The notes under the pieces were generated by a model. That model was not told the DNA's origin. It saw only the letters and a program-made list of their open reading frames with translations, and did no database searches. DNA of 62,627 nt from a virus (taxonomy: Duplodnaviria; Caudoviricetes). Both the position numbers and the translations under genes were made by a program. Below, in pieces: positions 1 to 62,627 of this stretch. Positions within the stretch are counted from its first letter, which is position 1; each line of letters begins with the position of its first letter. The stretch is from the IMG/VR virus record IMGVR_UViG_3300030620_000006, positions 1 to 62,627 of that record, one strand, 5' to 3'.

Positions 1-185
1 GATGAGCGCGGCCTCCGATGTCCGCCGCCAGCGCGAAGCGATCATCGCCCGGCAGGTCGCCGCCGCCGAGTCCGCGGCGGACGGGCTGAACGAATCGCCA
101 GAGATGCCCGCCCCTGCCCCGCCCGAGAGCTGGCGGGAGGCGGTGGAGCAGGCGCTAGAAGAAGCATACCCTTGCGCGGTGGCGT
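1..185 (+). repeat. Terminal direct repeat, left copy (circular overlap)
   Basis: Matches 62443-62627 except at positions 128, 129 and 135. Confidence 0.95.
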
Positions 186-601
186 GGAAGTCCTGCGGCT
201 GCTCGCAGACGGACCACGGACACCACGACAGGTGCCCGGCTCGCCACCGAGTCGTAGCGCGGAAGGCTGTATTCAGCGCCCTCGCCGGTGTCGAGCTGGC
301 CAGCGCGGCGAGCGAGCTGCGGCTGCGGTCTGCTCTGGACGCCCTAGAGGATCGTGAGGCGCCGCACGGAGAGTGCCTGATCTGCGAAGCGGGCAAGGAC
401 GACCCGCACGGGGATGACTGCTCCTTCGCCGCCCTAGCCACCCCTCCCTCCACCGCAGCGGAAGTGCTGGCCGAGCTGCTGGCCCTGCTGGGGCGGTGGG
501 AGGCGCGTTCGGCCGAGCGCTTCCCCGGGACCGGCGGCAAGTTCAACATCTGCGCCCGAGAGCTGCGGCTCGCCCTCGCCAAGCTCGGAGGGACCACCTG
601 A
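2..601 (+). CDS. Hypothetical phage protein with Cys/His clusters
   Basis: 199 aa ORF; its ATG overlaps the stop of 62316-62447 across the circular join. Confidence 0.7.
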   Translation: MSAASDVRRQREAIIARQVAAAESAADGLNESPEMPAPAPPESWREAVEQALEEAYPCAVAWKSCGCSQTDHGHHDRCPARHRVVARKAVFSALAGVELASAASELRLRSALDALEDREAPHGECLICEAGKDDPHGDDCSFAALATPPSTAAEVLAELLALLGRWEARSAERFPGTGGKFNICARELRLALAKLGGTT

Positions 602-848
602 TGGGACTCGACCGCACGGCTGGGCGCGCACCACTTGTCAAGCGATCCGACACACTTTAGCCAACCTGCAAGGGCGGGCGCCGCACGCACGGGATCGCGG
701 ACGGACTCCGGGTGTCGCCTGCTGGGTCGTCGAGACCGCCCCTGTCGGCTACCGGGCGCCGCGAGCGCTTCGGCGGCATCCCGCCCTCAGTCAGAGAGGA
801 CACGGATCGCCCTCGGTTTGTTGGCGCGCCACCCTCTCGGCGCCGGCA

Positions 849-1061
849 TCAGCTCGCAGCTCCACACCACGGCAGGCGGTCGGCGCGAGCCGGTTCCGCC
901 AGACCGTCATCGCGAACCGCGACCACTGACCCCTCCGGGAGGCCGCGAGCCTCCCAGACCGTTCCGGATTCGCACCTCCCGTCGACCAGAACCTCGCCGC
1001 AGCGGATACACCGCTGCACGCCACCGATATAGGGTCCCGCCACGTGGCAGGCGTCCGTCAC
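849..1061 (-). CDS. Small hypothetical protein (CxxC)
   Basis: GTG start overlaps the upstream stop; QRCIRCGE motif. Confidence 0.55.
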   Translation of the reverse strand: MTDACHVAGPYIGGVQRCIRCGEVLVDGRCESGTVWEARGLPEGSVVAVRDDGLAEPARADRLPWCGAAS

Positions 1062-1345
1062 GATGCCCTCCTCTCGACGATCAGAATGTCCCCGCGACGA
1101 TAGTAGGTGCATCCCACTGGCAGCGCTCGCTCGATGGCCTGTCGCGATGCCTTGGCGCCGAAGCCTGTCGCAGTGCGCCACTGCCAGGAGTCGAGCACCA
1201 CGGCGTCGACCGATGGGTGCCCCAGAGTCGCCCTGATCCTCAGGAGCAGCATGTCGAGGGTGACCGGCCAGATCTGCGCCTGGCGTATCCGCCCGTGCAG
1301 ACGGCGGAGATCACGGCGCAGGTAGGCGGGCAGGCCGGAGTACAT
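1058..1345 (-). CDS. Hypothetical protein
   Basis: MYSGLPAYLRRD...; ATG overlaps the upstream TGA. Confidence 0.55.
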   Translation of the reverse strand: MYSGLPAYLRRDLRRLHGRIRQAQIWPVTLDMLLLRIRATLGHPSVDAVVLDSWQWRTATGFGAKASRQAIERALPVGCTYYRRGDILIVERRAS

Positions 1346-1839
1346 CAGGTCGACCCTCCCGCCACACCGCCCTGATCGAGGTACGTCACGGCCACGGCGG
1401 TAGCCGCCCATTCGTCCCCAGCGATGCCGTAAAGCGGACCGGCCGTCGCCTTCCTCCCGATCGCTGCCTCTTGCCCTCCCCACCGGTCGATCAGGGCCTG
1501 CCGGATGTTCTTGTCCTTGGCCCGAGAGGTGCCGCAGAGGTTGAGTTTCACGGTCCTGCGGGGAAGGCGCTCGACCCGTCCGCCCCCGCTCTCCCACGCC
1601 TCGCAGAAGCGGCCAGACCAGTAGACCGTCTCGAGCACGTCGCGGCCGATCGGCATCCCGGTACCGTAGTGCTCGACCTGCTCGATCACCAGGATGGCGG
1701 GGTCGCCACACTCGGAGGCGCCGCGCAGCCGGCGGAGCAGGGCGGCGTTCTCCATCCGCTCGCACTCGGGCGCTCCGCCGGGGGAGAGTCGGCAGATGGC
1801 CGAGCGCGTCGTACCGGGGTCGACGGCGAGCACGTTCAA
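1345..1839 (-). CDS. RuvC-like Holliday junction resolvase
   Basis: LAVDPG, LVIEQ, VKLNLCGTSRAKDKNI and a C-terminal DEWAA acidic motif; TTG start after GAGGAGG. Confidence 0.8.
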   Translation of the reverse strand: MNVLAVDPGTTRSAICRLSPGGAPECERMENAALLRRLRGASECGDPAILVIEQVEHYGTGMPIGRDVLETVYWSGRFCEAWESGGGRVERLPRRTVKLNLCGTSRAKDKNIRQALIDRWGGQEAAIGRKATAGPLYGIAGDEWAATAVAVTYLDQGGVAGGST

Positions 1840-2273
1840 GCCGCCTCCTCTCCGTAGCAGTCCGGCAGTCGAGCCCGGATCAGGTAGAGCGGACCCTTCC
1901 GCCACGCGGTGACGAACGGATCAGGCGTCAGCCCGTTGTGCCCCGGCCTCATCCTCCGGCAGCCCCTCTCCAGATAGCCGGTCACCAGGGTCTCGGCGTA
2001 GGAGCGCTGCCGCGTGACGTGGATCTCCTGTCCCCTGTGCTTGCACCGCAGCAGCTCCCAGGACGTCTTCGCGCAGAACGGGTCGCAGTAGACCTTGCGG
2101 GGATCGTTGGTCGCGAAGGACCGGCCGCAAAATCGGCACGATCGGCGGTTGGCCTCGGCCGTCCGGTCGCGCTTTCGACGCCACCACCAGATGCTGTAAC
2201 ACGCGTAGCACATGCCGCGCGCTCGATAGGGGCGGTCGGGGTGGCAAGAGGCGGGGCGGGTCACGAGGCGCAT
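1836..2273 (-). CDS. Zinc-finger hypothetical protein
   Basis: ARGMCYACY and CRFCGRSF...YCDPFC motifs. Confidence 0.6.
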   Translation of the reverse strand: MRLVTRPASCHPDRPYRARGMCYACYSIWWWRRKRDRTAEANRRSCRFCGRSFATNDPRKVYCDPFCAKTSWELLRCKHRGQEIHVTRQRSYAETLVTGYLERGCRRMRPGHNGLTPDPFVTAWRKGPLYLIRARLPDCYGEEAA

Positions 2274-4489
2274 GCCGTCTCCGCACAGAACAGACTCGCC
2301 TGCGGTCGCTCGGCCTCGGCCGCCCTGAGGTTCTTGCACGCTTGCTCGAAGTACGATCCTTTCAGCTCGATCCCGGCGAACAGTCGCCCTTGCTTGATCG
2401 CCTGGTAGCCGGTCGAGCCGATGCCGGCGAATGGGTCGAGCACCAGGTCGCCGGGGTTGCTCCATAGATCGATGGCGCGCTCGATCACGCCGAGCTGTAG
2501 CGGGCAGATGTGGCGCTCGTCATTCGCTTCCCGGGCGGCGCGATACTGCAAGGTGTTTCCCTGGTCGATGTCCATCCAGACCGGCGACGCCCACCTCTGC
2601 CAGCGCGCGACCGGGAAGTCCGCTGCCTCGTGGCCTACCGGTTCTGGGTTGTCGCCGGGCTTGCGCATCGTCACCAGGTAGTCCGGCAGCCCCATGCGCG
2701 AGCGGGTAGAGTCTTTCTTGACCTGCTTGTGAAGCAGGCCGAGTGCCTTGGTCCGCTGCATCTCGACCACGGGATCTTTCCAGATCACGACTTCCGAGTG
2801 ATGGATGAACCCGGCGTCCGCGAAGATGCGGATCAACTCGCCGCGAAAGTCACGCAGTCCGATCACTCCGTCTTTCCACTTCTGGAGCGGGAGATTCATG
2901 CAGTGGAAGCAGACGTGCCGTCCCGGCATCGTCACTCGGTACAGCTCGGCGACCAGGAACCGGAAGTGCTCCATGAACTCATCATCGCTGCGCACGTTGC
3001 CCATGTCTCGCTCGTTGGCCGAGTAGGTGTAGAGGCTGGCGAAGGGCGGCGAGAAGATTGACAATCCGACCGAATCCACGGCGATCGTCCGGGCAACCTC
3101 TACGGCGTCGCCGAGATGCATCGTCCAACCGTCGCCCGTCCGCTCCTCTGTCACGTAGTCCATGCTCTCCCTCCGCGCGGCCTCGTGTACGGCCGCGGTC
3201 TCGAAAACGCTCATGTGTTCGGCCACGGAGTCGGCCATCAGCCGCGCTCGCTCTTCCTTGGCGCGGACGTTCCGGAGCACCGGACCTTCCTGATCGGTGA
3301 GGATGAAATAGACATCGACCGGCTGAGTCTGCCCGAACCGCCATTCCCGGCGGGTCGCTTGATACAGCGCCTCGAAGCTGTCGGACAGGCCGACGAACAC
3401 CATCTTGCAGCAGTGCTGGAAGTTCAGCCCGTGGCCGCAGATCGACGGCTTGCTCACCAGGACCCTGTGCTCACCGCGAAGGAAGCCGAATAGTGCCGCT
3501 TCCTTCTGCTCGGTCGTGTCGGCTCCCTTTACCTCGACGGCGCCGCGGATTTCGGCGGCGAGCGCGGCGCTCTCGTCGTTCAGTTCGCACCAGACGATCC
3601 ACGGTTCGCTGCTGGCATTGGCGAGCGCCGCACATCGCGCCACGCGCTCGCTGAGCGACTGGCGGCGGACGGCGCGGCGCTCGTGCAACCCCCTAACCTC
3701 GACGGGGAAGAGGTATCCCGGGGCAGCGCCCGTTTCGATCATGATCTCGTGGCGGCGGAGCGCGGGCAGATCGTATCCTTCGTCGCTGAACCCGATATCG
3801 CTCGGTCTGCGGATGTATACCGACCACGAGGCCAGCCACCGCCAGAAGTCGATCTCGCCGTGCTTCTTCAAGCGCCACTTCGACGTATCTCCACCGTCGT
3901 GGTTGAAGAACGTCGCCAGCATCTCGACGCGATCCATGATGCCGAGGAATTCGGCGTGGTTGCCCAGCTCCATGTAGTCGTTCGGAGCGGGGGTCGCTGT
4001 GCAAGCAAGCCGGAACGGGGTTGCCGAAAATGCCTGGATGATTGCGTTGCGGGTCGCGCCGTCGTACGACTTGAGGATCGAGGATTCGTCGAGGATCACC
4101 CCGCCGAATGCCGCGGGGTCGATCTTGTGGAGGCGGTCGTAGTTGATGACGTTGACGCCGGGGCCGACGTCGTCTCGGCCGCTGATCCTGCGCACGTTGC
4201 GGATGCCGAACTTCTCGGCCTCGGCCACCGTCTGAAGCGAGACGGCCAGCGGCGCGAGCAAGAGCACGGGCGCATCCGCGTGCTCGGCGATCACCCTGCC
4301 CCATTCGAGCGACTGGATCGTCTTGCCCAAGCCGCAGTCCTCGAACAGCGCAGACCGGCAGCGCCGCAAGGCCCACTTCGTGACCGCCGCCTGCCACGGC
4401 ATGAGGCGGGGACTGAGGTCGAAGTCGCCGTTCAACCCCGCCGGCGGGGCGACGATGCGTTTTGAGGCAAGAAAGGATTCGTAGCTCAC
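2261..4489 (-). CDS. SNF2-like helicase fused to an amino (N4-C/N6-A) DNA methyltransferase
   Basis: GLGKT, DESS, TATP and RFGQ helicase motifs, then FSPPF and LDPFAGIGSTG in beta-class MTase order. Confidence 0.9.
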   Translation of the reverse strand: MSYESFLASKRIVAPPAGLNGDFDLSPRLMPWQAAVTKWALRRCRSALFEDCGLGKTIQSLEWGRVIAEHADAPVLLLAPLAVSLQTVAEAEKFGIRNVRRISGRDDVGPGVNVINYDRLHKIDPAAFGGVILDESSILKSYDGATRNAIIQAFSATPFRLACTATPAPNDYMELGNHAEFLGIMDRVEMLATFFNHDGGDTSKWRLKKHGEIDFWRWLASWSVYIRRPSDIGFSDEGYDLPALRRHEIMIETGAAPGYLFPVEVRGLHERRAVRRQSLSERVARCAALANASSEPWIVWCELNDESAALAAEIRGAVEVKGADTTEQKEAALFGFLRGEHRVLVSKPSICGHGLNFQHCCKMVFVGLSDSFEALYQATRREWRFGQTQPVDVYFILTDQEGPVLRNVRAKEERARLMADSVAEHMSVFETAAVHEAARRESMDYVTEERTGDGWTMHLGDAVEVARTIAVDSVGLSIFSPPFASLYTYSANERDMGNVRSDDEFMEHFRFLVAELYRVTMPGRHVCFHCMNLPLQKWKDGVIGLRDFRGELIRIFADAGFIHHSEVVIWKDPVVEMQRTKALGLLHKQVKKDSTRSRMGLPDYLVTMRKPGDNPEPVGHEAADFPVARWQRWASPVWMDIDQGNTLQYRAAREANDERHICPLQLGVIERAIDLWSNPGDLVLDPFAGIGSTGYQAIKQGRLFAGIELKGSYFEQACKNLRAAEAERPQASLFCAETACAS

Positions 4490-4680
4490 CGCTCCACCCT
4501 CCCCGCCACCCGGGCAATCCTCTCGACCAGCAGGGGAGGCGTGGAAACTGGAAAATCGCGGTCAGAAAATGACCTGCCTCTTAAAACTTGACGGGGCGGC
4601 GGGAAGTTGAAGACTCGCATGCCGTTTCCGAAGGCGAGCAGGCGGTCGAGGGCGTCGAGGTCGCGGAGGGGGTCAGTCAT
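4486..4680 (-). CDS. Possible small hypothetical protein
   Basis: Start and stop overlap both neighbours, but composition is atypical. Confidence 0.35.
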   Translation of the reverse strand: MTDPLRDLDALDRLLAFGNGMRVFNFPPPRQVLRGRSFSDRDFPVSTPPLLVERIARVAGRVER

Positions 4681-4943
4681 CTCAGGCTGACCGTCCTTTG
4701 CCCCGGACCCGGCCCGCTGCTGTAGCACCGGAACCCGTGCCGACGGAGGGCCGCCGAGAGCGCCATGAAGCACCCTGGGGGACCGCCCCCGGTTGCGTAG
4801 TTCCATGCTCGCGGGTACTCGGTCGGCGGGAAGACCTTGTGTGCCAGCGCGTCGTAGGTGAGCGATCCCCCAGCCTCCTCTAGGGCGTGCCTGATGCGCT
4901 CGGCGATCGGGAGGGCGGGGTAGGAGGGAAGGGGCTTCACCAC
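4677..4943 (-). CDS. Hypothetical protein (possible winged helix)
   Basis: IRHALEEAGGSLTYDALAHKVF; coupled to the downstream gene. Confidence 0.6.
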   Translation of the reverse strand: MVKPLPSYPALPIAERIRHALEEAGGSLTYDALAHKVFPPTEYPRAWNYATGGGPPGCFMALSAALRRHGFRCYSSGPGPGQRTVSLR

Positions 4944-4980
4944 GCCGGCGCCCCCGTCCTCTCCGCCGAGTGCTGCCAGG

Positions 4981-5703
4981 TCACGCCGCCGCCTCGATTC
5001 CGTAGAGCTTCCGCAAGGCCGCCGTCAGCCTCTTGAACGACCCCTCGACTTGCCGTAGGTGGCTACTGGTGATCTGTCCTGATTCGAGCAGGGCGGCGAG
5101 GCTCACCGCGTAGTGACTCGCGCGTACTGCCGGGGACTGCTGTTCACCGACTTCGACTCCGAAAACCTTCACCCGCTCGGCGCCCGCCCCTTGGTCTGCA
5201 AGCTCAGGTCTCCGCGCTTCACTGCGTTTTACAACGTGGCGTTGGTGTTTGTTGGCGGAGGCTCCGGGCTTCATAGCCGCCGCGGTCAGCCGAATTCCGC
5301 GCAGTCCGACGGTTGTAACAGAGAGAGCTGTCGCGATTCGATCAGGCTCAATCTTCATTCGCTCCGCGAGCATCAGGCACCGGGCGCGGTCGCGATGGCC
5401 GTAGCCACGGCCGTGTTTGGAGTTCGCTGCTACGGCATCGAGGAAGAGATCCTCTTGTGACTGGTAGTACTTTAGGATGACGGGCACGGCTGCGTCCGGC
5501 CCTCTGAGTTGGCGGAGCGCCTGGAGACGGTGCAGCCCGTCCACGACACGCTTTGTCGCGCCGTCCACGAGCAGCGGAGGAAGCTCTGCCCCCGACTTCA
5601 GAGCCTCGATCAGAGTTGCCACGTAGAGATCATCCGGATCTTCTCGTGGGTACAACTCGCCGAGCGGCTTGAGATTCTTCGCGGTGATGTATTCGACTTT
5701 CAT
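4981..5703 (-). CDS. ParB/Srx N-terminal domain protein
   Basis: LPPLLV...VVDGLHRLQAL and ANSKHGR motifs; ATG at 5703 after GAGG. The longer track ORF runs through the repeat array. Confidence 0.85.
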   Translation of the reverse strand: MKVEYITAKNLKPLGELYPREDPDDLYVATLIEALKSGAELPPLLVDGATKRVVDGLHRLQALRQLRGPDAAVPVILKYYQSQEDLFLDAVAANSKHGRGYGHRDRARCLMLAERMKIEPDRIATALSVTTVGLRGIRLTAAAMKPGASANKHQRHVVKRSEARRPELADQGAGAERVKVFGVEVGEQQSPAVRASHYAVSLAALLESGQITSSHLRQVEGSFKRLTAALRKLYGIEAAA

Positions 5704-5708
5704 AATCC

Positions 5709-5944
5709 TCGCCTCGACCTGCCTGGGCCAGCTATGCCAAGCACAGCCGCGCCGTGATCTGTTGGCCTCGCCTTGCCCTGCCCAACCCGGCATAGGCCTG
5801 CGCCGCCGAGCCTTGACGAGAGCGGATGGCCCTGCCTCGAACGGCCACGCTTCGACTCGGCCAGCATCGCCACGCCTCGTACGATGGCCTCGCCCTGACT
5901 TGCACAGCCCCGCCTCGGCGCGCCGTGCCATGCATGGCCACGCC
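5709..5944 (-). ncRNA. Pentamer-periodic (GGC-NN)n array in four blocks; putative guide-RNA locus
   Basis: 42 in-register pentamers: 25 begin GGY, 16 are one mismatch from GGC and 41 have C at position 3. Blocks are separated by 8-9 nt linkers after GGCCA. RNA status is inferred. Confidence 0.75.
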
Positions 5945-5948
5945 CGGG

Positions 5949-6503
5949 TTACTCTTTGACTTCAGCCTCGAACCTCCCGTAGATCCCGTCCCTTTCGATT
6001 CGGTAGTCGCCGACCCCGACGCGCATCCCAGCCTCGTTCAAAAGGCCGAGCACGACCACGCGATCGGCGACCTCAACGTCGATCATCAGCGGCAGATCGC
6101 ACGCCCACTTCCGGAGCATCGGGCGCGATCTGAGGATGCCCTGACGCTGCACGACCACCCGCTCGGTGTGAATCTCGAAACTCGTCAGGGGTTCATCGGT
6201 CTCCGGGTCGATCAGCGGGACGGTCTCGTTCTCCAGGAGCACGGCGCCGGCCACGATGGACTTCGCGGAGAACCGACCGATCCGCTTCCCCTTGGCGGCC
6301 GAAAGGATGGCTGCCCGGAAGGCCTTCGCCTTGATGTAGAGCTGGCCGTCAGGGAGGCGGTAGCTCCCCTGCTCGGCTTCTTCCTCCGGCGTCGGGATTT
6401 TCTTGCGACCGATGCCGCCCGGCTGGCGCATCAGCTTCTCGGGGTTGTGCTGGAGCAGCGGGGAAAGCCCGCTGACTCGATAGATCACCAGTTCAAATTG
6501 CAC
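5949..6503 (-). CDS. Stand-alone RAMP (Cas7-like RRM-fold) protein
   Basis: SGLSPLLQHN first strand, GQLYIKAKAFRAAILSAA, RSRPMLRKW, and a glycine-rich C-terminal loop AGMRVGVGDYR...GIYGRFE. Confidence 0.8.
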   Translation of the reverse strand: MQFELVIYRVSGLSPLLQHNPEKLMRQPGGIGRKKIPTPEEEAEQGSYRLPDGQLYIKAKAFRAAILSAAKGKRIGRFSAKSIVAGAVLLENETVPLIDPETDEPLTSFEIHTERVVVQRQGILRSRPMLRKWACDLPLMIDVEVADRVVVLGLLNEAGMRVGVGDYRIERDGIYGRFEAEVKE

Positions 6504-6539
6504 TCGTCACCCCTCTCCTCTCGTCAAGGGCTTGTTGGC

Positions 6540-8159
6540 TCACGCCGACCTCCCAACTTGCTCGATTGATTGGACTTCCTCGAAGGAGACGACCCGCCCG
6601 CCCCGCACCACCTGCACCGCGACCAGGCTCCGGTCACAATCCGAGCAGGTTGTGTCCAGACCCGGGCCACGGCGCAGTGATAGGTGCACATCGTCCACCC
6701 GCCACTTCGGAGACGACTTGAACCTGCCGAGCTTGCCCTTCGGCTGCTTGCCGGTCGCCGCGATCGTGACGTCCACACGCTCGACAAGCGATCTCAGAAT
6801 CCGCCGCCTCGCCGCCGCTCTGACAGGCTCTTCCAGGGCTGCTGCCGCCGCGTCGAGCGCCCGGTCCAGAGCCCCGCTGCGCGCCGCCTCCATCCGCCGG
6901 CGGGCCGAGCGGATCGTCTCCTCGAGGCGCTTGACCTGCCGGGCGGCTACGGCCCGCTGCTCCGCGAACTCGTCGCGGTCGATCTCGCCGTCCGCCCTCA
7001 TCGCGACCAGGCGGGCGAGCCGGGCGACCAGCTTGCCGCGCCGCCGCTCCATCGCCTCGATCTCGGCCGCCGGGTCGACCGCCGCGCCGGCGCGAGAACG
7101 CTCGACCAACTTCCGCACCGCGTCCGGGTGGCGCAGCAGCTCGGCGAAGCCCCGCCAGGTCAGATCGTCCACGGCCTGCCGCCGCACCCAGGCGCCGCCG
7201 CCGTCCCGGGGCCGGTAGTAGGAGCCGCCGTGGCTGCGGTCGATCACGACCCGCCGGCCGTCGACCCAGAGCAGGCCGGTCAGCATGCCCGGTAGGCCGG
7301 TCGAGGTGCCGCCGCGGTGGGCGCTGGCAGACTCCCAGGTCGCTGCGTCGATCAGAGGCTCGTGCGCTCCCTCGACCACGATGGCGTCCGGGTGGCTGGG
7401 ATCGAAGTGGAAGGCGCCGCGGTCGCCGTCTCGCCGCCACGCGCCGTTGATGATCGTGCCGAGGTAGACGGGGTTCCCGAGCACGCGCACCACCGCCGTC
7501 TTGCACCACCTACCGCCGCGAGAGGAGGGGATGCCCTCGGCATTCAGGCGCTCCGCGATGGCGCGCTGGCCGACGCCGGAGGCCGCCCACCGGAAGATGC
7601 GGCGCACGACGGCCGCCTCCTCGTCCACCACCTGCAACGTGCCGCGGAGCGGGTCGCCCGCCGGCGGGTTGTGGTAGCCGTAGGGCGCGGCGCCCCCAGT
7701 GACCTTGCCCTGACGCGCCTTCTCTCGCTTGCCCCTCTTGACCCGCTCCTTGAACCTCCGCACCTCGGCCGCGTCGACCAGTGAGACGATGCCGAAGGCG
7801 AGCCCGTCGGAGGCGTCGCCAAGGTCCCGTCGCGTGTTGTCCACCCACACCGCGATCTCCCGCTCGCGCAGCTCCCGCATGAGGAGCGCGACTTCCAGCT
7901 CGTCACCGCGGGTCAGACGGGATTGCTCGATACACCAGACGGCGTTCGCCCCGCCGGTGCGGATCGCGTCGAGCACCTGCTGCAGCACGTGGCGCTCACT
8001 GGCTGCGGCAGTGGCGGACTCAGTGCCCCTGAACTCGGCGACCGTCTGCCAGCCGTGCTGACCGGCCAGCTCGTGGTAGCGGCGGCGCTGGGCGTCGAGC
8101 GAGGCGCCGCGCTCCTCTTGGCGGTCGGTCGAGACGCGGTAGAGGGCGACTACTCGCAC
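6540..8159 (-). CDS. Large serine recombinase (integrase)
   Basis: YRVSTDRQ catalytic Ser, SRLTR, APYGY, NPVYLG, HEPLID and a coiled-coil C-terminus; GTG start at 8159 after GGAG. Confidence 0.92.
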   Translation of the reverse strand: MRVVALYRVSTDRQEERGASLDAQRRRYHELAGQHGWQTVAEFRGTESATAAASERHVLQQVLDAIRTGGANAVWCIEQSRLTRGDELEVALLMRELREREIAVWVDNTRRDLGDASDGLAFGIVSLVDAAEVRRFKERVKRGKREKARQGKVTGGAAPYGYHNPPAGDPLRGTLQVVDEEAAVVRRIFRWAASGVGQRAIAERLNAEGIPSSRGGRWCKTAVVRVLGNPVYLGTIINGAWRRDGDRGAFHFDPSHPDAIVVEGAHEPLIDAATWESASAHRGGTSTGLPGMLTGLLWVDGRRVVIDRSHGGSYYRPRDGGGAWVRRQAVDDLTWRGFAELLRHPDAVRKLVERSRAGAAVDPAAEIEAMERRRGKLVARLARLVAMRADGEIDRDEFAEQRAVAARQVKRLEETIRSARRRMEAARSGALDRALDAAAAALEEPVRAAARRRILRSLVERVDVTIAATGKQPKGKLGRFKSSPKWRVDDVHLSLRRGPGLDTTCSDCDRSLVAVQVVRGGRVVSFEEVQSIEQVGRSA

Positions 8160-8551
8160 TCGGGATCTCCGAGGAATGGGTAGGCGGCGAGCACGGACTC
8201 TGCGGCTCGCTGGGATGCGAGCGCGCGCAGCTTCCACCCGGTTTCGATGTCGGCGCGGCGGTCGTAGAGGTCCTCGGCGTCGGAGTCTACCGGTGACGTC
8301 GCCGCCGCCACCAGCTCCTTGAGCGGGCCGAGGTCTGGCGGCGGGGCGGCGAGGGCTTGCGCCGCCACTGCACGCGACTTGCGCGCCTCAGTGTGCACCC
8401 GGTGCGGCTCGCGGTCGACGACGCACTCGATAAACCAGAGCGCGCCTTTCGCCGCCGCCAGCGCCGCCCGCAGCCGCCCGACCTCCAGCGCGGCCAGCAG
8501 TTCGGTGCCCTCGGTCACCGCCTCACGCTCGATCTCTCGGGACGTTCTCAT
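8150..8551 (-). CDS. Hypothetical protein, paralog of 58048-58416
   Basis: Shares AALEVxRLRAAL, LxPLKELVAAA and VLAAYPxLG. Confidence 0.7.
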   Translation of the reverse strand: MRTSREIEREAVTEGTELLAALEVGRLRAALAAAKGALWFIECVVDREPHRVHTEARKSRAVAAQALAAPPPDLGPLKELVAAATSPVDSDAEDLYDRRADIETGWKLRALASQRAAESVLAAYPFLGDPECE

Positions 8552-8832
8552 GGCAGCTCCCCCGCCTCGACGAACGACCGCTTCGCCCCCAGCCGCCTTC
8601 TCACCATCGCGGCAGCGGACTTCCAGGCCTTCTTAGAGTCCTCGGAGTCGGCGTGCTCCGCCTTCCTGCTGAACTGGACAGCGAGGTTCTCCAGAAATAG
8701 GAGCTCGCTCCAGATGCTCAAAAGCATGACGTTGCGCGCCCAGTTGGAGATCGGAGCCGGACCACGCGCGCGGTCGATCTGCTCGCGCTCGGCCGGGGTG
8801 ACCCGAATCTGAATCCGCTCGGTTCTTTTCAT
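8548..8832 (-). CDS. Ribbon-helix-helix DNA-binding protein
   Basis: RTERIQIRVTPAEREQIDRA; TACAAT -10 box 7 nt before the ATG, with an inverted repeat just upstream (likely leaderless and autoregulated). Confidence 0.65.
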   Translation of the reverse strand: MKRTERIQIRVTPAEREQIDRARGPAPISNWARNVMLLSIWSELLFLENLAVQFSRKAEHADSEDSKKAWKSAAAMVRRRLGAKRSFVEAGELP

Positions 8833-8864
8833 CGCGATCATTGTACGCCACCTGGCGCACGAAG

Positions 8865-9080
8865 CTACAGTCCTGAGGCGATCTCCTCGACCGCCTCGAC
8901 AGTCCACCGCTCCACCAGCGCCCGGGCACCGGCTACGTCACCTCGATCGAGCGCCGCCAGAACCGCCCCCCGCACCCTGGCCGACGCCTCCCTGCGCTCC
9001 TCGGCGACGGCGAGCAGGGTGTCGGCGAGGGCGCCGTAGTCGGCCTCGTCAGGCGTCGAGAACTGGGCTATCCGGGCCAT
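8865..9080 (-). CDS. Hypothetical protein
   Basis: 71 aa ORF in operon orientation. Confidence 0.55.
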   Translation of the reverse strand: MARIAQFSTPDEADYGALADTLLAVAEERREASARVRGAVLAALDRGDVAGARALVERWTVEAVEEIASGL

Positions 9081-9109
9081 AGGCTACCCGATCCTCCGGG
9101 GCTTGAGGC

Positions 9110-9958
9110 TCACGCCGCCCTCCGATCGTCGATCCGCTCGTGCTCCCAAACCGACGCGATCAGCGCCCCCGGGGTTCCGCGGTCGATCCGGTCCAGCGCG
9201 CTGATCCGCACCGTCCCCGACTTGATCCCCTCGATGATGGCGCCGAGGTTCGGCAGGGCGACCAGGTAGCGGATGAGGTCACGCTCGGATACCGACGGCG
9301 GCGGTTCGCTGCGCCCCAGGCGCTCCTGGTCGGCGAGTCGGCCAAGTTCGACGCTGTCGATCTCGCCGTTGGCGAAGCGCTTGATCAGAGCCGCTCGCGA
9401 GCGCTTCGGCAGCTTCGACAGCTTGCGGGCGATGGAGTCGCCCAGGCGTCCCAGTTCCATCTGCTCGATGATCTGTTCGTCCATGTCGTCGAAGATCATC
9501 AGCAGTTGATAGGCCCTCGATCCGCACTCTCCGATCAGCTTCGCGGCGCCGACCTTGGTGTGCCCGCACTCCGTGGTCAGAAACCGCAGCTCGTGGGCCT
9601 TGTCGATCGGGTCGTGCTTCCGCAATAGATCGCTGTTTTCCGACAGGCAGGCGGTGATCGCATCCTCGTAGCTGCCCGTCCACTCCCACGCCCAGAAGTC
9701 GATCCGGTTCGCCGGGTTGGTCGCGTTCCATAGCTTGATCGCCGCCAGTCGCCGGCAGCCGAAGACGAGTTGTGGTTGGCCCTCCTGCCAGAACACGCAC
9801 CCGGGCTCGAGGAGGCGACCCAGGGCGCCGATGTCCGCCGCCAAAGGCTCGACCTCCCTCCGGCTGCGATGCATCTGCATGCCGGGGAAGAGCGGGCCGA
9901 TCTGGCTCAGCTCGTCAGGGCCGAAGCACAGGACCCGTCCCTGGTAGTCGGCGGGCAT
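9110..9958 (-). CDS. Divergent ParB-like protein with HTH
   Basis: LVFGCRRLAA, LSEN...RKHDPIDKAH and HTKVGAAKLIG. Confidence 0.7.
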   Translation of the reverse strand: MPADYQGRVLCFGPDELSQIGPLFPGMQMHRSRREVEPLAADIGALGRLLEPGCVFWQEGQPQLVFGCRRLAAIKLWNATNPANRIDFWAWEWTGSYEDAITACLSENSDLLRKHDPIDKAHELRFLTTECGHTKVGAAKLIGECGSRAYQLLMIFDDMDEQIIEQMELGRLGDSIARKLSKLPKRSRAALIKRFANGEIDSVELGRLADQERLGRSEPPPSVSERDLIRYLVALPNLGAIIEGIKSGTVRISALDRIDRGTPGALIASVWEHERIDDRRAA

Positions 9959-10233
9959 CAGGCCACCTCCCTGCGATGCATCGGGATCACGTCGCCTGGT
10001 TTCTCATCGGGAGCGTTAGCCTTCGGCAAGCTCGGACCGATCGGCTCCCGACAGTCTGCCATTCCCGAGCACTTGGGCATCCGCCCGCCGGCCCACTTCT
10101 GCAACCACGGCGGTTCGTTGCGCTGCTTCCAGCGCGACCAGAGCGCAGGCCACAGCGCGATTAGAGCGGCGAAAGCGAAGCCCCCGGCGGCGCTGGCGAT
10201 GTATCCGAACATTGGCAACCTCCTTTGGTTCAT
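9958..10233 (-). CDS. Small membrane protein
   Basis: Hydrophobic N-terminal segment; TGATG coupling to the next gene. Confidence 0.55.
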   Translation of the reverse strand: MNQRRLPMFGYIASAAGGFAFAALIALWPALWSRWKQRNEPPWLQKWAGGRMPKCSGMADCREPIGPSLPKANAPDEKPGDVIPMHRREVA

Positions 10234-10374
10234 GTCTCTACCGCGGCCGGCGGTTCTGTCGCCGCGCGGCCTTGGCCGCCTGCCGGTCCTTGCGTTCCTG
10301 CTTGCGCCGGGTCTTTTCGGCCAATCGTTGCTCGCGGCGGGCCTCCAGAGAGGGCCGCTCGGCTGTGGAAAGGT

Positions 10375-10608
10375 TCATCGTTGGTTCTCCTTCCTCTTCG
10401 TCGCTCCCCGCCGGTAGGCGAGGCATGGTTCAAACGCTCGATCCAGTTGCGGGCTCCGGGGGTGCTCCGCGTTCTGTCGGTAGTGCCAGCCCTGCTTCCC
10501 GTAGGTCAGGGGCGGCACGAGATGGGCACAGCCACAGGTCGACTCGCGGTCGAGCAGTGCCTCCGCGAAGAGGTCGGCTTCCGCCCACGCTTGCTGCTGG
10601 GCGCTCAC
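10375..10608 (-). CDS. Hypothetical protein
   Basis: 77 aa, GTG start after GGAGG. Confidence 0.5.
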   Translation of the reverse strand: MSAQQQAWAEADLFAEALLDRESTCGCAHLVPPLTYGKQGWHYRQNAEHPRSPQLDRAFEPCLAYRRGATKRKENQR

Positions 10609-10644
10609 GCTGCCTCCGCGGCGGCGAGGGTGCGGGCGGCGATC

Positions 10645-11991
10645 TCAGTGCGCGTCACGGCGGTGCTCCCTTGATCGAAACGACATGGTCTCTCCGTTCC
10701 ACCAGGTCTCCACGATTCCAGTCGCCCCGCCACGGTTCTTTGCCACGATCAGTTCAGCATCCTCGGCCGGGGTTTCTGGGTGGTAGACGTGGTCCCGGTA
10801 CACGAAGATCACGGCGTCAGCGTCCTGCTCGACTGCCCCGGAGTCGCGGAGGTCGGAAAGCATGGGTCGCTTGTCCGGGCGCTTCTCACAGTCGCGGTTT
10901 AGCTGATGCAATGCAACGACCGTGATTCCGAGCGACTTCGCCAGCGCCTTGAGCCCGCGGGTGTTCTCCGCGATCGCGGTGTTTTCTTTCTCGTGTCTGC
11001 CGTCCGCCCTCAGCAATCCGAGGTGGTCGACCCATAGAACGCGCAGCCCCCCGGTCGTCACCTTGGCGCGGGCCGCCATCGCGAGCTGGCCAAGTCGGAG
11101 CGTCGCTCGGTCGTCGAGCGCAACGTCCGCCGTCCGAGCGATCTCCCGCGCCGCATCCTTCATCCGCTCGCGCTGCGCGCTGCTCGTGTAGCCGTCCCTC
11201 ATGCGGTGGATCTCGATCCCGGTTCGCCGTACCAGTGACCGTGTCGCGTACTCCTCGGCCGACATTTCCAACGAGAAGATCAGCGAGCGGTGCCCGTGGG
11301 TTTCCTGATGCTCGGCGATCTGCTGCGCGATCGACGACTTGCCCATGCCGGGCCGTCCGGCAATCACGATCAGTCGGCCGGGCTCGAATCCTCCGAGACG
11401 GTGATCGAGTTCGGGAAATCCGGTCGACGCCCCGCGCACTTCGCCCGGCGAGAGCGTCGAATACTCGGCCGCGGTCTGGATCGCCACCTCGCCGAGGCTT
11501 TGCGGCCCGGTCGCGATCTCGGACTCCGCGACCAGGCTGATGAGTCTGCCCTGGTGCTCGGCGATCAGGTCCTCGGCCTTCGACGATCCGGAGAGTGCGG
11601 CGCGCACCAGTCGCCCGCAGAGGTCGATCAGTTCGCGGCGCAGGCGAAGCTCCTCGAGGATCTGGACGTACTGCGCCGCTGCGCCGATGTCTGGCAGGTC
11701 GTTGTCGAGCGCGTAGAGGTAGGCGACTCCGCCGGCGTCGTCGAGGGTGTGCTCCGCCTCGAGCTTGGCCTGGATGGTCCGCGCGTCGAGCGGCATCCCC
11801 TCGGCGCGCAGTTCGGCGATGGCGGCGAAGATGAGCCGATGCTTCTCGCGGTGGAAAAGCTCCATCCGCAGCGACAGGGCGTCGAGGTTTTCCGGGGCGA
11901 GCATGATCGACGCGAGTACGGCACGCTCGACCTCCTCGCTCTCGGGCAGCGTCTCAACCTCCCGGATCTTGCGCACCGCGGCGACCGTCAC
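10645..11991 (-). CDS. dnaB: Replicative DNA helicase, DnaB family
   Basis: IAGRPGMGKS, FSLEMS, VDHLGL, QLNR, LSDLRDSGAVEQDAD and AKNRGG. Confidence 0.97.
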   Translation of the reverse strand: MTVAAVRKIREVETLPESEEVERAVLASIMLAPENLDALSLRMELFHREKHRLIFAAIAELRAEGMPLDARTIQAKLEAEHTLDDAGGVAYLYALDNDLPDIGAAAQYVQILEELRLRRELIDLCGRLVRAALSGSSKAEDLIAEHQGRLISLVAESEIATGPQSLGEVAIQTAAEYSTLSPGEVRGASTGFPELDHRLGGFEPGRLIVIAGRPGMGKSSIAQQIAEHQETHGHRSLIFSLEMSAEEYATRSLVRRTGIEIHRMRDGYTSSAQRERMKDAAREIARTADVALDDRATLRLGQLAMAARAKVTTGGLRVLWVDHLGLLRADGRHEKENTAIAENTRGLKALAKSLGITVVALHQLNRDCEKRPDKRPMLSDLRDSGAVEQDADAVIFVYRDHVYHPETPAEDAELIVAKNRGGATGIVETWWNGETMSFRSREHRRDAH

Positions 11992-12872
11992 GACTCACCC
12001 CCGGACCCGTGCTCGGCCTCGAAACGCGCCTGCACCTCGGCGACCGTCGGGAGAATCGGGTACTTCGACGGCGAGGCCTTAGGCGCCGCCGGCGGCTTCA
12101 AGGCGTAGCCGTCGCGGAGGTATTTGTCCGCGTGCGGGATGAAGCCGTCCTGCCACTTCTTGCAGCGCTTCCAAGCGGCGAGAGCGGAAAGAAGTTGGTC
12201 GCCTGGAGGGAGTTCGCCGTGCCGGTAGAGGTCGAAGAAGGCGCGCTCCGCCGCGGTCTCGTTCGGGATCGCTTCGGGCGGGTAGGCGTCTCGGAACCGA
12301 TCCCAGAGAGCAGAGGCGGACTCGTCAGAGTGCTCCCGACTCTCGCCCGCGCGCACACGCGCCTCTTGCTCTTCTTCGGAGCAGGAAGAGGAAAGGGAAG
12401 AGGAAGAGGATATGGTTCGCTTCCCGTTCGCCTCCCGTTCGTTTTCGTTCAACGTACGCTCAACGTCCGTTGAACGGACGTTCGAGGGTTTCGCCTTACG
12501 GCGGCGGGACTTTCCGGAGGCTATCCCCGCAAGACGAGCGAGCTTTCTGGTGGTTCGCTTCTTTTTCAGCCAAGATTCCCGCTCAGAAGCGAGTCGCGGA
12601 TTGACCAGCCGTTCACCGTCGTTGGTGTCCTGTTCGAAGCACCCGTTCAGTGCCGGCCACACCTCCCTCACGAACTGGTCAGGGGTGTGCGCGCGGGCTC
12701 CATCGTTGACGATCACGGCGAGCTTGCGCGGCTCTGCCGGGACGGTCCCTTCCTCCCACTGGTGGGAGAGGAGGCGAAGGTAGGCAGCGACTTGTTCGCC
12801 GTTCATCATCTTGACGTTCTCATCGCCCCAGAACGCTCTGGGGTCGAACAGGAATGGCCCCGATAGGCTCAC
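11988..12872 (-). CDS. Phage replication initiator, DUF1376/YdaU-like
   Basis: FDPRAFWGD...AAYLRLLSHQW...LVNPRL N-terminus, Ser-rich linker, FRDAYP...FIPHADKYL C-terminus; directly upstream of dnaB. Confidence 0.8.
   Translation of the reverse strand: MSLSGPFLFDPRAFWGDENVKMMNGEQVAAYLRLLSHQWEEGTVPAEPRKLAVIVNDGARAHTPDQFVREVWPALNGCFEQDTNDGERLVNPRLASERESWLKKKRTTRKLARLAGIASGKSRRRKAKPSNVRSTDVERTLNENEREANGKRTISSSSSLSSSCSEEEQEARVRAGESREHSDESASALWDRFRDAYPPEAIPNETAAERAFFDLYRHGELPPGDQLLSALAAWKRCKKWQDGFIPHADKYLRDGYALKPPAAPKASPSKYPILPTVAEVQARFEAEHGSGGES
12414..12482. promoter_or_regulatory. Putative replication origin (iterons) inside the initiator gene
   Basis: GTTCG/GTTCAACG-like repeats at ~11 bp spacing and a perfect inverted repeat AACGTCCGTT-G-AACGGACGTT (12462-12482). 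Confidence 0.5.
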
Positions 12873-13429
12873 GCCGAGCGGTCCCTCCGCCAGGTCTCCA
12901 TCGCCTCGTGTAGGTCGAGCACCCGCCCGATCTCGAACGCCCCATCCCACCTGACCAGCCACTCGGCCAGCTCCCCCGGAGTCCCGGTCGCGATCGACTT
13001 CGGCACCCGCACCGGGGAAGCGGCGATCATGGGTAGGCGGTAGACGGTCTCGATCGCTCTCAGCCTCCGCGCCAGGTCATCAGCCGAGCACGCGGTCTGC
13101 GGGCGATCCGCTACAGCGGCCAGCATCGCGGCCACCTCGGCGAGGTCGATGCCGTGATGCGCCTCGAACGCCGGCTGGCTCCACCCAGGAGAGTCGAGCT
13201 GCCGGTGGCACCGCCGGCAGAGCGGGGCGATGTGCCGCCAGTCCCCGCCGCCCTGCGACTGCCGGGTCAGGTAGTGGTGCGGGTCGGAGGGCGGTAGGGC
13301 TCCGCACGCGCAGCAGCGCAAGGCCTCGACGCGCGGGCCGTGGGCGCCGAAGGCTTGGGCGCGCAGCTTCTCCCGGCGGTCGGGGTTGGACCGGCGGAGG
13401 CGGGAGGGGCGAAGGGTGGAGAAGGTCAC
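12869..13429 (-). CDS. DUF968-like / HNH-like zinc-binding protein
   Basis: CCACG...DPHH...APLCRRCH...FEAHHGIDL. Confidence 0.7.
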   Translation of the reverse strand: MTFSTLRPSRLRRSNPDRREKLRAQAFGAHGPRVEALRCCACGALPPSDPHHYLTRQSQGGGDWRHIAPLCRRCHRQLDSPGWSQPAFEAHHGIDLAEVAAMLAAVADRPQTACSADDLARRLRAIETVYRLPMIAASPVRVPKSIATGTPGELAEWLVRWDGAFEIGRVLDLHEAMETWRRDRSA

Positions 13430-13638
13430 CTAAGCGCCCTCCTTGCTGATCGCCTTGATCAGGCGCACCCGCGCCCGGGTGCGCCCTGCGTCGGTCAGCA
13501 GGCCGTGCACAGCCAGTAGGGTGATCGCGTCGGCGCACCGCTGCCAGAAGGCGATCCGCTGCGGCGGCAGACGGTCGCCGAGCTGCTCGGCCAGTGGCGT
13601 AGCGAGGGCGCCGAAGGCGATGCCCCGGCGCGGCTCAT
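13430..13638 (-). pseudogene. Paralog of 19563-19793 with an apparent 1-nt deletion near the start
   Basis: The ATG is out of frame with the conserved FGxxA...LLTDA...RARxRLxKAI body; adding one G to the GGGG run restores it. Confidence 0.5.
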
Positions 13639-13822
13639 GAGCCCTCCCCCGGCGGCAGGTCGGTGGTGTCGAGCCCCACGCGAGCCGCCTCGCAGACGCG
13701 GCACGACCCGTCTGAGCACACGCACCAGGAGGCCCCCCCTGCGCGACATACCCGACCAGCCGCGCCCACGCTGTGCGAGCTTGATGCAGCGCCTCGCCCG
13801 CGTGGGTATCGTGGGGGTTCAT
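13635..13822 (-). pseudogene. Small Cys-containing protein with an apparent 1-nt deletion in a G7 run
   Basis: MNPHDTH...AQG continues as ASWCVCSDGSCRVCE... if one G is added, and then ends in an ATGA overlap. Confidence 0.45.
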
Positions 13823-13880
13823 GCGCCCTCCCGCGCCGGCAGGCCGACGCACTCGCGCAGGCGGCGGGCGGAGAGTTCGT

Positions 13881-14135
13881 TCACGATTGCACCTCTCGGC
13901 AGCCGTGGCCTTGCAGACTTTCGACCACGCCCGTCGTTTCGATCACCGCCTCATGGGCCGCGGACTCCCCGAGCCAGTGCGCGGTGCATTCCTCGCACCA
14001 CCAGTGGCGCTTGAGAGGAGCGTCAGCGGCAGGAGACTCAGGAAACATCACAGGCACCAGGACACCCTCTTCCTCGCAGGACCAGCAGACTCCGAGGTCG
14101 CCGCTCACCGCCTCACCCTCTGCGGCCGGGCTCAT
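13881..14135 (-). CDS. Hypothetical protein (2x CxxC)
   Basis: CWSC...CEEC; ATGA overlap with the upstream gene. Confidence 0.55.
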   Translation of the reverse strand: MSPAAEGEAVSGDLGVCWSCEEEGVLVPVMFPESPAADAPLKRHWWCEECTAHWLGESAAHEAVIETTGVVESLQGHGCREVQS

Positions 14136-14773
14136 ACACCCTCCCTTGGCGGCAAACCGACGGCGGAAGGTAGCTGCTTCAACAGCCAGTCCAGTTCGTC
14201 CAGGCGGCCTCGCGCTATGCCAGCATGCGCGATCCCGTCGTCTCGCTCCTGAAGCACCTTCAACCGCCGATTCTCGGCCTCCGCCAGCAGCTCCAGCAGC
14301 CCGCCGGCAGGCGCGGGCGCGGCGGCGAGAGCGGCGTCGATCCGAACGAGCACAGCCATGTAGGCTTCGGCGGGCTCCATGTCGCCGTCCTCGTCGCAAC
14401 ACTCCTTGATGCGTGGTCGCGCAGCCACCAGGACCTCCCGCAGCCCCGCCTCCCGCGCCCCCGCAGCGGCCAGCTCGGCCGCGTGGCGCTCCCAGATCGG
14501 GCGGAGGGCGGCGAGGGTCGCTCGCGCCACGCCCACCGGGCACGTCGAGAGGTGAGCCTGTCGGCCATCCTGGTCGTAGCCGTAGCAGTGACCGGCGCAC
14601 GGAATCTCGCGCTCGATCTCCGCCTCGATCTCCTGCCACCCGCCCGGCTGCTGCGCGGCCTTGGCCTCCGCGAGCACGTCGTCTACGGCATCGCGGTACT
14701 CCGCGTCCGTGGCGTAGCGGTCGGACTGGAGCGCGAGACGCGCGAGCACTTCGGACGGCGTGAGTTCGGCCAT
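14132..14773 (-). CDS. Hypothetical protein
   Basis: Coupled ORF with typical codon usage. Confidence 0.65.
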   Translation of the reverse strand: MAELTPSEVLARLALQSDRYATDAEYRDAVDDVLAEAKAAQQPGGWQEIEAEIEREIPCAGHCYGYDQDGRQAHLSTCPVGVARATLAALRPIWERHAAELAAAGAREAGLREVLVAARPRIKECCDEDGDMEPAEAYMAVLVRIDAALAAAPAPAGGLLELLAEAENRRLKVLQERDDGIAHAGIARGRLDELDWLLKQLPSAVGLPPREGV

Positions 14774-15228
14774 CACGCACCCCCGCCCGGAGTGGTCGCT
14801 GCCTGGATCACGTCGGCCAGTCGACCGCGGGCGTCGGCCAGCTCGGCGCGGAGGCGCAGAAGCTCATCGCTCAGACCGGCCAGCTCGGCGCGGAGAGCGG
14901 AGATCTCGGCGAAGTGTGCGGCGGTGATGATGCGGGCGGGTTGTCTGACCTTGTCGAACCGCGGGCAGTCGGGGTGATGCGAGGTGGGAAGCACCTCGTG
15001 CTCCGCGCAGTAGTCCCGTCCGAGGTGCGCTGGCATTTTCCGCAGCTCGGCGACCAGTTCCTCATCGCTCAGCTTGCTCGCCGCCGGCTGCGCGGCGCAG
15101 TGGTCGAGGGCGACGCGAGCGAGTTCGTCGAAGTCGGAGACGTACTGCCCCGGCTGCCCGGGCGAGAACTTCTGCGGCACAAGCAGCAGCTTCGCGGCCA
15201 GCTCGGCGATCTGTTCGTCCGTGCTCAC
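14773..15228 (-). CDS. Hypothetical protein with C-terminal coiled coil
   Basis: GTG start overlaps the recT stop. Confidence 0.6.
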   Translation of the reverse strand: MSTDEQIAELAAKLLLVPQKFSPGQPGQYVSDFDELARVALDHCAAQPAASKLSDEELVAELRKMPAHLGRDYCAEHEVLPTSHHPDCPRFDKVRQPARIITAAHFAEISALRAELAGLSDELLRLRAELADARGRLADVIQAATTPGGGA

Positions 15229-16370
15229 CGCTTCCCTCCCTTCTTCGCCTTCGCCCGGGTCAGGATCTCGGCCTCGACCTGAGCGGCATCCGACGCCGGC
15301 AGATCCTCGAGGCGGTCGCCGAACACCTGCTCGATCTCGGCGACGGGGATGCCGTGCTTGTCGCAGAGTCCGCGGAAGCGGGTGACTTGGCCGGGGGTGA
15401 GATTGCCGCCCTCGGCCTCGGAGTCCTCGGCGGGTGCCGCTTCGGCTGCGGGCTCTTCGGCCGTCGTCTCGCCCTTGGCCGCGCCACCCGACAGGCGGTT
15501 GGCGAGCGCGGCCGTCCGCGCCCCTGGCTCGGCCTCGACCGCCGCCGCCTCCGAGACCTCGGAAAAGTCGAAGTCGAGATCGTCCTGCTCGAGCGCCTGG
15601 ATCAGCGCGCCGGACTTCTCGGCCGAGAGGGGCAGCCACTTCGCCGCACGCCGAAACACGGTCTTGCGCGCCATCTCGTTCCAGTGGTTCCGCCACGCTG
15701 GCGAGTCCTTGGACTTGGCGTTCTGCCTCACCGTCTCGACGTCGGCCGCGGTCATCCAGTCGGCCTGGTAGCCGCAACCCTTGACCTCGATGAGCGCGTA
15801 GGCACCCAGGGGGCGGCCGCGGTCCCCCGTGATCAGCGGTCGGAACTCGACCACCGGCGCGGTGCCCTTCTCGTAGCGAAAGTGGTCGTTCTCGCAGACC
15901 ACCTCGGCCTCGATCCGGCCGATCTCTCCCGACTGCCGGGCGAGTTTGGCCAGTCCCCGGTAGCCTGGGATCAGTTGGCATTGCTCCACCCAGACCGGGC
16001 GGTCCTTGGTGCCGATGTTGTTGCGGAACGGCACCGGGTATGCCTCGCCGAGCGTCCCAGAGAGATCCAGCCCCAGCTCGGCGGCGCGCTGGATCGTCTC
16101 GAAGATGCTGGCCGTTGTGCAGCGCAGCAGCGCGGGGTTGCGGTTCACCGCTACCAGCATGGTCTTGATGATCCGGGCGGGCGTGACGTGCTTGGGCAGC
16201 AGGCTCGCGATCGACTTCTGGTTCTTCTCGAGCAGGCTCTTGAGCGTGCCGGCGGTGCCCACCGGCGCCAGCGGGTCGTACTTCGGGGCGACTTCCAATG
16301 CCTCGCCAGGATCCATCACCTCGACGGTTGGCGCTGTCCGTTCTTGGGTCGTCTCCATCGAATCCTCCAT
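15225..16370 (-). CDS. recT: RecT-family single-strand annealing protein
   Basis: AAELGL...GEAYPVPF...QLIPGYRGLAKLARQSG...MARKTVFRRAAKWLPLS. Confidence 0.95.
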   Translation of the reverse strand: MEDSMETTQERTAPTVEVMDPGEALEVAPKYDPLAPVGTAGTLKSLLEKNQKSIASLLPKHVTPARIIKTMLVAVNRNPALLRCTTASIFETIQRAAELGLDLSGTLGEAYPVPFRNNIGTKDRPVWVEQCQLIPGYRGLAKLARQSGEIGRIEAEVVCENDHFRYEKGTAPVVEFRPLITGDRGRPLGAYALIEVKGCGYQADWMTAADVETVRQNAKSKDSPAWRNHWNEMARKTVFRRAAKWLPLSAEKSGALIQALEQDDLDFDFSEVSEAAAVEAEPGARTAALANRLSGGAAKGETTAEEPAAEAAPAEDSEAEGGNLTPGQVTRFRGLCDKHGIPVAEIEQVFGDRLEDLPASDAAQVEAEILTRAKAKKGGKR

Positions 16371-17266
16371 CAGCGCTTCACCCGCCGCAGAGCGCGGAAG
16401 GTGGAGCAAGTCGAGTACTTCTCAGCGATCCTTGGTTGGTCGCGGCGCAGGGCCTTGGCGTCGATGCCGTTGCGGTTCTGCTTTCGGTAGGTGTAGACGT
16501 ACTCGGGGTCGCCGTAGTCGATGCCCTCGGCGTCGCCGGCGGCGGCAACCAACTCGGACCAGGCGTTGCCCTTGTCGAACTCTGCGGCCTTGAGCGACTC
16601 ATGCGCGGCCTCGTACCGCGAGACCAGGTCGGGGTCGACCGCTGCCCACGACTCCGGCTCGCGGCGCACGCGCTTGAGCACTTCGGGCGAGGGGAGCGAG
16701 CCGACCGGGGGCACCTTGGCCTCGACGTGATCCCGCCAGAACAGCGAGCAGCCATCGACCACAGCGCGGACCAGGTCATCGTTCCGCTCGACCCGGTAGA
16801 GGCGCCGGGCCAGCCGATCGAACTCGGCGAGCAGCACCGGCACCCACACCACCTCGAGGCGGGCGCAGTGCATTTGGACGTGGGCCTGCACGATCACCCG
16901 CTCAGGCACCTGATCGGTGCCCTCGGCGCCGTACTCTTTGGGCAGGGAGGTCGTCTTCGCCTCGACGCCTTCGCGCCGCTCGCCGGCGAGGATCGCGTCG
17001 GGGTGGCAGATCAGGATGCCGTCGACGTACTCGGGCTGCTCTTCGGCGATCTCGCGGCCGAGCTGGCGGGCGGCCCACGCGACCAAGCCGCTCTCGAAGT
17101 CGTTGCCGCGGTCGAGCGCCTCGCCGCGGGCTTCCTCGACGCCGTACACCTTCTCCATGTAGACGTCGGCGGCCGAGCGCCACGGGTCGACGCCGAGCAC
17201 TGCCGGAGCGTCGGAGCTGCCGAGGTAGCGAGAGCGGGTGGCGCGCTGCTCAGCCGTGATCGGCAT
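16370..17266 (-). CDS. YqaJ-like viral recombination exonuclease
   Basis: RSRYLGSSDAPAVLGVDPW, CHPDAI, VEAKT and QAHVQM; adjacent to recT. Confidence 0.92.
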   Translation of the reverse strand: MPITAEQRATRSRYLGSSDAPAVLGVDPWRSAADVYMEKVYGVEEARGEALDRGNDFESGLVAWAARQLGREIAEEQPEYVDGILICHPDAILAGERREGVEAKTTSLPKEYGAEGTDQVPERVIVQAHVQMHCARLEVVWVPVLLAEFDRLARRLYRVERNDDLVRAVVDGCSLFWRDHVEAKVPPVGSLPSPEVLKRVRREPESWAAVDPDLVSRYEAAHESLKAAEFDKGNAWSELVAAAGDAEGIDYGDPEYVYTYRKQNRNGIDAKALRRDQPRIAEKYSTCSTFRALRRVKR

Positions 17267-17570
17267 CGCCGCCTCCCCCGATCCGCGCCCACTCCCACGC
17301 CCCGACCTGACGCACCTCGATGCGCGCGTAGAGCAGCGCCGGCATCCGGCTGCGCATGGCCTCGTGTCCCTCGCGCACCGTATTGCCGCCGCAACCGCAC
17401 TCGATGCCGGCGCAGCAGACGTAGGCGTCCGGGTCTTGACCCAGCGCTTCCCATGGCCTCGGATGGATCAGCAGAGCCAGTCGGCGGTCGGCGCCCTCGC
17501 GGGTCTGGTAGAGGACCCGCTTGGAGCGCATGTGCTCGCGGCGTGAGACGACGGCGTATTCAGCCGGCAT
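17250..17570 (-). CDS. Hypothetical protein
   Basis: Overlapping ORF in operon orientation with GGAGG upstream. Confidence 0.55.
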   Translation of the reverse strand: MPAEYAVVSRREHMRSKRVLYQTREGADRRLALLIHPRPWEALGQDPDAYVCCAGIECGCGGNTVREGHEAMRSRMPALLYARIEVRQVGAWEWARIGGGGDADHG

Positions 17571-17898
17571 CGCCGCCTCCCTCGGTCGGAGCTTCGACCT
17601 TGCGCGCGTGGTACTGGGGCGACTCGCCCGACACTGCGAACCAGACCGTCTCGCCGCCCCCGTCAGGCGTCACGCGGACCGTGGCCTCAGAGCCGCCGAT
17701 GATCGTGTAGTCGCCGTAGGCGTCGGTTTCGTCGGCCCACTTCTCGGCCGCCTGCTCGGCGTCGAGCGCATAGATGCGCTCGCCATCTTCGTCCTCGCCG
17801 TGGCTGTCCGCTTCCCACACCCGCCAGCACGGCGGGCACTCGTGGCTGTCGATCCACCCGTAGGTGCCGCAGATAGAACAGCGGTCGTAGCGGCTCAT
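17560..17898 (-). CDS. Hypothetical protein
   Basis: N-terminal CxxC; IYALDAEQAAEKWA. Confidence 0.65.
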   Translation of the reverse strand: MSRYDRCSICGTYGWIDSHECPPCWRVWEADSHGEDEDGERIYALDAEQAAEKWADETDAYGDYTIIGGSEATVRVTPDGGGETVWFAVSGESPQYHARKVEAPTEGGGDAG

Positions 17899-18140
17899 GC
17901 CCCACCTCCCGCCGCCACCGTCTCAGGAGCCAGGATGCTCGCCCAACAGGCCGGGCAGTAGCAGCAGGAGGTGTACGGGTCGAAAGCGACCCACCCCTCC
18001 GGGGCGACGCTCTCCGGGGTGTCATGGACGTAGCGACCGAAGCCGCCCAAGCGCCCAGAGAAGGTCTCAAAGCGCCTGCGTAGCACGGCCTGCGCCTTGG
18101 CGTCGCAGCTGTCGCACTCGAAGATCGCGCGCACGCTCAT
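17895..18140 (-). CDS. Zinc-ribbon hypothetical protein
   Basis: FECDSC...PEGW...YCPAC. Confidence 0.65.
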   Translation of the reverse strand: MSVRAIFECDSCDAKAQAVLRRRFETFSGRLGGFGRYVHDTPESVAPEGWVAFDPYTSCCYCPACWASILAPETVAAGGGA

Positions 18141-18652
18141 GACGCCGCCACCGGCTCAGGAGCCCCGGCGAAGCGCCCGGGTCCCTCCATCGCTCGCCGG
18201 CGCTCTTCCTCCGCGGCCTGCCGCTCGGCCTCCCTGCCGGCAACGTCGAGCACCCGCTGCCAGACTCGCCAGTAGTCGGCGAGGATGGCTTCCCGCTGGT
18301 CCGGAGACTCGGCGGCGGCGGCCGCATGATCGAGCGCATCGGCGGCCCGGATCAGGTCGTAGAGGACGCTCTGTCCGGTGGGCTCCGGTTGCACCCGGAT
18401 CAAGGCCCGCGCCCGCGAGATCAGCGACCCCGCCAGCGAGTGCCGCTGTACGAGGTCGTCGAGGATCCCCTCGGCGCCCGCGGGGTTGCCGCTGGCGGCG
18501 TGAGAGATGTAGTCCCACTCGGTCTCCGGCCCGGCCAGCTCGGCCAGCAGGCGAGCTGCTGCGGAGCGGGTGGTAGAGGGGCCGAAGAGATCGGCGCCGA
18601 GGCGGCGCTCTAGGGCGCCGAGATACGGGGCGGAGGGCTTGTGGAGGGTCAC
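18137..18652 (-). CDS. Hypothetical protein
   Basis: GTG start overlaps the upstream TGA. Confidence 0.6.
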   Translation of the reverse strand: MTLHKPSAPYLGALERRLGADLFGPSTTRSAAARLLAELAGPETEWDYISHAASGNPAGAEGILDDLVQRHSLAGSLISRARALIRVQPEPTGQSVLYDLIRAADALDHAAAAAESPDQREAILADYWRVWQRVLDVAGREAERQAAEEERRRAMEGPGRFAGAPEPVAAS

Positions 18653-18939
18653 GACGTCCTCCGGTTCCAGCGCCGCGCTGCCGAGCGCGCGGAGTAGTCG
18701 TGATCCGCGTAGTCCCTGCTGGCCGCGGCCGTCGCCGCCAGTCCGTGGACCTCGGCCTGGCAATCCTCCTGCTCGCACTGGACCGAGTAGCTCGCCGTCC
18801 AGGTGTTCGTCAGGCGACCCTCGCCACCGCAGAACGGGCAAGGCTTGAGCCGCGCCTCGATCTTCGCGATATGGACGAGAGACAACGGACCGAATGTGCG
18901 GTCGGTGTCGTACCTCGTGCTATCCTCTGTACTCGTCAC
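18649..18939 (-). CDS. Lar-family restriction alleviation protein
   Basis: LKPCPFCGG...VQC...C...AARRWNRR. Confidence 0.85.
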   Translation of the reverse strand: MTSTEDSTRYDTDRTFGPLSLVHIAKIEARLKPCPFCGGEGRLTNTWTASYSVQCEQEDCQAEVHGLAATAAASRDYADHDYSARSAARRWNRRTS

Positions 18940-19266
18940 GTAGCAGTCCTCCGCGCCCGTCAGGTGCTCGCCTGGCGGGCGCCGTCGTTTGGGGTGGTCG
19001 AAGCCCCGATCTCGCTCGGGGCGGGCGCCTGGGTGCCGGGCATACAGGCATGCAGAGACGCGAGAAGGGACCCTCGTGCCCGGCTTCGGTAGGGCCGCCA
19101 GGATCGACCCTTGTGTGCTCCCCCCTCGGGTGACCGCTCAGGCACGGGGCCGCGCGCTCATGGCTGCGGAGCGCGGGAGAGCGGGTTTCAGGTGGGGTTA
19201 CGGTTCGGTGGGTGCGATACGGGGGCATCGCAGACGCCGAAGCGGTCGCCCAAAGAGGGAGCATGT

Positions 19267-19560
19267 TCATGCGGCGATCTCCGCGCCGCGCTCGTCTCGG
19301 CCGTCATCCAGACACGGGAACTCGGGGCTCACCCGACAGCCCGAGCAAGCGACCTCGGCGGGCGTGCCGCGGAAGAGCGACACGTACGAGTCGTGGATCG
19401 TGTGCAGGGCCACCGCGGTGCGCGGCGCATCGTCCCGAGCGATCGCGAGCCCACAGGCTGTCGAGGTCAGGCCGGCGATGTTCCGCCGGCAGCTCTCGTA
19501 GCGCGCGGGGCGGGAGGTGGCGTGTGTGACGCCGTCGCTGGTCCTCGCAATCCAGAGCAC
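19267..19560 (-). CDS. Hypothetical protein (Cys-rich)
   Basis: 97 aa; TACG...VACSGC. Confidence 0.55.
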   Translation of the reverse strand: MLWIARTSDGVTHATSRPARYESCRRNIAGLTSTACGLAIARDDAPRTAVALHTIHDSYVSLFRGTPAEVACSGCRVSPEFPCLDDGRDERGAEIAA

Positions 19561-19562
19561 GG

Positions 19563-19793
19563 CTACCGTCCCCTCTTTTCCGCGGCGGCGGTGATCGCCT
19601 TGAGAAGACGCCTCCGGGCGCGGGTCGTCGCGGCGTCGGTCAGCACGTCGCGGACGGCTAGCCGGTCGATCGCCGCGGCATCGCGCTGGAAGTGATCGAG
19701 GGCACCACTCTCGACCCGGAGCCCCGCTTCCCGGAGTTGGTCTCGCAGCAGCGGCGCGAAGACGCCGAAGCGGAGGGACAGCCGATCAGCCAC
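19563..19793 (-). CDS. Hypothetical protein, paralog of 13430-13638
   Basis: Shared motifs with the paralog. Confidence 0.65.
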   Translation of the reverse strand: MADRLSLRFGVFAPLLRDQLREAGLRVESGALDHFQRDAAAIDRLAVRDVLTDAATTRARRRLLKAITAAAEKRGR

Positions 19794-20532
19794 CGGCGGC
19801 CTCCCGTCGCTCCCGCAGCGCCTCGACGCTCAGCTCGTAGAGCCGGGCGAACGGGGGCTCGACCAGGCCGTCACCGAGTCCCGGGGGCTGCTCGCAGCTC
19901 CAGCACCGCTCCTCGAGCGGGTCGGTCCAGCAGCCACAGGTCGCGCACAGGATCTTGCCGCGCGCCGCGGCCTCTCGGGCGTCCCGGCGGTCGCGCTCCG
20001 CCTCTTGTGCGGCGCGCTGGTGGTCCAAAGCTGCTGCCTCCATCGCCTGATCGAACTCTTCCCGCTCGCGCTGGCGTCTTACGCAGTCGCCGCCCTCCGC
20101 GGCCCGGATGGCCGCTCGCTCGGCACGGCCGCGGCTCGGGAACATGACCGCCGGCACGTTGCTGGCCAACCAGAAAGAGAAGTCGCGGTAGCGTGAGAAG
20201 CGCAGCGCCACGGTCACGCCGGGAGGCAACTCGCGCCGCCCCGACCCCTCTACCGAGCCCCGGGACTGGTCGGCAGCAGGGGTCACGTCTGCCGCGTCCC
20301 GCACTCCGAGGCTCGACGCAGGGGTCGGGGCGGGGGCGGTGTCGATGCGCGGGTCGTCGTCCTCCGGGCCCAGGTTCGACAGGTGCGGGTCGGGCTCGAT
20401 GCCCAGGTCCCGGCAGACCGCGCCGATCGGGCACCATCCGTCTTCGTCGCGCAGCCCGACCGCCGTCAGGCTGAATCGCCGCGCGGTCAGCGGCCACCGC
20501 TCCCAGAACATGGCCTCGGTCAGCTCTTCCAT
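19786..20532 (-). CDS. Mosaic hypothetical protein
   Basis: ATG overlaps the upstream TGA; internal ASNVP..FP.RG module and a C-terminal zinc ribbon. Confidence 0.6.
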   Translation of the reverse strand: MEELTEAMFWERWPLTARRFSLTAVGLRDEDGWCPIGAVCRDLGIEPDPHLSNLGPEDDDPRIDTAPAPTPASSLGVRDAADVTPAADQSRGSVEGSGRRELPPGVTVALRFSRYRDFSFWLASNVPAVMFPSRGRAERAAIRAAEGGDCVRRQREREEFDQAMEAAALDHQRAAQEAERDRRDAREAAARGKILCATCGCWTDPLEERCWSCEQPPGLGDGLVEPPFARLYELSVEALRERREAAGG

Positions 20533-20732
20533 CACGCCGCCTCCTTCCACTCGCTCGGCACCCGCCGCTCCGCCCGCCCCCGCGCCCGGCCGGCCTGTTC
20601 GAACGCAGCCTCGACCGCGGCGGTCCGCTTGGCCCACCACCCGGCCTCCCGCTCCGTGTCCCGGGCGGTCCAGTAGAAGGGGACCGAGAGGGTGAGGGCG
20701 GCGAGGGTGAGGAGGAGGAGCAGGGCGGTCAT
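20532..20732 (-). CDS. Small membrane protein
   Basis: MTALLLLLTLAALTLSVPFYW. Confidence 0.6.
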   Translation of the reverse strand: MTALLLLLTLAALTLSVPFYWTARDTEREAGWWAKRTAAVEAAFEQAGRARGRAERRVPSEWKEAA

Positions 20733-20965
20733 GAGTTGGCCTCCTCCGGCAGGCACCCGCCCGAGCAGCGAGCCGTCCCGACGTACCGCGGCAGATCTCC
20801 CGCGCAATCCGCATCGGTGTCAGCACACCCCTCGCAGAGCGGGCGGTCGCACTCGGCGCAGTGCAGGACGGTGTCGAAGCCGGCCGGCGTGTAGGGCTCC
20901 GGCCCCGGCACGGTGGCGCAGCGGTGGCAGGACTCGTAGGTGCGGGGGACAGCCAGAGCGGTCAT
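20729..20965 (-). CDS. Cys-rich hypothetical protein
   Basis: CHRC...HCAECDRPLCEGC. Confidence 0.6.
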   Translation of the reverse strand: MTALAVPRTYESCHRCATVPGPEPYTPAGFDTVLHCAECDRPLCEGCADTDADCAGDLPRYVGTARCSGGCLPEEANS

Positions 20966-21183
20966 CGGGTCGCCTCCCAGTCGCTGAACCGCCGGACGCT
21001 GACCGCGCCGTCGGCATTGCAGAAGATCTGCCGGACGCCGTCCGGCCGAACCCGCAGCTCGACCTGAGTGGCATCCCGGTAGCCGTCGCGGGGCTCGCGG
21101 TCGAGCCAGACGGTCAGGGTCTGGCCGGGCTTGAGGTGGATGCTCCGGATCTCGACCTGCACTCCGACCCGGGACGCGCCCAT
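20962..21183 (-). CDS. Hypothetical protein
   Basis: Coupled to both neighbours. Confidence 0.55.
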   Translation of the reverse strand: MGASRVGVQVEIRSIHLKPGQTLTVWLDREPRDGYRDATQVELRVRPDGVRQIFCNADGAVSVRRFSDWEATR

Positions 21184-21455
21184 CAGGCCACCTCCAGCCG
21201 CACGCTCGGCAGTCCCTTGACCACCCGGTGCCACATCCGCCCCACGGACCGCCCACAGGCAGCAGCCGCGCAGATCAGTCCGTAGACCCAGGCAGGAGCC
21301 GCGTAGGCGCGAAGGGCGCCGGAGCGCAGCTCGACGAACAGCATGCCCACGCCCTCGCCGAGCGCGCCGTCGGCCGGCAGGTAGCCCACGGCCGAGAGCC
21401 AGCTCGAGCGGACCCGGCGGAGGGGCGGGAGGGTGGGGACGGTCAGGGTGTTCAT
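21183..21455 (-). CDS. KTSC-domain protein
   Basis: VRSSWLSAVGY...LFVELRSG...Y...SVGR...VKG. Confidence 0.75.
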   Translation of the reverse strand: MNTLTVPTLPPLRRVRSSWLSAVGYLPADGALGEGVGMLFVELRSGALRAYAAPAWVYGLICAAAACGRSVGRMWHRVVKGLPSVRLEVA

Positions 21456-21670
21456 GGGGTCACCTCGACGGCCGCGCGCACGGCTTGGCCGCGCGTCGGA
21501 AACGCGGTGTTGGGGACGTTGCTCGCGACGTAGAAGTACTCGCCAAGCGCGGCCCGCTGCCGGTGGCCGAGACGGTGAGAACTCGCGCACGACGCACGGT
21601 CCTCGGCCGAGTACCTCTGGAAGCACCGGGTCACGGCCACGCCGTCCGGCGGTTGCTGGCGAGCGCCCAT
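21452..21670 (-). CDS. Hypothetical protein
   Basis: Shares the ASNVP..FP.RG.A.RAA module with 19786-20532. Confidence 0.6.
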   Translation of the reverse strand: MGARQQPPDGVAVTRCFQRYSAEDRASCASSHRLGHRQRAALGEYFYVASNVPNTAFPTRGQAVRAAVEVTP

Positions 21671-21921
21671 CACGCCGCCTCCCCGGTGGCCGACCCGTCC
21701 TGGGGGAGCGTCCACGAAGACTGTGGTACGGCGCCGTCGGTCAAATCCGCGATCCGGTTCGCCACCGGCAGGCTCAGGCCCCGGCGCCGGCGGGCGAGCA
21801 GGTGGGAGATCAGGGACTCGTGAACGCCGAAGAGCTGAGCGGCCGAGCGCTGCGAGTAGCCCTTCTCACCCATCCAGAGCTGGAGTAGCTCGGCCCCGTC
21901 CCGCGAGTGATTCTCTCTCAT
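21670..21921 (-). CDS. Cro-like XRE HTH regulator
   Basis: YSQRSAAQLFGVHESLISHLL...IADLTDGAV; divergent from the CI-like gene. Confidence 0.85.
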   Translation of the reverse strand: MRENHSRDGAELLQLWMGEKGYSQRSAAQLFGVHESLISHLLARRRRGLSLPVANRIADLTDGAVPQSSWTLPQDGSATGEAA

Positions 21922-21928
21922 GGACCGG

Positions 21929-22019
21929 ATGGTACATGACGCCACGTCACGCTGTCAACCCCAAATCTTGATTCGGCGTCACATCTTGACGGGCGGGGGA
22001 TTCTTGACGTACCGTCAAG
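21929..22019. promoter_or_regulatory. Divergent lysis/lysogeny control region with three operators and a leftward promoter
   Basis: TGACG-N3-CGTCA at 21937-21949 and 22005-22017, with a degenerate copy at 21969-21981; TTGACA-N18-TACCAT on the minus strand (21958-21929). Confidence 0.75.
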
Positions 22020-22023
22020 CGCC

Positions 22024-22479
22024 GTGGACGCTTCGCTCTTCGCCGGGATTGGGTCCGCCATCCGGTCGCTCCGCGAATCTCGGGGGCTGAACAGAGATCG
22101 GCTGGCGACCCGCATCGGCGTGCACCCGAGCACGCTGAGCCACCTGGAGAGCGGCCGGAATTACCCGAGTTGGAACTCCCTGTCGAAGATCCTCGACGCC
22201 CTCGACGCCGACCTCCTGGGCCTCCACTACGCCCTGACCGGCGAACCCGCGCCGCCTCCTCCGCCAGTCAACGCCGTCGGCCCCGATGAGCCGATCGACT
22301 ACTTCAAGGTCCGGATGGCCACCGAGTGGCTGGCTAAGGGCGAGCGGTGGGAGGACTTGAAAGAAATCGCGATGTCTGGCAAGCTACCCGGTCTAGAGCG
22401 CGCGGGCGAGACATCGGGGCTGGTAGACAAGGGGACAGCCCCCGTGCGCGGGAAAGCGGACCGTGGGAATGGGAGCTAA
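22024..22479 (+). CDS. CI-like XRE HTH repressor
   Basis: IRSLRESRGLNRDRLATRIGVHPSTLSHLESGRNYPS; no S24 peptidase domain visible. Confidence 0.85.
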   Translation: MDASLFAGIGSAIRSLRESRGLNRDRLATRIGVHPSTLSHLESGRNYPSWNSLSKILDALDADLLGLHYALTGEPAPPPPPVNAVGPDEPIDYFKVRMATEWLAKGERWEDLKEIAMSGKLPGLERAGETSGLVDKGTAPVRGKADRGNGS

Positions 22480-23491
22480 GTTGGATCTCCACCTACCGAC
22501 CCTCGCCGACCTCAGCATGCTCTCCTCAAGGGCGCGCTGCCACCGCCTCGAGATCAGCGACGAGCTGCGCACGCCGGGCCTGCTGGAGCTGCTGATGGTC
22601 GAGGCCCGGGGGCGCGGCCGGCGGGCGATCGGGTGGGCCTACTCCGCGATCTCCGCTGCCGAGCGGCCTGAGGATCAGGCCCTTGGCTACGCCCTGCTGG
22701 GTCAGGCGCTCCGCCGGGAGGCGTGCCTCTCCGCCGCGGCCAGCGCCTTCGACCGTGCGGCCGATCTGATCCCCGCCGAGGGTGATCCCGATGTCCGTGC
22801 CGAAGCGCTCGGCCTGGTCGGCAGGTGGCGCCAGCACCTCCGGGACTTCGACGCCGCCGGCGAGCTGCTCCGCGCCGCGCTCGACCTCATGCCGCCGGGC
22901 ACCGATCGGCACCTGCATCTGCGGATCGCGGAGGCGACGGGGCGGGGGCAGGCCGGCCAGCCCGGGGCGGCGACGAACGCCCTGGCAACGATCGCTCTGG
23001 AACTGCGCGAGCGGAAGGCGGCGGACGAATGGCTCGATCTCGTGGTCGGCCACAACCTCGCCTCCATGCTGACCCTTGCCGGCGAGCACGATCTCGCCCT
23101 CAGGACCCTGATCGAGCTGCGCGCGCTCTACCTCCGGACCGCCGGCCAGTCCTACGCCTACAAGGCCAACTGGCTCGCCGGCCGGATCGCTCTCGACCTC
23201 GGCCAGCACGAGGCCGCGGACGCGCAGCTCTCATCCGTCGCTGCGTCGGCCAACCTCCGCGACCCGATCGACCGCGGCCTGCTCGAGCTGGAACGAGCCC
23301 ATGCCGCGCTCGGCTGCGGCCGGTGGGCGGAGGCTGGCGAGCGGGCAACCCGGGCGGCGGGTCTGCTCGGCGGGCTCGGAATCCGAGTCGAGGCGACGGC
23401 GGCGGCGATCACGGCAGCGGAGGCGATCCAGGCCGGGACGGGCCGGGCGCTGGCCGCTGTGATCGCCGCGCGACGGCGGATGGGCGCCTAG
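22463..23491 (+). CDS. TPR-like helical repeat protein
   Basis: ALLGQAL...AASAFDRA, HNLASML...GEHDLAL and WLAGRIALDLGQHEAA repeats; overlaps the repressor stop. Confidence 0.75.
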   Translation: MGMGAKLDLHLPTLADLSMLSSRARCHRLEISDELRTPGLLELLMVEARGRGRRAIGWAYSAISAAERPEDQALGYALLGQALRREACLSAAASAFDRAADLIPAEGDPDVRAEALGLVGRWRQHLRDFDAAGELLRAALDLMPPGTDRHLHLRIAEATGRGQAGQPGAATNALATIALELRERKAADEWLDLVVGHNLASMLTLAGEHDLALRTLIELRALYLRTAGQSYAYKANWLAGRIALDLGQHEAADAQLSSVAASANLRDPIDRGLLELERAHAALGCGRWAEAGERATRAAGLLGGLGIRVEATAAAITAAEAIQAGTGRALAAVIAARRRMGA

Positions 23492-23501
23492 TATCAATCT
23501 C

Positions 23502-23550
23502 GCTAAAGTGTGTCGCAGGGGTTGACTTCTGTCCGCGGATAGCGGATACT
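23502..23550 (+). promoter_or_regulatory. Sigma70-type promoter with an internal operator
   Basis: TTGACT(23522)-N17-GATACT(23545); TCCGC-N5-GCGGA palindrome at 23532-23546. Confidence 0.65.
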
Positions 23551-23608
23551 GTCTCCAGTGAACAGGGAGAGGCGATCAAGCCCCCCGGAACCGAGAGGGA
23601 GAACCCCG

Positions 23609-23800
23609 ATGCGCTACGACCACGAAGACGACCTGAGCATCACCACCATCCGGAATCGCCCCGAAGACCTGACCGCCTCCATCCGCGAGCTGCGCCGCCA
23701 GGGGCTCGACCCCTCGACCTTCCGGCATAGCCTGGCGCAGACCAAGGGCGCGACGGTGGAAGCGGTCGACGCGGCGATCGCCGCCGAGGTGGCGCGATGA
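23609..23800 (+). CDS. Small hypothetical protein
   Basis: GAGGGAG RBS, downstream of the promoter. Confidence 0.6.
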   Translation: MRYDHEDDLSITTIRNRPEDLTASIRELRRQGLDPSTFRHSLAQTKGATVEAVDAAIAAEVAR

Positions 23801-24075
23801 CCAAGACCACCGCCACGCGACAGGCCGCCTCCGAGGTGACCATCTACCGCCAGGGGCGCGACTGGATCGTCAGCCGGTACGACGAGCGCATCGGCTGCAA
23901 CCGCCTGACGGAGCCCATGGACTACCCGCGGGCTCGTGAGCACCGCACGGTGTGCGTCGCCGATCGTGCGCTGACCCTCCTCGGCTGCGACGAGGGCTCC
24001 CGCGCCGTCGCGATCTACTCCGCCGGTACCTATCGCGAGCGCATCGACCGAGCGCTCGCCGCCGACGCGTCCTAG
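23797..24075 (+). CDS. Small hypothetical protein
   Basis: ATGA coupling. Confidence 0.65.
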   Translation: MTKTTATRQAASEVTIYRQGRDWIVSRYDERIGCNRLTEPMDYPRAREHRTVCVADRALTLLGCDEGSRAVAIYSAGTYRERIDRALAADAS

Positions 24076-24086
24076 GAGAAGACCCG

Positions 24087-24371
24087 ATGGACACCACCAC
24101 ACCGACCGCCATCGCCGCCCGGCTCGCGAGCATCCTGGAGGAGATCGAGGCCCTCCGGGAGTCCTATCCGGCCCGCCCGTCGCGCCTCGGTCCTCCCGCC
24201 CCCGGCGACGATCGCCCCTACCCGGGCACTGAGACGGGGGCCACGTGGCAGGATCACCACGATGCGATGCGGCGCGAGATCGAGGCTGCGGCGGTGAAGA
24301 TCCGAGACGCCGCCCTGATCATCGCGGGCGCCCACGACCGAGCCGCCGCGTACTGCGGCGTGGAAAGCTGA
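24087..24371 (+). CDS. Small hypothetical protein
   Basis: AGGAG RBS. Confidence 0.6.
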   Translation: MDTTTPTAIAARLASILEEIEALRESYPARPSRLGPPAPGDDRPYPGTETGATWQDHHDAMRREIEAAAVKIRDAALIIAGAHDRAAAYCGVES

Positions 24372-24374
24372 TCT

Positions 24375-24608
24375 ATGACCCCCGGCCAACTCGCCCCCGC
24401 CGACCTCGCCCGCTGTGGCCGCGCCCTGACCGGCTCCGACCGTTGGCGCCGCCCGCTCGCCGACATGCTCGGCTGCGACGACCGCCTGGTGCGGCGGTGG
24501 GCCAGCGGCGAGGCCCCGGTGCAGTCGTGGGCCGAGAAGCGCCTCCGCGAGCTGGTCGCCGCACGGCAGCGCGACCTAGCTGCGCTCGCGGAGGCACTGG
24601 ACGCCTAG
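24375..24608 (+). CDS. Small HTH regulator
   Basis: WRRPLADMLGCDDRLVRRWASGEAPV. Confidence 0.75.
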   Translation: MTPGQLAPADLARCGRALTGSDRWRRPLADMLGCDDRLVRRWASGEAPVQSWAEKRLRELVAARQRDLAALAEALDA

Positions 24609-24838
24609 CCCCCGGGGTCGATCTCTGGCCCGGAGTCCCCCTCCTCTCCCCCGGCGTTGCTCTGCTCCGGCGGAGCGGCAGGCGGCGGACCGAGCACTGC
24701 CCCGACCATCGCCTCCACCCACCCCCGCACCACCTCCACCCAGGACCGCTCCATCCGATCCTGCTCGAGCGGCGCCGCGACCGCCGGCACCGCACCGATC
24801 AGCACGACTGCGACCACCAGGCAGATGAGCTTGCGCAT
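24605..24838 (-). CDS. Small secreted peptide precursor
   Basis: Sec signal MRKLICLVVAVVLIGAVPAVA, an amphipathic Trp helix and a polar tail ending GDSGPEIDPGG. Confidence 0.75.
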   Translation of the reverse strand: MRKLICLVVAVVLIGAVPAVAAPLEQDRMERSWVEVVRGWVEAMVGAVLGPPPAAPPEQSNAGGEEGDSGPEIDPGG

Positions 24839-25001
24839 GTGCTCCCCCTTCCGAGCTGACGGGACGGCCGAGATTGGCCGGGCGTCGGCCCCCTTCGCGT
24901 CGGAGTGTATCGGCTTATAGAAACCGGCGCATGGGGTTGCGGGGCGAAGCCGGGGGGAGTAGGCTCGGCGAATCCTGCGGTGACCCCAGAGGAGCGCGGC
25001 G

Positions 25002-25619
25002 ATGGATAGACTCCGATCCCTGGCGAGTTCGTGGTCGGGCCTCAGCGACTCGGCCCGTGCGCACCTCTGGGGGCGGCTGAGCCCAGAGGAGCAGTCCAGT
25101 CTCCAGGAGTTGCTCGCGAATCCAGCACCGCGCCGGCGCTGGAGTGCTACTCACCGGCTGATCTTCTTGAGCGTGGTCGGCGTTATCGTCCTGCTCGGCG
25201 CCCTCGCCGTCGAGTCGCTGTCGAGGACGAAAGAGCAGCGCGAGGCCCGGGCGGTCAATGCCAGGAAGATGCAGGAGCAGGCGGAGGCGAGGGAGCAGGA
25301 GCAACTCCTCAACCCACAGGTGCGACTCGAACGGGTAACGAGCGACGCCACCTCCGGGACCTACTTGATCCGCCGCGCGAACTACGTGACGATCGAGGGC
25401 GCCGTCGCCAACGCCGGCCCTGGAGCCGTCTCATCCGTCGAGGTCCGCTGCGCCCTGATCCACCGCTCGACCCGGCAGGAGAGCGACGCCGAGCTGAGCT
25501 ACGTGGTGGGCGCCGAGGGCTTGCCGCCGGGCAGCTCGCGCGCCTTCGAAGTGATGCTGAGGCGGCCGGACGAGTCCTGGCAGTACCTGGAGTCCTGCCG
25601 AATTGTGGGCTGGCGCTGA
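25002..25619 (+). CDS. Membrane-anchored protein with an Ig-like (FxLYD-type) domain
   Basis: One TM helix, a coiled coil, then VTIEGAVANAG...VEVRC...LPPGSSRAFEV. Confidence 0.65.
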   Translation: MDRLRSLASSWSGLSDSARAHLWGRLSPEEQSSLQELLANPAPRRRWSATHRLIFLSVVGVIVLLGALAVESLSRTKEQREARAVNARKMQEQAEAREQEQLLNPQVRLERVTSDATSGTYLIRRANYVTIEGAVANAGPGAVSSVEVRCALIHRSTRQESDAELSYVVGAEGLPPGSSRAFEVMLRRPDESWQYLESCRIVGWR

Positions 25620-25801
25620 ATCGGCAGGCACGCCCTCTGCAACGCGCGGGCGCCCGCGTCTCAAGATCTACCTCTCTGAGATCCCCTTCTGGGTGGGGTG
25701 TAGTAGAGAGAGATACCTATCAGCACCGGCTCGCGCGAGCCCCCCTCCGCTGAGGATCTGATCGCCCTCCCGGGTCTCCTGCTGGTAGACTGACTGCCGG
25801 T

Positions 25802-26326
25802 ATGGCTCGCTCGCCCGCAAAGCCCCGACCGGACGCTGCCCCGAAGCGGTCTCCCCGGAAGGCTGGTAAGGGCAAGCCAGACGCCGCACCAACCACCCCG
25901 AAGCGCCGCCCCGTCGGCCGCCCCGCCTCGATCACCCCGCAGCTCGCCGAGGTCATCCTGGATCGCCTCGCCTGCCAGTCTGTCGAGCAGGTGTTCACCG
26001 ACCCGAAGATGCCGGACCGGGCGACCTTCTACAACCACTGCAAGCACTCGCCGGAGTTCTTCGACGCCTCCGCGCGTGCGCGAGCCCTCCGTGCGCTGGT
26101 CGAGCTGGACGAAGCCGAGCGCTCCCTGGCCGACGCCAAGCCCTCGGACATCCCGGTCGTTCGGGAGCGGATGCAGCATGCCCGGTGGAAGGTCAGCCGG
26201 ATGCTGGCCAAGTACTACGGCGAGCGGCTTGCGCTCTCTGCCCCGGACGGCGGCCCCATCCCCGTCGAAATCACCTCCGCCGATGAGGCCCGCGAAGCGC
26301 TGCGCAAGGCCGGGGTCGACTCGTAA
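25802..26326 (+). CDS. terS: Terminase small subunit
   Basis: GRPA...VILDRLA...MPDRATFYNH...ARAR...RWKVSRM..KYYGER; directly upstream of terL. Confidence 0.85.
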   Translation: MARSPAKPRPDAAPKRSPRKAGKGKPDAAPTTPKRRPVGRPASITPQLAEVILDRLACQSVEQVFTDPKMPDRATFYNHCKHSPEFFDASARARALRALVELDEAERSLADAKPSDIPVVRERMQHARWKVSRMLAKYYGERLALSAPDGGPIPVEITSADEAREALRKAGVDS

Positions 26327-26345
26327 CTGAACCGGTGCCAGTTCA

Positions 26346-27941
26346 GTGAACGACCCCGCCGCCGAGATCCTCCGTCGCGGCCAGCGCCTCACCCGCCTCG
26401 CCAACCACAGCGGAAAGCCCCGCCCCACGGCTGAGCGCGCCGCCAACTTCGCCGCCGAGCGCTCGCTCTGCCACGCTGACATCCATCACTGGCTCGACGA
26501 GTGGGGGTGGATCCAGGACCCCAAGGCGCAAGACTCCGCCGAGCGGGTGATTCCCTTCCGCGCGTGGCCCCGGCAGGTCGAGTACGTCGACTGGCTGCTC
26601 GATGGCGCCGAGCGGGGGGCGCCGCGGGTGCTCAACAAGAGTCGGGAGGTGGGGGCGACGTGGGTTGCGCTGATGGTCCTCTACTGGCTGTGGCTGACGT
26701 CGGACCACTTCTATGCCCACCTCGCCAGCCGCAAGGAGCCGGCGGTCGACGACCTCGGGCCGAAGAGCCTGTTCGGCAAGTTGGCCTTCATCGCCCGGAC
26801 CCAGCCGAGCTTCCTCCGCCCTGCGAAGTTCAGCCTCGATAAGAACAGGAAGAAGCTCCACCTCGAGAACCCTGCCAACGGGTCGCTGATCACTGGCGAG
26901 GGGCTTTCCCACGGCTTCAGCCGCGGCGACCGCGTCGGCGTCCTGCTCACCGATGAATGGGCGCACGTCCCGCACCATCTCCAGCAGCAGATCCGCCTCG
27001 GCATCGAGAGCGTGGCGCGCAGCTGGTGGGCGATCTCGACACCCAACGGGCGCGGCGATGACTTCCACAGCCGGTGGAGGCTGGCGGCCGAAGCCGACCG
27101 CTTCGAGATCGGCTGGGAGGACGACCCCCGCAAGAGCCGGGGCTGGTACGACGCCCTGCTGGTCTCGGCCGGCGGGCAGCTCACCGAAGACGAGCGCGCG
27201 CAAGAGCACGGGCGCAGCTTTGTCGGCGTCAGCGGCGAGCGGGTGTGGCGGGCCGCGCGGGCGGCGGTGACGTACCGCGAGCGTCCCCCGCACTTCGACC
27301 ACCTGCCGATCCTTGGTGCCATGGACTTCGGCAGCGGCCCCTCGCTCACCGTACTCGCCCTCGCCCGTATCGAGTGGGCGGAGGGCTCACCGATCATCTG
27401 GCTCGAGCGGGTGCGGACCTGGCAGCGGTGGGCGGCTGCGGAGGTGGGGGCCGAGATCGTTGCCATGCTCCCGCCGGGCACCATGGCGCACATCGTCGGC
27501 GACCCGTCGGGTATCGCCGCCGACAGCTCGCAGTCAAGCTGGGAGAAGGGGCTGCGCGGGGCCGGCGTTCCGTTCCGCTGCCTGCCCGCTGACTACAACA
27601 CCCGCACCGGGATCGACGACTCGCTACGCGACGTGCAGCGCCAGCTCGACGGCGGGGGGCTGCGCATCCACGCCGAGGATGCATCGCTTGCGCTCGACAC
27701 GATCGAGAGTTGGCAGTACGACATCCCCGAGGGCATGCCGCTCGACCTGGTCAACCGCAAGGAGATCTCTCCGCGCAAAGATGCATGGTCGCACGTCGGC
27801 GACGCGCTGAGGTATCTGGTATCATGCGTCCTGCGTCAGGGACTCCCGAGCGAGGACAGCGAGGTGGAGGCGGGGTTCGAGGCGGCGCCGATGACGGAGG
27901 TGGGAGCAATCTTGGACATGTACCGGCGGGCGGGTCTGTGA
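26346..27941 (+). CDS. terL: Terminase large subunit
   Basis: KSREVGATW Walker A, LTDEWA, ISTPNG, AMDFG and SHVGDALRY. Confidence 0.92.
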   Translation: MNDPAAEILRRGQRLTRLANHSGKPRPTAERAANFAAERSLCHADIHHWLDEWGWIQDPKAQDSAERVIPFRAWPRQVEYVDWLLDGAERGAPRVLNKSREVGATWVALMVLYWLWLTSDHFYAHLASRKEPAVDDLGPKSLFGKLAFIARTQPSFLRPAKFSLDKNRKKLHLENPANGSLITGEGLSHGFSRGDRVGVLLTDEWAHVPHHLQQQIRLGIESVARSWWAISTPNGRGDDFHSRWRLAAEADRFEIGWEDDPRKSRGWYDALLVSAGGQLTEDERAQEHGRSFVGVSGERVWRAARAAVTYRERPPHFDHLPILGAMDFGSGPSLTVLALARIEWAEGSPIIWLERVRTWQRWAAAEVGAEIVAMLPPGTMAHIVGDPSGIAADSSQSSWEKGLRGAGVPFRCLPADYNTRTGIDDSLRDVQRQLDGGGLRIHAEDASLALDTIESWQYDIPEGMPLDLVNRKEISPRKDAWSHVGDALRYLVSCVLRQGLPSEDSEVEAGFEAAPMTEVGAILDMYRRAGL

Positions 27942-28123
27942 GCGAGCGGGGCACGCTGGTTTGCCCGCGGTGCGGGGCTGTCGAGAGCTTCGCCGAGGAT
28001 CGGTTCTACTGGGCGCACTGCCCGCGGTGCGGAGCTGACCTGCCGAAACAGACTGCGCGCGACCTCGGCCCCTCCGCCCGCTCCGATGATCCCCTGAGGG
28101 CTGAGCCGAGCAAGGAGGCGTGA
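27938..28123 (+). CDS. Small zinc-ribbon protein
   Basis: Two CPRCGA motifs; GTGA coupling. Confidence 0.5.
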   Translation: MSERGTLVCPRCGAVESFAEDRFYWAHCPRCGADLPKQTARDLGPSARSDDPLRAEPSKEA

Positions 28124-28218
28124 TGTCCATGATGGTTCTCCCCCTCCCGATACCCGAGATGCCGCTGCCCAAAGATCCTCCCAAAGAGCCGCCGCCGCGT
28201 TGGCCGAAAGACTAGCCC

Positions 28219-30021
28219 ATGCCTGTCCCCGCCACCCTCTCCAAGCGCATCGGGCCGGTTGACCCTTCGCCGATTACCTCCGCCGGCGCTCCCGGCGTCT
28301 ACGTCCATCCCCGCATCGACGAGGTGTTGCTCTACCTCACCAACTACGGCGACGAGCGCGAGTACGAGGCCATGATGCGCCTCGATACCGCGATCTCTGG
28401 CGCCGCGCAGCAGCGCATCAGCGGTGTGGTCGAAGCGGGGTCGGAGGTGCTGCCGGGCAAGAGCGGCAAGCGGGCAGCGCGTCTGCTGCGAGACTTCGCC
28501 ATCAGCTATCTCAAGCGCATTCCGGCGCTCGGCACGCTGGCCGAGGAGATGCAGGCGGCGATCTACTACGGCTGGCGGCCGGTCGAGCTGCAGTGGGGCG
28601 AGATTCGCCACAAGTCCCGCCCCTACGTCGGCGTGGTGCGTGCTGTCGCCCGCAACCCCTGGGACTACGAGGTGACGATCGACGGTCAGGTGGTGCGCAT
28701 GGGCTGGGGGCGGGAGGGTGGGCTTCAGCCACCGGGGCGGTTCCTGGTCTGCACCTCGGGCTCGACCGGCAACCCCTACGGCAACGCCTGGCTGCGGCGG
28801 GTGTGGGCGCTCTACCACCTGAGCAGTAACTTCGACAAGCTGGCGGCCGTCAGCTTCAGCCGCGCGCTCGGCCTGCTCAAGGCGGTGATCCCGACGGGCA
28901 AGGACGCCGGCGCCATCGCCACCGGGCTGGCTCAGGTGCGCGACCGGATCAACTCCTACAACATCATCGTCGAGCCTGAGGGGTGGGCGCTGGAGTTCGA
29001 GCAGTTCGGCAAGATGCCTGAGAACCTGGAGGCCTTGCTGCGCTTCTTGGACGAACGCAAGCGCATCGCCCTGGTCGGCCAGAACCTGAGCACGGAGGTG
29101 CGGGGCGGCAGCTTCGCTGCGGCCCGCGCCCACATGGACGTGCTCAACACCTACCAGCGGGCGGATGCCCGGCGGCTCGGCCAGTGGATGAACGACGGCC
29201 TGATCGCGATGGGGGTCGGCGCCAACTACGGCGAGGTGGACCCGGACGATGCGCCGCGCTGGCAGAGCCGCCTGCTCAGCCGCCCCGACGCCGAGGATGT
29301 CAAGCTGTTCTTCGATCTGGGCGGGCCGATCGACGGCAACAGGTTGGCCGAGACGCTGAACGTCCCGGCGGCGCTGCCGGAGGATGGCGAGCCGGTGGTG
29401 CTGCAGAAGGTGGCCAGTCCGCCGGCGGCGCCGAAGCCGAGCGACGTGCCGGCGCGGGCGGCTACCCGCGCCCTCACGTTCGATTTGCTCGACGCCGCAA
29501 TGGTACCCGCCGAGCTGCGCGAGCTCGATCAGTGGGTGTGCTGGCGGTATGAGGACCGCGGCGCGCAGAGGCCGGCGAAGATCCACTATGCAGCCAGGGG
29601 CGGAGCCGCATCTGCCTCTGACCCGGCGACCTGGGCCAGCCTTGCCGCTGCCCGGGCGGGGGTTGTGTCCGGTGGCTTCGACGGTGTCGCCTTCGCCCTC
29701 TCCGACGGCGATCCCTACTGCGGCGTCGATCTCGACGACTGCCTCGATGAGTCCGACGCCTTCACCTCCGCCCGTGCCGAGGACATCGTCCGCCGCCTCG
29801 CCACCTACACCGAGATCAGCCCGTCGGGCCGCGGAGTCAAGGCGTGGTGCCGGGCTGAGCTACCGCCTGGTCGCCGACGCACCGACGGGGTGGAGATGTA
29901 CGACCAGCGACGCTTCTTCACCGTCACAGGCCGGCGGCTGGCTGGTGCACCTTCGACGATCCGCGACTGCCAGGCTGAGGTCGAGGCGGTCCACGCCGAG
30001 GTCTTCGGCGGACTTGGCTGA
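28219..30021 (+). CDS. Portal protein (DUF935/Mu gp29-like) fused to a C-terminal NrS-1-like prim-pol domain
   Basis: AIYYGWRPVELQW, NPYGNAWLR and ALVGQNLSTE portal motifs, then QWVCWR, DPATW, GVDLDDC, YTEISPSGRG and EMYDQRRFFTVTG in frame. Confidence 0.85.
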   Translation: MPVPATLSKRIGPVDPSPITSAGAPGVYVHPRIDEVLLYLTNYGDEREYEAMMRLDTAISGAAQQRISGVVEAGSEVLPGKSGKRAARLLRDFAISYLKRIPALGTLAEEMQAAIYYGWRPVELQWGEIRHKSRPYVGVVRAVARNPWDYEVTIDGQVVRMGWGREGGLQPPGRFLVCTSGSTGNPYGNAWLRRVWALYHLSSNFDKLAAVSFSRALGLLKAVIPTGKDAGAIATGLAQVRDRINSYNIIVEPEGWALEFEQFGKMPENLEALLRFLDERKRIALVGQNLSTEVRGGSFAAARAHMDVLNTYQRADARRLGQWMNDGLIAMGVGANYGEVDPDDAPRWQSRLLSRPDAEDVKLFFDLGGPIDGNRLAETLNVPAALPEDGEPVVLQKVASPPAAPKPSDVPARAATRALTFDLLDAAMVPAELRELDQWVCWRYEDRGAQRPAKIHYAARGGAASASDPATWASLAAARAGVVSGGFDGVAFALSDGDPYCGVDLDDCLDESDAFTSARAEDIVRRLATYTEISPSGRGVKAWCRAELPPGRRRTDGVEMYDQRRFFTVTGRRLAGAPSTIRDCQAEVEAVHAEVFGGLG

Positions 30022-30743
30022 TGCGCCTCGCCGCGGTCGTCTTCGCCAACTCCAACGGCCGCAGCGACTACCCCCGCCTCGCCCGCGCGCTCGAGCGGTC
30101 GGTTGCCGCCAACTCGCCGCGCACCCCGATCACGATTCACCGCCCGCGCGCCCAGCACGCCCGCCTCGAGGCGCTGCACGGCGACCCGCGCGATGGCCGG
30201 CGCAAGGGGCTGATCGACAACACGCAGAAGATGGTCGCCTGGAACGCCGTCATCCAATCGGCCCGCCCCGGCGAGGTAGTCGGCCTGCTCGACTGCGACA
30301 CGCTGGTGCTCGGCGACCTGCGCGCCGTGCTCGACCTCGACTTCCGGGTGACCTACACGGTGCGCCCGCCGCACGCGCGCTTCCCCTTCAACAGCGGGGT
30401 CGTCTTCGCCCGCATCGGCAAGGCGGTCAAGCGCTTCTTCGCCGAGTGGGAGGCCAAGAACCTGAGCCTGCTCGCCGACCGCGACGCCCACCGCCCATTC
30501 CGCTACAGGTACGGCGGCATCAACCAGGCGGCGCTGGGTGCGATGATCGAGGCGCGCCCCGACCTCGTGACGCCGATACCGTGCGAGGTGTGGAACTGCG
30601 AAGATTCGAGCTGGCCGGCGTTTGGGTCGGCGACGAAGGTGCTGCACATCAAAGGCCGGCTGCGGGAGGCGTGCCTGGGGCGGCGCGAGCCGATGGAGGA
30701 GATCAGGGCGATGGTCGAGACCTGGAGGCTCTATGGACGATAA
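30021..30743 (+). CDS. GT-A fold glycosyltransferase
   Basis: LLDCDTLV DxD motif, FNSGVVF, NQAAL, WN and LHIKG. Confidence 0.8.
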   Translation: MRLAAVVFANSNGRSDYPRLARALERSVAANSPRTPITIHRPRAQHARLEALHGDPRDGRRKGLIDNTQKMVAWNAVIQSARPGEVVGLLDCDTLVLGDLRAVLDLDFRVTYTVRPPHARFPFNSGVVFARIGKAVKRFFAEWEAKNLSLLADRDAHRPFRYRYGGINQAALGAMIEARPDLVTPIPCEVWNCEDSSWPAFGSATKVLHIKGRLREACLGRREPMEEIRAMVETWRLYGR

Positions 30744-31299
30744 GCGCAAGCGCTGGGATGCTGTCCTCGACCGCATCCCCACCGACCGGCCGACCGTCGG
30801 CGTCGAGGTAGGGGTGTGGCGCGGCATCCTCAGCCGGGTACTGCTCGCCGAGCGGCCGGCGCTTACGCTCTACTTGGTTGATCCGTGGCGGGCCGGCGAG
30901 CCCGGTACGCCGTGGTATGAGTCCGGCTCGGTCTGCCCGATGCGCAATCAGCGGCAGTTTGACGAGGCCTACAAGCGCACGCTGCGGGTGACCAAGCCGT
31001 TCGCCGATCGTCGGCGCATCCGCCGGGCACCGTCGGTCGAGGTGGCGGGGGCGGTCATGCGGAACTCTGATCCGGGGGCGGCTCGCTTCGACTTCGTCTT
31101 CATCGACGGCGACCACGGCTTCGACGGGTGCCGAGCGGACATCCTCGCCTGGCAGGGCTTGGTCCGCCCCGGCGGGTGGATCGGCGGCCACGACTGGGAG
31201 AAGCCGGAGCGGGGGCGGGTGACTGAGGCGGTGCTGTCGGTCTACCCGCGCGAGCAGGTGGAACTGGACGCCGAGTCAACCTGGTTCGTGCGAGCCTAG
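30733..31299 (+). CDS. Class I SAM methyltransferase (Methyltransf_24-like)
   Basis: GVEVGVWRG, LYLVDPW, FDFVFIDGDH and VRPGGWIGGHD. Confidence 0.88.
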   Translation: MDDKRKRWDAVLDRIPTDRPTVGVEVGVWRGILSRVLLAERPALTLYLVDPWRAGEPGTPWYESGSVCPMRNQRQFDEAYKRTLRVTKPFADRRRIRRAPSVEVAGAVMRNSDPGAARFDFVFIDGDHGFDGCRADILAWQGLVRPGGWIGGHDWEKPERGRVTEAVLSVYPREQVELDAESTWFVRA

Positions 31300-31484
31300 T
31301 CGCCCTCGTCTCCGCCCTGGCTCTCGCCTTCGAGCCTGGCTACCTCGCTGATCGGTACGCGCCAGGGTCCATGTTCCCGCACCTTCACTCCTCTGACTGT
31401 TCCTTCTCGGAGTCCGCGGCGCAGCGTATCGGCGTGCACTCCGATCTTAGCGGCAGCCTCTTTCACGGCCAGCGTCTTACTCAT
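31296..31484 (-). CDS. Excisionase-like HTH_17 protein
   Basis: LAVKEAAAKIGVHADTLRRGLREG...WRVPISEV. Confidence 0.8.
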   Translation of the reverse strand: MSKTLAVKEAAAKIGVHADTLRRGLREGTVRGVKVREHGPWRVPISEVARLEGESQGGDEGD

Positions 31485-31566
31485 AGGTCAGCGAGTTTAG
31501 CGCTGTTTCAGCGCGCCTGACGCATCACAAGGGATTTATGTTCATTGGGCGTGCTATGTCTAGCCC

Positions 31567-32955
31567 GTGCTGAAGCCCGTCCAGGTTCCCGCCACCGCCG
31601 ACCGCTACGGCTGGGAACGACTCCGCGCCTACCTCGTGGCGCGCGAGATGGAGACCCAGGGTGTCCCGCCGCACCTCGCCGCCGAGCAGGCCGACGCCCA
31701 GCTCGACAACGCGTGGCGGGTGAAGTTCCCAGGCGAGGACTTCCCGCTCGACCTCATGGCGCCGACCGCCTCGGCCGAGGGCCTCCCCGGTGGGATCAAA
31801 GCCGGCGAGGCGCTGACGTGGGCGATCGTCGCAGCGCCCACGCCCGACGGCGAGTACCTGACCGCCGCCGTAATCGCCGAGCTGGTGTCTACCTACGACC
31901 CCGACTTCCGGCGCGCCCCCATCGTGTTGCCGAACGGGTCGGGGCCGGTGCACACCGTCGGTCGCTGGGCGCCGTTTGTGCCGGGGTCGGTGCGCGCACT
32001 TGCGCACGACGGCCACCACCTGTGGGCGCTGATCGAGGACCACGGCATGGTCGGCTTCTCGGTTGACTTCGCCGGCATCCGCGAGCGGTCGATCGCATGG
32101 CGCAACCCCCTTCGCGACCTCGACCCGCCGGCTGCGTACCTCGAGCACGTCGCCCTGGTCTCGGCCGAGATGCCGGGTGTCCCCAACATGCCCAGCCTCG
32201 ACCAGTACTTCCTCGGCGAGCGTGACGGCGACGCGAAGTCGCTGACCATGACCGCCACACTCAAGGACTTCCCGACCCGGGAGGAAACTCAGATGGCAGA
32301 GAAGGACAAGGCCGCCGTGGCCGCCGACCCGAAGGACGGGGAGGAAGCCGAGGTGGACACCACCGATCTGGGGCTCGACGTTGCGGCTCTTGCCGCCGCG
32401 CTGGCGCCGGAGGTGGCGAAGCTGCTGACCGCCAAGCCCGAGCCGAAGGCAGCCGAGCCGTCGGACTACGCCGCCGCGCTCACCGCGGCCGTGGCCCCGC
32501 TCGCCGCCAAGGTCGAGGCACTGACCGGCGAGATCACCACCATGAAGACCGCCTCGGCGACCTCGGCCGCCGAGACCCGCAAGCAGCGCGTCGCCGACGT
32601 GCTCGACCGCGCCGTCAGCGAGGGTCGGCTCACCGCGGCCCATCGCGAGCTGGAAGAGACCGCGCTGACCGACGCCCGCTACACCGACGCAGAGGTGACC
32701 GAGCGGCTGGCGAAGGTCTCCGCCCTCCCCGTCACCATGAGCTCGCAGCTCACCGCGGCGATCGAGTATGTCGATGGCGACAAGCGGATGACCGTGCCGC
32801 CCCACCTGCTGCCGCCTCCGAGGTACAGCGCGGACGGCGCGGACCTCGAGCGGACTGCCCGGGCGCTCTCTCGGGTGCCCGACACGATCACCGACCCGGC
32901 TCAGCGGTACGAGGCCAAGCGGGCCTCAATCTACCGCGAGTTTGGGTCCAACTAG
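31567..32955 (+). CDS. Mu-like prohead protease/scaffold
   Basis: YDPDFRRAPIV, RERSI and YLEHVALVSAEMPGVPNM, then an Ala-rich helical scaffold; positioned before the capsid gene. Confidence 0.8.
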   Translation: MLKPVQVPATADRYGWERLRAYLVAREMETQGVPPHLAAEQADAQLDNAWRVKFPGEDFPLDLMAPTASAEGLPGGIKAGEALTWAIVAAPTPDGEYLTAAVIAELVSTYDPDFRRAPIVLPNGSGPVHTVGRWAPFVPGSVRALAHDGHHLWALIEDHGMVGFSVDFAGIRERSIAWRNPLRDLDPPAAYLEHVALVSAEMPGVPNMPSLDQYFLGERDGDAKSLTMTATLKDFPTREETQMAEKDKAAVAADPKDGEEAEVDTTDLGLDVAALAAALAPEVAKLLTAKPEPKAAEPSDYAAALTAAVAPLAAKVEALTGEITTMKTASATSAAETRKQRVADVLDRAVSEGRLTAAHRELEETALTDARYTDAEVTERLAKVSALPVTMSSQLTAAIEYVDGDKRMTVPPHLLPPPRYSADGADLERTARALSRVPDTITDPAQRYEAKRASIYREFGSN

Positions 32956-32967
32956 GAGGTCGCGGCG

Positions 32968-33363
32968 ATGGCCCAGCAACTCGGCTCCATCTACGAAGAG
33001 GGTCCCTACGGCGTCATCGCCTCGGGCGCCCTCCGCGACGGCCGCGCCGTCAAGCGCACCACCGCGCTCAATACCGTCGAGGAATGCGACGCGGCGGGCG
33101 AGCGCTCCGACGGCATCATGATCGGCGACACGGCCACCACGCTCAGCGGGTCCATGCTCAAGCGCGGCCGCTACGAGCGCGCCGTGGCCGGGGCGGCGAT
33201 CGCCACCCTGCACAACTCCCTCGCCGTGGATAGCGCGGGGCGCTACGTCATCGCGATCGAAGCGGACGTGATCGTCGGGAAGAACCTGACGCTCGCCGCC
33301 GGCGCCGACTCGCTCTTCACCATCGAACTCGACGACGCCGAGCGCGTCGCGCCCAGCACCTAG
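32968..33363 (+). CDS. Capsid decoration/cement protein
   Basis: Size, AGAAIA...LAVDSAGR motif and position between protease and capsid. Confidence 0.7.
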   Translation: MAQQLGSIYEEGPYGVIASGALRDGRAVKRTTALNTVEECDAAGERSDGIMIGDTATTLSGSMLKRGRYERAVAGAAIATLHNSLAVDSAGRYVIAIEADVIVGKNLTLAAGADSLFTIELDDAERVAPST

Positions 33364-33372
33364 GAGGGAGCC

Positions 33373-34437
33373 ATGAATCCCCGAGTGATGAACCTGCCCT
33401 CCGGTCGCGGCCTCCTGGTCGAGACCAAGGAACTGGCACTGCCGGCGGGCGACACCATCGCCAACTTCCAGTTCGGCATCGACGTGCCGGTGACGGAACT
33501 GATCGTCGGCCAGCCGCGGTTGGCCTCTCCCCTGGGGGCCGAGCTGTTCCGACCCGTCGGAGCACGGACGATCAGTTTCAAGTACCCGAAGTTCGGGCTC
33601 GAGCGCTTCGGCGTCAAGGACGCCAAGCGGCCGATGCGCTCGAAGTTCCAGGCGAGCGAGCTGCGCGCCGACGATGGCACCGGGAAGCTGGAGCGGTACG
33701 GCTGGACGGCGCTGCTCGACCGCGACGAACTGGACAACGCCGACGCTGCCGACTCCGCGCTGTCGCTCAACCTTCGCATCCGCGAGAAGCACCAGCGTCT
33801 CGCCCGCGACCTCGTCGACCTGTCCGTCGAGGCCGACCGTGCCACGGTGGCCCTCGCCGCGGGGTCCTACAGTCAGTCGAGCCCCGACCTCGACGTGACG
33901 ATCTCCGGCGGGTCGGAGTGGAACCACTCGACCGGCGGCGACAGCTTCGCATCGCTCTGGGCGGTGGCGGAGCTGCTGGCCGGGACCAACGGTGTCTCGG
34001 TCGCCGACCTCGACGTCTACCTGACGCACGTCAGCCTCAGGGCCGCGTTCCAGGATCCGGTGTTCCGCACCGCTCGCAACGTCGGCGGGGCGACCGAGGT
34101 GCCGTCGGTCGACGAGCTGCGACGCTACTGGGGCGTCCGGCGCGTGATCGTCGGCGACGGCTACAAGCAGGACTCCGCCGGCACCGGGATCGAGAGCCTC
34201 TACGGTGACGTGGCGATCATCCGCGTCTCGACCGCGCTCACCGGCTACGACCTCGACGCCGGCAACCTCGACAGCTTCTGCCGCTTCTACTGGCAGCAGT
34301 TCGGACCGGAAGGGCGAGCCATGCAGAACATCTGGATCGCGGAGCGGACCTCGTGGGCTTTCCCCTGGGAGCACTGGGAGCAGCCCCTGACCGTCAACAC
34401 CAAGGCCGCGGCGATCATCCGCAACACCCACACCTAG
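33373..34437 (+). CDS. Major capsid protein
   Basis: 354 aa; AELFRPV...YPKFG pattern, C-terminal AAAIIRN, and synteny. Confidence 0.8.
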   Translation: MNPRVMNLPSGRGLLVETKELALPAGDTIANFQFGIDVPVTELIVGQPRLASPLGAELFRPVGARTISFKYPKFGLERFGVKDAKRPMRSKFQASELRADDGTGKLERYGWTALLDRDELDNADAADSALSLNLRIREKHQRLARDLVDLSVEADRATVALAAGSYSQSSPDLDVTISGGSEWNHSTGGDSFASLWAVAELLAGTNGVSVADLDVYLTHVSLRAAFQDPVFRTARNVGGATEVPSVDELRRYWGVRRVIVGDGYKQDSAGTGIESLYGDVAIIRVSTALTGYDLDAGNLDSFCRFYWQQFGPEGRAMQNIWIAERTSWAFPWEHWEQPLTVNTKAAAIIRNTHT

Positions 34438-34446
34438 GGAGGAGCC

Positions 34447-34680
34447 GTGGCGAGTCTACTGACCATCACCAAGAAGGACGGCCGTTCGACCGTCACGCTG
34501 GAGAAGATGGGCGAGCCCGCAGTCGAGTTCGGGGCGGTCGCCCCCCCGGAAGACGATCTCGACGACCTCGACGAGGCGGCGCTCCGGGACCGCTACTTCG
34601 AGGTCCTCGGAGCCAAGGCGGGCAACCGCTCGACCGACACGATGCGCAAGGAAATCCGAGCCGTCGTTATCGAGGCCTAG
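34447..34680 (+). CDS. Small head-region protein
   Basis: GGAGG RBS; helix-extension-helix-like C-terminus. Confidence 0.6.
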   Translation: MASLLTITKKDGRSTVTLEKMGEPAVEFGAVAPPEDDLDDLDEAALRDRYFEVLGAKAGNRSTDTMRKEIRAVVIEA

Positions 34681-34683
34681 CCC

Positions 34684-35118
34684 GTGGCCGCCTACTCCAA
34701 CACCACCGACGCGATCCTCCGCTTCGCCGGCAACGACGAAGCGGAGGCGCTGTCGGCGTTGTCGGCGGGGGCGCACGACATCGACGCCGCGCTTCGGTCC
34801 GGCGGCTACTCGGCACCGGTCGACACGTCGGCCTTGACGAGCGAGGACGGGGTGCGGCTGGTGGCGAAGCTGCGGGACATCAACCTCGCCCTTGCAGCCG
34901 GCATCCTCTCCCGCGGACAGGGCACCCGCCGTGGCACTCCCGACAAGGTGAGGAAGGACTACAAGGATGCCCGCGACTGGCTCGACCGCGTGCGCGAGGG
35001 CAAGGAGCTGCTGACCGCCATGGTGCCCGTCAGCGGGTCGAGCGTGCTCGCCATCGCCGGCGACCACGAGTGGGGGCATACCGCCGACTACCTCGACCTC
35101 GCCACGGTGGTCGACTGA
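34684..35118 (+). CDS. Head-tail adaptor (Mu gp36/DUF1320-like)
   Basis: IDAALRSGGYSAPV...VRKDYKDARDWLDRVREGK. Confidence 0.8.
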   Translation: MAAYSNTTDAILRFAGNDEAEALSALSAGAHDIDAALRSGGYSAPVDTSALTSEDGVRLVAKLRDINLALAAGILSRGQGTRRGTPDKVRKDYKDARDWLDRVREGKELLTAMVPVSGSSVLAIAGDHEWGHTADYLDLATVVD

Positions 35119-35681
35119 TGACGGTCCGGCTCTTCGTCCGCACCTCGCAGCAGGCGCTGGCCCGCAACGCCTTCGCGTCGGGGCTGATCCCCCGCACGGC
35201 GGATATGGCGCCGGCGCTGCGGGAGGCGGTGGCGATCCGCCGCAAGTCGATCGCCGATGAGTTCCAGTCCGAATCGCACTTCCTTCCGTCTGGCGGGACG
35301 CAGCGGTGGCGGAAGACCAAGCCGTTCTTCACCACACCCGCCCCCGCCAAGACGCTCCAGCGCTCCGGCGCCCTCGCCCGCGCCTACCAGGGCGGGCCGG
35401 GCGGCTTCGAGCGCATCGGTCCGACCTCGGCGACCTTCGGCGTGAGCGGTAGCCGATTCCCGCACGCCTCGGTCCACCGGCAGGGGGCGAAAATCCGGAT
35501 CACCGGCGCGATGCGCGGCTACATGCTGGCGCAGCACGGCCGCACCTTCCGGGCGCGGAAGCGGACGATCAGGATCCCGCCACGTCCGCATGGTGGTCCG
35601 ACGCCCGAAACCCGGAGACTGATCAGCCAAGCGTTTCTTCGCTACCTCGCCACCGGAAGGGCGTCCGGGAGGGCGGCGTGA
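35118..35681 (+). CDS. Virion morphogenesis protein (Mu gpG-like)
   Basis: DMAPALR...F...W...TLQRSGALAR...ASVHRQG...IPPRP. Confidence 0.75.
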   Translation: MTVRLFVRTSQQALARNAFASGLIPRTADMAPALREAVAIRRKSIADEFQSESHFLPSGGTQRWRKTKPFFTTPAPAKTLQRSGALARAYQGGPGGFERIGPTSATFGVSGSRFPHASVHRQGAKIRITGAMRGYMLAQHGRTFRARKRTIRIPPRPHGGPTPETRRLISQAFLRYLATGRASGRAA

Positions 35682-36181
35682 GCACCTGGTCAGTCTTCAG
35701 TCGCTTCAGCCGCACGCGCGAGATCGCCGAGGGAGTGAAGGCTTTGCTCCTCGCCGATGTCGAACTGCGCGGGTGGACCGGCGAGCGGATCTACTACGGC
35801 ACGGCGGTGCCGGACGGGCCGCGCCCGGTGATCGTCGTGATGCTCAGCAGCGAGAGCGCCATCCAGCAGCCGTCAGCGTCGGAGTTGGAGGTCGAGGCCC
35901 GCGTGGCCGTGATCTTCGCCTTCGACGAGAGCCGGGACGTGATCGACGGCGAGCACGACTTCAGTTCCGTCTCCATGCGGTGCGACTCGGTCCTGTGGAG
36001 CAACCCAACCGTCACAGTCGAGGGGCGCGACCTGGCCCTGCGGCTGGCCCGCGCCGAAGACTTCGGCTACCGCGAGATCTACGAGGCGGAGGAGGACGGC
36101 GAGCTGGCCGGCACCCTCTACCCCGCCCGCGAGTACACCTATGTTTACCGGCGCGACGCCGCCACGGGGGTTCCGACGTGA
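35678..36181 (+). CDS. Probable tail terminator/completion protein
   Basis: Size, synteny and RIYYGTAVP...PVIVV. Confidence 0.55.
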   Translation: MSTWSVFSRFSRTREIAEGVKALLLADVELRGWTGERIYYGTAVPDGPRPVIVVMLSSESAIQQPSASELEVEARVAVIFAFDESRDVIDGEHDFSSVSMRCDSVLWSNPTVTVEGRDLALRLARAEDFGYREIYEAEEDGELAGTLYPAREYTYVYRRDAATGVPT

Positions 36182-36468
36182 GGCTCTACGCAGTTCGCAT
36201 GGACGCCGGCTACGCGGGCGCGGGCGCTCTGACCGTCGACCTGCCGCGGCGGGGGCGCAAGCAGTTCGTTAGGGGCGCCACCAAGCGCGACGATCCCGGC
36301 TACCCCTACGCCGAGTTCGAGGGGTCGGAGAAGGAGGCCCGCGGTATCCGTGACTCCGGCCTGTCGGTCGAGCCCATCGGGCGGTCCGCCCTCGCCGCCA
36401 GCCCGTTCGCCAACGCACCAGCCACGCCAGAGAAGGCGCGCGCGCCGCGCCGTAAGAGGAAGGGGTAA
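36178..36468 (+). CDS. Hypothetical protein
   Basis: GTGA coupling; basic C-terminus. Confidence 0.55.
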   Translation: MRLYAVRMDAGYAGAGALTVDLPRRGRKQFVRGATKRDDPGYPYAEFEGSEKEARGIRDSGLSVEPIGRSALAASPFANAPATPEKARAPRRKRKG

Positions 36469-36471
36469 CCG

Positions 36472-37788
36472 ATGGCCGGCAATCCCGCAGACAGTCGCTT
36501 CCGCGTCGCCTTCGGCACTCTGGCCGGCGGGCCGACCTCCGCATTCACCGGGTTCCGCCTCCGCTCGGAGACGCTGGGGTTCGAGGCCGCGACCATCGAG
36601 GACGACTCGATCCGCGGATCGAGCGGCCCGCCCGAACCGCTGGAGAGCAAGCTTGATGTCGGCGGCTCGACGCCGATCAACTGGTCGGCTGAGGAGCACC
36701 TCCGCTTCTGGGCGAACCTCCACGCTGCCGCGAACGTGGCCGTCGAGTCGACGACCGGCGTCTTCACGCAGCGCTTCGGCCGCAGCCAGTCGGGCGTGAC
36801 GTTCCCGACGCCGCTGCTGGTCGACGCCTACCGCGACGACGGGCGGCCGGAGCGGTACTCGAACATCCAGGTCCAGTCCTACAGCTTCACCAACTCTCCG
36901 CGAGCGATCGAAAACGGCGAGGTGGCGCTCCTGGGTAGCCGCTTCGACATCTTCGACGATGCCGAGGAAGTGGCGGTGACCGCCGCGCCGAGCGCGCCGG
37001 TGTTGCGCGGCATCCCAAAGTTCAGCCACCTCGGCAGTGCCGACGGCAACGTCTTCTTCAAGGTCACCACCGGCCCGAGCGGCGGCGCTGTCGGCATCAG
37101 CCTGAAGGTCGGCGCCGCGGCGTCGTACAGCTTCGAGATCACGGGCGTGACGGCCGCCGCCTGGTTCGACGCGCTCGACCAGGCGGGCGCCCACATCGGC
37201 GATGAGGGGCTGCCGGTCCAGTTCTACCTGCCGGACGTGACGCTGACCCTCAACGATGAGTGGCGCTTCGATCGCGAGCGGGCCGCGTGGTCGCAGGTGC
37301 TGCCGGCGGCGGCGGTCTTCAATGAGATCGCCACGGCGGTGTTCATGGACGGCGCCAGCCACAGGCTCAACGAGTACTCGGTCACCGTCGCTAAGCCGTG
37401 GACTGTGGACGAGGTGATCGGCGGTCGGTTCATGGACGACCTCCTCCTCCGCGGCGACTGGCCGACGGTCGAGGGGACGATCAATCGCAACAACCTCGGC
37501 ACCCGAGATCTGCGGGACCGGCTGCTGCGCGCCGAGCCGTTCGCCCTCATCGTCGACCGCTACAGCTCGACGATCGAGGGCACGACCAGCCGGCGGCGCT
37601 GGCGGTCGATCATGCCGCGGTGCATCCCCGGTGGGCGGTCGGCGTCGATCCCCGATCGGCTGACGTTCCCGGAGGCGCTGAACTTCACTGCTCACGCCAG
37701 CGCCGACGTCACCTACCCGGATCCGATCACCGAGGAGCTGACCACCTCGACCGAGGACATCACGGCCCCCGCGGTGGTCGCGACCTAG
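36472..37788 (+). CDS. Tail tube protein
   Basis: FRLRSETL...IEDDSIRG...VGG N-terminus typical of tube proteins; precedes the tape measure gene. Confidence 0.7.
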   Translation: MAGNPADSRFRVAFGTLAGGPTSAFTGFRLRSETLGFEAATIEDDSIRGSSGPPEPLESKLDVGGSTPINWSAEEHLRFWANLHAAANVAVESTTGVFTQRFGRSQSGVTFPTPLLVDAYRDDGRPERYSNIQVQSYSFTNSPRAIENGEVALLGSRFDIFDDAEEVAVTAAPSAPVLRGIPKFSHLGSADGNVFFKVTTGPSGGAVGISLKVGAAASYSFEITGVTAAAWFDALDQAGAHIGDEGLPVQFYLPDVTLTLNDEWRFDRERAAWSQVLPAAAVFNEIATAVFMDGASHRLNEYSVTVAKPWTVDEVIGGRFMDDLLLRGDWPTVEGTINRNNLGTRDLRDRLLRAEPFALIVDRYSSTIEGTTSRRRWRSIMPRCIPGGRSASIPDRLTFPEALNFTAHASADVTYPDPITEELTTSTEDITAPAVVAT

Positions 37789-37804
37789 CTAGGGGTTGTC
37801 GCCG

Positions 37805-40800
37805 ATGGCGGCCGGCGACGACATTGCCCTCCGGATCCTCGCCGATGTTTCCGACGCCCGTCGGAACATCGAGTTCCTGCGCGTCGCGTTCCTCAACGCT
37901 GTGCGCCTCATGGAGGAGGCGGCGCGGCGACCGGACTTCGACCCAGCGAGCGAAGAGGCGCGCCGGCTTGCGCAGACGGTCCAAGCGCTAGGCGTCGAGT
38001 TCAAGAAGGCTTTCGATGTTGCCCAGAAGGAGACGCTGGGGACCGGCAAGGCTCTCCAGTCGGCGCGAGCCGAAGTAACCCGCGTCGACCAGGCGCTCGA
38101 GAAGCTCAACAAGACCGGCGGCGGTCTCCGCGGGCTGACCGGCCCCCTCCGCCAAATCCGCAACGGCCTCGTTTCCATTGGGGCGGCACTCGGCGTCGCC
38201 TTCGGTGGCCGCCAGATCATCGAGTTCATCAAGTCGTCGATCCAGGCCCGCGTCGAACTCCAGGCCCTCCGTGCCCAGCTTGATGGCGCCGCCGGCTCGA
38301 CCGAGGCCGGGGGAAGGGCGTACGACTTCGCGCGTCGCAAGGCGCTGGAGCTTGGGTTCGCGATTCAGGATGTTGTCGGGTCGCAAGCGCGCTTCGAGGC
38401 GGCGACCCGTCAAACGAATCTGACGCTCACTCAGCGGCGCGAGATCTTCGAGTCGGTGATCGACGCCGGCCGCGTCCTCCAGCTCAGCCAACAGCGGGTC
38501 AACAACGCCTTCCTCGCCCTGGAGCAGATTGCCTCCAAGGGTCGGGTTTCGATGGAGGAGCTGCGCCGTCAGCTCGGCGACCAGATCCCCGGCGCCCTCC
38601 CCATCCTCGCCAAGCAGTTGGGTATCACCACCGGCGAGCTGATCAAGATGGTCGAGGCCGGCCAGCTCATGGCCGACGAAGCCCTGCCGGCGCTGGCGAA
38701 GGGTCTACGCGAGACGTTTGGCCCCGGGCTCGCGAAGGCGATCGAGACCGATGCCGCCGCCCTGGGTCGTCTGCAAGTCGCCGCCTTCGAGGCCAGGGCC
38801 GCGTTCGCTGAGGGATTCGGCGAGCAGTTCCGCGGCGCAATCGACACGCTGACCACCTTCATTAACGAGAACAGGGAGAGCTGGGAGAGCCTCGGCGAAG
38901 GCATCGGGTCCATTTCGCAGATCGTCAGCGACGTGACCTCCGCGTTCTCTCCCCTGGGTGCCGTACTCGACGGGCTCGGGGTTGAGACCGCGACCGTTGC
39001 CGATGGCTTGGAGCTGCTGGCCAAGGGGGTCAAGGCAATCACCTCGCCGATCAAACTCGCCACGCAGGCGGCGAACGATCAGGCCCGGGCCATGGGCTTG
39101 CTCCCCGAGAAGGCGCGCTCCATCGAGGATTCGCTCAAGGACATGCGGCCCGCCGTCGAGCTGATCACCGCCAAGCAGCGCGAGCAGGCCGAGCAGGAGA
39201 AGGTCAACGCCGAGATCGCGGCGCGCCGAGTGCGTCAGATCTACGGGAAACAGATCCCGGCGCTGGTCGAGCTGGCTAAGGCCGAGGTCGATACGGCGGA
39301 AGTGATCAGGAAGGCGAAGGAGGGGGATGAGGATGCGAAGAGGGCTTTAGAAGAGATCATCAAAAAGTACATGGAGAGGACGGTGGCGGGCAGGGCTGCG
39401 GCCAAGGCTTTGTCTGAGGAAGGGATCGCTGCCGGAGAGGTGAAAACCGCTCACGAGCAGGTGACAGAGGCCCTGGGAAGGTCGGCAAAGGCGCAAGAGG
39501 AGTTCAATCAGAAGCTTTTCGAGGCGCGTGGAAACCTATTCAAGAGCCGGGAGGAATTGGACAAGCTGGCCGGCCAGATCATCACCGCGATCGACGCTCT
39601 GGCGCGCTTCGGCGGGGCGAATGTCGAGCAGACCGACAAGGCGTTGGACTTCGCGCTGAAGGTTGCGGCCGGCTACCGTGAAATGGGCGAGGCGCTACCC
39701 GACGACCTGGTCGAGCGCATCGACCGGCTGGCGGAGTCGAGCGTGAGCGGCGCCGAGAAGGTCGTCAAGGCGCTGAAGGAGGAGGCGCAAGCCTACGCCG
39801 CCCTGGGTGAGGCGATTCCGCAAGATCTGATCGACCGCATCGCCCACCTGGAAGAGGTCACCAACGATCACACCCGCGCGATGGCGCTGTCCGTCATCGG
39901 CATGGGGGAGTACCGCAAGGAGCTTCTCGGCTCGCGGGAAGAAGCCGAGGTCGCCGCGGCCCAGCTCGCCAAGCTCGTCGAAGGCTTCGGGTTGCTCGGG
40001 CCGGTGACCCAGGAACAGGCCGAGGTCATCAAATCCGAGGTTCAGGATCTGCTAGACGCCTTCGCCGAGATCGGCGAGCAGCCCCCCGCCCACCTCCAGC
40101 TCCTCGCCGACGCCATGGGGGTCACGACCACCCGCATTGCCGAGGAGGTCGAGAAGCAGCAGAAGCTCCTCGGCGATCTGCTCAAGGCGTACGAAGCGAT
40201 CAAGACGGCCGCCCCCGGCGGCGAGGCGGCGAAAGATCTGGCCACCCAGCGCAAGGAGCTGGAAGCTCTCCGCGCCAAGCAAGACGAGCAGGGCACGCTC
40301 ACGCTCGAGGAGGTCGAGCGGATCGGCCAATTGGAGGCGTCGGTCGACCGCCTTTCCCACGAGGTCGAGGGGCTGGGCACCGCCTACGACCAGATGGGCG
40401 ACCAGGCGGTGGCCTCGGCCGACCAGGTCAAGGCCGCCATCAACGGCCTGATCCGCGGCAACGCCGAGGCGTTCGCCACCCTGCCGCTGGCGACTCAGGA
40501 GGCGGTCGACCTGATCCTCGACGGCCTGCGGCGCTCGGCTGAGGAGGGGACGGCGACCGAGGAGGTGATCACCGACGCTTTCCTCAAGATCTCCGACCGC
40601 ATGGAGGAGGGCGGGGTGGACGTCGGCGCGTTCCAAGAGCAGCTCGGTCTGGCTGGCGATGAGGCCCTGACCGTCGCCGATGCCGTGGACGCGCTGGGCC
40701 GGGGGACCGAGGGGGCAGCGTCGGCCATGGGCGACCTCGGCGACGCCACGGAAAAGGCCAAGGACAAGCAGGAGGAGCAGATCGAGGCGGTCGAGAAGCT

Positions 40801-40945
40801 CAAGGCAGCGCACGAGGACCTGGGCAAGACGATGGAGTCCACCTATGCCGCCATGAAGCAGCACCTACGGGAGGCCGTTGCCTTGCAGGCGCAGCTTGTG
40901 ACTGGTTGCGCCGACCTCAAGGCCTGCATGGCGGGAACGGAGTAG
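37805..40945 (+). CDS. Tape measure protein
   Basis: ALEQIASKGRVSMEELRRQLGDQIPGA tape-measure domain; ~1046 aa helical protein. Confidence 0.93.
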   Translation: MAAGDDIALRILADVSDARRNIEFLRVAFLNAVRLMEEAARRPDFDPASEEARRLAQTVQALGVEFKKAFDVAQKETLGTGKALQSARAEVTRVDQALEKLNKTGGGLRGLTGPLRQIRNGLVSIGAALGVAFGGRQIIEFIKSSIQARVELQALRAQLDGAAGSTEAGGRAYDFARRKALELGFAIQDVVGSQARFEAATRQTNLTLTQRREIFESVIDAGRVLQLSQQRVNNAFLALEQIASKGRVSMEELRRQLGDQIPGALPILAKQLGITTGELIKMVEAGQLMADEALPALAKGLRETFGPGLAKAIETDAAALGRLQVAAFEARAAFAEGFGEQFRGAIDTLTTFINENRESWESLGEGIGSISQIVSDVTSAFSPLGAVLDGLGVETATVADGLELLAKGVKAITSPIKLATQAANDQARAMGLLPEKARSIEDSLKDMRPAVELITAKQREQAEQEKVNAEIAARRVRQIYGKQIPALVELAKAEVDTAEVIRKAKEGDEDAKRALEEIIKKYMERTVAGRAAAKALSEEGIAAGEVKTAHEQVTEALGRSAKAQEEFNQKLFEARGNLFKSREELDKLAGQIITAIDALARFGGANVEQTDKALDFALKVAAGYREMGEALPDDLVERIDRLAESSVSGAEKVVKALKEEAQAYAALGEAIPQDLIDRIAHLEEVTNDHTRAMALSVIGMGEYRKELLGSREEAEVAAAQLAKLVEGFGLLGPVTQEQAEVIKSEVQDLLDAFAEIGEQPPAHLQLLADAMGVTTTRIAEEVEKQQKLLGDLLKAYEAIKTAAPGGEAAKDLATQRKELEALRAKQDEQGTLTLEEVERIGQLEASVDRLSHEVEGLGTAYDQMGDQAVASADQVKAAINGLIRGNAEAFATLPLATQEAVDLILDGLRRSAEEGTATEEVITDAFLKISDRMEEGGVDVGAFQEQLGLAGDEALTVADAVDALGRGTEGAASAMGDLGDATEKAKDKQEEQIEAVEKLKAAHEDLGKTMESTYAAMKQHLREAVALQAQLVTGCADLKACMAGTE

Positions 40946-40947
40946 CG

Positions 40948-41229
40948 GTGGCCGAATCGCTCGACGCCCCCTTCGCCGCCCTGGTGGTCGAACTGCGTGC
41001 CGCGCTGGTTGCGCAGCGTCGACAGATCGTGGCGTGCAAGCGGCTCAAGAGGACGGCCCGCCCCGTCGGCAAGTCGCCGGGCGTGCTGTACTTCTACCCC
41101 TCGATCTTCAACGGTACGATTGGCTCGGGCTTGCTGTTCGAGCACCCCTCCGGGCGCGAGGGTGGGTTCGGCGGTGGCCCGAACACACCGGTGGGCTACG
41201 ACCTCACCGGGCGACCGATCTACAAGTAG
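40948..41229 (+). CDS. Hypothetical tail-region protein
   Basis: GTG start just after the tape measure stop. Confidence 0.5.
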   Translation: MAESLDAPFAALVVELRAALVAQRRQIVACKRLKRTARPVGKSPGVLYFYPSIFNGTIGSGLLFEHPSGREGGFGGGPNTPVGYDLTGRPIYK

Positions 41230-41237
41230 GAGGCGAA

Positions 41238-41708
41238 ATGGCTGAGGGGTCGGTTGGCTTGATGCGGCGGCTACGGGAGGAAGCCGAGGGGGCGGCGGCG
41301 GGGCTCGAGGCCGCGGTCAGCCAGGCTTCGCGCTTCCGCGGCGAGATCGGGCAGACGCTAGCCTTGGTCTCGAGCGGCGGCGGCGGGGCCGGCGGCTCCG
41401 GCCGGGTGGTTGTTGGTGCGACGCCCGAGCAGGTGGCTGCGGGGGATGTACTGCCGAGCCGCAGCAGCGGCGGTGGCGGCGGATCGGGCGGCGGTGGTAG
41501 CTCGCGCGACATCGCCGGCCCCCTCGACGCCCGGCTGCGCGGCCTACAGGCCGTTCAGGAGCGGGTGTTCTCGGCGCCCACTGCCGGCGACGTACTGGTG
41601 GCCTCCGCCGCGGCGCGCATCGAGGCGGCAGTGGACCGGCTCGCCCGGCAGGCCGCCCGCCAGAGCGGTGACGGCGGGGTGTTCGCCGCTGCGGGGAGGG
41701 AGCTGTGA
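41238..41708 (+). CDS. Gly-rich hypothetical tail-region protein
   Basis: AGGAGG RBS. Confidence 0.6.
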   Translation: MAEGSVGLMRRLREEAEGAAAGLEAAVSQASRFRGEIGQTLALVSSGGGGAGGSGRVVVGATPEQVAAGDVLPSRSSGGGGGSGGGGSSRDIAGPLDARLRGLQAVQERVFSAPTAGDVLVASAAARIEAAVDRLARQAARQSGDGGVFAAAGREL

Positions 41709-42427
41709 CGAAGCCCGGCCCGCTCCACTGGGCGCCGCGCCCGCACTACCGGTCTGGACTGTTCTTGGGGGGCTACCGCTTCGATGCCGACCGGCCGCTC
41801 GACCACGACCGGCCGGAGGGGTTCGCTACGGCGGAGAACCTTGCCCGGACCTGGTGCTCGCAGAGTCGGTGGGTGGGAGCCGACCAGCCACTCGACATCG
41901 CGCCGTGGTCGGGGTCCATCAAGATCAACGCGAAGTGGGAGGAGGAGGCTCAGGCCATTGGCGACGCCTTGTCCGTCGGTGAGCCGCAGCGGGTGTTCTT
42001 CGGCCGTTGGCAGACCGACTACTGGGCGGTCGAGGGGGCCGCCGGCGCGCAAACGGAGTGGCGGACGTCGCGGGGACTGCCCTACGACCTGCCGGCGCCG
42101 CTGGGGGCCGCGGACTGGGCGGCGTACGTGCCACAGGTGAAGCTGATCGACACAGCCGGCGTGGCGGTCGAGCAGACCGTCATCACGGCCGGCACGCCCG
42201 GAGCCGGCGAGGTGCTGGTGCCGGATACCGGCGGCGGGACGTACGAGACGATCCAGACGCCGGCAGTATCCACCCTCACGGGCATGCGGTGGCTGGCGCT
42301 CTACTACCCGGCGGTGCTGCACTGCGTGGTCGTCGAGAAGGCTAGCTACCCGGTCGCCAACGGCCTGGAATGGGTGCTGGGGTTCCGGGAGCTGCCGGCG
42401 GGGGTGTACGAGGGGGCTGCGGCTTGA
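41705..42427 (+). CDS. Probable distal tail protein
   Basis: Synteny and coupling only. Confidence 0.5.
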   Translation: MTKPGPLHWAPRPHYRSGLFLGGYRFDADRPLDHDRPEGFATAENLARTWCSQSRWVGADQPLDIAPWSGSIKINAKWEEEAQAIGDALSVGEPQRVFFGRWQTDYWAVEGAAGAQTEWRTSRGLPYDLPAPLGAADWAAYVPQVKLIDTAGVAVEQTVITAGTPGAGEVLVPDTGGGTYETIQTPAVSTLTGMRWLALYYPAVLHCVVVEKASYPVANGLEWVLGFRELPAGVYEGAAA

Positions 42428-44730
42428 CGATCGTCGCCACCCTCGACGCCGTCGCCACGATCGACGGCACCGCCGACGGCGCGGTAGCCGCCGATGCGAC
42501 CATCGCCCCGTCGCCGCTGGTGCCGACCGCCGATACCGTCACGGCGGATGTCACCTACGACGGATCGCTGGCCCTCGCCGCCTACCCCGGCGCCGCCCAC
42601 CAACACCTCGCCGGGCTGAGGGTGACGATCGACGGCGAGACCCTCCCGCTCGCCCGCGTGCTGCCGGGAGCGACTGTCACCCGCACACTCGGCGAGGGCT
42701 GCTCTTGGTCGCTACCGCTGCTGCTGCGCGGCGACTGGCCGGAGCGCTTCGCCTACCCGGCGGGGCGGCCGGAGGGCTACCTCGGCCCGCCGCCCGGCGG
42801 AGCGGAGATCGACATCGACGGGCTGTACATGACGGCGACGGGGCTCAAGGCTACCCGCCTCATCACCGGCGGCGTGGTTGAGAACTGCTCGGAGGTGATC
42901 GGCGAGCTAGACACCTACGCACTGAACGGCACCGACGCCGACGGCCGCATCGACCGCCGCAAGATCAACCTCACCCTCCCCCCTGGGCACGGCCTGACGC
43001 GGGCTGCGGTGGCGGGACGTATCGCCGCGCTGCTGGGGGTGGACGACTACGCCTTCGCCGCCGCCGGGCGCATGGACAAACGGGTTCAGGCGGTCGAGGC
43101 CGACGGGCTGGCGCTCATGGCGGACATCCTCCTGCCGGCGGGGCGAGTGCCGCAGCGGGCGGCCGACGGGACGCTCTACGATCCGGAGCGGGTGGTGCGG
43201 GGTGGCGGCTACGACGTCATATTGACGGAGGCGAACCTGCTGCGCGCCGGCGGGCTCGGCCGCACCTCGACGACCGACGGGCCGACGCGGATCGTGGTGA
43301 CGGGCGAGCGGCAGGTCACCCGCGACGGCTGCGGCCGGGTGACGATCATGCGCTTCGTCGAGGCGGTTGAGGAGTACACCCGCAAAGAGGCGGCCTTCCG
43401 GCAGACCGCTGCCGGGGTGCTCACCGCGCAGACGCCCACCCAGTTTCCGCAGCTCCAGGTGGTGAGCCGGGTGACGACTGTCGAGGAGCGCGAGTGCGAT
43501 CGACTCATCAGCTCCAGGGTGATCACCCAGGAGATGCACAGCCCGTCGGCCTACCGCTACGAGCTCGACACCGACGGAAGCCACAAGGCATGGTCGACCT
43601 ACTGGATCTTCGAGCCCGGTGCCGTCGCCGACGATGGCGCCCTCGCCTACGCTTGGCCGGTCGAGCGGTTCGTCACCACCGGCGACGTGCTGACGGTTTA
43701 CCACTACGACGCCGACGGGTTCGAGACGGGCTCGACCGTCACGACCCGCGGCTGGCATCAGCGGCGGACACCGGTCAAGGAGCAGGCCCCGCAAGTCACC
43801 GTGCCGTGGGAGGAGGAGCCCTACATCGTCGACGTTCCCGTCCTCGGCAACGGCGAAGGGGTGTTCGACCGGGTCGAGACCTACTTCGGCCCGTATCACG
43901 GCGTCGCCCGCAACGCCGCCACCAACTGGGTGCCGCAGGTCGGCGCCGGGACCGTCTCTGTCGTCGGCGCCGTGGGTGTCAAGCGCGAGACCGTTGCGGT
44001 CGGCATCCAACGGCAGTACGCGGATGACGGAACGACGCTGCTCGGCGGTTTCAAGCGCCGCGAGATCACGACCGCCGAGGGGTGGTTGGCCCGGCCGGTG
44101 GTCGGCGGCCCCTACTACTACGCGGCGGACGGCGGCACGGAGTCGATCGACAGCGTCGAGCGGTTCTGGCCGAGCGGCCTACCGGTGATCGTCCGTACCG
44201 AGCGCGTCGAGTACATCCCGGAGGCTGGCGACGGCTCGCACGGTCAGTTCTCGGCCGCCCGCGATCACGACGGCAAGCGCATCAACGGCGAGCCCGACCA
44301 GCACGAGAGCGGGCTCGAGGGCTACCTCCCCGCCGCCGAGCGGGCGACGCCGCTCGAGCCCGACGCCGCGGACTTCCCAGATGGCGCCGGCGCCAGTCCG
44401 CGGGAGAGCCAGCCGATCGAGTGCGACCACCGCGTCAATGCACCGGCGAGCCTGCGCGAGCCGTGGACCGACACGATCAGCGACGCCTGGGTCGAGACCC
44501 AGGCTGAGGCGTGCCGGCTGGCCGCTGACGAGGCGTCGCTGCGATGGGCGTTCAGGGTGACGGCAACGATTCCGATCGCCTTCCCGCTGCGCGAGGGGAT
44601 GCGGGTGCTGATCGTCGACCGCCCGAGCGGGACGTTTTGGCCGGTGCACGTCAAGTCGGTAGTCCACACCATCCCGGAGCGCGGGGTGTTGGCCACGACG
44701 GTCCTGAGCGGTGATCAGTATGTTGTCTAG
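42424..44730 (+). CDS. Probable tail hub/tip protein
   Basis: ~768 aa beta-rich protein with a hub-like C-terminal PLREGMRVLI...VKSVVH. Confidence 0.6.
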   Translation: MTIVATLDAVATIDGTADGAVAADATIAPSPLVPTADTVTADVTYDGSLALAAYPGAAHQHLAGLRVTIDGETLPLARVLPGATVTRTLGEGCSWSLPLLLRGDWPERFAYPAGRPEGYLGPPPGGAEIDIDGLYMTATGLKATRLITGGVVENCSEVIGELDTYALNGTDADGRIDRRKINLTLPPGHGLTRAAVAGRIAALLGVDDYAFAAAGRMDKRVQAVEADGLALMADILLPAGRVPQRAADGTLYDPERVVRGGGYDVILTEANLLRAGGLGRTSTTDGPTRIVVTGERQVTRDGCGRVTIMRFVEAVEEYTRKEAAFRQTAAGVLTAQTPTQFPQLQVVSRVTTVEERECDRLISSRVITQEMHSPSAYRYELDTDGSHKAWSTYWIFEPGAVADDGALAYAWPVERFVTTGDVLTVYHYDADGFETGSTVTTRGWHQRRTPVKEQAPQVTVPWEEEPYIVDVPVLGNGEGVFDRVETYFGPYHGVARNAATNWVPQVGAGTVSVVGAVGVKRETVAVGIQRQYADDGTTLLGGFKRREITTAEGWLARPVVGGPYYYAADGGTESIDSVERFWPSGLPVIVRTERVEYIPEAGDGSHGQFSAARDHDGKRINGEPDQHESGLEGYLPAAERATPLEPDAADFPDGAGASPRESQPIECDHRVNAPASLREPWTDTISDAWVETQAEACRLAADEASLRWAFRVTATIPIAFPLREGMRVLIVDRPSGTFWPVHVKSVVHTIPERGVLATTVLSGDQYVV

Positions 44731-45313
44731 GCGCCCGCGCGACTTCATCCGTCGCAGCTTCGACCGGCGCCGCCAGCGCGAGCGCGACGTGGTCTACGGG
44801 CGCTACGCGTCGCCGGCCAACCCGCACGCCGAGGGGTGGGTGGTGCTGCCCGGCACGACGGTGCCGATCTTCGTCGGCTCGACGGTGGGGGCCGTCACGT
44901 TCCGGCCGGGCTCGGTCGTGCCGCTGCTCTCGGAGTCCGGGGCGCCCGGCCTCACCATCGCCGGCCTGCCGGCCCCGGGCCGCAAGGGGGCGGCGGACTT
45001 CCCGCTGGCGGCGCCAACGCCCGGCGGAGTGACGCCGTTCGGCATCATCCGCGCCGTGCCCGGGGTGCTGGTGGTCGGCGATGCGGATCAACCCGTCACC
45101 ATCCACGGGTTCGGGCTGGTGGACGGCGACACCTACCAGCCGGTCAAGTGGTCGATGGTGGATCAGAATTTTGTTCACGACTCCGCCGTGACAGTTCATG
45201 ATGTAGTCTACGTCTCGGCCACAGAGGTGACGATGGAACTGGACGTAATGGAAGGCCTTCCCTGGAAGACGCACCGGCCGACGCTTCAGCCGCGGCGGAG
45301 CTGGGAAGGCTGA
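44720..45313 (+). CDS. Tail-associated hypothetical protein
   Basis: Coupled ORF with an Ig-like VTIHGFGL segment. Confidence 0.55.
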   Translation: MLSRRPRDFIRRSFDRRRQRERDVVYGRYASPANPHAEGWVVLPGTTVPIFVGSTVGAVTFRPGSVVPLLSESGAPGLTIAGLPAPGRKGAADFPLAAPTPGGVTPFGIIRAVPGVLVVGDADQPVTIHGFGLVDGDTYQPVKWSMVDQNFVHDSAVTVHDVVYVSATEVTMELDVMEGLPWKTHRPTLQPRRSWEG

Positions 45314-46323
45314 TGCCGGGGTCGTTTCCGCCGGATCTGTTCAGGCTGGAGCTGCCGGTGGCGGTGGTCCACTCCTACCTCGGGGTGCGCTGCGTCGAGG
45401 ACGAATTCGGCGACATCACGCACATCCGCCTGTGGTCGTACCTCAACGGGGCTTTCGTCGAGGAGCTGGCGGTACTCGATGCGGCGGAGATCGGGGTAAA
45501 TTTTGGGTCCCGCGGTCAGATGGCCCTATCGTTGGCGGTGATCCACGAGGACCCCGCGTCGTTGGTGGGGCCGAGCGTCATGTGGGGCAGCAGCAAGGAC
45601 ATCAGCCTGTACGACCTTGAGGCCGAGACGTACTACCGAGGCGTCACGACGGCGGGTGGTGAGCCGTTCGTCGGCGCCCCGATATGGGGCGCCGACGGGT
45701 GGATCTATTACTTCGCCGCGCCGGACGATTCCCCGTTCGATCAGTACCGCTTTCACAAAATCAGAGCCAACATGACGGGCGACTCAGAGGTCTCCCTGTT
45801 CGTACCGGGTGGGGGGGACCTAGACAACGTCGGGGACTTCTCCCATCTCGCCGGCTCGAACTACTACATCTATTCGCCGAAGTCGCTGAGCGGTCGCGAT
45901 GACGACAGGATCGGTATCTTCCCCCTGAACGGCGACCCCGCCAGCTCAGAGATCGCGACCGGAATGGTCGAGCTGCTGGGCGAGCCCTACCACGTCGGTA
46001 TCCCATCGGGCGACGATGCGATTTTCCTTCGCGGCGCCGGCGGCGAGCTGCGCCTCGGCCGGTTCACCCCGCCGTCGACCGAGACCATCCTCTGGCCGAG
46101 CGGGTGGGCCGATTGGGAGGATCCCGCCGGAGTGGCCGGCAACGTGCTGTCGCTCAGCCTCTCGGCCGATGGCACGGAGGCGGTGGTCTACGCGGCGGCG
46201 AACGGCACCCGCGGAATCATGCGGACCGACCTGGCGGCGAAGACGGGGGCGGAGCCGCTGGGCATTGTTGTGGTCGAGCAGCACGACGGCGCTTTCCCTG
46301 ACTTCATGCTGGCGATGGACTGA
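45313..46323 (+). CDS. Probable beta-propeller tail protein
   Basis: PIWGADGWIYY and LSLSADGTEAVVY blade-like motifs. Confidence 0.55.
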   Translation: MPGSFPPDLFRLELPVAVVHSYLGVRCVEDEFGDITHIRLWSYLNGAFVEELAVLDAAEIGVNFGSRGQMALSLAVIHEDPASLVGPSVMWGSSKDISLYDLEAETYYRGVTTAGGEPFVGAPIWGADGWIYYFAAPDDSPFDQYRFHKIRANMTGDSEVSLFVPGGGDLDNVGDFSHLAGSNYYIYSPKSLSGRDDDRIGIFPLNGDPASSEIATGMVELLGEPYHVGIPSGDDAIFLRGAGGELRLGRFTPPSTETILWPSGWADWEDPAGVAGNVLSLSLSADGTEAVVYAAANGTRGIMRTDLAAKTGAEPLGIVVVEQHDGAFPDFMLAMD

Positions 46324-46343
46324 CGCGAAGAACCGAGGCACCG

Positions 46344-46541
46344 ATGGATAAGGATATTTCCGCGCGCGCGATTCAGCTTCCTGCCGGATGGGGGGTCGCT
46401 TTGACCCCCGGGAGCTTTCGCGCCTGGCTGGCCGTGAAGTCTTACGGAAAGCGCGAGGGCTTCGGCATGCTCGTTGGCTTAGGAGAAATCGCCGGGGACC
46501 GCGGGTGGAGCCACGACCCCTGGTCCGCAGAGGCCCCATGA
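46344..46541 (+). CDS. Small hypothetical protein
   Basis: 65 aa, ATGA overlap with the next gene. Confidence 0.4.
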   Translation: MDKDISARAIQLPAGWGVALTPGSFRAWLAVKSYGKREGFGMLVGLGEIAGDRGWSHDPWSAEAP

Positions 46542-46918
46542 CTGTCGCCGAGCCCGCCGCCCCGCCCGTCGACGCCGTCACTGAGCGGCTCGCTTACATC
46601 TCCGCCGCGCTCTACGCCCTCGCCCGCCTGCTGCATCGTGAGGCGCAGGAGCTGGGAGACGACCCCCGCATGATCGCCGCCGGCTTCAGTGCGCAGCTCG
46701 CCGAGCTGGCCGCGACGAACCTCACCATGACGACCGCCACGCCGGCGGCCACGCTGGCGGCCATCATGTCCCGAATCTTCGTCCGCCACAGCGACATGCC
46801 GGAGGATGAGGCGCGCGACCTGCTGGCGGCGATGCTCGCCGGCGACGGTTGCCGCGAGCTACTGCTCGACATGGCGGCGGAAGCGGTGGATAGCTGGATG
46901 GAGGCAGGCGTCCGTTGA
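46538..46918 (+). CDS. Helical hypothetical protein
   Basis: Coupled on both sides. Confidence 0.55.
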   Translation: MTVAEPAAPPVDAVTERLAYISAALYALARLLHREAQELGDDPRMIAAGFSAQLAELAATNLTMTTATPAATLAAIMSRIFVRHSDMPEDEARDLLAAMLAGDGCRELLLDMAAEAVDSWMEAGVR

Positions 46919-48420
46919 CCGTCACCTGGTACGACTCGGCCGACGATCCGATCACCGCGGCGATCGCCCTCTCCGCCGAGCAGGGCACCACCGGCGCTGC
47001 TGTCGAGCTGCGCGCATGGAACAACCGCGGCGGGGTGGGTGCCTCAACGCGCTCCGACCTCTACCTTGAGGTGTTGGAGGTGGTCTCTGATGTGCCGCTC
47101 TCATCGGGGACCGAGGCGCTCGATCAGCACCACGTCGAGGCGCGGGTGGTGGAGGGGCTGAACCAAGTGGCCCCCCCGTCGGCTTGGACGCGCATCGGCA
47201 CAGCTCGCTTCCTGCCGGTGCCGTCGCTCGCCAATGATACCGGTGTCAAGTTCGAGGTGCGACTGAGCCCGCCGGCGCACGCTACCTCGACGCAGGTGAC
47301 GGTCCGCTTCCACCTCATCGAGCGCAGCCAGCGCCCGATCCCGACCGGCATCACCCAGGCGGCCGGTGCCGGCATCTATCACGGCCTGGGTGACGGGGCG
47401 TACTCGGCCATCGCCAGCTTTGGCGGGCTGGCGGAGAACGGCACCCCCGACAACCAAGTAACGGTCGGCGACCTCCGCTGGATCTACCAGGGGAGACCGT
47501 ACGCGCTGCTCGCCCACCTCACCGCTTTCGACGATCTCGACAGCGCAGCCGAGGCGCTGACCGCTGGGCAGGGCTATATCGCGGTCGGCACGGCGGCGGA
47601 CGGGGTGCTCAATTGGACCAGGGGGCTGCGCAGTGCGAGTCCGACGGCGCCGACCGCGCCCGCGGGTGAGCTGCTCATCGGCGAGGTGCTGGTCGAGTTC
47701 GACGCCACGATCAACACCGCCGACCTGACCGAGCAGTGGCTGATGGGCTTCTTCGGCTTCAAGGGGTCGAGTGCCCTGTCCGTCACCTTCGGCGCCGGCG
47801 ACGCCGTACTCGCTGATCGGCTGGTCCACCGCGACGGCGAGCAGTCGATCACCCTCGCCGACGATGACGAGTCGGCGGTCTACCTCATGCCGGACGGCAG
47901 CCTGGCGGCGACAGTGGACGGCACCCGCCCGGATGTGGCCGCCGAATACCTCGCCGACGTGACGGCAGCCGGCGGCGTGGTGACGGCCACGGTTGAACGT
48001 CGCCGCTTCACCCCCAGGCCGCAGGTGATCGCGCTGGTCTCCCCGTCGGGCGAGATCGCGGTCGACGATGCCGCCCACGGCGCGAACCCCGGCTCCCGGG
48101 AGTTCGGCCTGTTGCCCGTCCGCCCGGTCAGCTTGTGGCTGCACGATGACGGCGACACGCTCACCGGCGGCGAGTCCAGGGTCGACGTCGAGCACTCGGT
48201 TGACGCGGCGACGTGGGATTCTCTCTACAATGCTGACGACGACATGTCGGATGTAGCCTTCGACGAAACCCCGCCAGAGGATCACGCCTCCTTGCCGGAC
48301 GTGCTGGTGATCCCCGCCCTCGCCCAGGTGCGGGCGCGGGTGGACGCCGTGCCCACCGGTGGCGGGGGCGAGACGCTGCCGGCGGGCTACACCGTCGCAC
48401 TTCGGGGGTGGCCGCTGTGA
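46915..48420 (+). CDS. Probable tail/baseplate structural protein
   Basis: 501 aa; VELRAWNNRGG and PTAPAGELLIGEVLV motifs resemble tail proteins. Confidence 0.6.
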   Translation: MTVTWYDSADDPITAAIALSAEQGTTGAAVELRAWNNRGGVGASTRSDLYLEVLEVVSDVPLSSGTEALDQHHVEARVVEGLNQVAPPSAWTRIGTARFLPVPSLANDTGVKFEVRLSPPAHATSTQVTVRFHLIERSQRPIPTGITQAAGAGIYHGLGDGAYSAIASFGGLAENGTPDNQVTVGDLRWIYQGRPYALLAHLTAFDDLDSAAEALTAGQGYIAVGTAADGVLNWTRGLRSASPTAPTAPAGELLIGEVLVEFDATINTADLTEQWLMGFFGFKGSSALSVTFGAGDAVLADRLVHRDGEQSITLADDDESAVYLMPDGSLAATVDGTRPDVAAEYLADVTAAGGVVTATVERRRFTPRPQVIALVSPSGEIAVDDAAHGANPGSREFGLLPVRPVSLWLHDDGDTLTGGESRVDVEHSVDAATWDSLYNADDDMSDVAFDETPPEDHASLPDVLVIPALAQVRARVDAVPTGGGGETLPAGYTVALRGWPL

Positions 48421-49100
48421 GGAGGCTGATCCTTGCCGTCGCTCTAGCGACACTGGCCGCCCCCGCTGTCTCCGAGCAGTTCACCGCGCCGCTGGGGGTG
48501 GCCGGGGTGATGAAGGCTGATCTCGCCCCCGCCCTCTACCTGAACGGCGACCTGATCGCCGACCCGGGGTGGACGCTGGTCGAGGCGGCGAACGGACGCG
48601 ACTACACCTTCGACGACCTGCCGGACGTGGCGGCCGGGGCGGGGGATCGCTACGCGCTGTGCTGGTCGCACCTCGGCGATTCGGCCTGCTACCTCTGGCC
48701 ACAGGAGACCCGCACCCCGCAGGCGGTGCGGTGGGAGCAGCGGTTCGTCCCCACGCCGGAGGTGATCCGGATCGGCACGGGCGATACGGCGATCCCAGTG
48801 CAACTCACGATCGTGGGGCTGGCGTCGGACCCCACGGGCTCCGCCGTGGCGTTCTCGATGCGCCGCTCGAGCGGCGGCGCGGCGGTGATCGACGCTGCGG
48901 CGGCCACCCTCACCGACGTGGATCAGGTGGTCGACCCGGTGACTGCAGAGGTGACGTGGACGGCCGAGGTTGCCTACAACTTCACCGCCGAGGACACCGA
49001 GACAGCGGGGGAGTACCGGTCGTGGTTCACGGTGACGTTCCCGCTCGGCGGCGTGATGACTGCGCCGCCGACCAGGGATAGAAAGGTGTCGATCTTCTGA
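48417..49100 (+). CDS. BppU-like domain protein with an N-terminal signal peptide
   Basis: MRRLILAVALATLAAPAVS; VAYNFTAEDTETAGEYRSWFTVTF..G...TAP. Confidence 0.65.
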   Translation: MRRLILAVALATLAAPAVSEQFTAPLGVAGVMKADLAPALYLNGDLIADPGWTLVEAANGRDYTFDDLPDVAAGAGDRYALCWSHLGDSACYLWPQETRTPQAVRWEQRFVPTPEVIRIGTGDTAIPVQLTIVGLASDPTGSAVAFSMRRSSGGAAVIDAAAATLTDVDQVVDPVTAEVTWTAEVAYNFTAEDTETAGEYRSWFTVTFPLGGVMTAPPTRDRKVSIF

Positions 49101-50512
49101 TGAGGAGACTGCCCGCCGCTCTGCTCTCTGTCCTGCTGGCCGCCCCGGCTGCTGCGCAGACCGGGGGCGTCGTCTTCCAGACCAAGGCCGCAGGCCCGTG
49201 GGTGGGAGAGATCTCCGCTCAACCGCCGTGTAACGACGGCGTGCCGATGCTCTTTCTAGCCACCGATGGCACTAGCTCTACGGACTGCGCCACTGGCGAC
49301 GGTACGACCGAGGGGCTTTGCCTTTGCCTCGACGGCACCTGGTCGGCGGTCGGTGCCGGCGGCGGCGACGTCTCCAGCGTCTTCGCCCGCACCGGTGCGG
49401 TCGTGGCCGAGGCCGGCGACTACGACGCCGCCCTGATCGACTACACCCCCGCCGACGGCACGGACTGGACCGACCCCGACCCGACCACGGTGGAGCAGGC
49501 TGGAGACGACCTCGCCGCCCGCGTGACCGATGACGAGGCGGCGCTCAGCTCGCACGCCGGCAACGCCGACGCCCACCACGCCCGCGACCACGCTGCCGCG
49601 CACGCTCTCGGCGGGGCGGATCCGCTGACCGTTACCACGCTGGCGAGCGGCTGCACCGATGCCCAAGTCCTCGGCGGGACGGCTGTGGGGACGGGAGTGG
49701 AGTGCCAGGCGGCGGGGGGTGGTGGAGTGCCAGGCGGGGCCGATACGCAGGTCCAGTACAACAGCTCCGGTGCCTTCGCCGGTGACGAGGACTTCACCTT
49801 CGCCAGCGACGTGCTGCGGCTTGGGGCGGTCAACGCAGCCACGCGCCTGCGCCTGCCGCAGTCGAACGACCGATTCAACCCCACCATTGTGTTCGGCGAC
49901 GGCGACTCTGGGTGGAACGAGACCGCGGACGACACCTTCGCCCTGGTAATCGCAACGTTCAACGTCTGGAACTTCACGTCGGGTGAGATCTACGGTCGAT
50001 TCGGAAATTCGGGACCGTACATGCGCTCGGTGACCACCAGTGCGACGGTTCCCGGGTTCGCGCCGAATGGCGCCGACTCCAACACCGGCATCGGGTGGGC
50101 CGCCAGCGACGATGGCCGTCTGATCGCCGGCTCCGTCTCCAGCCTCGGCTTCACCGCGACCGAGACCACGATGTTTGTCGAGCAGGTCAACGCGGCCCAC
50201 GCCCGCACCTGCGCCGACTCCGCCGACGGCAACCCAGGAACCCTAGTCGCTTCGGTGTCCGGAGCCACCTACCTCGAGCTGACCAACTCCGACGCCGACG
50301 GCTGCGCCGTCACCCTCTCCGAGACCGGTGCCACCCGGGGCCAGCGCATCGAGGCGGTTGTCGTCGCCACCGCCGGCGGGACGCTCGACTTTGCCGACAC
50401 CGCCGGCGTCCAGGAGACCGGGGCGGGCTGCTCGCTCTCGCTCTACGGCACCGCCACTTTTCGATACATCGGCGACCGGCACGTCCTGGTCGCCTGCACC
50501 CCGTCCAACTGA
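49100..50512 (+). CDS. Tail-fibre-like protein with an N-terminal signal peptide
   Basis: MRRLPAALLSVLLAAPAAA-Q; VSSVFARTGAVVAEAGDY and PGGADTQVQYNSSGAFAG fibre motifs. Confidence 0.7.
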   Translation: MRRLPAALLSVLLAAPAAAQTGGVVFQTKAAGPWVGEISAQPPCNDGVPMLFLATDGTSSTDCATGDGTTEGLCLCLDGTWSAVGAGGGDVSSVFARTGAVVAEAGDYDAALIDYTPADGTDWTDPDPTTVEQAGDDLAARVTDDEAALSSHAGNADAHHARDHAAAHALGGADPLTVTTLASGCTDAQVLGGTAVGTGVECQAAGGGGVPGGADTQVQYNSSGAFAGDEDFTFASDVLRLGAVNAATRLRLPQSNDRFNPTIVFGDGDSGWNETADDTFALVIATFNVWNFTSGEIYGRFGNSGPYMRSVTTSATVPGFAPNGADSNTGIGWAASDDGRLIAGSVSSLGFTATETTMFVEQVNAAHARTCADSADGNPGTLVASVSGATYLELTNSDADGCAVTLSETGATRGQRIEAVVVATAGGTLDFADTAGVQETGAGCSLSLYGTATFRYIGDRHVLVACTPSN

Positions 50513-50520
50513 GGAGGCCC

Positions 50521-50988
50521 ATGATGCGCCGATTGACCCTGCTGCTGCTCGGCCTGATGCTCGCCCTCCCGTGCGCTGCTTTCGCCGGGAACCGCTCCTG
50601 CAACACCACCCTCGTCGGTCAGAACGTCTGCCGCCAAAGCACCAACCTGGTGCTCTTCTACGACGCCCCGGGCGCCGCCTTCGCTGATCTGAGGGACGCG
50701 ATCGCGGCCGAGTACAACTACCAGGACGAGAAGGTCTGCGCCCCGACCCGACAGTTCGAACCGCTGCTCAACGGCCAGCCCTCGAGCGTCCTGAGCGCCG
50801 CGGGCGCTGCCACCGACTCCTGCTCGGTCGGGTCGGTGGTCGCGAACCCTCAGGGGTCCGGCGAGTTCGCCGACGCCGTGATCGACATGGAGCTGAGGAA
50901 TCGAGTTATCCAGTGGAAACACAACACAGCGGTCGAAGAGGCGGCGGACCCGACCACCATCGAAACACCGGATGTGGGCGCGCCATGA
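50521..50988 (+). CDS. Secreted Cys-containing protein, paralog of the next gene
   Basis: Signal peptide; RxC...C...NYQ...C...C...VANPQ. Confidence 0.7.
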   Translation: MMRRLTLLLLGLMLALPCAAFAGNRSCNTTLVGQNVCRQSTNLVLFYDAPGAAFADLRDAIAAEYNYQDEKVCAPTRQFEPLLNGQPSSVLSAAGAATDSCSVGSVVANPQGSGEFADAVIDMELRNRVIQWKHNTAVEEAADPTTIETPDVGAP

Positions 50989-51443
50989 ATCGTCGCTACC
51001 TCTTCGCCTGGGCGTGGTGCATCGGCGCGGTGCTAGCCGTGCCGACCGCCGCCGACGTGCGCAACTGCACCGGCCCGATGGTCACCGGCGGACTGTGCCA
51101 GGCGCCCACCGACGCCCTGCTCTCCTACTCGATCCCCGCCGGGGCACAGGCCGACTTCATGGACGCCTACGCCGCGGCCGCCAACTACCAGGCCGAAGTG
51201 CCGTGCGGCGCCGAGCGCCTGGTCGACGACTCCGGCATCGTCGTGCAAGCCGGGCCGGGGCAGTCCACCTGCGCGGCCGAGACGGCCGGCGAACTGGTTG
51301 CCAACCCGCAGACCAGGGCGGCTGCGGTCGATCGATACATCAGGGCCGAACTCGTGCGCGTGGTGCGCGACCACCGGCGGCGGCAGGCCGAAGCAGCAGC
51401 GGCCGATACCACGGCCGCCGAGCCCGACCCGGAGATCCCGTGA
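50985..51443 (+). CDS. Secreted Cys-containing protein, paralog of the previous gene
   Basis: Signal peptide; same Cys spacing plus NYQ and VANPQ motifs. Confidence 0.7.
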   Translation: MNRRYLFAWAWCIGAVLAVPTAADVRNCTGPMVTGGLCQAPTDALLSYSIPAGAQADFMDAYAAAANYQAEVPCGAERLVDDSGIVVQAGPGQSTCAAETAGELVANPQTRAAAVDRYIRAELVRVVRDHRRRQAEAAAADTTAAEPDPEIP

Positions 51444-51651
51444 TGCACGGCCCCTGGATCGACGCGGGCTGCGGTGGCTGACCCTGAGCGAGCCCATGCT
51501 GAAATCCAATAACCCCCGCGATCCCCAACAGATCTGCCACTATTCCGGGGTCATGGACGAGCCGGTTCTCTCCTCCATCGGCGGGCCGCTCCTATCCTCT
51601 CCGGGGGCGGCCCGCACTCTTTTTGGCGACGGCCTTGCAGGGTAGTCGCCT

Positions 51652-51972
51652 ATGAACGCAACGCCGATCCTCGCCGCCGCCGTGAGTGAGGGCGTCCACC
51701 TCCTCCCCTGGGTGATCACCCTCATGATCGGGGTGGCAACCTCCATCCTGCTCCAGCTCGGCGGCGCGGTCTGGTTCGCCAGTCGTGTCAACGCCGAGCT
51801 GCGGGAGGCGAAGGAAGACATCTCAGCCCTGGGAAAGAAGCTCGGCGATGTCGAGTTGCGCATCGAGTCGAGGATCGAGGACTTCCGCAAGGAAGTCAGC
51901 GGCGCACTGGGTGGCCTTTCCCAGCGGGTCGCGCACATCGAAGGCAAGCTGAATGGGCACCGTGAGCGCTAA
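51652..51972 (+). CDS. Membrane protein with coiled coil (holin-like candidate)
   Basis: TM helix plus coiled coil ending RVAHIEGKL. Confidence 0.6.
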   Translation: MNATPILAAAVSEGVHLLPWVITLMIGVATSILLQLGGAVWFASRVNAELREAKEDISALGKKLGDVELRIESRIEDFRKEVSGALGGLSQRVAHIEGKLNGHRER

Positions 51973-51974
51973 TC

Positions 51975-52313
51975 GTGCCGTCGCGAGCCAACGATCGCAC
52001 GGTGTACCGCCTAGCGGTAGTTTCGGCTCTGCTTTCCGGCGCGACTTTGATTCTGCTGCTCGCCTTGACCGTGGTCGGGACGGTGTGGGCGAGCGGTCGG
52101 AAGACGGTGGAGGCGGCCGATGTTGACCGGTCCGTGGCGGCCGAGCGTGCCGCGCGAGAGGAATCGGCCAAGCAGCTCACGGAGAGGATCTCTCAGCTCG
52201 AGAATCGAAACGCCGACTTGCTCGCGTGGGTCGTGACGACGCGCGAGAAGATGATCAAGGAAGGGTTTCAAGCACCGCAACTACCGGACTCTATCGAAGG
52301 GGGCCAGAAATGA
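51975..52313 (+). CDS. Membrane protein with coiled coil
   Basis: TM helix plus LTERISQLE. Confidence 0.6.
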   Translation: MPSRANDRTVYRLAVVSALLSGATLILLLALTVVGTVWASGRKTVEAADVDRSVAAERAAREESAKQLTERISQLENRNADLLAWVVTTREKMIKEGFQAPQLPDSIEGGQK

Positions 52314-52519
52314 TCCGGGACGACGTAAAAAAGATCTTGTGCGACGGCGTCGTGATCGCCTACGCCAGCGCCTGCGAGACCATCCGCAGCGACCCGAAGT
52401 TCGACGGCCTGCCGGAGGAGGTTCGCGCCGAGTTCCTGAAGCGATGCATCGTCGCAGACGAGTCATACATCAAGGAGACGGGCGACGCGATCAACTGGCT
52501 GATGGACCAGAAGCCCTAG
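52310..52519 (+). CDS. Small hypothetical protein
   Basis: ATGA coupling. Confidence 0.55.
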   Translation: MIRDDVKKILCDGVVIAYASACETIRSDPKFDGLPEEVRAEFLKRCIVADESYIKETGDAINWLMDQKP

Positions 52520-52528
52520 ATCCACCTT

Positions 52529-52825
52529 GTGTCTCAGGACGGCACCGACGCCTCGCTATGGGCCGGTCTCGCCGCCCTGGTTACCGCTGTCCTAGCTGGC
52601 CTAGCCCTGCTGGTGCAGAAGCTGTCCAACGCTCTCGCGGCCCGCGCCAAGGCGTTCCAGGCAGCGGCTGAGCTGGAGCGCGACCAGGCCCGCGGCGAGG
52701 GTGGTCTGCTCGCCCGCGTCGAGCGGCTGGAGCGCGAGCAGGATAAGATGCGCAAGGCCCTGCACGATGCCCGCGACTGGATCAGCGGGGAGCGGGCACG
52801 GCGGGAGCTTGAGAGGAAGCGGTGA
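52529..52825 (+). CDS. Membrane protein with coiled coil
   Basis: TM helix plus LARVERLE. Confidence 0.6.
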   Translation: MSQDGTDASLWAGLAALVTAVLAGLALLVQKLSNALAARAKAFQAAAELERDQARGEGGLLARVERLEREQDKMRKALHDARDWISGERARRELERKR

Positions 52826-53304
52826 CTGACGACTCCACCCCTGACGTACAGCGGATCGCCCGCCTCGAGACTTCGCTGCTCGGACTCCAGCAGCAGGTCT
52901 CGGGCATCGGCAGCAGCGTCGAGCGTTTGGCCTCGGAGATCCGCGACGCCCGCCGGCCGCAGTGGCAGCTCATGCTCGGCGTCGGCGGCATGCTGATCAT
53001 GTCGGTCGGCATGGCCTCCAGCCTGATCCTCTTCGTGGTGACGTTGCTGATCTCGCCCCTGTCGGCGGCACAGGTCGAGCACACCGCACAGGTCGATCGC
53101 CATCAGGACCGGCTCGACGGGCTGCGCGATTCGAGCGTCTCCCAGGGAGCGGCCCTGACCGAGGTCGAGACGCAGTTCCGGGCGCTGTCCAACTACCGCA
53201 ACCTGACCGACTCTCACCAGGACAGGCTGACGGCGCTGCTGTGGCGGCGGGTCTACGACGAGGATCTGCCGGGTGACGGGGAGCGGCCGACTGTCGGCCG
53301 GTAG
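52822..53304 (+). CDS. Membrane protein with coiled coils
   Basis: RIARLET coiled coil, a long hydrophobic segment, then a second coiled coil. Confidence 0.65.
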   Translation: MTDDSTPDVQRIARLETSLLGLQQQVSGIGSSVERLASEIRDARRPQWQLMLGVGGMLIMSVGMASSLILFVVTLLISPLSAAQVEHTAQVDRHQDRLDGLRDSSVSQGAALTEVETQFRALSNYRNLTDSHQDRLTALLWRRVYDEDLPGDGERPTVGR

Positions 53305-53370
53305 TGTTATGATCGCCCCCGCACCGAAGGCGCAGCCAGGATCACGCATGCCCACCCGCGAGCCGAGATC

Positions 53371-53568
53371 ATGCCCCCGCTGCGCCCCTACCTGCTGCGC
53401 GTCGACTACCGCTTCGGCGCACGCGACGATCCCGACGCCCGGGCTCGTGTCGCCGGCGTAGTCGAGCAGGCCCTCCGGGGCATCGGCGTCCGAGACAGCG
53501 AGACGGCGGTCAAGCTGCAACATCTGCGGGAGGGGGCGACTCCGCGGCGGGTGGTGCTGGTTCCCTGA
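53371..53568 (+). CDS. Small hypothetical protein
   Basis: 65 aa ORF with typical codon usage. Confidence 0.5.
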   Translation: MPPLRPYLLRVDYRFGARDDPDARARVAGVVEQALRGIGVRDSETAVKLQHLREGATPRRVVLVP

Positions 53569-53604
53569 CTGAAATCCGTTAGAACCCCACAAGGCTCGCG
53601 ATCG

Positions 53605-53621
53605 GTTCTACGCTGTAGAAC
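53605..53621. promoter_or_regulatory. Palindromic operator candidate
   Basis: GTTCTAC-GCT-GTAGAAC abutting the ATG of the Arc-like gene. Confidence 0.5.
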
Positions 53622-53819
53622 ATGACAGCGGCCCGCGAGCACGAAGCGTCCATCCACTTCCGCCTCCCGGTCGACCTGGCGGGCGCTCTGCGTCAGCGGG
53701 CCGAGGACAACGGGCGCACCCTGAGCGGTGAGTTGCGCTGGCTCGTCCGGGGGGCAATCGAGCGCAGCGAGCCCGGTGGACGGCACTGCCGGGCCGCTGC
53801 GGGGAGGGCGAAGCGATGA
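53622..53819 (+). CDS. Arc-like ribbon-helix-helix regulator
   Basis: IHFRLPVDLAGALRQRAEDNGRTLSGELRWLV. Confidence 0.8.
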   Translation: MTAAREHEASIHFRLPVDLAGALRQRAEDNGRTLSGELRWLVRGAIERSEPGGRHCRAAAGRAKR

Positions 53820-54415
53820 GCAAGCCCGACCACCCCACCCCCTTCGCCTACCAGGCCGCCGCCTGGCTGCTGATGTGCGAGCCCGCGGCGATCCGTGCGG
53901 TCGCCGAGGTCGAGGCCGGTCCGCATGGCGCCTTCCTCGACTCGGGCGAGCCGACCATCCTGTTCGAGCGCCACGTCTTCCATGGGCTGACCCGCGGCCG
54001 CTTCGCGGGTGCTCGGGTGCCCGGCGCTCCGGCGTCCTGGTCGCTGATCTCGATCCCGATCCCGGGAGGCTACGGGCCGACCTCTGCGCAGCATCGGCGT
54101 CTCCAGGCGGCGGTAGCGCTCGACCGAGACGCGGCGCTGCGCTCCGCCTCGTGGGGGCTGTACCAGCAGCTCGGCCGCGATCAGCAGTACTCACCGAGCC
54201 TCCAGCGCTTCATCACCGCGATGTACCGCGGGGTGGACGACCACCTGCGAGCGTTCGTCATGTTCATCCGGGCGAACGAGCGGCTGGTCGACGCGCTGCG
54301 GGGGCTCGACTGGCCGACCTTCGCGCGCTGGTACAACGGCCCCAGTCACGCTCGACACGACTACGCGGGGCGGATGGCTGCGGCGTACGAGCGGGCGCTA
54401 GGAGTGGAGCCATGA
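53816..54415 (+). CDS. Endolysin, N-acetylmuramidase (DUF3380-type)
   Basis: AVAEVEA, PTILFERHVF, SASWGLYQ and FARWYNGP. Confidence 0.92.
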   Translation: MSKPDHPTPFAYQAAAWLLMCEPAAIRAVAEVEAGPHGAFLDSGEPTILFERHVFHGLTRGRFAGARVPGAPASWSLISIPIPGGYGPTSAQHRRLQAAVALDRDAALRSASWGLYQQLGRDQQYSPSLQRFITAMYRGVDDHLRAFVMFIRANERLVDALRGLDWPTFARWYNGPSHARHDYAGRMAAAYERALGVEP

Positions 54416-54834
54416 CCCGCCGCCCTCCCCTCCCGCTCGCTGGTCGCGTCGCCCGGGACGTGATGGGGTGGGACGTGTGCCGCGACCAGGCCGACTGCGA
54501 TAACGCCCCGGCCGTGGTCTGGGCGGGCAATCGCTGGCGAGTCAACGGACTGCTGCCGGAGGACTCTCTGGACGCGTGGCCGGAGGCCCCGGAGTGGGAC
54601 CCGCTGGCCAACCCCGGCGACCTGATGGACGTGATCGAGTCCTTGCTGGATCGGGGTTTGCGAGTGGAGCTTGAGGCATGGCCGGATGAGCGCACCGCCT
54701 GTGCTTACGTGTGGACTTCGAGCGGCGGAAGGTCTTGGGACTCTCGGCTGCGCTGGCGGAGGGACAGTTCTGATCGGCGCGGCGCCCTCGCTCGAGCGGT
54801 TTGCCGGGCGGCACTGGAGGCGGTGAAGTCGTGA
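54412..54834 (+). CDS. Phage ABA-sandwich-like protein
   Basis: WDPLANPGDLMDVIE...LARAVCRAAL. Confidence 0.55.
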   Translation: MTRRPPLPLAGRVARDVMGWDVCRDQADCDNAPAVVWAGNRWRVNGLLPEDSLDAWPEAPEWDPLANPGDLMDVIESLLDRGLRVELEAWPDERTACAYVWTSSGGRSWDSRLRWRRDSSDRRGALARAVCRAALEAVKS

Positions 54835-55037
54835 GCGAAATCCGCATCGACTACCTTCCCCGCGGCCGTACGGTCTACGGTCCCGTCTCGCTCGCCGACT
54901 TATCACGCCTCATTCGGAGTTGGGTGACCGAGGGCTACACCATCGCCGACGCTGCCATCGCCGCCCACCTCGGCGCGACGCTGGCCGTCACGACTGCCGA
55001 GGGGTCGCGGGCTTGGCGAGAGGAGCTGGGGCTGTGA
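54831..55037 (+). CDS. Small hypothetical protein
   Basis: GTGA coupling on both sides. Confidence 0.55.
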   Translation: MSEIRIDYLPRGRTVYGPVSLADLSRLIRSWVTEGYTIADAAIAAHLGATLAVTTAEGSRAWREELGL

Positions 55038-55630
55038 GCGCCTTCGCCTGGCTCAACGACTTCGCCCGCTGGCTCGCCGCGTGGGTTCCGCGCTTGACGC
55101 TGGTCCCGCCGACACACCGGGCGATCCTTTTCGGTCCCCGCGGCGGCGCCGTAGAGCGCGGCCCTGGCATCGTCTTTTGGTGGCCAATCGCCCAAAAGAT
55201 GAGGCGCATCCCGACGGTGCCGCAGGCGATGGAGACGTGTTCGCGCCTCCTGCCGCTCGCGCCGCAGGTCAGTGGTGGACCGATGGCCGACATCGTCCCC
55301 CGCGCTGCCGTGGTCGGGTTGGTGATCGAGTTTACGATCGTTGATCCACTGCTCGCCGCGCTGGCGACAACCCAACTCCGGGCCATCATCGACAACCGGG
55401 TGCAAGCGCGGTTCGGCAAGGAGTGGAGCGGCCAGGTCGACTCCGCAGCCGCCGTTGCGGAGCGCACGGCGACCGCGACCGGCCCCGGCCTACTGCGCAG
55501 CTTCGGTGTGCGCCTCGACTCGGTGCAGGTCGGCAACGCTGGGCCGGTCGCGTCGATCAAGCTCGTGAATGACTGGAGCCACTCCAACGCCGATGACGAC
55601 GACAGCGAAAGCGCGGGGGACGCCTCGTGA
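55034..55630 (+). CDS. SPFH/band-7 domain protein
   Basis: VPPTHRAILF...GPGIVFWWPI...IEFTIVDP...FGVRLDSV. Confidence 0.75.
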   Translation: MSAFAWLNDFARWLAAWVPRLTLVPPTHRAILFGPRGGAVERGPGIVFWWPIAQKMRRIPTVPQAMETCSRLLPLAPQVSGGPMADIVPRAAVVGLVIEFTIVDPLLAALATTQLRAIIDNRVQARFGKEWSGQVDSAAAVAERTATATGPGLLRSFGVRLDSVQVGNAGPVASIKLVNDWSHSNADDDDSESAGDAS

Positions 55631-55751
55631 CCGGCTGGGGCGTCCGCGACCCGGAGGGGCGGCTACTGGACACCTCCGGTCCCTCGCCTGGGTGGGCGCG
55701 CGTGTTTCTGCTCCTCGCTGAGCTGGCGGAGAAGGCGCGGAGGGCGAACCG

Positions 55752-56399
55752 GTGAGCGAGGAAAGCTACGGTTGGGGGGTGAGAATCACCCTGAGGCGCA
55801 GCTTGCTCGACGCCTTCCAGGATCTCTGTAGGCGGCGCGGCAGGAGCTACAGCTCCGTACTACGCGACCTGATCGCTGCCGAGGTCGAGGCCGACCGCGG
55901 TGGTATCTCGGAGCGTGGCCGGCAGCTACTCAGGCGCCGGTACGCGCGCGCCAAAGCCGGCATCCCCGCCCTCCTGCTCGCCCTCGCCTCCCCGCTCGCC
56001 GCTCAGGAGGTCGGCCCGGTCGAGCAGCCCCCGGACGTACTCGCCGAGCCCGAGCCCCCGGCGCCCGAGCCCGGCCTCTACGCCGCCGCCTTCTGCACCC
56101 AGCGGAAGGGTGAGAACGATCCCTCGGCCCGCTGCGACCTCGGCGTCGCTGTCCCCCTCTACCACCGGGTGAGCCCGGAGACTCGCCGCGGCTGGGCTGT
56201 GGTCGGCTTCCTCGGCGGGGGCGGTGCGGGCGAAGGGGAAGACCTCGGAATCGCCGGCGTCGGCGCCTCGTGGCTGTTCCCGGTGGGCGAGCGGCAGGGC
56301 GGGCTGGGACTCGGCTGGTCCGTGTTGTGGGGAGGCGAGGGGATCGACGTTGCGGATGGGCGGTTAACGGTGGGGTTTACGATTGGGGGGAGACGATGA
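55752..56399 (+). CDS. RHH-like N-terminus fused to a signal-peptide-like segment and a beta-strand-rich domain
   Basis: VRITLRRSLLDAFQDLCRRRGRSYSSVLRDLI, then IPALLLALASPLAA-Q, then amphipathic Gly/aromatic strands. Confidence 0.6.
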   Translation: MSEESYGWGVRITLRRSLLDAFQDLCRRRGRSYSSVLRDLIAAEVEADRGGISERGRQLLRRRYARAKAGIPALLLALASPLAAQEVGPVEQPPDVLAEPEPPAPEPGLYAAAFCTQRKGENDPSARCDLGVAVPLYHRVSPETRRGWAVVGFLGGGGAGEGEDLGIAGVGASWLFPVGERQGGLGLGWSVLWGGEGIDVADGRLTVGFTIGGRR

Positions 56400-56704
56400 G
56401 TTCCTACGACTGCGCCCGTCCCTACGGTGACGCCGGGTTCCAGGACCTCATCATCCCGAACGCATGGTGGCGGAAGATCTCGCCCACCGGAGACGAGGGC
56501 GGTTTGCTCTGCCCCTGCTGCATCATTCGACGGCTCCACGACGCCGGGGCTCGCAGCGTGCCGGCGGCCTTCATGAGCGGGCCGCTGCGCACCGTGTCCC
56601 CCGAGCTGATGGAGACGATGCGGTGGGTCGAGAACCTCCGCGAGCAGGCGGGTCACGACACTTCGATTTCGGGTCCAATCGCGGAGGTGCCCGATGGGGA
56701 GTAG
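56396..56704 (+). CDS. Hypothetical protein (Cys motifs)
   Basis: WRKISP...GLLCPCCIIRRL. Confidence 0.6.
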   Translation: MSSYDCARPYGDAGFQDLIIPNAWWRKISPTGDEGGLLCPCCIIRRLHDAGARSVPAAFMSGPLRTVSPELMETMRWVENLREQAGHDTSISGPIAEVPDGE

Positions 56705-57605
56705 AAAGCAGCCGACCCCGCCGCCGATGGATCACGGACGCAGCTTCGTGCACGAGAATCCGCCGCCGGCGAGCCCTCCGCCAGTCGGACACCGCCCCGA
56801 GCAGCCGACGAAGAAGCCGAGCGGTCCCCCACCCGACCCACCCCCGACGCCGAGTGGCCGCGCTCACCTCGGCGCGCATGCCGGCCTGCCGCAGATTTCG
56901 GTGGACGTTCCAATGCCATCGGTGAGGCCGCCGCGCCGAGACGACCGCGAGCGCACGGCCTACCGAGGAGAATCCTCGTCCGCCGGTGTCGTCACGAAGC
57001 GCATTGACCGCGGAGACGGCGCCTCCGAGCTGTCGTTCTACGCGATCGGGCCGAAGCGGTCGACCTACGGCGAGGCGCTGGCCGATCTTCACTTGCTCTC
57101 TGGAGCGCTCCACGACTTCGTCTTCGCCTGCCCCGCCTGTGGCCACCCGGGCGCGCAGACCGTCGAGCCCGATGTGGATATCCACGCCGGCGCCTCCTAC
57201 ACCTGCGATCAGTGCGGAGCGGACGTGCACTTCGAGGCGTTGACGCGGGCGGAGTACCTTGCGCTAGCCAACGAGGCCGCGGCGGCAGTGCGACTCGCCG
57301 CCCGCGCCTGGACCTACTGCTGCGACGCGCTGCCGGAGACGGCGGGGCGGTACGAGGTGGCCTGCTGGACGACGAACGGCGTCCTGGTTGGCCAGCCACT
57401 GCGCCTTTTCCGCTTCTTCTCGACGTTCTCCGAAGAGGGGCGCTGGCGCCTGTCGAACTGGTCGCCACCAGAGGGCGGACACGAGACCGTCTACGCCTGG
57501 CGCCCCATCGTCGAGGACCCGCCCCCCCTCCGCCCCGCCGATCGCGACTTCCTACTCGCCGCCGGGGTGCCGGCGGAGTGGCTGACCGAACCGAAAGGAG
57601 ACTGA
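56694..57605 (+). CDS. Mosaic hypothetical protein (Pro-rich region, zinc ribbon, DUF551-like end)
   Basis: CPACG...CDQCG; LPETAGRYEV...VYAWRPI. Confidence 0.6.
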   Translation: MGSRKQPTPPPMDHGRSFVHENPPPASPPPVGHRPEQPTKKPSGPPPDPPPTPSGRAHLGAHAGLPQISVDVPMPSVRPPRRDDRERTAYRGESSSAGVVTKRIDRGDGASELSFYAIGPKRSTYGEALADLHLLSGALHDFVFACPACGHPGAQTVEPDVDIHAGASYTCDQCGADVHFEALTRAEYLALANEAAAAVRLAARAWTYCCDALPETAGRYEVACWTTNGVLVGQPLRLFRFFSTFSEEGRWRLSNWSPPEGGHETVYAWRPIVEDPPPLRPADRDFLLAAGVPAEWLTEPKGD

Positions 57606-57609
57606 ACCC

Positions 57610-58035
57610 ATGGACCGAACGATCGACGCAGCTTACATCGTCACGATCGCCGTCTCTTTCGCCGCCGCGGTCTTCATCGCCTGTGCCCCGCCGCCGGCCG
57701 ACCCGCCCGCCATCGAGGCCGCCGACCGCTACGCCGACCTCTGCGGCCAGTACGGGGGCGAGATCGACGCCGACGGCTGGTGCCGCGGCGCCCGGCCAAC
57801 GGTGCTGCCCGCCCGGTGCTTGATCGAGATCGCGCCGGGCGAGGGCGAGGCGATCTACCTCGACCTCACCGAAGGCGGACAGGCGTCGCAGCCCATCGAC
57901 ATCGGCGACACGTCCGCTGTGGTGCGAGTGATGCGGCCCTACGGTGGGCGACCGGCGACCGTCTCCGGCCAGCAGGAGGAAGGGCCGCCGCGGCCGACCC
58001 CGGAGGACCCGCCGGGCACCGGTCCCGGGGACTGA
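57610..58035 (+). CDS. Putative lipoprotein
   Basis: Hydrophobic N-terminus ending VFIA-C (lipobox-like); AAGGAG RBS. Confidence 0.55.
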   Translation: MDRTIDAAYIVTIAVSFAAAVFIACAPPPADPPAIEAADRYADLCGQYGGEIDADGWCRGARPTVLPARCLIEIAPGEGEAIYLDLTEGGQASQPIDIGDTSAVVRVMRPYGGRPATVSGQQEEGPPRPTPEDPPGTGPGD

Positions 58036-58047
58036 GGAGCCGGAGCC

Positions 58048-58416
58048 GTGACCGTCGAAACGACCAAAGACAGGGGAGCCACTGTCCCGCCCGCCGCCCC
58101 ACCCGGGCTGCCGGCAGCCCTTGAGGTCGAGCGGCTGCGGGCGGCGCTGCTGAAGTCCAAGCGCCGCACCCTCGCGGGGTCGCACGTGTGCCGAGAGCGA
58201 TGCCGGTCGTTTCGGGGTGGCCCTCACGTACCGGACTGTCCTTACGCCGCCCTCTCCGCCCCGCCGGCTTACCTCGCCCCGCTCAAGGAGCTGGTGGCGG
58301 CGGCCGGCGAGTACGCCGCATGGAGCATGGTGCGCGGTGGAGCCGATGACCCGTTCGGACTCGCCGCTGCGCGCCGGGCCGTGCTCGCCGCCTACCCCGA
58401 GCTGGGAGAGGAGTGA
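58048..58416 (+). CDS. Hypothetical protein, paralog of 8150-8551
   Basis: Shared motifs with the paralog. Confidence 0.7.
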   Translation: MTVETTKDRGATVPPAAPPGLPAALEVERLRAALLKSKRRTLAGSHVCRERCRSFRGGPHVPDCPYAALSAPPAYLAPLKELVAAAGEYAAWSMVRGGADDPFGLAAARRAVLAAYPELGEE

Positions 58417-58601
58417 GCGTGGTCGGTCGCGTCTTGGAGGCCATGAGGAGGAGCCGGACCGGAGTGGTCCTGCTGATCGCCCTGGAGCTTCTCGCCCTGC
58501 TGCCGGTTGCCCTGTGCGAGGCCCTCGCCGCGGCGTGGCGGCACCTGCGGGACTTCCCGGCAGCCGTACGGGACGCGTGGGATCTGAGCGAGTGGCCGTG
58601 A
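58413..58601 (+). CDS. Small membrane protein
   Basis: One hydrophobic segment; coupled on both sides. Confidence 0.55.
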   Translation: MSVVGRVLEAMRRSRTGVVLLIALELLALLPVALCEALAAAWRHLRDFPAAVRDAWDLSEWP

Positions 58602-59458
58602 TCTTGACCCGCCCTCCCTCCGCCCTGGTCGGCGCCGACCCGGCCCACTTCGACCCGGATGTGGCCCACGCGCTCGCCGAGCTGGCGCAGATTGCCTACC
58701 GCCCGGCCGGGACTGCCCGCGTCGAGTCCGACGCCGTTGGCTGGCCGGGCTGCCAGAGCCTCCAGGTGGGCGCCGGCCAGCTCGCCGTGCTGTGGGCGCC
58801 AGAGGCGATCGTGGTGAGCGTGCGCGGGTCAGACCAGGGAGCGGACTGGCCGTCCAACCTCCGCGGCATCTGGCGCCGCGGCTGGTCGCGCCTCCCGCCC
58901 GGGTGCCGGGTCGGAATGGGGTGGCTCGGGCAGGCCAAGGCGATGCTGCCGGAGGTGGCGCGGCTCCTGATCTTCGCGCTGTCGAGGCATCCGACGGCGC
59001 CGATCTTCTGGGTGGGGCACTCGGCGGGTGGGCCAATCGCGACGGTGCTGTGCGCCGCCCTCGAGGTGCCCGCTCCGCGGCTGGTCGTGACGTTCTCGGC
59101 GCCGCGCGGGTGGAACCGCCGGGGCGCCGCCTGGTACGACGCCACCTACCCGCAGACGTGGGGCGTCGTTCCCGTGATCCGCGGGGCACCGGACGCCGCG
59201 ACACGGGTGCCGCCGAAGTGGAGCGGTGCTCACCACGTCGGCCGGCGGATCATGCTGGTTGAGGGGCGGGCGCTCGAGAACCTGGAAGACTGGCGCGCGC
59301 TGGAAGACTCGCACCCCGTGGGCTGGCTGCCGTCGTGGCGGATTCTGAGCCGCGTGGTCGCTGGCATCGGCATCCACCCCATAGGGGTCACGGTCGGAGT
59401 GCTGCGGAGGATGGCTGAGGCAGAGGACGTAACCGAAAGAGAGGAGATCGACCGATGA
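58598..59458 (+). CDS. Class 3 lipase-like alpha/beta hydrolase
   Basis: VVSVRGSD, GHSAGG nucleophile elbow, TFSAPR and DAATRVP. Confidence 0.88.
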   Translation: MILTRPPSALVGADPAHFDPDVAHALAELAQIAYRPAGTARVESDAVGWPGCQSLQVGAGQLAVLWAPEAIVVSVRGSDQGADWPSNLRGIWRRGWSRLPPGCRVGMGWLGQAKAMLPEVARLLIFALSRHPTAPIFWVGHSAGGPIATVLCAALEVPAPRLVVTFSAPRGWNRRGAAWYDATYPQTWGVVPVIRGAPDAATRVPPKWSGAHHVGRRIMLVEGRALENLEDWRALEDSHPVGWLPSWRILSRVVAGIGIHPIGVTVGVLRRMAEAEDVTEREEIDR

Positions 59459-60036
59459 CGCCGAAGCCCCCCGCCGGTGATAAGATCCAATCCGGGCTCG
59501 GTAGGGGTCCGGACGCAAGCAGCGAGGTAGGCCGCCCCGATGCGGCAGACCTCGGCGTCCCTTCCCACTGGTCGGGCGGCGAGCACGCCGCGGCTGAACC
59601 CCCGAGCCCCTCTCCCGTCAAGCACCATCCCCCCGCTCGGCCCGTCGGCTCGCCTGGATTGCTGGCCGCCTACCTGGACATTGAGCGACTGCGGGCGGCG
59701 CTGGAAGTGGCCCGCGTGGCGTGCGAGGAACTGGAGCGGCGCGGGTGCCTGAGTCGCGCCGCTCCGTGCTGCGAAGCGGATTGCATCCGCTGCAACGGGA
59801 CCAAGGGAGCAGAGGCTATCCGCGCCGCGCTCCACCATTATTCCCGCCCTGCTTATTCAGCCGAGCACTTCTCAGTCCTGTTCTCCCTGCCCGAGCGATG
59901 GTGGCGGGAGGCCAGCGACGGTCTCGCGATGGACGAGGGAAACCCGGTTGCCCAAGCGGTCGAGGCGAACATCAGGGAGCGGGCTGACGATCTAGCGGCC
60001 ATCCTCGCCAAGCTCAGAGAGGAGTTAGGGCTGTGA
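59455..60036 (+). CDS. Hypothetical protein
   Basis: LDIERLRAAL motif shared with 8150-8551 and 58048-58416. Confidence 0.6.
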   Translation: MTPKPPAGDKIQSGLGRGPDASSEVGRPDAADLGVPSHWSGGEHAAAEPPSPSPVKHHPPARPVGSPGLLAAYLDIERLRAALEVARVACEELERRGCLSRAAPCCEADCIRCNGTKGAEAIRAALHHYSRPAYSAEHFSVLFSLPERWWREASDGLAMDEGNPVAQAVEANIRERADDLAAILAKLREELGL

Positions 60037-60371
60037 GCTCCCCTCGATACGGCACTGCGGAGTACCGCGCCGAACTGCGACGCCGCGCGCTGGCGCTCAG
60101 GCCGGCGGGGCGCGGCAAGAGGACGCCGAAGCGGCCGCCGGTCTACGTGCGCACCCTACGCCTTCGCACCGGCGGATGGATTCGCCTTGAACTCACCGCC
60201 GACCCAGCGACAATCACGGGCGCCGGTCGCGAACTGGTGGACGATCTCCTGCGCAGGGTGGTCGACTACTACTGGAAACCGCAACAGCGTTCGGAGCCCC
60301 CCCCTGTGACGGGGCGTCTCTCTGTTCGGCTAGGGACCGCAACCGACGGAAAGGGACAAGATGATGAATAG
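60033..60371 (+). CDS. Basic hypothetical protein
   Basis: GTGA coupling. Confidence 0.55.
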   Translation: MSSPRYGTAEYRAELRRRALALRPAGRGKRTPKRPPVYVRTLRLRTGGWIRLELTADPATITGAGRELVDDLLRRVVDYYWKPQQRSEPPPVTGRLSVRLGTATDGKGQDDE

Positions 60372-62319
60372 CAAATCAGAGATCGCGGCCGCATGGCTGT
60401 TCGGCTACATCCCGGCCGAGATCCGAGAGGACATCGAGACCAAGCACCCCGACCTCCACCTGGTCGGATTCAAGCGGGGATCGAGCGTCAACCTGCCGGA
60501 CCAGGACCCGCGAGACCGCTTCGTAGCGATCCCGGAACTGTGGGGCTGGGGCGTGCTGCGCGATGGTCCGCCGAAGCGGAGACGCCGGGTGTTTGCGCTG
60601 CGCCCGGCAACCGCCGCCCTCCTGCTCGCCCTGCTGGCCGCCCCCGCCGCGGCGCAGTCGGCCCTCGAGGCGGCCGAGACCTTCTCGGTCGCCACGCCCG
60701 GCATGAGCACCTGGTGGTGCTCGGACCGGATCTGTTCCGGGACTGGCACATCGCGGATCAGCCGCGCGGTGCCGCAGTCGCCTCCGGACCCGTGGGCGGG
60801 CGGCGGACGCTTCACCCCGACCAGCCCGGCGAGCCTCGCCGCGTGGCGGGCTCGCTACAGCTACCCGTTCGTGGTGCCGGGCTCCTACGTGGGCGCCTGG
60901 TGCGGGCAGCACAGCGTCTGCGACGCGATCCTCGCCGAGTGGCTGTCCCGCTTCGGCTCGCGCACGTGGACCGCCGGCGGGGCGTGCCTGGAGGCCGGCG
61001 ACCTCGGCCGCGCTGCCTGCGACGCGATCCACACGGGCGGGGCGACGCTGGGGTGCACGATGCTGCCGTGCGGGGTCGTGAGCTGCCCGTCCTCGACGCG
61101 GACCTGCTCGATCGGTGGCACCTGTGGCAGCGGGTGGCGCTGCACACCCCTGCTCGAGCTGCCCGAGGGCGAGCGCATTGGGGCAGTGACTCCGCAGGGC
61201 CGGACCGTGCGCGCTCGGCGGGACACCACCTCGGGAAGCTCGGACGCCTGCTCGTTCTTCGCGGTCGCTCAGGGCGTGCTGTGGGTGCGCCAGTTCTCCC
61301 CCTGCTTCGCCGGCATGCCGGCGGACTGCCAGACGGCGGCAAGCCTCCGGCCGGAGTGCTGGGCGCCACCCCAACCCCCGGTCTGCGGCGACGGCACCTG
61401 CGATCCGGGCGAGGTATGCCCGGAGGACTGCGAGCCTGACCCGCCGGAGTGCCCGCCGCCCGACCCCTGTCCCGATCCCGTACCGGTGCGAGCCCTCATC
61501 GAGGTCGACGGCTGCGGCCCGCTAGGCGGACGCGTCGTCACGGACGCCGGGAGCATCCCGTTTCGCCCCGGCATCCGCTCGACAGGCGAACTGGTGATGG
61601 AGCTGCGAGAGCGGCCTCCGTGCCCACCCTTGCCGGTCTGCCCCGATCCCGATCCCTGCGACGATCCAGACGATCCAGAGCCGCCGCCCCCGACCGGCTG
61701 GGAGCTGCTACACCAGGCCCCCGCCGGGTGGACGTGGACGGCGGGCAGCGTCCCGCCGGCGCAGATCCTCGACATCCGGGTGCCGAGTCGAGGCGCCTAC
61801 TCGGCCGTGCGGCTGACCTACCAGGTAGCCGTCGACTGGAGCCGCTGCCGCGAGCTGCCGGGGCCGTCGCCGAGCGCGAAGTGCCTGGGGGTCTACCTCA
61901 CCAGGGAGGGTCGCGCCGACCAGGTGCTCAGCTACCTGATGGCCGTCGCCGAGTACCGCGCATCGGGCGGCCGTCTCACGCTCGAACCCTCGAAGCTCAC
62001 CCACCGGCACGGCTGGGTGCCGGGATGGTCGCCGACTCAGAAGCCCCGGGCCGGCGCGCCTGTCCGTCTGCTCGACGGCGAGACCTACACCATCGAGCAT
62101 GAGGTGGTCGACGGGAAGGTGACGGTCTCGGTCACCGGACAGGCTGTGGCGGCCGTGCTACGGGCGCCGGACACATGCACCCCCGCACCCTGCTTCCCCG
62201 CTCTCTTCCCGGCGGGCGCCCTGGTGCTCCGCGCTGGCTGGCGGGGGGATGAGCCGGATGAGGTGGGCGGGACGATGGGCTGGGTACTGTCGGGTCTGCG
62301 ACTGGAGGTACGGCGGTGA
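60361..62319 (+). CDS. Large Cys/Pro-rich, probably exported protein
   Basis: Signal-like ATAALLLALLAAPAAA-Q near residue 83-99; VCGDGTCDPGEVCPEDC; beta-rich C-terminus; start uncertain. Confidence 0.7.
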   Translation: MMNSKSEIAAAWLFGYIPAEIREDIETKHPDLHLVGFKRGSSVNLPDQDPRDRFVAIPELWGWGVLRDGPPKRRRRVFALRPATAALLLALLAAPAAAQSALEAAETFSVATPGMSTWWCSDRICSGTGTSRISRAVPQSPPDPWAGGGRFTPTSPASLAAWRARYSYPFVVPGSYVGAWCGQHSVCDAILAEWLSRFGSRTWTAGGACLEAGDLGRAACDAIHTGGATLGCTMLPCGVVSCPSSTRTCSIGGTCGSGWRCTPLLELPEGERIGAVTPQGRTVRARRDTTSGSSDACSFFAVAQGVLWVRQFSPCFAGMPADCQTAASLRPECWAPPQPPVCGDGTCDPGEVCPEDCEPDPPECPPPDPCPDPVPVRALIEVDGCGPLGGRVVTDAGSIPFRPGIRSTGELVMELRERPPCPPLPVCPDPDPCDDPDDPEPPPPTGWELLHQAPAGWTWTAGSVPPAQILDIRVPSRGAYSAVRLTYQVAVDWSRCRELPGPSPSAKCLGVYLTREGRADQVLSYLMAVAEYRASGGRLTLEPSKLTHRHGWVPGWSPTQKPRAGAPVRLLDGETYTIEHEVVDGKVTVSVTGQAVAAVLRAPDTCTPAPCFPALFPAGALVLRAGWRGDEPDEVGGTMGWVLSGLRLEVRR

Positions 62320-62447
62320 GCGACGGCAACCCGGTCCTGGACTGGTTCGCGCTCGTCATCTACGCAGGCGTCGCCGGGTGCCTGCTGTCGGGCGCGGTCG
62401 AGGCGATCGCCGCGGTCTGGCCCCGGCGGAGAGGAGCGGCGAGATGA
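62316..62447 (+). CDS. Small membrane protein
   Basis: MSDGNPVLDWFALVIYAGVAGCLLSG...; GTGA and ATGA overlaps. Confidence 0.5.
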   Translation: MSDGNPVLDWFALVIYAGVAGCLLSGAVEAIAAVWPRRRGAAR

Positions 62448-62627
62448 GCGCGGCCTCCGATGTCCGCCGCCAGCGCGAAGCGATCATCGCCCGGCAGGTC
62501 GCCGCCGCCGAGTCCGCGGCGGACGGGCTGAACGAATCGCCAGAGATGCCCGCCCCTGCCCCGCCCGAGCACTGGCAGGAGGCGGTGGAGCAGGCGCTAG
62601 AAGAAGCATACCCTTGCGCGGTGGCGT
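62443..62627 (+). repeat. Terminal direct repeat, right copy
   Basis: Matches 1-185 with 3 mismatches. Confidence 0.95.

What the first reader, a model, noticed from the sequence alone, without database searches (positions are those of the whole stretch)
5709..5944. The array parses into four guide-like units with a non-contiguous dinucleotide code
Seen (minus strand): block 1, 5944-5885, 12 pentamers, NN = GT CA AT AC GC GA GG TG AA AG GA CA, then linker TCGTACGA. Block 2, 5876-5827, 10 pentamers, GT GA TG GA GA GT CG GA AG CA, then linker TCCGCTCTC. Block 3, 5817-5763, 11 pentamers, AA TC GG AG TA CG TG AG AA GA CA, then linker ACAGATCAC. Block 4, 5753-5709, 9 pentamers, GC TG TT AT TG CA AG GA GA. 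Blocks 1-3 all end in GGCCA and the linkers break the register. The triplet is conserved while NN varies freely, unlike a decaying microsatellite, and period 5 is not explained by codons. Inference: GGCCA plus the linker marks processing boundaries, and each unit holds ~18-22 informative bases, about a spacer's worth, read contiguously or with a 1-nt gap per dinucleotide.
Basis: partly seen in the sequence, partly recalled or inferred. Interest (0 to 1): 0.88.

Follow-up and report, generated by a model that had tools for sequence, protein, structure and literature searches.

The report
Phage VIPR guide-RNA array (GGCNN repeats)
The odd five-base repeat tract is the guide-RNA array of a VIPR system, a CRISPR-like RNA-guided DNA silencer of phages first described in 2026, so it is a real new example of a known kind of system.

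Summary
On the minus strand, 5944..5709 holds 42 in-phase pentamers in four blocks of 12, 10, 11 and 9. Position 3 is C in 41 of 42.

The tract starts 4 nt after a 184-aa gene that is a Vipr homologue. A family profile matches the solved SUSP1 Vipr protein over its full length (E=2.5e-22), and the predicted fold is Cas7-like. All 13 related loci carry period-5 arrays on the vipr strand. In 11 of 13 a ParB-like gene sits beside vipr, as it does here.

This is therefore a VIPR locus (bioRxiv 10.64898/2026.04.26.720920). Vipr protomers hold each GGY, and the NN pairs read DNA with one skipped base.

Local differences: 8-9-nt linkers instead of a structured tail, only 25 of 42 exact GGY, and a ParB-like accessory gene. 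I found no natural target above chance. Processing and expression are untested.

This scan has already reported VIPR arrays, including ones with ParB-like partners, on other DNA.

The parts
5949..6503 (-). vipr gene, 184 aa (Cas7-like RAMP that binds the repeats, one protomer per unit)
   Evidence: phmmer hits the PDB chain 'SUSP1 Vipr protein' at E=5.9e-6. A profile of 23 homologues hits it at E=2.5e-22 over positions 1-182 vs 1-191. AlphaFold2 gives pLDDT 90.6. Top Foldseek PDB matches are Csm3 / type VII Cas7 at about 4e-6. The gene matches phrog_4652 and no Pfam family.
5709..5944 (-). vrRNA array: 42 GGCNN pentamers in four blocks
   Evidence: It begins 4 nt after the vipr stop codon. There is no Rfam match and no significant fold (z=-0.84).
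5885..5944 (-). guide unit 1: 12 pentamers, NN = GT CA AT AC GC GA GG TG AA AG GA CA; followed by linker 5877-5884 (TCGTACGA)
   Evidence: A variant in run X2 differs at 5940 and 5921, both NN positions.
5827..5876 (-). guide unit 2: 10 pentamers, NN = GT GA TG GA GA GT CG GA AG CA; followed by linker 5818-5826 (TCCGCTCTC)
   Evidence: This is the only guide with 20/20 one-skip matches elsewhere, in a C5 DNA methyltransferase gene family. That is not above chance.
5763..5817 (-). guide unit 3: 11 pentamers, NN = AA TC GG AG TA CG TG AG AA GA CA; followed by linker 5754-5762 (ACAGATCAC)
5709..5753 (-). guide unit 4: 9 pentamers, NN = GC TG TT AT TG CA AG GA GA; its last unit runs into the GAGG ribosome-binding site of the next gene
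4981..5703 (-). ParB/Srx-fold accessory gene, 240 aa (candidate vap)
   Evidence: A homologue lies next to vipr in 11 of 13 related loci. A profile of 11 homologues hits ParB structures (7o0n, E=4.3e-5, positions 5-128). Weak phrog_1033 match. Invariant motifs YPR, LPP and DGxHR.
4980..6537 (.). the whole cassette (accessory gene + array + vipr), possibly a unit of gain or loss
   Evidence: In run X1 one contig spans exactly 4950-6567, and another is reported to join 4979 to 6538 (weak: side 30, same sample as the possible source). Cassette G+C is 0.638 against 0.695 for the window. TCACGCCG occurs at both borders, 4981 and 6540.

Best explanation
The tract is the vrRNA (guide-RNA) array of a phage-borne VIPR system.

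Shown here:
- The gene immediately upstream encodes a Vipr-family RAMP protein that keeps the residues which read G1, G2 and Y3 in the solved SUSP1 complex.
- Homologous genes in 13 other viral or MAG loci are all followed or flanked, on the same strand, by period-5 GGY/NN-type arrays.
- The phage itself carries no site matching its guides.

Taken from the literature on the family:
- Vipr protomers polymerise along the RNA, one per pentamer.
- Two neighbouring protomers hold each GGY away from pairing and present the NN dinucleotides.
- The NN pairs bind double-stranded DNA with every third target base skipped (NNx), forming an R-loop triplex that represses transcription of rival phages, satellites or prophages.

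Inferred for this locus:
- The array is co-transcribed with vipr and the ParB-like gene.
- It yields four guides of about 53-69 nt, bounded by the conserved GGCRR-GGCCA end plus an 8-9-nt linker.
- The last two units are a constant 3' end rather than guide.
- The ParB/Srx-fold protein is the accessory (vap) factor acting on the bound DNA.
For: Array anatomy:
- 42 in-phase units with Y at position 3 in 42 of 42.
- It is unique in the window.

Vipr membership:
- SUSP1 Vipr is the only significant PDB hit: E=5.9e-6 for the single sequence and E=2.5e-22 over the full length for the profile.
- The model is confident (pLDDT 90.6). The best fold matches are Cas7-family subunits (8z4j_J 3.7e-6, 9g9g_D, 6ifn_F).
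- SUSP1 residues H17, R138, D177, W178 and R179 are named as the GGY contacts. In the alignments they align with H19, R127, D166, Y167 and R168 here. R127, D166 and R168 are invariant in 23 homologues.

Related loci:
- A strict detector finds GGY arrays only on the vipr strand. In 10 of 13 loci they start 14-34 nt after the end of the vipr match, and none lie on the opposite strand.
- A looser detector adds L013 (degenerate G1) and L005 (NGT/NN). L010 has one array 830 nt downstream. All 13 of 13 therefore carry an array.
- Mycobacterium phage Brocalys, a named phage with a homologue, has three arrays just upstream of it.

Other support:
- No self-target: the best one-skip self-matches are 16/24, 14/20, 14/22 and 12/18, all within 200 order-shuffles. 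The paper likewise found no self-targeting.
- The tract has no RNA fold of its own (z=-0.84), as expected for a protein-held repeat tract.
- In run X2, from a different study, a 98-99% identical copy shows 2 differences inside the covered array parts. Both fall on NN positions and none on GGC.
Against: - No RNA, processing or binding data exist for this locus.
- Only 25 of 42 units are exact GGY, against 0.77-0.98 in most relatives. In SUSP1, perturbing GGY abolished silencing, so some or all guides could be impaired.
- There is no structured, invariant 3' tail like the pseudoknot of type II vrRNAs. Linkers are 8-9 nt.
- No natural target was found above chance, and the guides do not converge on one element.
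- The VIPR type and the identity of the accessory gene among vap1-6 could not be checked, because the papers' figures and supplements are not held.
Confidence: 0.86

Rival explanations
1. A decaying, no longer functional vrRNA array: a VIPR cassette whose guides have drifted so far from GGY that Vipr no longer assembles on them.
For: 17 of 42 units lack G1 or G2. Exact-GGY share is 0.56-0.67 per block for the three blocks the detector scored, and 5 of 10 in block 2, against 0.77-0.98 in most relatives. GGY perturbation abolished silencing in SUSP1. No target was found. The cassette may be absent from co-occurring variants (weak).
Against: The 19 departures from GGC are not spread evenly: 9 at G1, 9 at G2, and only 1 at position 3, which is still a pyrimidine. 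By my arithmetic, at most 1 of 19 falling on one of three equal positions has P of about 0.005, so constraint persists. Only 1 unit lacks both Gs. vipr is intact with its contact residues. The paper notes frequent internal degeneracy and types with NNNGG, YNNNG or NNNNG repeats. Relatives L013 and L005 are as degenerate or more so, in one position each. The two X2 differences fall on NN positions, not on GGC.
Confidence: 0.1
2. The repeats act as DNA. They would be a centromere- or operator-like platform of phased GGC sites bound by the neighbouring ParB-like protein, not a guide RNA.
For: A ParB-fold gene follows the array here and lies beside vipr in 11 of 13 relatives. ParB proteins bind repeated DNA sites (general knowledge).
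Against: Arrays always lie on the vipr strand, which a duplex DNA site need not do. Arrays accompany vipr where no ParB-like gene was found: L004 and L009, and the Brocalys stretch, where none is annotated. The ParB-like protein has no tblastn match in 50,697 phage records, while Vipr matches 156 of them. In SUSP1 the same kind of repeat is an RNA that co-purifies with Vipr.
Confidence: 0.03
3. It is not a functional element: a microsatellite-like GC-rich tract, or the translated N-terminal extension of the ParB-like gene (the 316-aa frame 4981..5931).
For: An open frame does run through the tract.
Against: Period 5 with register shifts is incompatible with codons. Homologues of the ParB-like protein align from its ATG at 5703 and share nothing upstream. 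Only 3 of 5 positions are constrained. The same architecture recurs next to vipr in 13 loci of unrelated sequence.
Confidence: 0.01

Closest known systems
VIPR systems, type II exemplars: Escherichia phage SUSP1 and the Pseudomonas fulva prophage (bioRxiv 10.64898/2026.04.26.720920, .720927, 10.64898/2026.10.15.759431)
   Same: Both have a small Cas7-like Vipr protein with the same GGY-contact residues, tandem GGY/NN pentamers (9-16 per guide there, 9-12 here), several guides in an array beside vipr, one accessory gene, a phage-borne location and no self-target.
   Different: Protein identity to SUSP1 Vipr is low; the single-sequence match is E=5.9e-6 over residues 58-182. There is no roughly 40-60-nt invariant tail or pseudoknot: guides are separated by 8-9 nt. 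GGY is degenerate at G1 or G2 in 17 of 42 units. The accessory gene is ParB/Srx-like and has no tblastn match in 50,697 phage records, a collection in which Vipr matches 77 records whose names begin 'Escherichia'. It is thus probably not vap1.
Other VIPR types (I, III-VII), including 'staggered' arrays in which one vrRNA ends where the next begins (legend of fig. S18, seen)
   Same: Compact arrays without long tails, variant repeat consensus, and accessory genes predicted to act on DNA.
   Different: I could not assign a type. The figures and supplementary tables that define types and vap1-6 are not held. There are no hammerhead ribozymes between units (no Rfam match).
Class 1 CRISPR Cas7 backbone (Csm3, type VII Cas7)
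   Same: RRM/RAMP fold with G-loop and thumb (best fold matches). One subunit per fixed step of guide RNA, with periodically unpaired bases.
   Different: The window has no tandem array of CRISPR-like period. Step is 5 nt with 3 bases withheld, rather than 6 with 1. The guide content is interleaved with the repeat rather than sitting in a contiguous spacer.
ParB / KorB family (ParB N-terminal domain plus helix-turn-helix)
   Same: The accessory protein's first ~128 residues match ParB structures by profile (7o0n E=4.3e-5, 7bnr, 7bnk, 6sdk).
   Different: The motif at the usual GxxR nucleotide-binding box is DGxHR. Pfam ParB_N is reached by only 2 of 11 homologues, best E=8.5e-4. No parA or parS is evident. 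Function is untested.

Membership tests
VIPR system | A Vipr protein: small RAMP homologous to the characterised Vipr proteins | tested here: met
   PDB 'SUSP1 Vipr protein' at E=5.9e-6. Profile E=2.5e-22 over the full length. Cas7-like predicted fold, pLDDT 90.6.
VIPR system | Residues that read G1, G2 and Y3 (SUSP1 H17, R138, D177, W178, R179) | tested here: met
   They align with H19, R127, D166, Y167 (aromatic for Trp) and R168. R127, D166 and R168 are invariant in 23 homologues.
VIPR system | Tandem GGY/NN (YNNGG) pentamers next to vipr; the paper's search criterion is at least 4 units, typically 9-16 per vrRNA | tested here: met
   Four blocks of 12, 10, 11 and 9 units starting 4 nt after vipr. 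Only 25 of 42 units are exact GGY; Y3 is present in 42 of 42.
VIPR system | Fixed triplet conserved while NN is hypervariable between related loci | tested here: inconclusive
   Within the array NN is mixed. The only near-identical copy (run X2) differs at 2 array positions, both NN. By my arithmetic, P is about 0.16 by chance. L007 and L012 are identical and uninformative.
VIPR system | An invariant, structured 3' tail after each repeat tract (described for type II) | tested here: not met
   Linkers are 8-9 nt and differ from each other. The tract folds no better than shuffles (z=-0.84). The papers say other types have other architectures, so this argues against type II rather than against VIPR.
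VIPR system | A conserved accessory (vap) gene in the locus | tested here: met
   A ParB-like gene lies beside vipr in 11 of 13 related loci and here. Whether it is one of vap1-6 could not be tested, since supplements and figures are not held.
VIPR system | vrRNAs are expressed, processed and bound by Vipr | not testable with these tools
   The four runs listed as holding the stretch are all on record as DNA(?), none as RNA.
VIPR system | Natural targets under the 1-nt-skip rule (at least 80% NN match) in rival mobile elements | tested here: inconclusive
   Exact-seed scans of IMG/VR and JGI metagenomes gave hit numbers and extensions near chance. Guide 2 reaches 20/20 in one methyltransferase gene family and guide 1 reaches 21/24 in one phage, with no convergence of the other guides. 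The host is unknown and mismatch-tolerant searches of large collections were not possible.
VIPR system | No self-targeting by the locus's own guides | tested here: met
   The best one-skip matches in the 62.6-kb genome lie within the shuffled distributions.
CRISPR-Cas | Repeat-spacer array with contiguous spacers | tested here: not met
   No tandem array of CRISPR-like period appears in the window (longest period listed is 27). I made no cas-gene search of the window; the 184-aa gene is the only RAMP I examined.
ParB-parS partition system | ParB with a cognate parS centromere and usually a ParA partner | tested here: inconclusive
   A ParB-fold N-terminal domain is present. No parA was seen beside it (ORFs of 3500-8500; six of them scanned). 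The strand-locked association of arrays with vipr argues against a parS role.

The most novel reading that the evidence does not exclude
This soil-phage clade may be a distinct VIPR type in three respects.
- A ParB/Srx-fold accessory protein may turn RNA-guided binding into ParB/KorB-like clamping or spreading over the target, or into cleavage.
- Its guides may lack any structured tail and be cut at a short GGCRR-GGCCA-plus-linker boundary, tolerating NGC or GNC units.
- The whole 1.56-kb cassette may move as a unit between closely related phages at a hot spot beside the integrase gene.
Probability: 0.2. Interest if true: 0.6.

Novelty: new member of a known kind. Interest (0 to 1): 0.33.

Why it matters
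The locus adds a complete, compact VIPR system from a 62.6-kb high-G+C soil virus to a family known experimentally from only a few E. coli and Pseudomonas elements.

It has three features useful for working out how the family varies:
- guides separated by only 8-9 nt, with no tail;
- tolerance, or decay, of the two G positions while the pyrimidine is kept;
- a ParB-fold partner conserved across relatives found in Rubrobacteraceae, Pyrinomonadaceae and Burkholderiales MAGs.

It also shows that a tool-less reading of raw sequence recovered the gapped-code idea. It does not open a new question: the mechanism is in print.

Tried and rejected
**RNA families and signals**
- Rfam at E up to 10 over 4500-7000 gave nothing on the array.
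- The sigma-70 promoter scan of 4400-8700 found 0 sites. It found 2 terminator-like sites, both on the other strand and at the chance level.

**My first idea**
- Before the literature lead I thought of a TRAP-like or ParB/TerS-like multi-site platform (recalled knowledge, stated). I dropped it once the Vipr match was found.

**Target search, 1-nt-skip patterns**
- Self-scan: nothing above shuffles under skip 0, 1 or 2. Skip 3 finds only the array itself.
- IMG/VR exact seeds, guide 1:
  - Units 1-10 gave 0 hits.
  - Units 1-8 gave 9 hits.
  - Units 3-10 gave 17 hits.
  - The best full score was 21/24 in L099, at the start of a ParB_N-type frame of a 0.66-G+C phage. My estimate is that 0.5-1 such extension is expected by chance. 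The other guides do not match that 46-kb record.
- IMG/VR exact seeds, guide 2 (units 1-8): 39 hits.
  - L022 and L027 are homologous and reach 20/20, in frame over VDWEEVRDSQ of a C5 DNA methyltransferase.
  - Expected by chance is about 39 x (1/4)^4 = 0.15 (my arithmetic).
  - Guides 1, 3 and 4 do not match those two complete records. Their G+C is 0.56-0.59 against 0.695 here.
- IMG/VR exact seeds, guide 3 (units 1-8): 19 hits, best 20/22.
- IMG/VR exact seeds, guide 4 (units 1-8): 6 hits, one of them 18/18. Expected is about 0.4.
- JGI metagenomes:
  - Guide 1 (10 units) gave 0 hits.
  - Guide 2 (10 units) gave 2 hits, one in the same methyltransferase family and one unrelated.
- None of this exceeds chance. 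No skip-0, -2 or -3 controls or shuffled controls could be run on the big collections, because scans are capped.

**Host**
- The large-terminase search named only distant phages.
- The protein atlas gave 'Viruses'.
- A CRISPR-like repeat seen in run X3 gave 0 matches in the four MAGs holding relatives. It gave one lone 3-mismatch site in 401 genomes of the phylum of G003. The host remains unknown.

**Binding of Vipr to the ParB-like protein**
- The complex-prediction job returned no verdict.

**Expression**
- No RNA holder is listed for the stretch.
- Parts of the stretch without contig cover in runs X3 and X4 are not used.

**Type assignment**
- 'ParB' does not occur in the main text of 10.64898/2026.04.26.720920 or of 10.64898/2026.10.15.759431.
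- No paper in the library holds both 'vrRNA' and 'ParB'.
- Figures and supplements that define types I-VII and vap1-6 are not held, so the clade may already be listed there.

Full report
**The observation**

On the minus strand, 5944..5709 reads as 42 pentamers in four in-phase blocks of 12, 10, 11 and 9 units. The blocks are separated by TCGTACGA, TCCGCTCTC and ACAGATCAC.

Position 3 is C in 41 units and T in one. Positions 1 and 2 are each G in 33. Positions 4 and 5 are mixed. Only 25 units are exact GGY, so the 'conserved triplet' is really an invariant pyrimidine preceded by at least one G in 41 of 42 units.

The signal is unique in the window and exceeds Markov simulations. The tract lies in the 245-nt gap between two minus-strand genes. 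It begins 4 nt after the stop of a 184-aa gene, and its last unit supplies the GAGG before the ATG of a 240-aa gene.

**The neighbouring protein**

- The 184-aa protein has no Pfam family and matches phrog_4652, of unknown function.
- Against all PDB chains its only significant match is 'SUSP1 Vipr protein' (E=5.9e-6).
- A profile of 23 homologues from the 5.8-billion-protein collection matches that chain end to end at E=2.5e-22.
- The AlphaFold2 model is confident (pLDDT 90.6). Its best structural neighbours are Cas7-family subunits of type III and type VII CRISPR complexes.
- In SUSP1 the cryo-EM paper names H17 and D177 as contacts of G1, R138 and W178 as contacts of G2, and R179 as a contact of Y3 (10.64898/2026.04.26.720927, first part of Results read).
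- In the alignments these fall on H19, D166, R127, Y167 and R168 here. R127, D166 and R168 are invariant in the family alignment.

**What the family is**

A note from earlier in this scan pointed me to the VIPR preprints, which I then read.

- 10.64898/2026.04.26.720920 (Results and methods sections 18, 20, 26 and 27 read) describes phage-borne Vipr proteins and vrRNAs made of 9-16 GGY/NN repeats. The NN dinucleotides alone specify a DNA target in which every third base is skipped. This was shown by pangenome matching, competitive binding, GFP repression and reprogramming.
- In the same paper, natural targets are rival satellites and prophages, and no guide hit its own contig.
- The cryo-EM paper shows one protomer per repeat and an R-loop triplex.
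- 10.64898/2026.10.15.759431 (abstract and passages) shows that the system protects SUSP1 from a satellite and needs both vipr and vap1.
- A fourth preprint, 10.64898/2026.10.21.760802 (passages), recovers 99 period-5 clusters next to Vipr-like folds, some with non-canonical triplets.

**Relatives**

The collections gave nine IMG/VR loci and four MAG loci. The MAGs are one Rubrobacteraceae, two Pyrinomonadaceae and one Burkholderiales. They encode homologues at 35-44% identity. L007 and L012 carry identical arrays.

- A strict detector finds GGY arrays only on the vipr strand. In 10 of 13 loci they start 14-34 nt after the end of the protein match. L003 alone has about 17. None lie on the other strand.
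- A looser detector adds L013 ([G/C]GC units) and L005 (NGT units). L010 has one array after its ParB-like gene. All 13 therefore carry an array.
- Mycobacterium phage Brocalys, one of 156 phage records with a homologue, has three clean arrays just upstream of the gene.
- Many relatives' arrays end in GGCRA-GGCRR-GG followed by a T-rich spacer.
- Here blocks 1-3 end GGCGA/GGCAG-GGCCA and block 4 ends GGCGA-GG. I therefore take the last two units as a constant 3' end.

**How this locus differs from type II**

- There is no long invariant tail. The whole tract folds no better than shuffles (z=-0.84).
- There is no ribozyme.
- Guides abut with 8-9-nt linkers. This is closest to the abutting 'staggered' arrays mentioned in the paper, whose legend only I saw.
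- Exact-GGY share is 0.56-0.67 per block for blocks 1, 3 and 4, and 5 of 10 in block 2. Most relatives have 0.77-0.98.
- The departures avoid position 3 (9, 9 and 1 changes; my estimate is P about 0.005). This argues for persisting constraint rather than free decay.

**The accessory gene**

- The 240-aa protein has homologues beside vipr in 11 of 13 loci. They lie downstream after one or two guides in most, and upstream in L001 and L005. None was found in L004 or L009.
- A profile of 11 homologues matches ParB structures over its first ~128 positions (7o0n, E=4.3e-5).
- Invariant motifs are YPR, LPP and DGxHR.
- It has no tblastn match in 50,697 phage records, so it is probably not the vap1 of SUSP1-like phages.
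- 'ParB' does not occur in the main text of two of the VIPR preprints. No paper in the library holds both 'vrRNA' and 'ParB'.
- Earlier notes of this scan report ParB-like partners of VIPR in other genomes.
- Its role is inferred only: DNA clamp, spreader or nuclease.

**Targets**

The window is the whole record, a 62,627-base virus. No site in it matches a guide beyond shuffles.

Exact-seed scans of IMG/VR and of JGI metagenomes gave hit counts of the order expected by chance.

- Guide 2 reaches 20/20, in frame with the skipped base at the wobble position, in one C5 DNA methyltransferase family (L022, L027, L085).
- Guide 1 reaches 21/24 at the start of a ParB_N-type frame in a 0.66-G+C phage (L099).
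- Guide 4 reaches 18/18 once.
- By my arithmetic, 0.15, 0.5-1 and 0.4 such events are expected respectively.
- The other guides do not converge on any of the three full records I scanned.

These are candidates, not findings. The host is unknown.

**Population data**

All runs are contigs, so these are hints only.

- A run from another study (X2) holds a 98-99% identical cassette. Its only two differences within the covered array parts are at NN positions (5940, N5 of unit 1; 5921, N4 of unit 5).
- In X1, which may be the source sample, one contig spans exactly 4950-6567. Another is reported to join 4979 to 6538, skipping vipr, the array and the ParB-like gene.
- Contigs in all four runs break at 4970-4979 and 6538-6539.
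- The cassette is lower in G+C (0.638 against 0.695; GC3 of the ParB-like gene 0.69 against 0.85-0.88 in its neighbours). TCACGCCG occurs at both borders.

**Verdict**

The kind is already described. The instance is new and has a few variant features whose meaning needs RNA and reporter experiments.

Noticed in passing
window 6539-6569: In run X3 (same sample as the possible source) an 88-nt contig carries these 31 bases, with 1 mismatch, flanked on both sides by the same ~27-nt repeat with a palindromic CCCCGCG...CGCGGGG core. It looks like a CRISPR repeat-spacer-repeat, meaning a host spacer against the 3' end of this phage's serine recombinase gene.
   Followed up: partly
window 4979/4980 and 6537/6538: The VIPR cassette may be an insertion/deletion polymorphism. 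Contig break points fall at both borders in four runs. One X1 contig is reported to join 4979 to 6538. TCACGCCG sits at both borders, covering the stop codons of the ParB-like and recombinase genes. Cassette G+C is lower than the window's.
   Followed up: partly
L022:6923-6951, L027:792-820, L085:12470-12498: Guide 2 matches 20/20 under the one-skip rule, in frame, the codons for VDWEEVRDSQ just upstream of the PCQ motif of a phage C5 DNA methyltransferase family. The wobble bases differ between copies. This is near the chance level, so it is only a candidate target.
   Followed up: partly
L099:697-731: Guide 1 matches 21/24 (21/22 over its first 11 units) at the 5' end of a frame encoding a ParB_N-type protein in a 0.66-G+C viral contig. 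On that frame the skipped bases fall on wobble positions. Other guides do not hit the record.
   Followed up: partly
L005:3297-3501 and 4096-4228: A relative's arrays use NGT/NN units: G2 and T3 are fixed and G1 is free. The last block is in a shifted GTT register. This is an example of the non-canonical repeat consensus mentioned in the VIPR papers.
   Followed up: no
L003:5571-7694: One IMG/VR relative carries about 17 consecutive guides over 2 kb downstream of vipr and its ParB-like gene. Most end in GGCGA-GGCGA-GGTTT or GGCRA-GGCGA-GGGTTT.
   Followed up: no
L014 (Mycobacterium phage Brocalys) 2129-2305: Three clean GGY/NN arrays lie directly upstream of the Vipr-homologous part of annotated gene 45. 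The annotated CDS start (locus 2318) lies about 180 nt before the homologous region, so the annotated N-terminus may be over-extended.
   Followed up: no
window 2261-4489: A 742-aa fusion of an SNF2-type helicase with an N6/N4 DNA methyltransferase lies downstream on the same strand, separated from the cassette by small ORFs. A homologue lies upstream of vipr in L006 only.
   Followed up: no

Follow-up and report, generated by a model that had tools for sequence, protein, structure and literature searches.

The window analysed here is a 62.6-kb record of a temperate phage. An earlier note on this DNA had pointed out a repressor gene, a TPR gene and a gene for a small exported peptide, and had proposed that a split HTH-plus-TPR receptor senses the processed peptide to set lysis versus lysogeny. 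The observation itself was confirmed: the three genes, referred to here as HTH151, TPR342 and pep77, lie where the note had placed them, and the reading frames of all three are backed by third-position GC.

The host is probably to be found among soil Acidobacteria. The named relatives are Acidobacteriota MAGs and the atlas look-alike clusters belong to Acidobacteriota in most cases, which fits, at the level of the phylum, the host that the note had suggested. As host clues, the large terminase gave distant matches alone (39-42% identity, in 2 of the 401 genomes of the searched class), the matches to cultured phages were all below 33% identity and yielded no assignment, and no tRNA genes were found in the window.

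The switch region and the HTH-TPR gene pair

A Cro-like HTH gene (21670-21945, minus strand; 91 aa; HTH_31, E 1.2e-5; Phrog transcriptional regulators) opens a leftward early operon, with RecE/RecT, DnaB and a serine integrase further left. A promoter-like site, TTGACA-18-TACCAT, lies at 21958-21929 on the minus strand. Divergent from it lies HTH151 (22024-22479, plus strand), an XRE-family repressor gene in the CI position (HTH_31, E 1e-12; HTH_3, E 1.8e-11). Candidate operators were located in the intergenic region (21935-22019) by a palindrome scan that allowed up to three mismatches: a perfect 7-3-7 palindrome, CTTGACGTACCGTCAAG, at 22003-22019 and a second copy with two mismatches at 21935-21951. 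Because the other three of the five matches are at chance level, an operator function of these palindromes is only putative.

In HTH151, an HTH head (about residues 9-65) is joined to a 75-aa tail by a Pro-rich linker, and Pfam gave no match to an S24 peptidase domain at E up to 0.1. The description of this gene as CI-like and peptidase-less was thus accurate. Between HTH151 and its counterpart in a related phage (L004), 30 of 70 residues are identical in the head and 59 of 79 in the tail, and the block of DNA homology begins within the HTH151 gene (at about 22185) and extends to the end of the TPR gene. Heteroimmune relatives form a mosaic, in which the HTH head is exchanged and the tail is retained together with the TPR and peptide genes, a pattern in favour of peptide signalling.

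TPR342 (22463-23491, plus strand; 342 aa) overlaps HTH151 by 17 nt, which suggests translational coupling. The pair is kept in L004 (HTH 60% and TPR 96% identical) and in a second related phage, L006 (32% and 62%). In Pfam, only generic TPR matches below threshold were obtained for TPR342, and PHROGs gave no match; the lack of any RRNPP-type model match in Pfam and NCBIfam counts against a role in peptide signalling. To judge from its sequence, the protein is cytoplasmic, as no signal peptide or transmembrane segment was found in it and neither TPR342 nor HTH151 has a hydrophobic segment like that of pep77. The motifs HNLA...WLxGRIA, which the note had ascribed to Acidobacteriota TPR proteins, are present as GHNLAS (residues 196-201) and NWLAGRIAL (residues 236-244). 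Conserved across 61 relatives are N81, R84, H197 and W237, which in the structural model fall within alternate 'A' helices.

AlphaFold predicts a TPR superhelix made up entirely of helices, 19 in number (mean pLDDT 92.1, pTM 0.89). In VIA-align comparisons its top row was APPBP2, a receptor for C-terminal peptides (Z 26.1, rmsd 4.4, 327 residues aligned), followed among others by the Rap of phage phi3T with its pheromone (Z 23.5, rmsd 3.9, 296 aligned), RapF-PhrF (Z 22.8, rmsd 3.9, 302 aligned) and NprR-NprX (Z 21.9, rmsd 4.5, 295 aligned); AimR (Z 18.0, rmsd 4.8, 285 aligned) and PlcR (Z 16.9) scored lower. Rap or NprR made up 8 of the 11 top rows and, at Z 21.9-23.5, were the best of the bacterial structures, so that the predicted fold bears out the RRNPP-like character that had been proposed. 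MalT, LGN and APC subunits likewise reach Z 18-20; TPR superhelices are generic, and this too counts against the signalling reading. Structural likeness alone does not tell whether TPR repeats are deeply homologous or have converged. A predicted complex of TPR342 (61-row alignment) with residues 44-77 of pep77, run without controls, gave a score of 0.19, the mark being 0.32, and speaks neither for nor against binding.

The exported peptide and its motif

pep77 (24605-24838, minus strand; 77 aa) is convergent with the HTH-TPR operon, at a stop-to-stop distance of 1114 nt from the TPR gene. The distance of about 1.1 kb given in the note was correct; the opposite strand and the four genes in between had not been mentioned there. 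These small cargo genes (23558-24608, plus strand, singly 23558-23800, 23797-24075, about 24087-24371 and 24375-24608) form a block that differs between relatives, and only the last of them (phrog_3626/12690) recurs, in L005 and L006. A promoter-like TTGACT-17-GATACT, identified by its match to the consensus alone (9 of 12 positions), lies between the TPR gene and the cargo (23522-23550, plus strand), and no intrinsic terminator-like sites were found in 21500-25900. On the other side, a membrane-protein gene (25002-25619) adjoins pep77. The distance, the opposite strand and the four unrelated genes count against signalling, as does the finding that the switch palindrome, sought upstream of pep77 as a regulatory link, has no copy there.

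The product has a signal peptide (residues 1-22), an amphipathic Trp helix (about 24-49), a Pro-rich linker (50-57) and an acidic, Gly-containing tail. After the initial MRK comes a strongly hydrophobic stretch, residues 4-22, with AVA|A at its end and a mean Kyte-Doolittle value of 2.90 over 19 residues. Codon differences from three relatives are mostly synonymous (10, 10 and 9, versus 2, 4 and 5 non-synonymous), and pep77 looks like a real gene; since the antisense frame is open as well, its strand was set by conservation and homologues and not by the ORF alone. Two other classes of exported protein were considered and rejected: a lipoprotein or spanin, as there is no lipobox (Cys6 precedes the hydrophobic core) and the muramidase gene (53816-54415) lies far from pep77, and a PEP-CTERM protein, as no transmembrane segment and basic tail follow the motif.

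The C-terminus, GPEIDPGG (24608-24631, minus strand), is the candidate mature signal and conforms to a family motif, G-P-x-[ILV]-[DE]-P-x-G. Among 56 instances of this motif, G occupies position -4 in 37, P position -3 in 20 and I, L or V position -1 in 34; the acidic residue is D in 44 and E in 12, and N or D follows the P in 34. In 8 of 37 precursors the motif occurs two to five times per chain, for example as four SRYTIDPNG (L011), five GPxLEPDG (L056), three GCxIDPxG (L059), or three identical HGVDPDG units with one variant, FDPNG (L071). The repeated unit of these precursors is thus the short motif and not the whole protein.

The region upstream of pep77 (24839-24965, minus strand) is about 90% identical in DNA across four phages, in which the genes flanking pep77 and this region reach only 42-57% protein identity. 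It may hold the gene's own promoter and 5' leader, and GGAAGGGGGAG precedes the ATG within it. A conserved upstream region of its own, the opposite strand and a membrane-protein gene alongside are what a lysogenic-conversion gene would show. The exported protein might accordingly be an output, that is, a small secreted or periplasmic protein acting on the envelope (in superinfection exclusion, surface modification or a bacteriocin-like activity, for instance) under control of an HTH/TPR regulator that senses another cytoplasmic ligand or protein. In addition, the amphipathic Trp helix after the signal peptide is conserved in all precursors, which suggests a role beyond the tail, and regulator-target pairs are also genomically linked. 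However, only the 8-9-residue motif is tandemly repeated, between variable spacers, which points to a released short unit; the missing upstream operator is as awkward for a regulated output; and the closest structural matches of TPR342 are peptide-bound receptors. Moreover, genomes of relatives carry up to 16 paralogous TPR-peptide pairs, which suits the diversification of signals and receptors better than that of effectors. An output role is, on balance, unlikely.

A second alternative does without cell-to-cell signalling: inside the cell, the TPR protein would bind the pre-protein before export, or its tail, and the cassette would report stress of the Sec pathway or the envelope or act as a titration timer. 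The diderm envelope adds an outer-membrane step to any traffic of the peptide, which counts against signalling, and sensing of the precursor would need neither outer-membrane passage nor re-import. It would also suit a cytoplasmic TPR protein whose peptide gene is always nearby, and the top structural match, APPBP2, is a receptor for the C-terminal tails of proteins. Against it, every member keeps a strong signal peptide, and the internal copies of multi-copy motifs are not C-terminal tails. We know of no precedent for intracellular precursor sensing of this type and consider it decidedly improbable.

Linkage of TPR and peptide genes in Acidobacteriota

The note had named a lack of genomic linkage between the two families as grounds for abandoning its proposal; linkage was found from both search directions. 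Two Acidobacteriota genomes, selected on TPR homology alone, contain 24 strong TPR paralogues, of which 17 have a signal-peptide ORF carrying [DE]PxG within about 1.5 kb. At the background rate (about four unrelated signal-peptide motif ORFs per 233 kb), some 1.5 would be expected. The other seven paralogues, with no peptide gene detected nearby, count against signalling. In the reverse direction, a peptide HMM matched 30 loci in 401 genomes, with a TPR homologue within 1.5 kb at 14 of them; 18 of the matches are signal-peptide ORFs by inspection, and 16 of these have a TPR gene alongside. Two peptide genes (L053 and L054) have no TPR gene within 5 kb and are likewise unfavourable to signalling.

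One distant relative is an Acidobacteriota chromosomal locus, a prophage (L008) flanked by two genes with PHROG matches. It comprises a Cro-like gene and genes for an HTH protein of 136 aa and a TPR protein of 366 aa; the latter is about 30% identical to TPR342, and its gene overlaps the HTH gene by 4 nt. With no insert in between, a convergent 80-aa signal-peptide ORF abuts the TPR gene; its product is 39% identical to pep77 and ends in GGPENDPNG. This homologue was missed by tblastn of pep77, probably owing to low complexity, and was found by a scan for signal-peptide ORFs. If pep77 were an unrelated moron placed near the immunity region by chance, this would suit its distance of 1.1 kb, its strand and the variable intervening genes in the window, but the abutting homologue in L008 and the excess of linked paralogues over background make such a coincidence very hard to credit.

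In L004 and L006, the peptide gene (93-95% identical) is also convergent, 0.7 kb downstream of the HTH-TPR pair. pep77 is near-invariant among phages with TPR identities of 62-96%, and no co-divergence of receptor and peptide is visible within this phage group, a further point against signalling.

The pairing of HTH and TPR is conserved as well. Trios of XRE-HTH, TPR and convergent peptide genes occur at three further loci (L063, L064 and L066), and fused XRE-HTH-TPR proteins of 477 and 647 aa are encoded in L059. This coupling could mean that the TPR protein does no more than help the peptidase-less repressor, as a co-repressor or a scaffold for its oligomerisation, or that it is an anti-repressor; the peptide gene would then have a separate function. 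The overlap of the HTH and TPR genes is kept at 30-96% TPR identity, the tail of the repressor varies together with the TPR protein, and two metagenome contigs (2.3 and 1.8 kb) carry HTH and TPR genes with no visible peptide gene, though they are too short to show one. The peptide linkage, far above background both ways and extending to the distant L008, makes such a role, with the peptide gene apart from it, decidedly improbable.

Most chromosomal paralogues have an N-terminal CxxC zinc-finger-like region instead of the HTH, which again counts against signalling. Of 40 relatives scanned with Pfam, one (P0014) was recognised as having zf-HC2; on reading four long forms, CxxC was visible in each. 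TPR342 starts after the position of this region and so is not of the zf-HC2 anti-sigma type with its N-terminal HxxxCxxC zinc finger, and no sigma-factor domain, as of an ECF partner, was found among 33 proteins neighbouring the zinc-finger TPR paralogues. Genome contigs gave no match with four close TPR sequences and yielded L008 and L009 with a 6-row TPR alignment; viral contigs gave no match with the chromosomal TPR subgroup. A phylum-wide TPR search at E 1e-55, in which only six candidates were scored per genome, found matches in 2 of 301 genomes.

The locus of TPR342 has the composition that defines the Acidobacteriota cassette, namely a TPR gene with HNLA and W..G/ARIA beside a gene for a product with a signal peptide, Trp helix and motif. 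It is best read as a peptide-receptor cassette of a type abundant in Acidobacteriota, here carried by a phage and split.

A proposed mechanism and its relation to known systems

HTH151 would be the immunity repressor, binding the palindromes in the 78-bp switch region, with its C-terminal tail held by cytoplasmic TPR342; together, the two chains would correspond to the one-chain HTH-TPR regulators of relatives. pep77 would pass through Sec and be cleaved by signal peptidase, and its G-P-E-I-D-P-G-G end would be released and build up outside as infected or lysogenic cells become denser. Taken up again across the outer membrane, the peptide might bind the concave face of the TPR superhelix and alter repressor activity, thereby biasing lysis versus lysogeny or the threshold of induction; by analogy with arbitrium, the effect may be to favour lysogeny. 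We give about an even chance to this reading, in which a split RRNPP-like receptor senses an exported and re-imported peptide to tune the repressor, as an arbitrium analogue in a diderm phylum.

A broader proposal, for which the chances seem to us somewhat short of even, is that Acidobacteriota run a large, diversified TPR/G-P-x-I-D-P-N-G peptide-pheromone system (up to about 16 cassettes per genome), independent of or very distantly related to the RRNPPA of Bacillota. Temperate acidobacterial phages would have taken over a cassette, dispensed with its DNA-binding or zinc-finger domain and connected it to a CI-like repressor without a peptidase, so as to count kin for lysis or lysogeny; arbitrium would thus have been re-invented across the Gram divide.

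If the system works in this way, phage-phage signalling would reach diderm hosts and one of the most abundant soil phyla, and the question would arise of how a peptide leaves and returns across the outer membrane. Because the repressor lacks an autopeptidase domain, prophages would also have a means of control outside the SOS response. The idea lends itself to direct testing, the candidate ligand (the GPEIDPGG end) being short enough to synthesise and the 342-aa receptor soluble. In passages of two papers, the RRNPP family is placed in Bacillota and their mobile elements, and phage lysis-lysogeny decisions by TPR-sensed peptides are described only there (PMC12700828; PMC10075063). In the literature searched, no paper joining RRNPP with Acidobacteria or Acidobacteriota was found, nor any printed description of this TPR-peptide system; the supplementary tables of two RRNPP surveys (PMC10075063; PMC9765709) might list non-Bacillota candidates.

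With RRNPP(A) systems in general, the window shares a predicted cytoplasmic TPR-type superhelix and a neighbouring gene for an exported pro-peptide; TPR342 shows no detectable profile homology to Rap, Rgg, NprR, PlcR, PrgX or AimR, and the named relatives are Acidobacteriota MAGs and not Bacillota. In RRNPP(A) systems, the mature oligopeptide returns to the cell through Opp and binds in the TPR groove. A close parallel is arbitrium (AimR-AimP-AimX) of SPbeta-like Bacillus phages, which is also phage-encoded, stands at the lysis-lysogeny decision and joins a cytoplasmic TPR receptor tied to an HTH with a small Sec-exported pro-peptide whose signal, here putative, is C-terminal. AimP peptides end in GG or GA, and pep77 ends in GG. 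However, no sequence-level homology was detected between the two systems. AimR is one chain, whereas HTH and TPR are two chains in the window, with the HTH gene placed where CI would be and transcribed away from a Cro-like gene; aimP lies directly downstream of its receptor gene, whereas pep77 is convergent, 1.1 kb off and behind four genes. No aimX-like element was identified in the window by promoter and terminator scans. The host phylum is diderm and the motif is GPxIDPxG.

PlcR-PapR and NprR-NprX resemble, in architecture, the XRE-HTH-TPR fusions of L059, with a small secreted peptide gene alongside. The active part of PapR is C-terminal, as that of pep77 would be. In contrast to PlcR and NprR, the version in the window is split and shows no profile-level homology to them, and many host paralogues have the CxxC zinc-finger-like N-terminus in place of the HTH.

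In Rap-Phr systems, including the Rap proteins of phages phi3T and phi105 and of pLS20, the structural likeness is closest among bacterial proteins (Z 20-23.5 over about 295-300 residues). Rap too is a receptor without a DNA-binding domain of its own that acts through a partner protein, and the systems are carried by mobile elements. According to passages of two papers, their pro-peptides can carry several copies of the mature peptide (PMC9765709; PMC11343458). They differ in that Rap targets are response regulators or ComA and not an XRE repressor, that phr lies directly downstream on the same strand, and that they occur in Bacillota only.

Finally, the switch itself is laid out as in lambdoid CI/Cro regions, where a Cro-like and a CI-like HTH gene diverge from a short, palindrome-bearing operator region. 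CI, however, carries an S24 autopeptidase for RecA-dependent induction, whereas HTH151 has none and is coupled to a TPR protein instead.

The switch region and its three genes

The phage record is a complete, linear IMG/VR entry of 62,627 bases (estimated completeness 78%) with a G+C content of about 70%. Gene calling by third-position GC gives it a classic temperate layout: a leftward early operon (Lar-like, RecE-like, RecT-like, DnaB-like helicase, HNH, serine integrase [6540-8237] and helicase-methyltransferase genes) and a rightward one that carries the small (25802-26326) and large (26346-27941) terminase genes along with those for a Mu-type portal, a tape measure protein and a muramidase diverge at 21945/22024. 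Two early products, a 742-aa helicase/DNA-methyltransferase-like protein (2261-4489, minus strand) and the Lar-like restriction-alleviation protein (18649-18939, minus strand), probably serve the phage against restriction.

The repressor, TPR and exported-peptide genes that the earlier note had placed at this switch all exist. HTH151, the gene in the CI position (22024-22479), encodes an XRE-type HTH protein (HTH_31, E 1e-12); as claimed, a domain search found no peptidase domain in it, and the TPR gene TPR342 (22463-23491) overlaps its end, by 17 nt. A perfect palindrome, CTTGACGTACCGTCAAG, occupies 22003-22019 of the switch region, with a 2-mismatch copy at 21935-21951. The peptide gene, pep77 (24605-24838, minus strand), is convergent with the HTH-TPR operon. 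At its N-terminus the product has MRK, then 19 hydrophobic residues averaging 2.90 on the Kyte-Doolittle scale, then AVA|A; it closes with GDSGPEIDPGG, in agreement with the Sec signal and tail described earlier. Because one frame on each strand of this locus matches the GC pattern, the ORF alone does not settle the strand; the minus strand was assigned since homologues occur elsewhere and, read in that frame, most codons that differ from those of three relatives do so synonymously (synonymous/non-synonymous 10/2, 10/4 and 9/5). All pep77 clusters lie at 92% identity or more.

Three related phage contigs (L004, L005 and L006) keep the order HTH, TPR and then, 0.7-1.2 kb downstream, a convergent peptide gene. 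Identity to the window is 60% (L004) and 32% (L006) for the HTH protein, the L005 gene being cut off by its contig end and so giving no figure, 96-98% and 62% for the TPR protein, and 93-95% for the peptide. The genes between TPR and peptide vary, and pep77 with about 130 bp upstream is approximately 90% identical in DNA across phages, against 42-57% protein identity for flanking genes. The DNA block common to the window and L004 begins inside HTH151, at about 22185, so that the HTH head is exchanged between these phages: the DNA-binding heads share 30/70 residues and the repressor tails 59/79. This mosaic joint places the start of homology just past the recognition helix. In these apparently heteroimmune relatives the head differs and the tail, TPR gene and peptide gene are kept together.

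Two neighbours of pep77 were also noted. Divergent from it lies the gene for a 205-aa single-pass membrane protein (25002-25619, plus strand), whose C-terminal domain is conserved, at 40-42% identity, in the genes found at this position in L005 and L006. The protein shows a weak FxLYD match (E 4e-4, below cut-off) and a still weaker anti-sigma match, and its gene might belong with pep77. On the other side, a 77-aa gene (24375-24608, plus strand; phrog_3626/12690, function unassigned, with a faint Aca2/YdiL-like Pfam match) shares 4 nt with pep77 where the two stops overlap; L005 (90%) and L006 (57%) also have it beside the peptide gene, but L004 lacks it.

Fold and architectures of the TPR proteins

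Pfam gives only below-threshold TPR matches on TPR342. Its AlphaFold model, for which 61 relatives were aligned, shows an all-helical superhelix with high confidence (mean pLDDT 92.1, pTM 0.89). Close relatives are few (three clusters, at 97, 64 and 45% identity); a profile search over 1.84 billion representatives returned 1402 relatives at E <=1e-3 and 204 at E <=1e-10. The nearest of these are proteins of 356-370 aa, two of them named as from an Acidobacteriota MAG, and many others, roughly 450 aa long, carry a CxxC zinc-finger-like region at the N-terminus.

In structural comparison, VIA-align ranks APPBP2, a receptor for C-terminal peptide tails, as nearest to the model (Z 26.1), followed by the peptide-bound Rap of phage phi3T (23.5), RapF-PhrF (22.8), NprR-NprX (21.9), AimR (18.0) and PlcR (16.9); Rap or NprR fill 8 of the 11 top rows. 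Since unrelated TPR proteins (MalT, LGN, APC subunits) reach Z 18-20, the fold is compatible with an RRNPP-like receptor and does not prove one. Alternate helices of TPR superhelices line the concave face. N81, R84, H197 and W237, conserved across the 61 relatives, fall in alternate helices (69-85, 189-205 and 229-245), and in the model would face that concave surface. Alternatively, the TPR protein could be a co-repressor that takes no ligand, which we consider improbable.

Signal peptides and membrane segments are absent from all TPR proteins checked, which suggests, from sequence, a cytoplasmic receptor and an exported peptide. That the precursor is instead sensed inside the cell seems to us as improbable as a ligand-free co-repressor.

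Three architectures were distinguished: an XRE-HTH fused to the TPR (L059; 477 and 647 aa); a trio of a separate XRE-HTH gene, the TPR gene that it overlaps and a convergent peptide gene (window, L008, L063, L064 and L066); and a peptide gene followed by a zinc-finger-like TPR gene (L050, L051, L058 and L065, with two tandem pairs in L057). The 647-aa frame of L059 (4352-6295, minus strand) probably starts too far upstream, since its HTH begins only at residue 179; a 3-repeat peptide gene (5933-6220, plus strand) is antisense to this extension and would escape automatic annotation. No sigma-factor domain was found in 33 neighbouring proteins scanned around TPR genes.

Linkage of TPR and peptide genes beyond the phages

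P0015, one of the TPR relatives, is encoded at a locus (L008) on a contig of 3.48 Mb from an Acidobacteriota MAG. Two flanking genes match PHROG families, one with no assigned function and one tail-lysozyme-like, so this region may be a prophage. Its layout is that of the window: a Cro-like HTH gene (5266-5520, minus strand), HTH136 (5594-6004, plus strand), TPR366 (6001-7101, plus strand, 4-nt overlap with HTH136) and, on the opposite strand, an 80-aa ORF (7098-7340) abutting the TPR366 stop. This ORF combines a signal peptide with an amphipathic stretch that contains Trp, the segment PPPSPAPP and the end GGPENDPNG, and is 39% identical to pep77 over its full length; the pair therefore outlasts divergence to about 30% TPR identity. 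Right after it come two paralogous lipoprotein genes (7488-8180 and 8194-8949, plus strand; LAGC and LAAC lipoboxes) for which no family match was found.

The linkage of the two families raised in the earlier note held in both directions. In two genomes reached by TPR homology alone (16 and 11 matches, 24 of them strong), 17 of the 24 strong TPR genes have, within about 1.5 kb, an ORF that encodes a signal peptide and a [DE]PxG motif. One more adjoins a signal-peptide ORF with a Cys-rich tail and no DPxG (L014, 1056-1352, minus strand; ...CHMACNWWPCG), and no peptide ORF was detected at six, one of them at a contig end. Conversely, a four-sequence peptide HMM run over 401 genomes of one class gave weak matches in 38, and 14 of 30 retrieved loci had a TPR homologue (E <=1e-5) within 1.5 kb. 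By inspection, 18 of these loci hold signal-peptide ORFs of this type and the other 12 look spurious; with flanks extended, a TPR gene stands beside 16 of the 18. At the remaining two, L053 (3585-3833, end FGPELDPTG) and L054 (6135-6398, end GMEWDPNG), none was found within 5 kb, and these family-type peptides may be orphan signals.

Over 233 kb of sequence at a distance above 1 kb from every TPR domain, the same filter picks out 8 ORFs (4 family, 4 unrelated). This control, drawn from loci chosen by peptide matches, yields a false-positive rate only: about one chance ORF per 58 kb, or some 1.5 expected for 24 loci. That pep77 lies near the TPR gene by chance is, in our view, scarcely credible.

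Non-redundant ORFs near TPR genes, 37 in all and a few of them probably false, contain 56 instances of the motif, whose consensus is G(-4) P(-3) x [I/L/V](-1) D/E P [N/D] G (G 37, P 20, I/L/V 34, D 44, E 12, N/D after P 34). It lies within 6 residues of the C-terminus in 23/37 ORFs and is repeated in 8/37 (4x SRYTIDPNG; 5x GPxLEPDG; 3x HGVDPDG plus one FDPNG; 3x GCxIDPxG). Such tandem short motifs with variable spacers are, as a sequence pattern, what would be expected if an oligopeptide were released. In Rap, NprR, PlcR and AimR systems, propeptides are reported to contain the peptide in several copies (PMC9765709; PMC11343458). That the exported protein is a regulated output and not a signal is unlikely, though it is the likeliest of the alternatives. 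Relative to the TPR gene, the peptide gene is upstream on the same strand in 18 cases, convergent in 12, downstream on the same strand in 6 and divergent in 1, convergence being the arrangement of the HTH-coupled versions, phages included. A second exported-peptide subtype, which has a signal peptide and an amphipathic helix but finishes in a brief Pro-rich stretch (...GIVTPRP, ...NPVPPRP, ...AGPPHP, ...GIGPPKP) in place of the xDPxG tail, accompanies HTH plus 400-430-aa TPR pairs (L061, 5916-6098; L063, 5914-6102; L064, ~5511-5678; L066, 719-901).

A candidate split receptor compared with known systems

We give roughly even chances to the trio being a split RRNPP-like receptor. HTH151 would act as maintenance repressor at the palindromes, its conserved tail docking onto TPR342; after export, pep77 would be cut down to a short peptide, its C-terminal end. 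The level of this peptide would track the number of infected or lysogenic cells, and it would re-enter the cell, bind the TPR groove and alter repression. The direction of effect, processing enzymes, outer-membrane passage and importer in this scheme are inferred. Because the repressor has no autopeptidase domain, the peptide signal could be the main input for the lysis-lysogeny choice or induction. The scheme lends itself to a direct test with a synthetic peptide and the two proteins, both small and soluble.

Named relatives are all from Acidobacteriota MAGs, look-alike clusters of TPR protein and peptide are mostly Acidobacteriota (some TPR clusters being Gemmatimonadota), and the terminase has distant matches only; the host is likely, though not proven, to be an acidobacterium.

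Recent surveys place RRNPP(A) receptors in Bacillota and in the conjugative elements and phages of that phylum (PMC12700828; PMC10075063), and the main texts of PMC12700828 and PMC9765709 do not mention Acidobacteria. A search of article texts found no literature linking RRNPP with Acidobacteria; by title and abstract, among the matches listed, nothing relevant appeared on Acidobacteria peptide quorum sensing with tetratricopeptide proteins, and the RRNPPA literature all concerned Bacillota or their phages. The RRNPP-like communication proposed in the earlier note is supported in part, by linkage, architecture, fold and host phylum. In its working the system would resemble arbitrium or PlcR-PapR, but membership in those families is not demonstrable: no sequence profile linking TPR342 to RRNPP families was found, the receptor is in two chains, and gene order and phylum both differ.

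Follow-up and report, generated by a model that had tools for sequence, protein, structure and literature searches.

The gene at positions 28219-30021 of the window, a phage record of 62,627 nucleotides analysed over its whole length, is a real single gene of a temperate tailed phage of soil or sediment. Its product runs in frame from a portal of the Mu gp29/JBD30 type (residues 1 to about 385) through a Pro/Ala linker of about 40 residues into an AEP domain (residues 428-597) of the kind found in the primase-polymerase NrS-1. The architecture is confined to one cluster of proteins, near-identical sister portals end at the junction and the GC3 of the added segment is lower; these sequence comparisons mark the AEP domain as an accessory whole domain, captured in frame and only recently, that does not belong to the portal machine.

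The fusion gene

The gene and its parts are listed below.

28219..30021, + strand: portal-AEP fusion gene, a single open reading frame of 600 codons plus stop, without internal stop
28219..29373, + strand: complete Mu gp29-type portal module (residues 1 to about 385), from PF06074, the alignment of relatives, AF2 and Foldseek
29374..29499, + strand: Pro/Ala-rich linker (residues 386-427), of low AF2 confidence and variable among portal relatives
29458..29460, + strand: junction codon 414, the last residue of the sister alleles (...PSDVPARS)
29500..30009, + strand: NrS-1-type AEP (Prim/Pol) catalytic domain (residues 428-597), from PHROG, PDB, AF2 and Foldseek
29500-29547, + strand: MVPAELRELDQWVCWR motif (residues 428-443), present
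residues 467-472, + strand: SDPATW motif, present
29728..29736, + strand: motif I, D504-L-D506, the metal-binding DxD, invariant in alignments A1 and A6
29818..29841, + strand: SPS loop and GxG followed by K541 (SPSGRGVK, residues 534-541); S, P, S, G and G invariant
29890..29931, + strand: motif III region, VEMYD (558-562)...RRFFTVTG (564-571), with E559, Y561 and R565; E, Y, R and T invariant in A1
30018..30024, + strand: stop/start overlap with the next gene (C TGA TG C), read in the sequence

An in-frame fusion of portal and AEP domain had been described in a first-pass annotation of the window, and it holds: one open frame, with a GC3 of 0.88 over its length, matches both PF06074 and the PHROG primase families. 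That annotation also called for the junction to be verified in reads. In run X5, which is independent, record 28 spans 29009-29610 with no mismatches and bridges codon 414. Record 3 of run X1 spans 28225-30136 with one mismatch and bridges the same codon, X1 being possibly the source sample and so not surely independent. Other assemblies yield two more 600-aa variants, P0002 (ENA) and P0226 (JGI), which makes three variants in total. The AEP segment is covered in all four runs compared, from soil and sediment, three of which are not the presumed source; 18 runs are listed, none of them RNA. Contigs of X3 and X4 stop within 21 nt of codon 414, as they would at a repeat or a strain branch, but the error-free bridge in X5, the X1 record across the whole frame and the independent assembly of 600-aa proteins with substitutions of their own make an assembly chimera or a sequencing error at the junction extremely improbable.

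The portal module and its genomic setting

The Pfam family Portal_Mu (PF06074) matches residues 49-379 (E 1.6e-32; 113.6 bits where the cut-off is 23.9), with positions 4-333 of the 336 in the profile covered. The portal part aligns over its full length with portals of 450-550 aa at 36-43% identity, and the closest portals are just 36-46% identical. The full-length AF2 model consists of two confident modules, for which Foldseek returns both portal and NrS-1 structures. The first is confident over residues ~45-380 and adopts the portal fold with wing, stem, clip and crown; its matches are JBD30 gp32 (8rka, E 6.8e-16, TMt 0.63) and Mu gp29 (9knu, TMt 0.63; 9khx). In the linker, pLDDT falls below 50 at residues 386-388 and 397-419. 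Match and fold thus bear out the earlier description of a Mu gp29-like portal followed by a Pro/Ala linker upstream of the AEP domain.

The portals of Mu (gp29; 9KNU/9KHX) and JBD30 (gp32; 8RKA) belong to the same PF06074 family and share the fold and the head gene order. We know of no portal of this type that carries an enzyme domain on its tail. Among 13 portal relatives, a conserved helical tail with NPDPKA at its end is present in 11, and two have no tail. Two portal matches, P0119 and P0090, seemed to extend into the AEP part; the extension was spurious, their tails being the usual helical portal tail.

The fusion gene lies between the large terminase gene and the protease/scaffold/capsid genes, with a Mu gp36-like adaptor downstream:

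10645-11991: DnaB-type helicase
25802-26326: TerS, small terminase
26346-27941: TerL, large terminase
30021-30743: next open reading frame, GC3 0.94
31567..32955, + strand: putative head maturation protease/scaffold, a candidate for clipping the portal tail (phrog_976, E 1.2e-7)
32968-33363: scaffold
33373-34437: MCP

The assignment of 31567..32955 as a protease is weak, its match to Mu-like_Pro (PF10123) lying below the cut-off (14 bits, E 3.6e-4). A profile search for MuF (PF04233) found none in this phage, in agreement with the earlier remark that no MuF gene follows the portal.

The AEP domain

Residues ~426-597 match the first ~180 profile positions of PHROG primase families (phrog_1829, E 1.1e-40; phrog_13901, E 4.7e-38), and a phmmer search against PDB chains finds the NrS-1 primase-polymerase (7rr3/6k9a/6a9w) at E ~3e-21. 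The domain is modelled with an AF2 pLDDT of 92.8, and Foldseek places it on 6jon/6a9w with TMq 0.77-0.78, an rmsd of 2.2 Å and ~31% identity. All the motifs quoted in the first-pass annotation were found, and the NrS-1-like identity that it had assigned is confirmed. The N300 fragment of NrS-1 (6A9W, 6JON, 7RR3) has the same catalytic fold, with the DxD, the SPS loop with GxG and the acidic motif III; S108 of its SPS loop is described as critical for catalysis (PMC8718748). The present domain differs in its position, C-terminal to a portal, and in the residue after SPSGxGx, where Lys (K541) replaces the His of NrS-1.

This Lys had been taken as a departure from the usual His, a view that the homologues contradict. 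In the 147 homologues with the motif, K is the commonest residue (72), followed by H (60), R (13), T (1) and N (1), and the 15 nearest relatives have K in all but one, which has R. Within these alignments K541 is the norm of the subfamily, and His does not define it.

The nearest relatives of the AEP domain are stand-alone metagenome PrimPols of ~290 aa with an AEP domain and an HBD (P0231-P0247; 53-58% by BLASTP, 52-55% in alignment A6). They have the same Lys and their N-terminus aligns from about the junction; unlike the fusion, they still have the HBD (PF22763), and they occur as proteins of their own, none of them joined to a portal. Similarity to them begins a few codons past the junction and finishes four residues before the stop. 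The captured piece begins near the start of the donor protein and reaches the linker between its domains, and is thus domain-exact. Natural AEP-only open reading frames with the same end boundary exist, for example P0252, P0286 and P0283.

In NrS-1 the HBD and a hexameric helicase-like C-terminal region follow the catalytic domain (PMC7102993), whereas here the chain stops after Prim/Pol, just ahead of where the HBD and helicase of NrS-1-type enzymes would begin. Pfam and PHROG searches of the fusion protein gave no match to a helicase/ATPase module behind the AEP domain, in agreement with the earlier remark that no helicase part follows, and none to a peptidase domain; a six-frame search of the 62.6-kb record, which is 78% complete, found no HBD. 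The HBD is reported to be required for de novo priming by the NrS-1 and pRN1 enzymes and not for extension, and its inactivation to increase polymerase activity (PMC8718748); the lone AEP domain of S-2L (PP-N190) is reported to retain polymerase activity (PMC8065100). Because the HBD is absent, a polymerase or DNA-end module is more likely than a primase, as far as sequence can tell, and priming by the domain is unlikely. Of the earlier name 'primase-polymerase', the NrS-1-like Prim/Pol core stands and the priming half is overstated.

Some contigs resemble the AEP part only from 29509 (X1) or 29510 (X5) onward and have different sequence upstream; they could be other AEP genes that match a conserved stretch.

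Distribution and origin of the fusion

A search for the same architecture in other phages, as the first-pass annotation had advised, returned only the 90% cluster of the protein itself among 1.84 billion representatives, 5.8 billion clusters and 50,697 phage records. In viral contigs, the fusion protein as query found only two AEP loci (37% identity) and portal alignment A2 found four distant portals (27-33%); in genome contigs there were five AEP-only loci (36-45%), mostly of Planctomycetota. None of these is fused. The literature on portal-primase or portal-PrimPol fusions, in the parts consulted, holds no description of such an architecture.

Sister portals that are 97-99% identical are 414 aa long, end exactly at the junction and have no AEP domain. 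P0227 and P0228 (both 414 aa) and the fragment P0230 share their end residue there, and we infer a stop after S414 in the sister alleles from the shared end of these three proteins (contigs of 3310, 6558 and 1071 nt). Scans of metagenome contigs for the DNA of the 414-aa allele, with the P0228 peptide pattern and with an exact 28-nt pattern, were empty, near-identical records being possibly omitted from them. Because near-identical sister phages do without the domain, it is dispensable and recent. A search for flanking direct repeats that would explain the indel gave short pairs only. One pair of 13 nt (29459/30179, 12/13 identical) was judged to be due to chance, because the observed ...ARS end would not result from it.

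GC3 is 0.807 in the AEP segment versus 0.918 in the portal part (Fisher p 1.8e-4), and 0.87-0.94 in nine late genes. The step is seen in GC3 only, overall GC showing none. The segment thus seems to be of foreign composition and gained by insertion, GC3 being the single indicator of the direction of the indel.

The six SNPs listed in the AEP part all fall on third codon positions; five are synonymous and the other gives D556E. The amino-acid variants of the domain (513, 514 and 556) fall in variable columns of the alignment. Together these are a weak sign of constraint on the AEP part. The intact catalytic residues and the small number of SNPs say little, because the divergence among carriers is very shallow.

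Possible role of the captured domain

Portals are dodecamers, and their C-termini, on the crown side, face the capsid interior. Because of this topology the procapsid would receive one AEP domain with each subunit, and a virion could hold as many as 12. We propose, with somewhat less than even confidence, that the domain rides the portal C-terminus into the procapsid, where it is perhaps clipped off as happens in Mu, and that it acts on the genome as this enters the cell. It would stay tethered at the crown, or a head protease would cut the linker, as for Mu gp29, whose tail is reportedly removed during assembly; its last 124 residues are missing from the virion, which is ascribed to protease I (PMC11915804). 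At packaging or ejection the domain would meet the phage DNA ends, and the DNA could take it along into the cell. De novo priming would be beyond the domain without an HBD, and it would serve instead as a template-dependent polymerase, a terminal transferase or a DNA-end binder that fills in or protects the ends of the incoming genome.

This proposal is favoured by the retention in the AEP domain of DxD, SPSGxG and E/Y/R/T. Effector domains fused to portal and MuF are already known (PMC5512222), and C-terminal portal fusions of T4 were located inside the capsid (PMC3012670). The confinement to one cluster weighs against it, since it offers no deep conservation that would point to selection for the fusion, as does the ability of the sister phages to manage without the domain. 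T4 accepted bulky portal fusions in no more than roughly half of its 12 portal positions (PMC3012670), and a 12-fold load of 20 kDa could be costly unless clipped. A more specific form of the proposal is possible but rather unlikely: that a natural phage loads a DNA polymerase core into its capsid by way of the portal, and that this core, released or exposed at ejection, works on the incoming genome ahead of all phage gene expression, where it fills in or protects the ends or carries out repair synthesis that escapes host nucleases.

As the main alternative, the domain may be a tolerated passenger, brought in frame to the end of the portal gene by recent illegitimate or modular recombination, with no role and with loss or decay ahead of it, and we regard this as a serious possibility though not a probable one. 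It would explain why the fusion is found in a single 90% cluster, why sister portals of 97-99% identity stop at the junction and why the usual partners, HBD and helicase, are absent; the GC3 step would mark a recent foreign origin, and the portal tail is in any case a variable position in the family (the helical NPDPKA tail in 11/13, none in 2/13). It sits less well with the placing of both ends of the piece on domain boundaries and with the preserved frame and TGATG coupling, which are more than a random insertion gives, with the caveat that among insertions only non-disruptive ones survive to be observed. Carriers are also present in several soil and sediment runs, and the listed SNPs are at third positions only.

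Portal-sensing defence proteins of the Avs type exist, and they count in favour of a non-catalytic function, in which the domain would be a structural or DNA-binding extension of the crown (a plug or a DNA organiser) or a shield or decoy against recognition of the portal by host immunity. We consider this improbable. The AEP domain sits where portal relatives have another C-terminal module, AEP domains bind DNA and nucleotides (PMC8718748), and portal/MuF fusions are described with roles in conflict (PMC5512222). However, the catalytic residues are all kept, even if the acquisition is too recent for decay, and no defence context was seen.

Comparison with known systems

Phages place effector domains on head-internal anchors (MuF and portal) and inject proteins with their DNA. 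A formal parallel to the proposed role is given by the polyvalent proteins (Iyer, Burroughs, Anand, de Souza and Aravind 2017, PMC5512222), in which, as here, an effector-like enzyme domain is attached to a head-internal anchor encoded within the portal-terminase module; that work describes portals fused to 2H and PBECR domains. Polyvalent proteins bear several effector domains (2-15) and in many cases a processing peptidase, whereas the present protein has one added domain and no peptidase. Primpol domains are, in the sections of that main survey consulted, restricted to the conjugative-element type.

In TraC1 (RP4), Sog (ColIb/R64) and the virion RNA polymerase of N4, a polymerase is delivered with incoming DNA ahead of expression (PMC5512222), which resembles the role proposed here for the fusion. 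TraC1 and Sog are Toprim primases and the N4 enzyme is an RNA polymerase; all are full enzymes whose transfer was shown experimentally, whereas here there is an AEP core that lacks its priming module and its delivery is predicted. Engineered gp20-GFP portal fusions of T4 placed a C-terminal domain of ~20-27 kDa inside the capsid of functional particles (PMC3012670). Those fusions were artificial and were tolerated in no more than about half of the 12 subunits, whereas here every subunit would be loaded unless clipped.

In the sources consulted, an AEP-superfamily DNA polymerase has not been reported before among head-delivered phage proteins. If the domain is indeed a polymerase carried by the portal, phages would have an equivalent of the primases that conjugative plasmids send along with their DNA, and for the first time a PrimPol-type domain would be known from a phage protein delivered by way of the head. 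If packaged and active, it would widen the repertoire of phage-borne 'first-minute' functions, would provide a natural test of the cargo capacity of the portal crown and would offer a blueprint from nature for putting enzymes inside capsids. If it is a passenger only, the gene is a clean snapshot of domain capture at the end of a structural gene, with the portal tail as an evolvable docking site. The presence/absence polymorphism among phages of 97-99% identity constitutes a built-in natural control.

Expression signals

The first-pass annotation had offered, as an alternative, that the AEP domain is translated separately from the ATG at 29500 (M428). On such a reading the domain would also, or exclusively, be made alone and would have a cytoplasmic replication role beside the DnaB-like helicase. 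M428 does lie just ahead of the first conserved AEP motif, the record encodes a DnaB-type helicase and no other primase was found in it (searches for DnaG_N and HBD were negative), and stand-alone AEP-only open reading frames are known elsewhere. Against this, the VPxELR motif of relatives is preceded by ~10-12 residues and the resemblance to their N-termini reaches upstream of M428, no promoter-like (sigma-70) site occurs in 27800-31700, and without an HBD no priming for DnaB would be possible (PMC8718748). The ATG at 29500 lacks Shine-Dalgarno-like pairing, and thus a ribosome-binding site, its best duplex energy being 0 versus -8 to -11.5 kcal/mol in six late genes. A separate product is thus quite improbable, and the suggestion is not upheld. 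The portal start is likewise weak in such pairing, and 27800-31700 contains one terminator-like site against 1.2 expected.

Architecture of the fusion protein

The ORF at 28219–30021 (+) is a single frame of 600 codons with no internal stop. Its portal part matches PF06074 (Portal_Mu; Pfam) over residues 49–379 (E 1.6e-32; profile positions 4–333 of 336), and residues ~426–597 match the first ~180 positions of several PHROGs DNA-primase families (phrog_1829 at E 1.1e-40). This confirms the portal–AEP fusion proposed in the first-pass annotation, whose quoted motifs are all present at their places. The NrS-1-like identity of the domain was also upheld: NrS-1 primase-polymerase is matched at E ~3e-21 (phmmer, PDB chains), and the AEP model superposes on NrS-1 N300 (TMq 0.77–0.78, rmsd 2.2 Å).

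The portal module is complete: thirteen portals of 450–550 aa (36–43% identity) align with it over its whole length, and the full-length AF2 model (mean pLDDT 79.1; confident over residues ~45–380) matches the structures of JBD30 gp32 and Mu gp29. Residues 386–427 form a Pro/Ala-rich, low-confidence stretch, with pLDDT below 50 at 386–388 and 397–419. At the same position, 11 of the 13 portal relatives (P0082–P0092, alignment A5) carry a conserved helical tail ending in NPDPKA. Since relatives carry another module there, the portal tail is, judging from the alignment, a swappable module and a variable docking site. The tail reads ...ELxxYY...FLxxNPDPKA after a variable linker; it is missing in the relatives P0078 and P0087 and in the lineage of the window.

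The AEP module is also complete. Modelled alone it reaches pLDDT 92.8, and it retains all invariant family columns: D504/D506, the SPS loop with GxG (534–539), E559, Y561, R565 and T570. In NrS-1 both activities depend on the SPS-loop serine S108, according to PMC8718748. The nearest relatives are free-standing proteins of ~290 aa composed of AEP and a helix-bundle domain (HBD, PF22763), with 53–58% identity by BLASTP and 52–55% in alignment A6. Similarity to them starts a few codons past the junction (codon 414, 29458–29460), which lies 15 residues before VPxELR; about 10–12 residues precede this motif in the relatives. It stops at ...AVHAEVF, four residues ahead of the stop of the fusion, where the linker toward the HBD begins in the relatives. 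The captured piece, which keeps the reading frame, therefore extends from about the start of the donor to its inter-domain linker. The stop codon of the fusion overlaps the start codon of the following gene (TGATG), and natural AEP-only ORFs with the same end boundary occur on long contigs (e.g. P0252, P0286 and P0283). Other arrangements of the family include P0101 (610 aa), with two tandem AEP domains (residues 23–194 and 216–420) and then one HBD, and P0140 (716 aa), with an unassigned N-terminal region of ~360 aa followed by AEP and HBD.

The earlier interpretation holds in part and needs two corrections. The first concerns the lysine after SPSGxGx, noted there in place of the usual histidine: it is the commonest residue at that position among 147 homologues (K 72, H 60, R 13), 58 of the 72 with K being at least 550 aa long, and 14 of the 15 nearest relatives share it. 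The second concerns the label primase-polymerase: the domain is more likely a polymerase core than a primase, the HBD being absent from the record in a six-frame search.

The junction in other assemblies

Parts of 27900–31600 are contained in 18 public soil and sediment runs (17 studies), and contigs from four of these runs were compared with this region. The junction is bridged in two of the four, one of them independent. In X1, possibly the source sample, record 3 covers 28225–30136 with one mismatch. In the independent run X5, record 28 covers 29009–29610 with 0 mismatches, extending from codon 414 by ~450 nt into the portal part and by ~150 nt into the AEP part; the junction, which the first-pass annotation wished to see verified, is thus present in other data. 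Under the 31-letter rule that defined bridging, the contigs of X3 and X4 do not bridge; they end or start no more than 21 nt from the junction (X3 record 12 stops at 29478, X3 record 15 begins at 29464 and X4 record 21 begins at 29455), and these breaks may represent a branch between two alleles. The same 90% cluster also contains two other full-length proteins of 600 aa, obtained in separate assemblies: P0002 (D513G, A514E) and P0226 (A514E, D556E). An artefact of assembly can in practice be dismissed, and we give it a negligible probability.

Contigs of X1 (one record) and X5 (two records) match the AEP part from 29509 and 29510, respectively, at at least 90% identity, with unrelated sequence upstream. 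They may represent other AEP genes sharing the ELRELDQWVCW stretch, or the donor context.

Rarity and age of the fusion

The portal–AEP architecture has no precedent in the collections searched. An exhaustive phmmer search of 1.84 billion representatives gave 21,645 matches at E ≤ 0.001; among the best 150, only P0002, from the cluster of the query itself, contains both parts. BLASTP against 224 collected proteins likewise matched both halves in P0002 only. A word-indexed search covered the whole query in one of 75 matches, the other 74 covering about 24–38%, in the AEP part. Among 50,697 phage records, 398 had a match and none reached 80% coverage.

The same 90% cluster includes two proteins of 414 aa (P0227 and P0228) and a fragment (P0230), 97–99% identical to the portal part and sharing the substitutions G105S, T226P, E259N and V333I. 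All three finish in ...PSDVPARS at residue 414, exactly at the junction, and these sister alleles presumably have a stop codon there. GC3 is 0.807 in the AEP segment versus 0.918 in the portal codons (Fisher p 1.8e-4) and 0.87–0.94 in nine neighbouring late genes; in 40-codon windows it is 0.72–0.82 across the AEP segment (29458–30018, +) versus 0.85–0.97 in the portal codons. Total GC has no step between the two parts. Together, the rarity, the 414-aa sisters and the GC3 difference suggest that a portal able to work without the AEP domain acquired it recently by horizontal transfer; the domain would be a recent, dispensable insertion. The fusion is a shallow, single-lineage event of unproven function.

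Among the differences listed (60 more lie beyond them), codons 414–600 contain at least six SNPs, at third positions only; of the six, five are synonymous and one is D556E. The three amino acid polymorphisms sit in variable alignment columns. This pattern is compatible with purifying selection, short of proof.

Genomic surroundings

The window is an entire IMG/VR virus record of 62,627 bp, linear, 78% complete by estimate, with a G+C content of 69.5%. The phage is temperate and tailed, and the fusion gene is part of its head module.

Features of the record
2261–4489 (-), SNF2-type helicase fused to N6/N4 DNA methylase, 742 aa, other arm (phrog_16, E 8e-60; PF01555, E 3e-18)
6540–8237, serine integrase (other arm)
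10645–11991, DnaB-type helicase (other arm)
25802–26326, small terminase, Sf6-type
26346–27941, large terminase
28219–30021 (+), portal–AEP fusion gene
30021–30743 (+), unassigned 240-aa ORF
30622–31299 (+), SAM methyltransferase (Methyltransf_24)
31567–32955, protease/scaffold-like ORF
32968–33363, scaffold
33373–34437, major capsid protein
34684–35118, adaptor, Mu gp36-like
37796–40945, tape measure
53816–54415, endolysin

The other arm also encodes RecT, a RecE/YqaJ-type exonuclease and a RusA-like resolvase. The SNF2-helicase/DNA-methylase architecture is typical for anti-restriction or polyvalent phage proteins. The record, searched in all six frames, has no second AEP copy, no DnaG primase core and, in agreement with the first-pass annotation, no MuF.

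Between large terminase and portal lies a small ORF (27939–28100, +) with two CPRCG motifs, read by eye; its product looks like a zinc ribbon. The 240-aa ORF has no Pfam or PHROG match; it contains a DCD motif, and its Atlas look-alikes, a lead only, include nucleotide-diphospho-sugar transferase clusters, one of them with PF03407 in 30% of its members. With the methyltransferase ORF it forms a cargo-like pair between portal and protease. The methyltransferase probably starts downstream of 30622, because the SNPs at 30623–30660 are synonymous in the frame of the 240-aa ORF.

Three genes (portal, protease/scaffold-like and adaptor) have their start codons within copies of a 10-mer, CTAGCCC[A/G]TG (28212–28221, 31560–31569 and 34677–34686, +). 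Its three matches compare with 0.11 expected, and three were reached in none of 100 shuffles. In the portal copy, the TAG terminates a small ORF upstream (about 28124–28216). The 10-mer looks like a repeated stop-CCC-start coupling junction of genes without a Shine–Dalgarno site.

Possible role of the AEP domain

Phages are known to fuse effector domains to portal and MuF proteins (PMC5512222), a theme of which this fusion is a fresh and experimentally tractable form; the same survey places Primpol domains solely in the conjugative-element type. The portal crown and C-terminus point into the head interior, and C-terminal GFP fusions of the T4 portal are placed inside the capsid and tolerated in at most about half of the 12 positions (PMC3012670). 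In Mu gp29, the last 124 residues are missing in the virion structure, which the authors credit to protease I (PMC11915804). The AEP domain would thus enter the procapsid on each portal subunit, might be clipped off in the linker by the candidate protease of 31567–32955 (weak matches: phrog_976, E 1.2e-7; PF10123 below the cut-off), and would then work on DNA ends, at ejection or later, by template-dependent polymerisation, terminal transfer or end binding and not by priming. The HBD of NrS-1 and pRN1 is described as required for primer initiation and not for extension, and HBD-inactivating mutations as raising polymerase activity (PMC8718748); the isolated AEP domain of S-2L, PP-N190, kept its polymerase activity (PMC8065100). 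We favour this mechanism as a whole, tentatively, at somewhat short of even chances.

A tolerated passenger without function is a serious competitor of lower probability; the 414-aa sister portals speak for it, the third-position SNPs against it. A non-catalytic structural or shield role is improbable. Slightly less probable again is separate translation of the AEP domain from M428, suggested in the first-pass annotation: there is no SD-like pairing ahead of 29500, and homology reaches upstream of that methionine.
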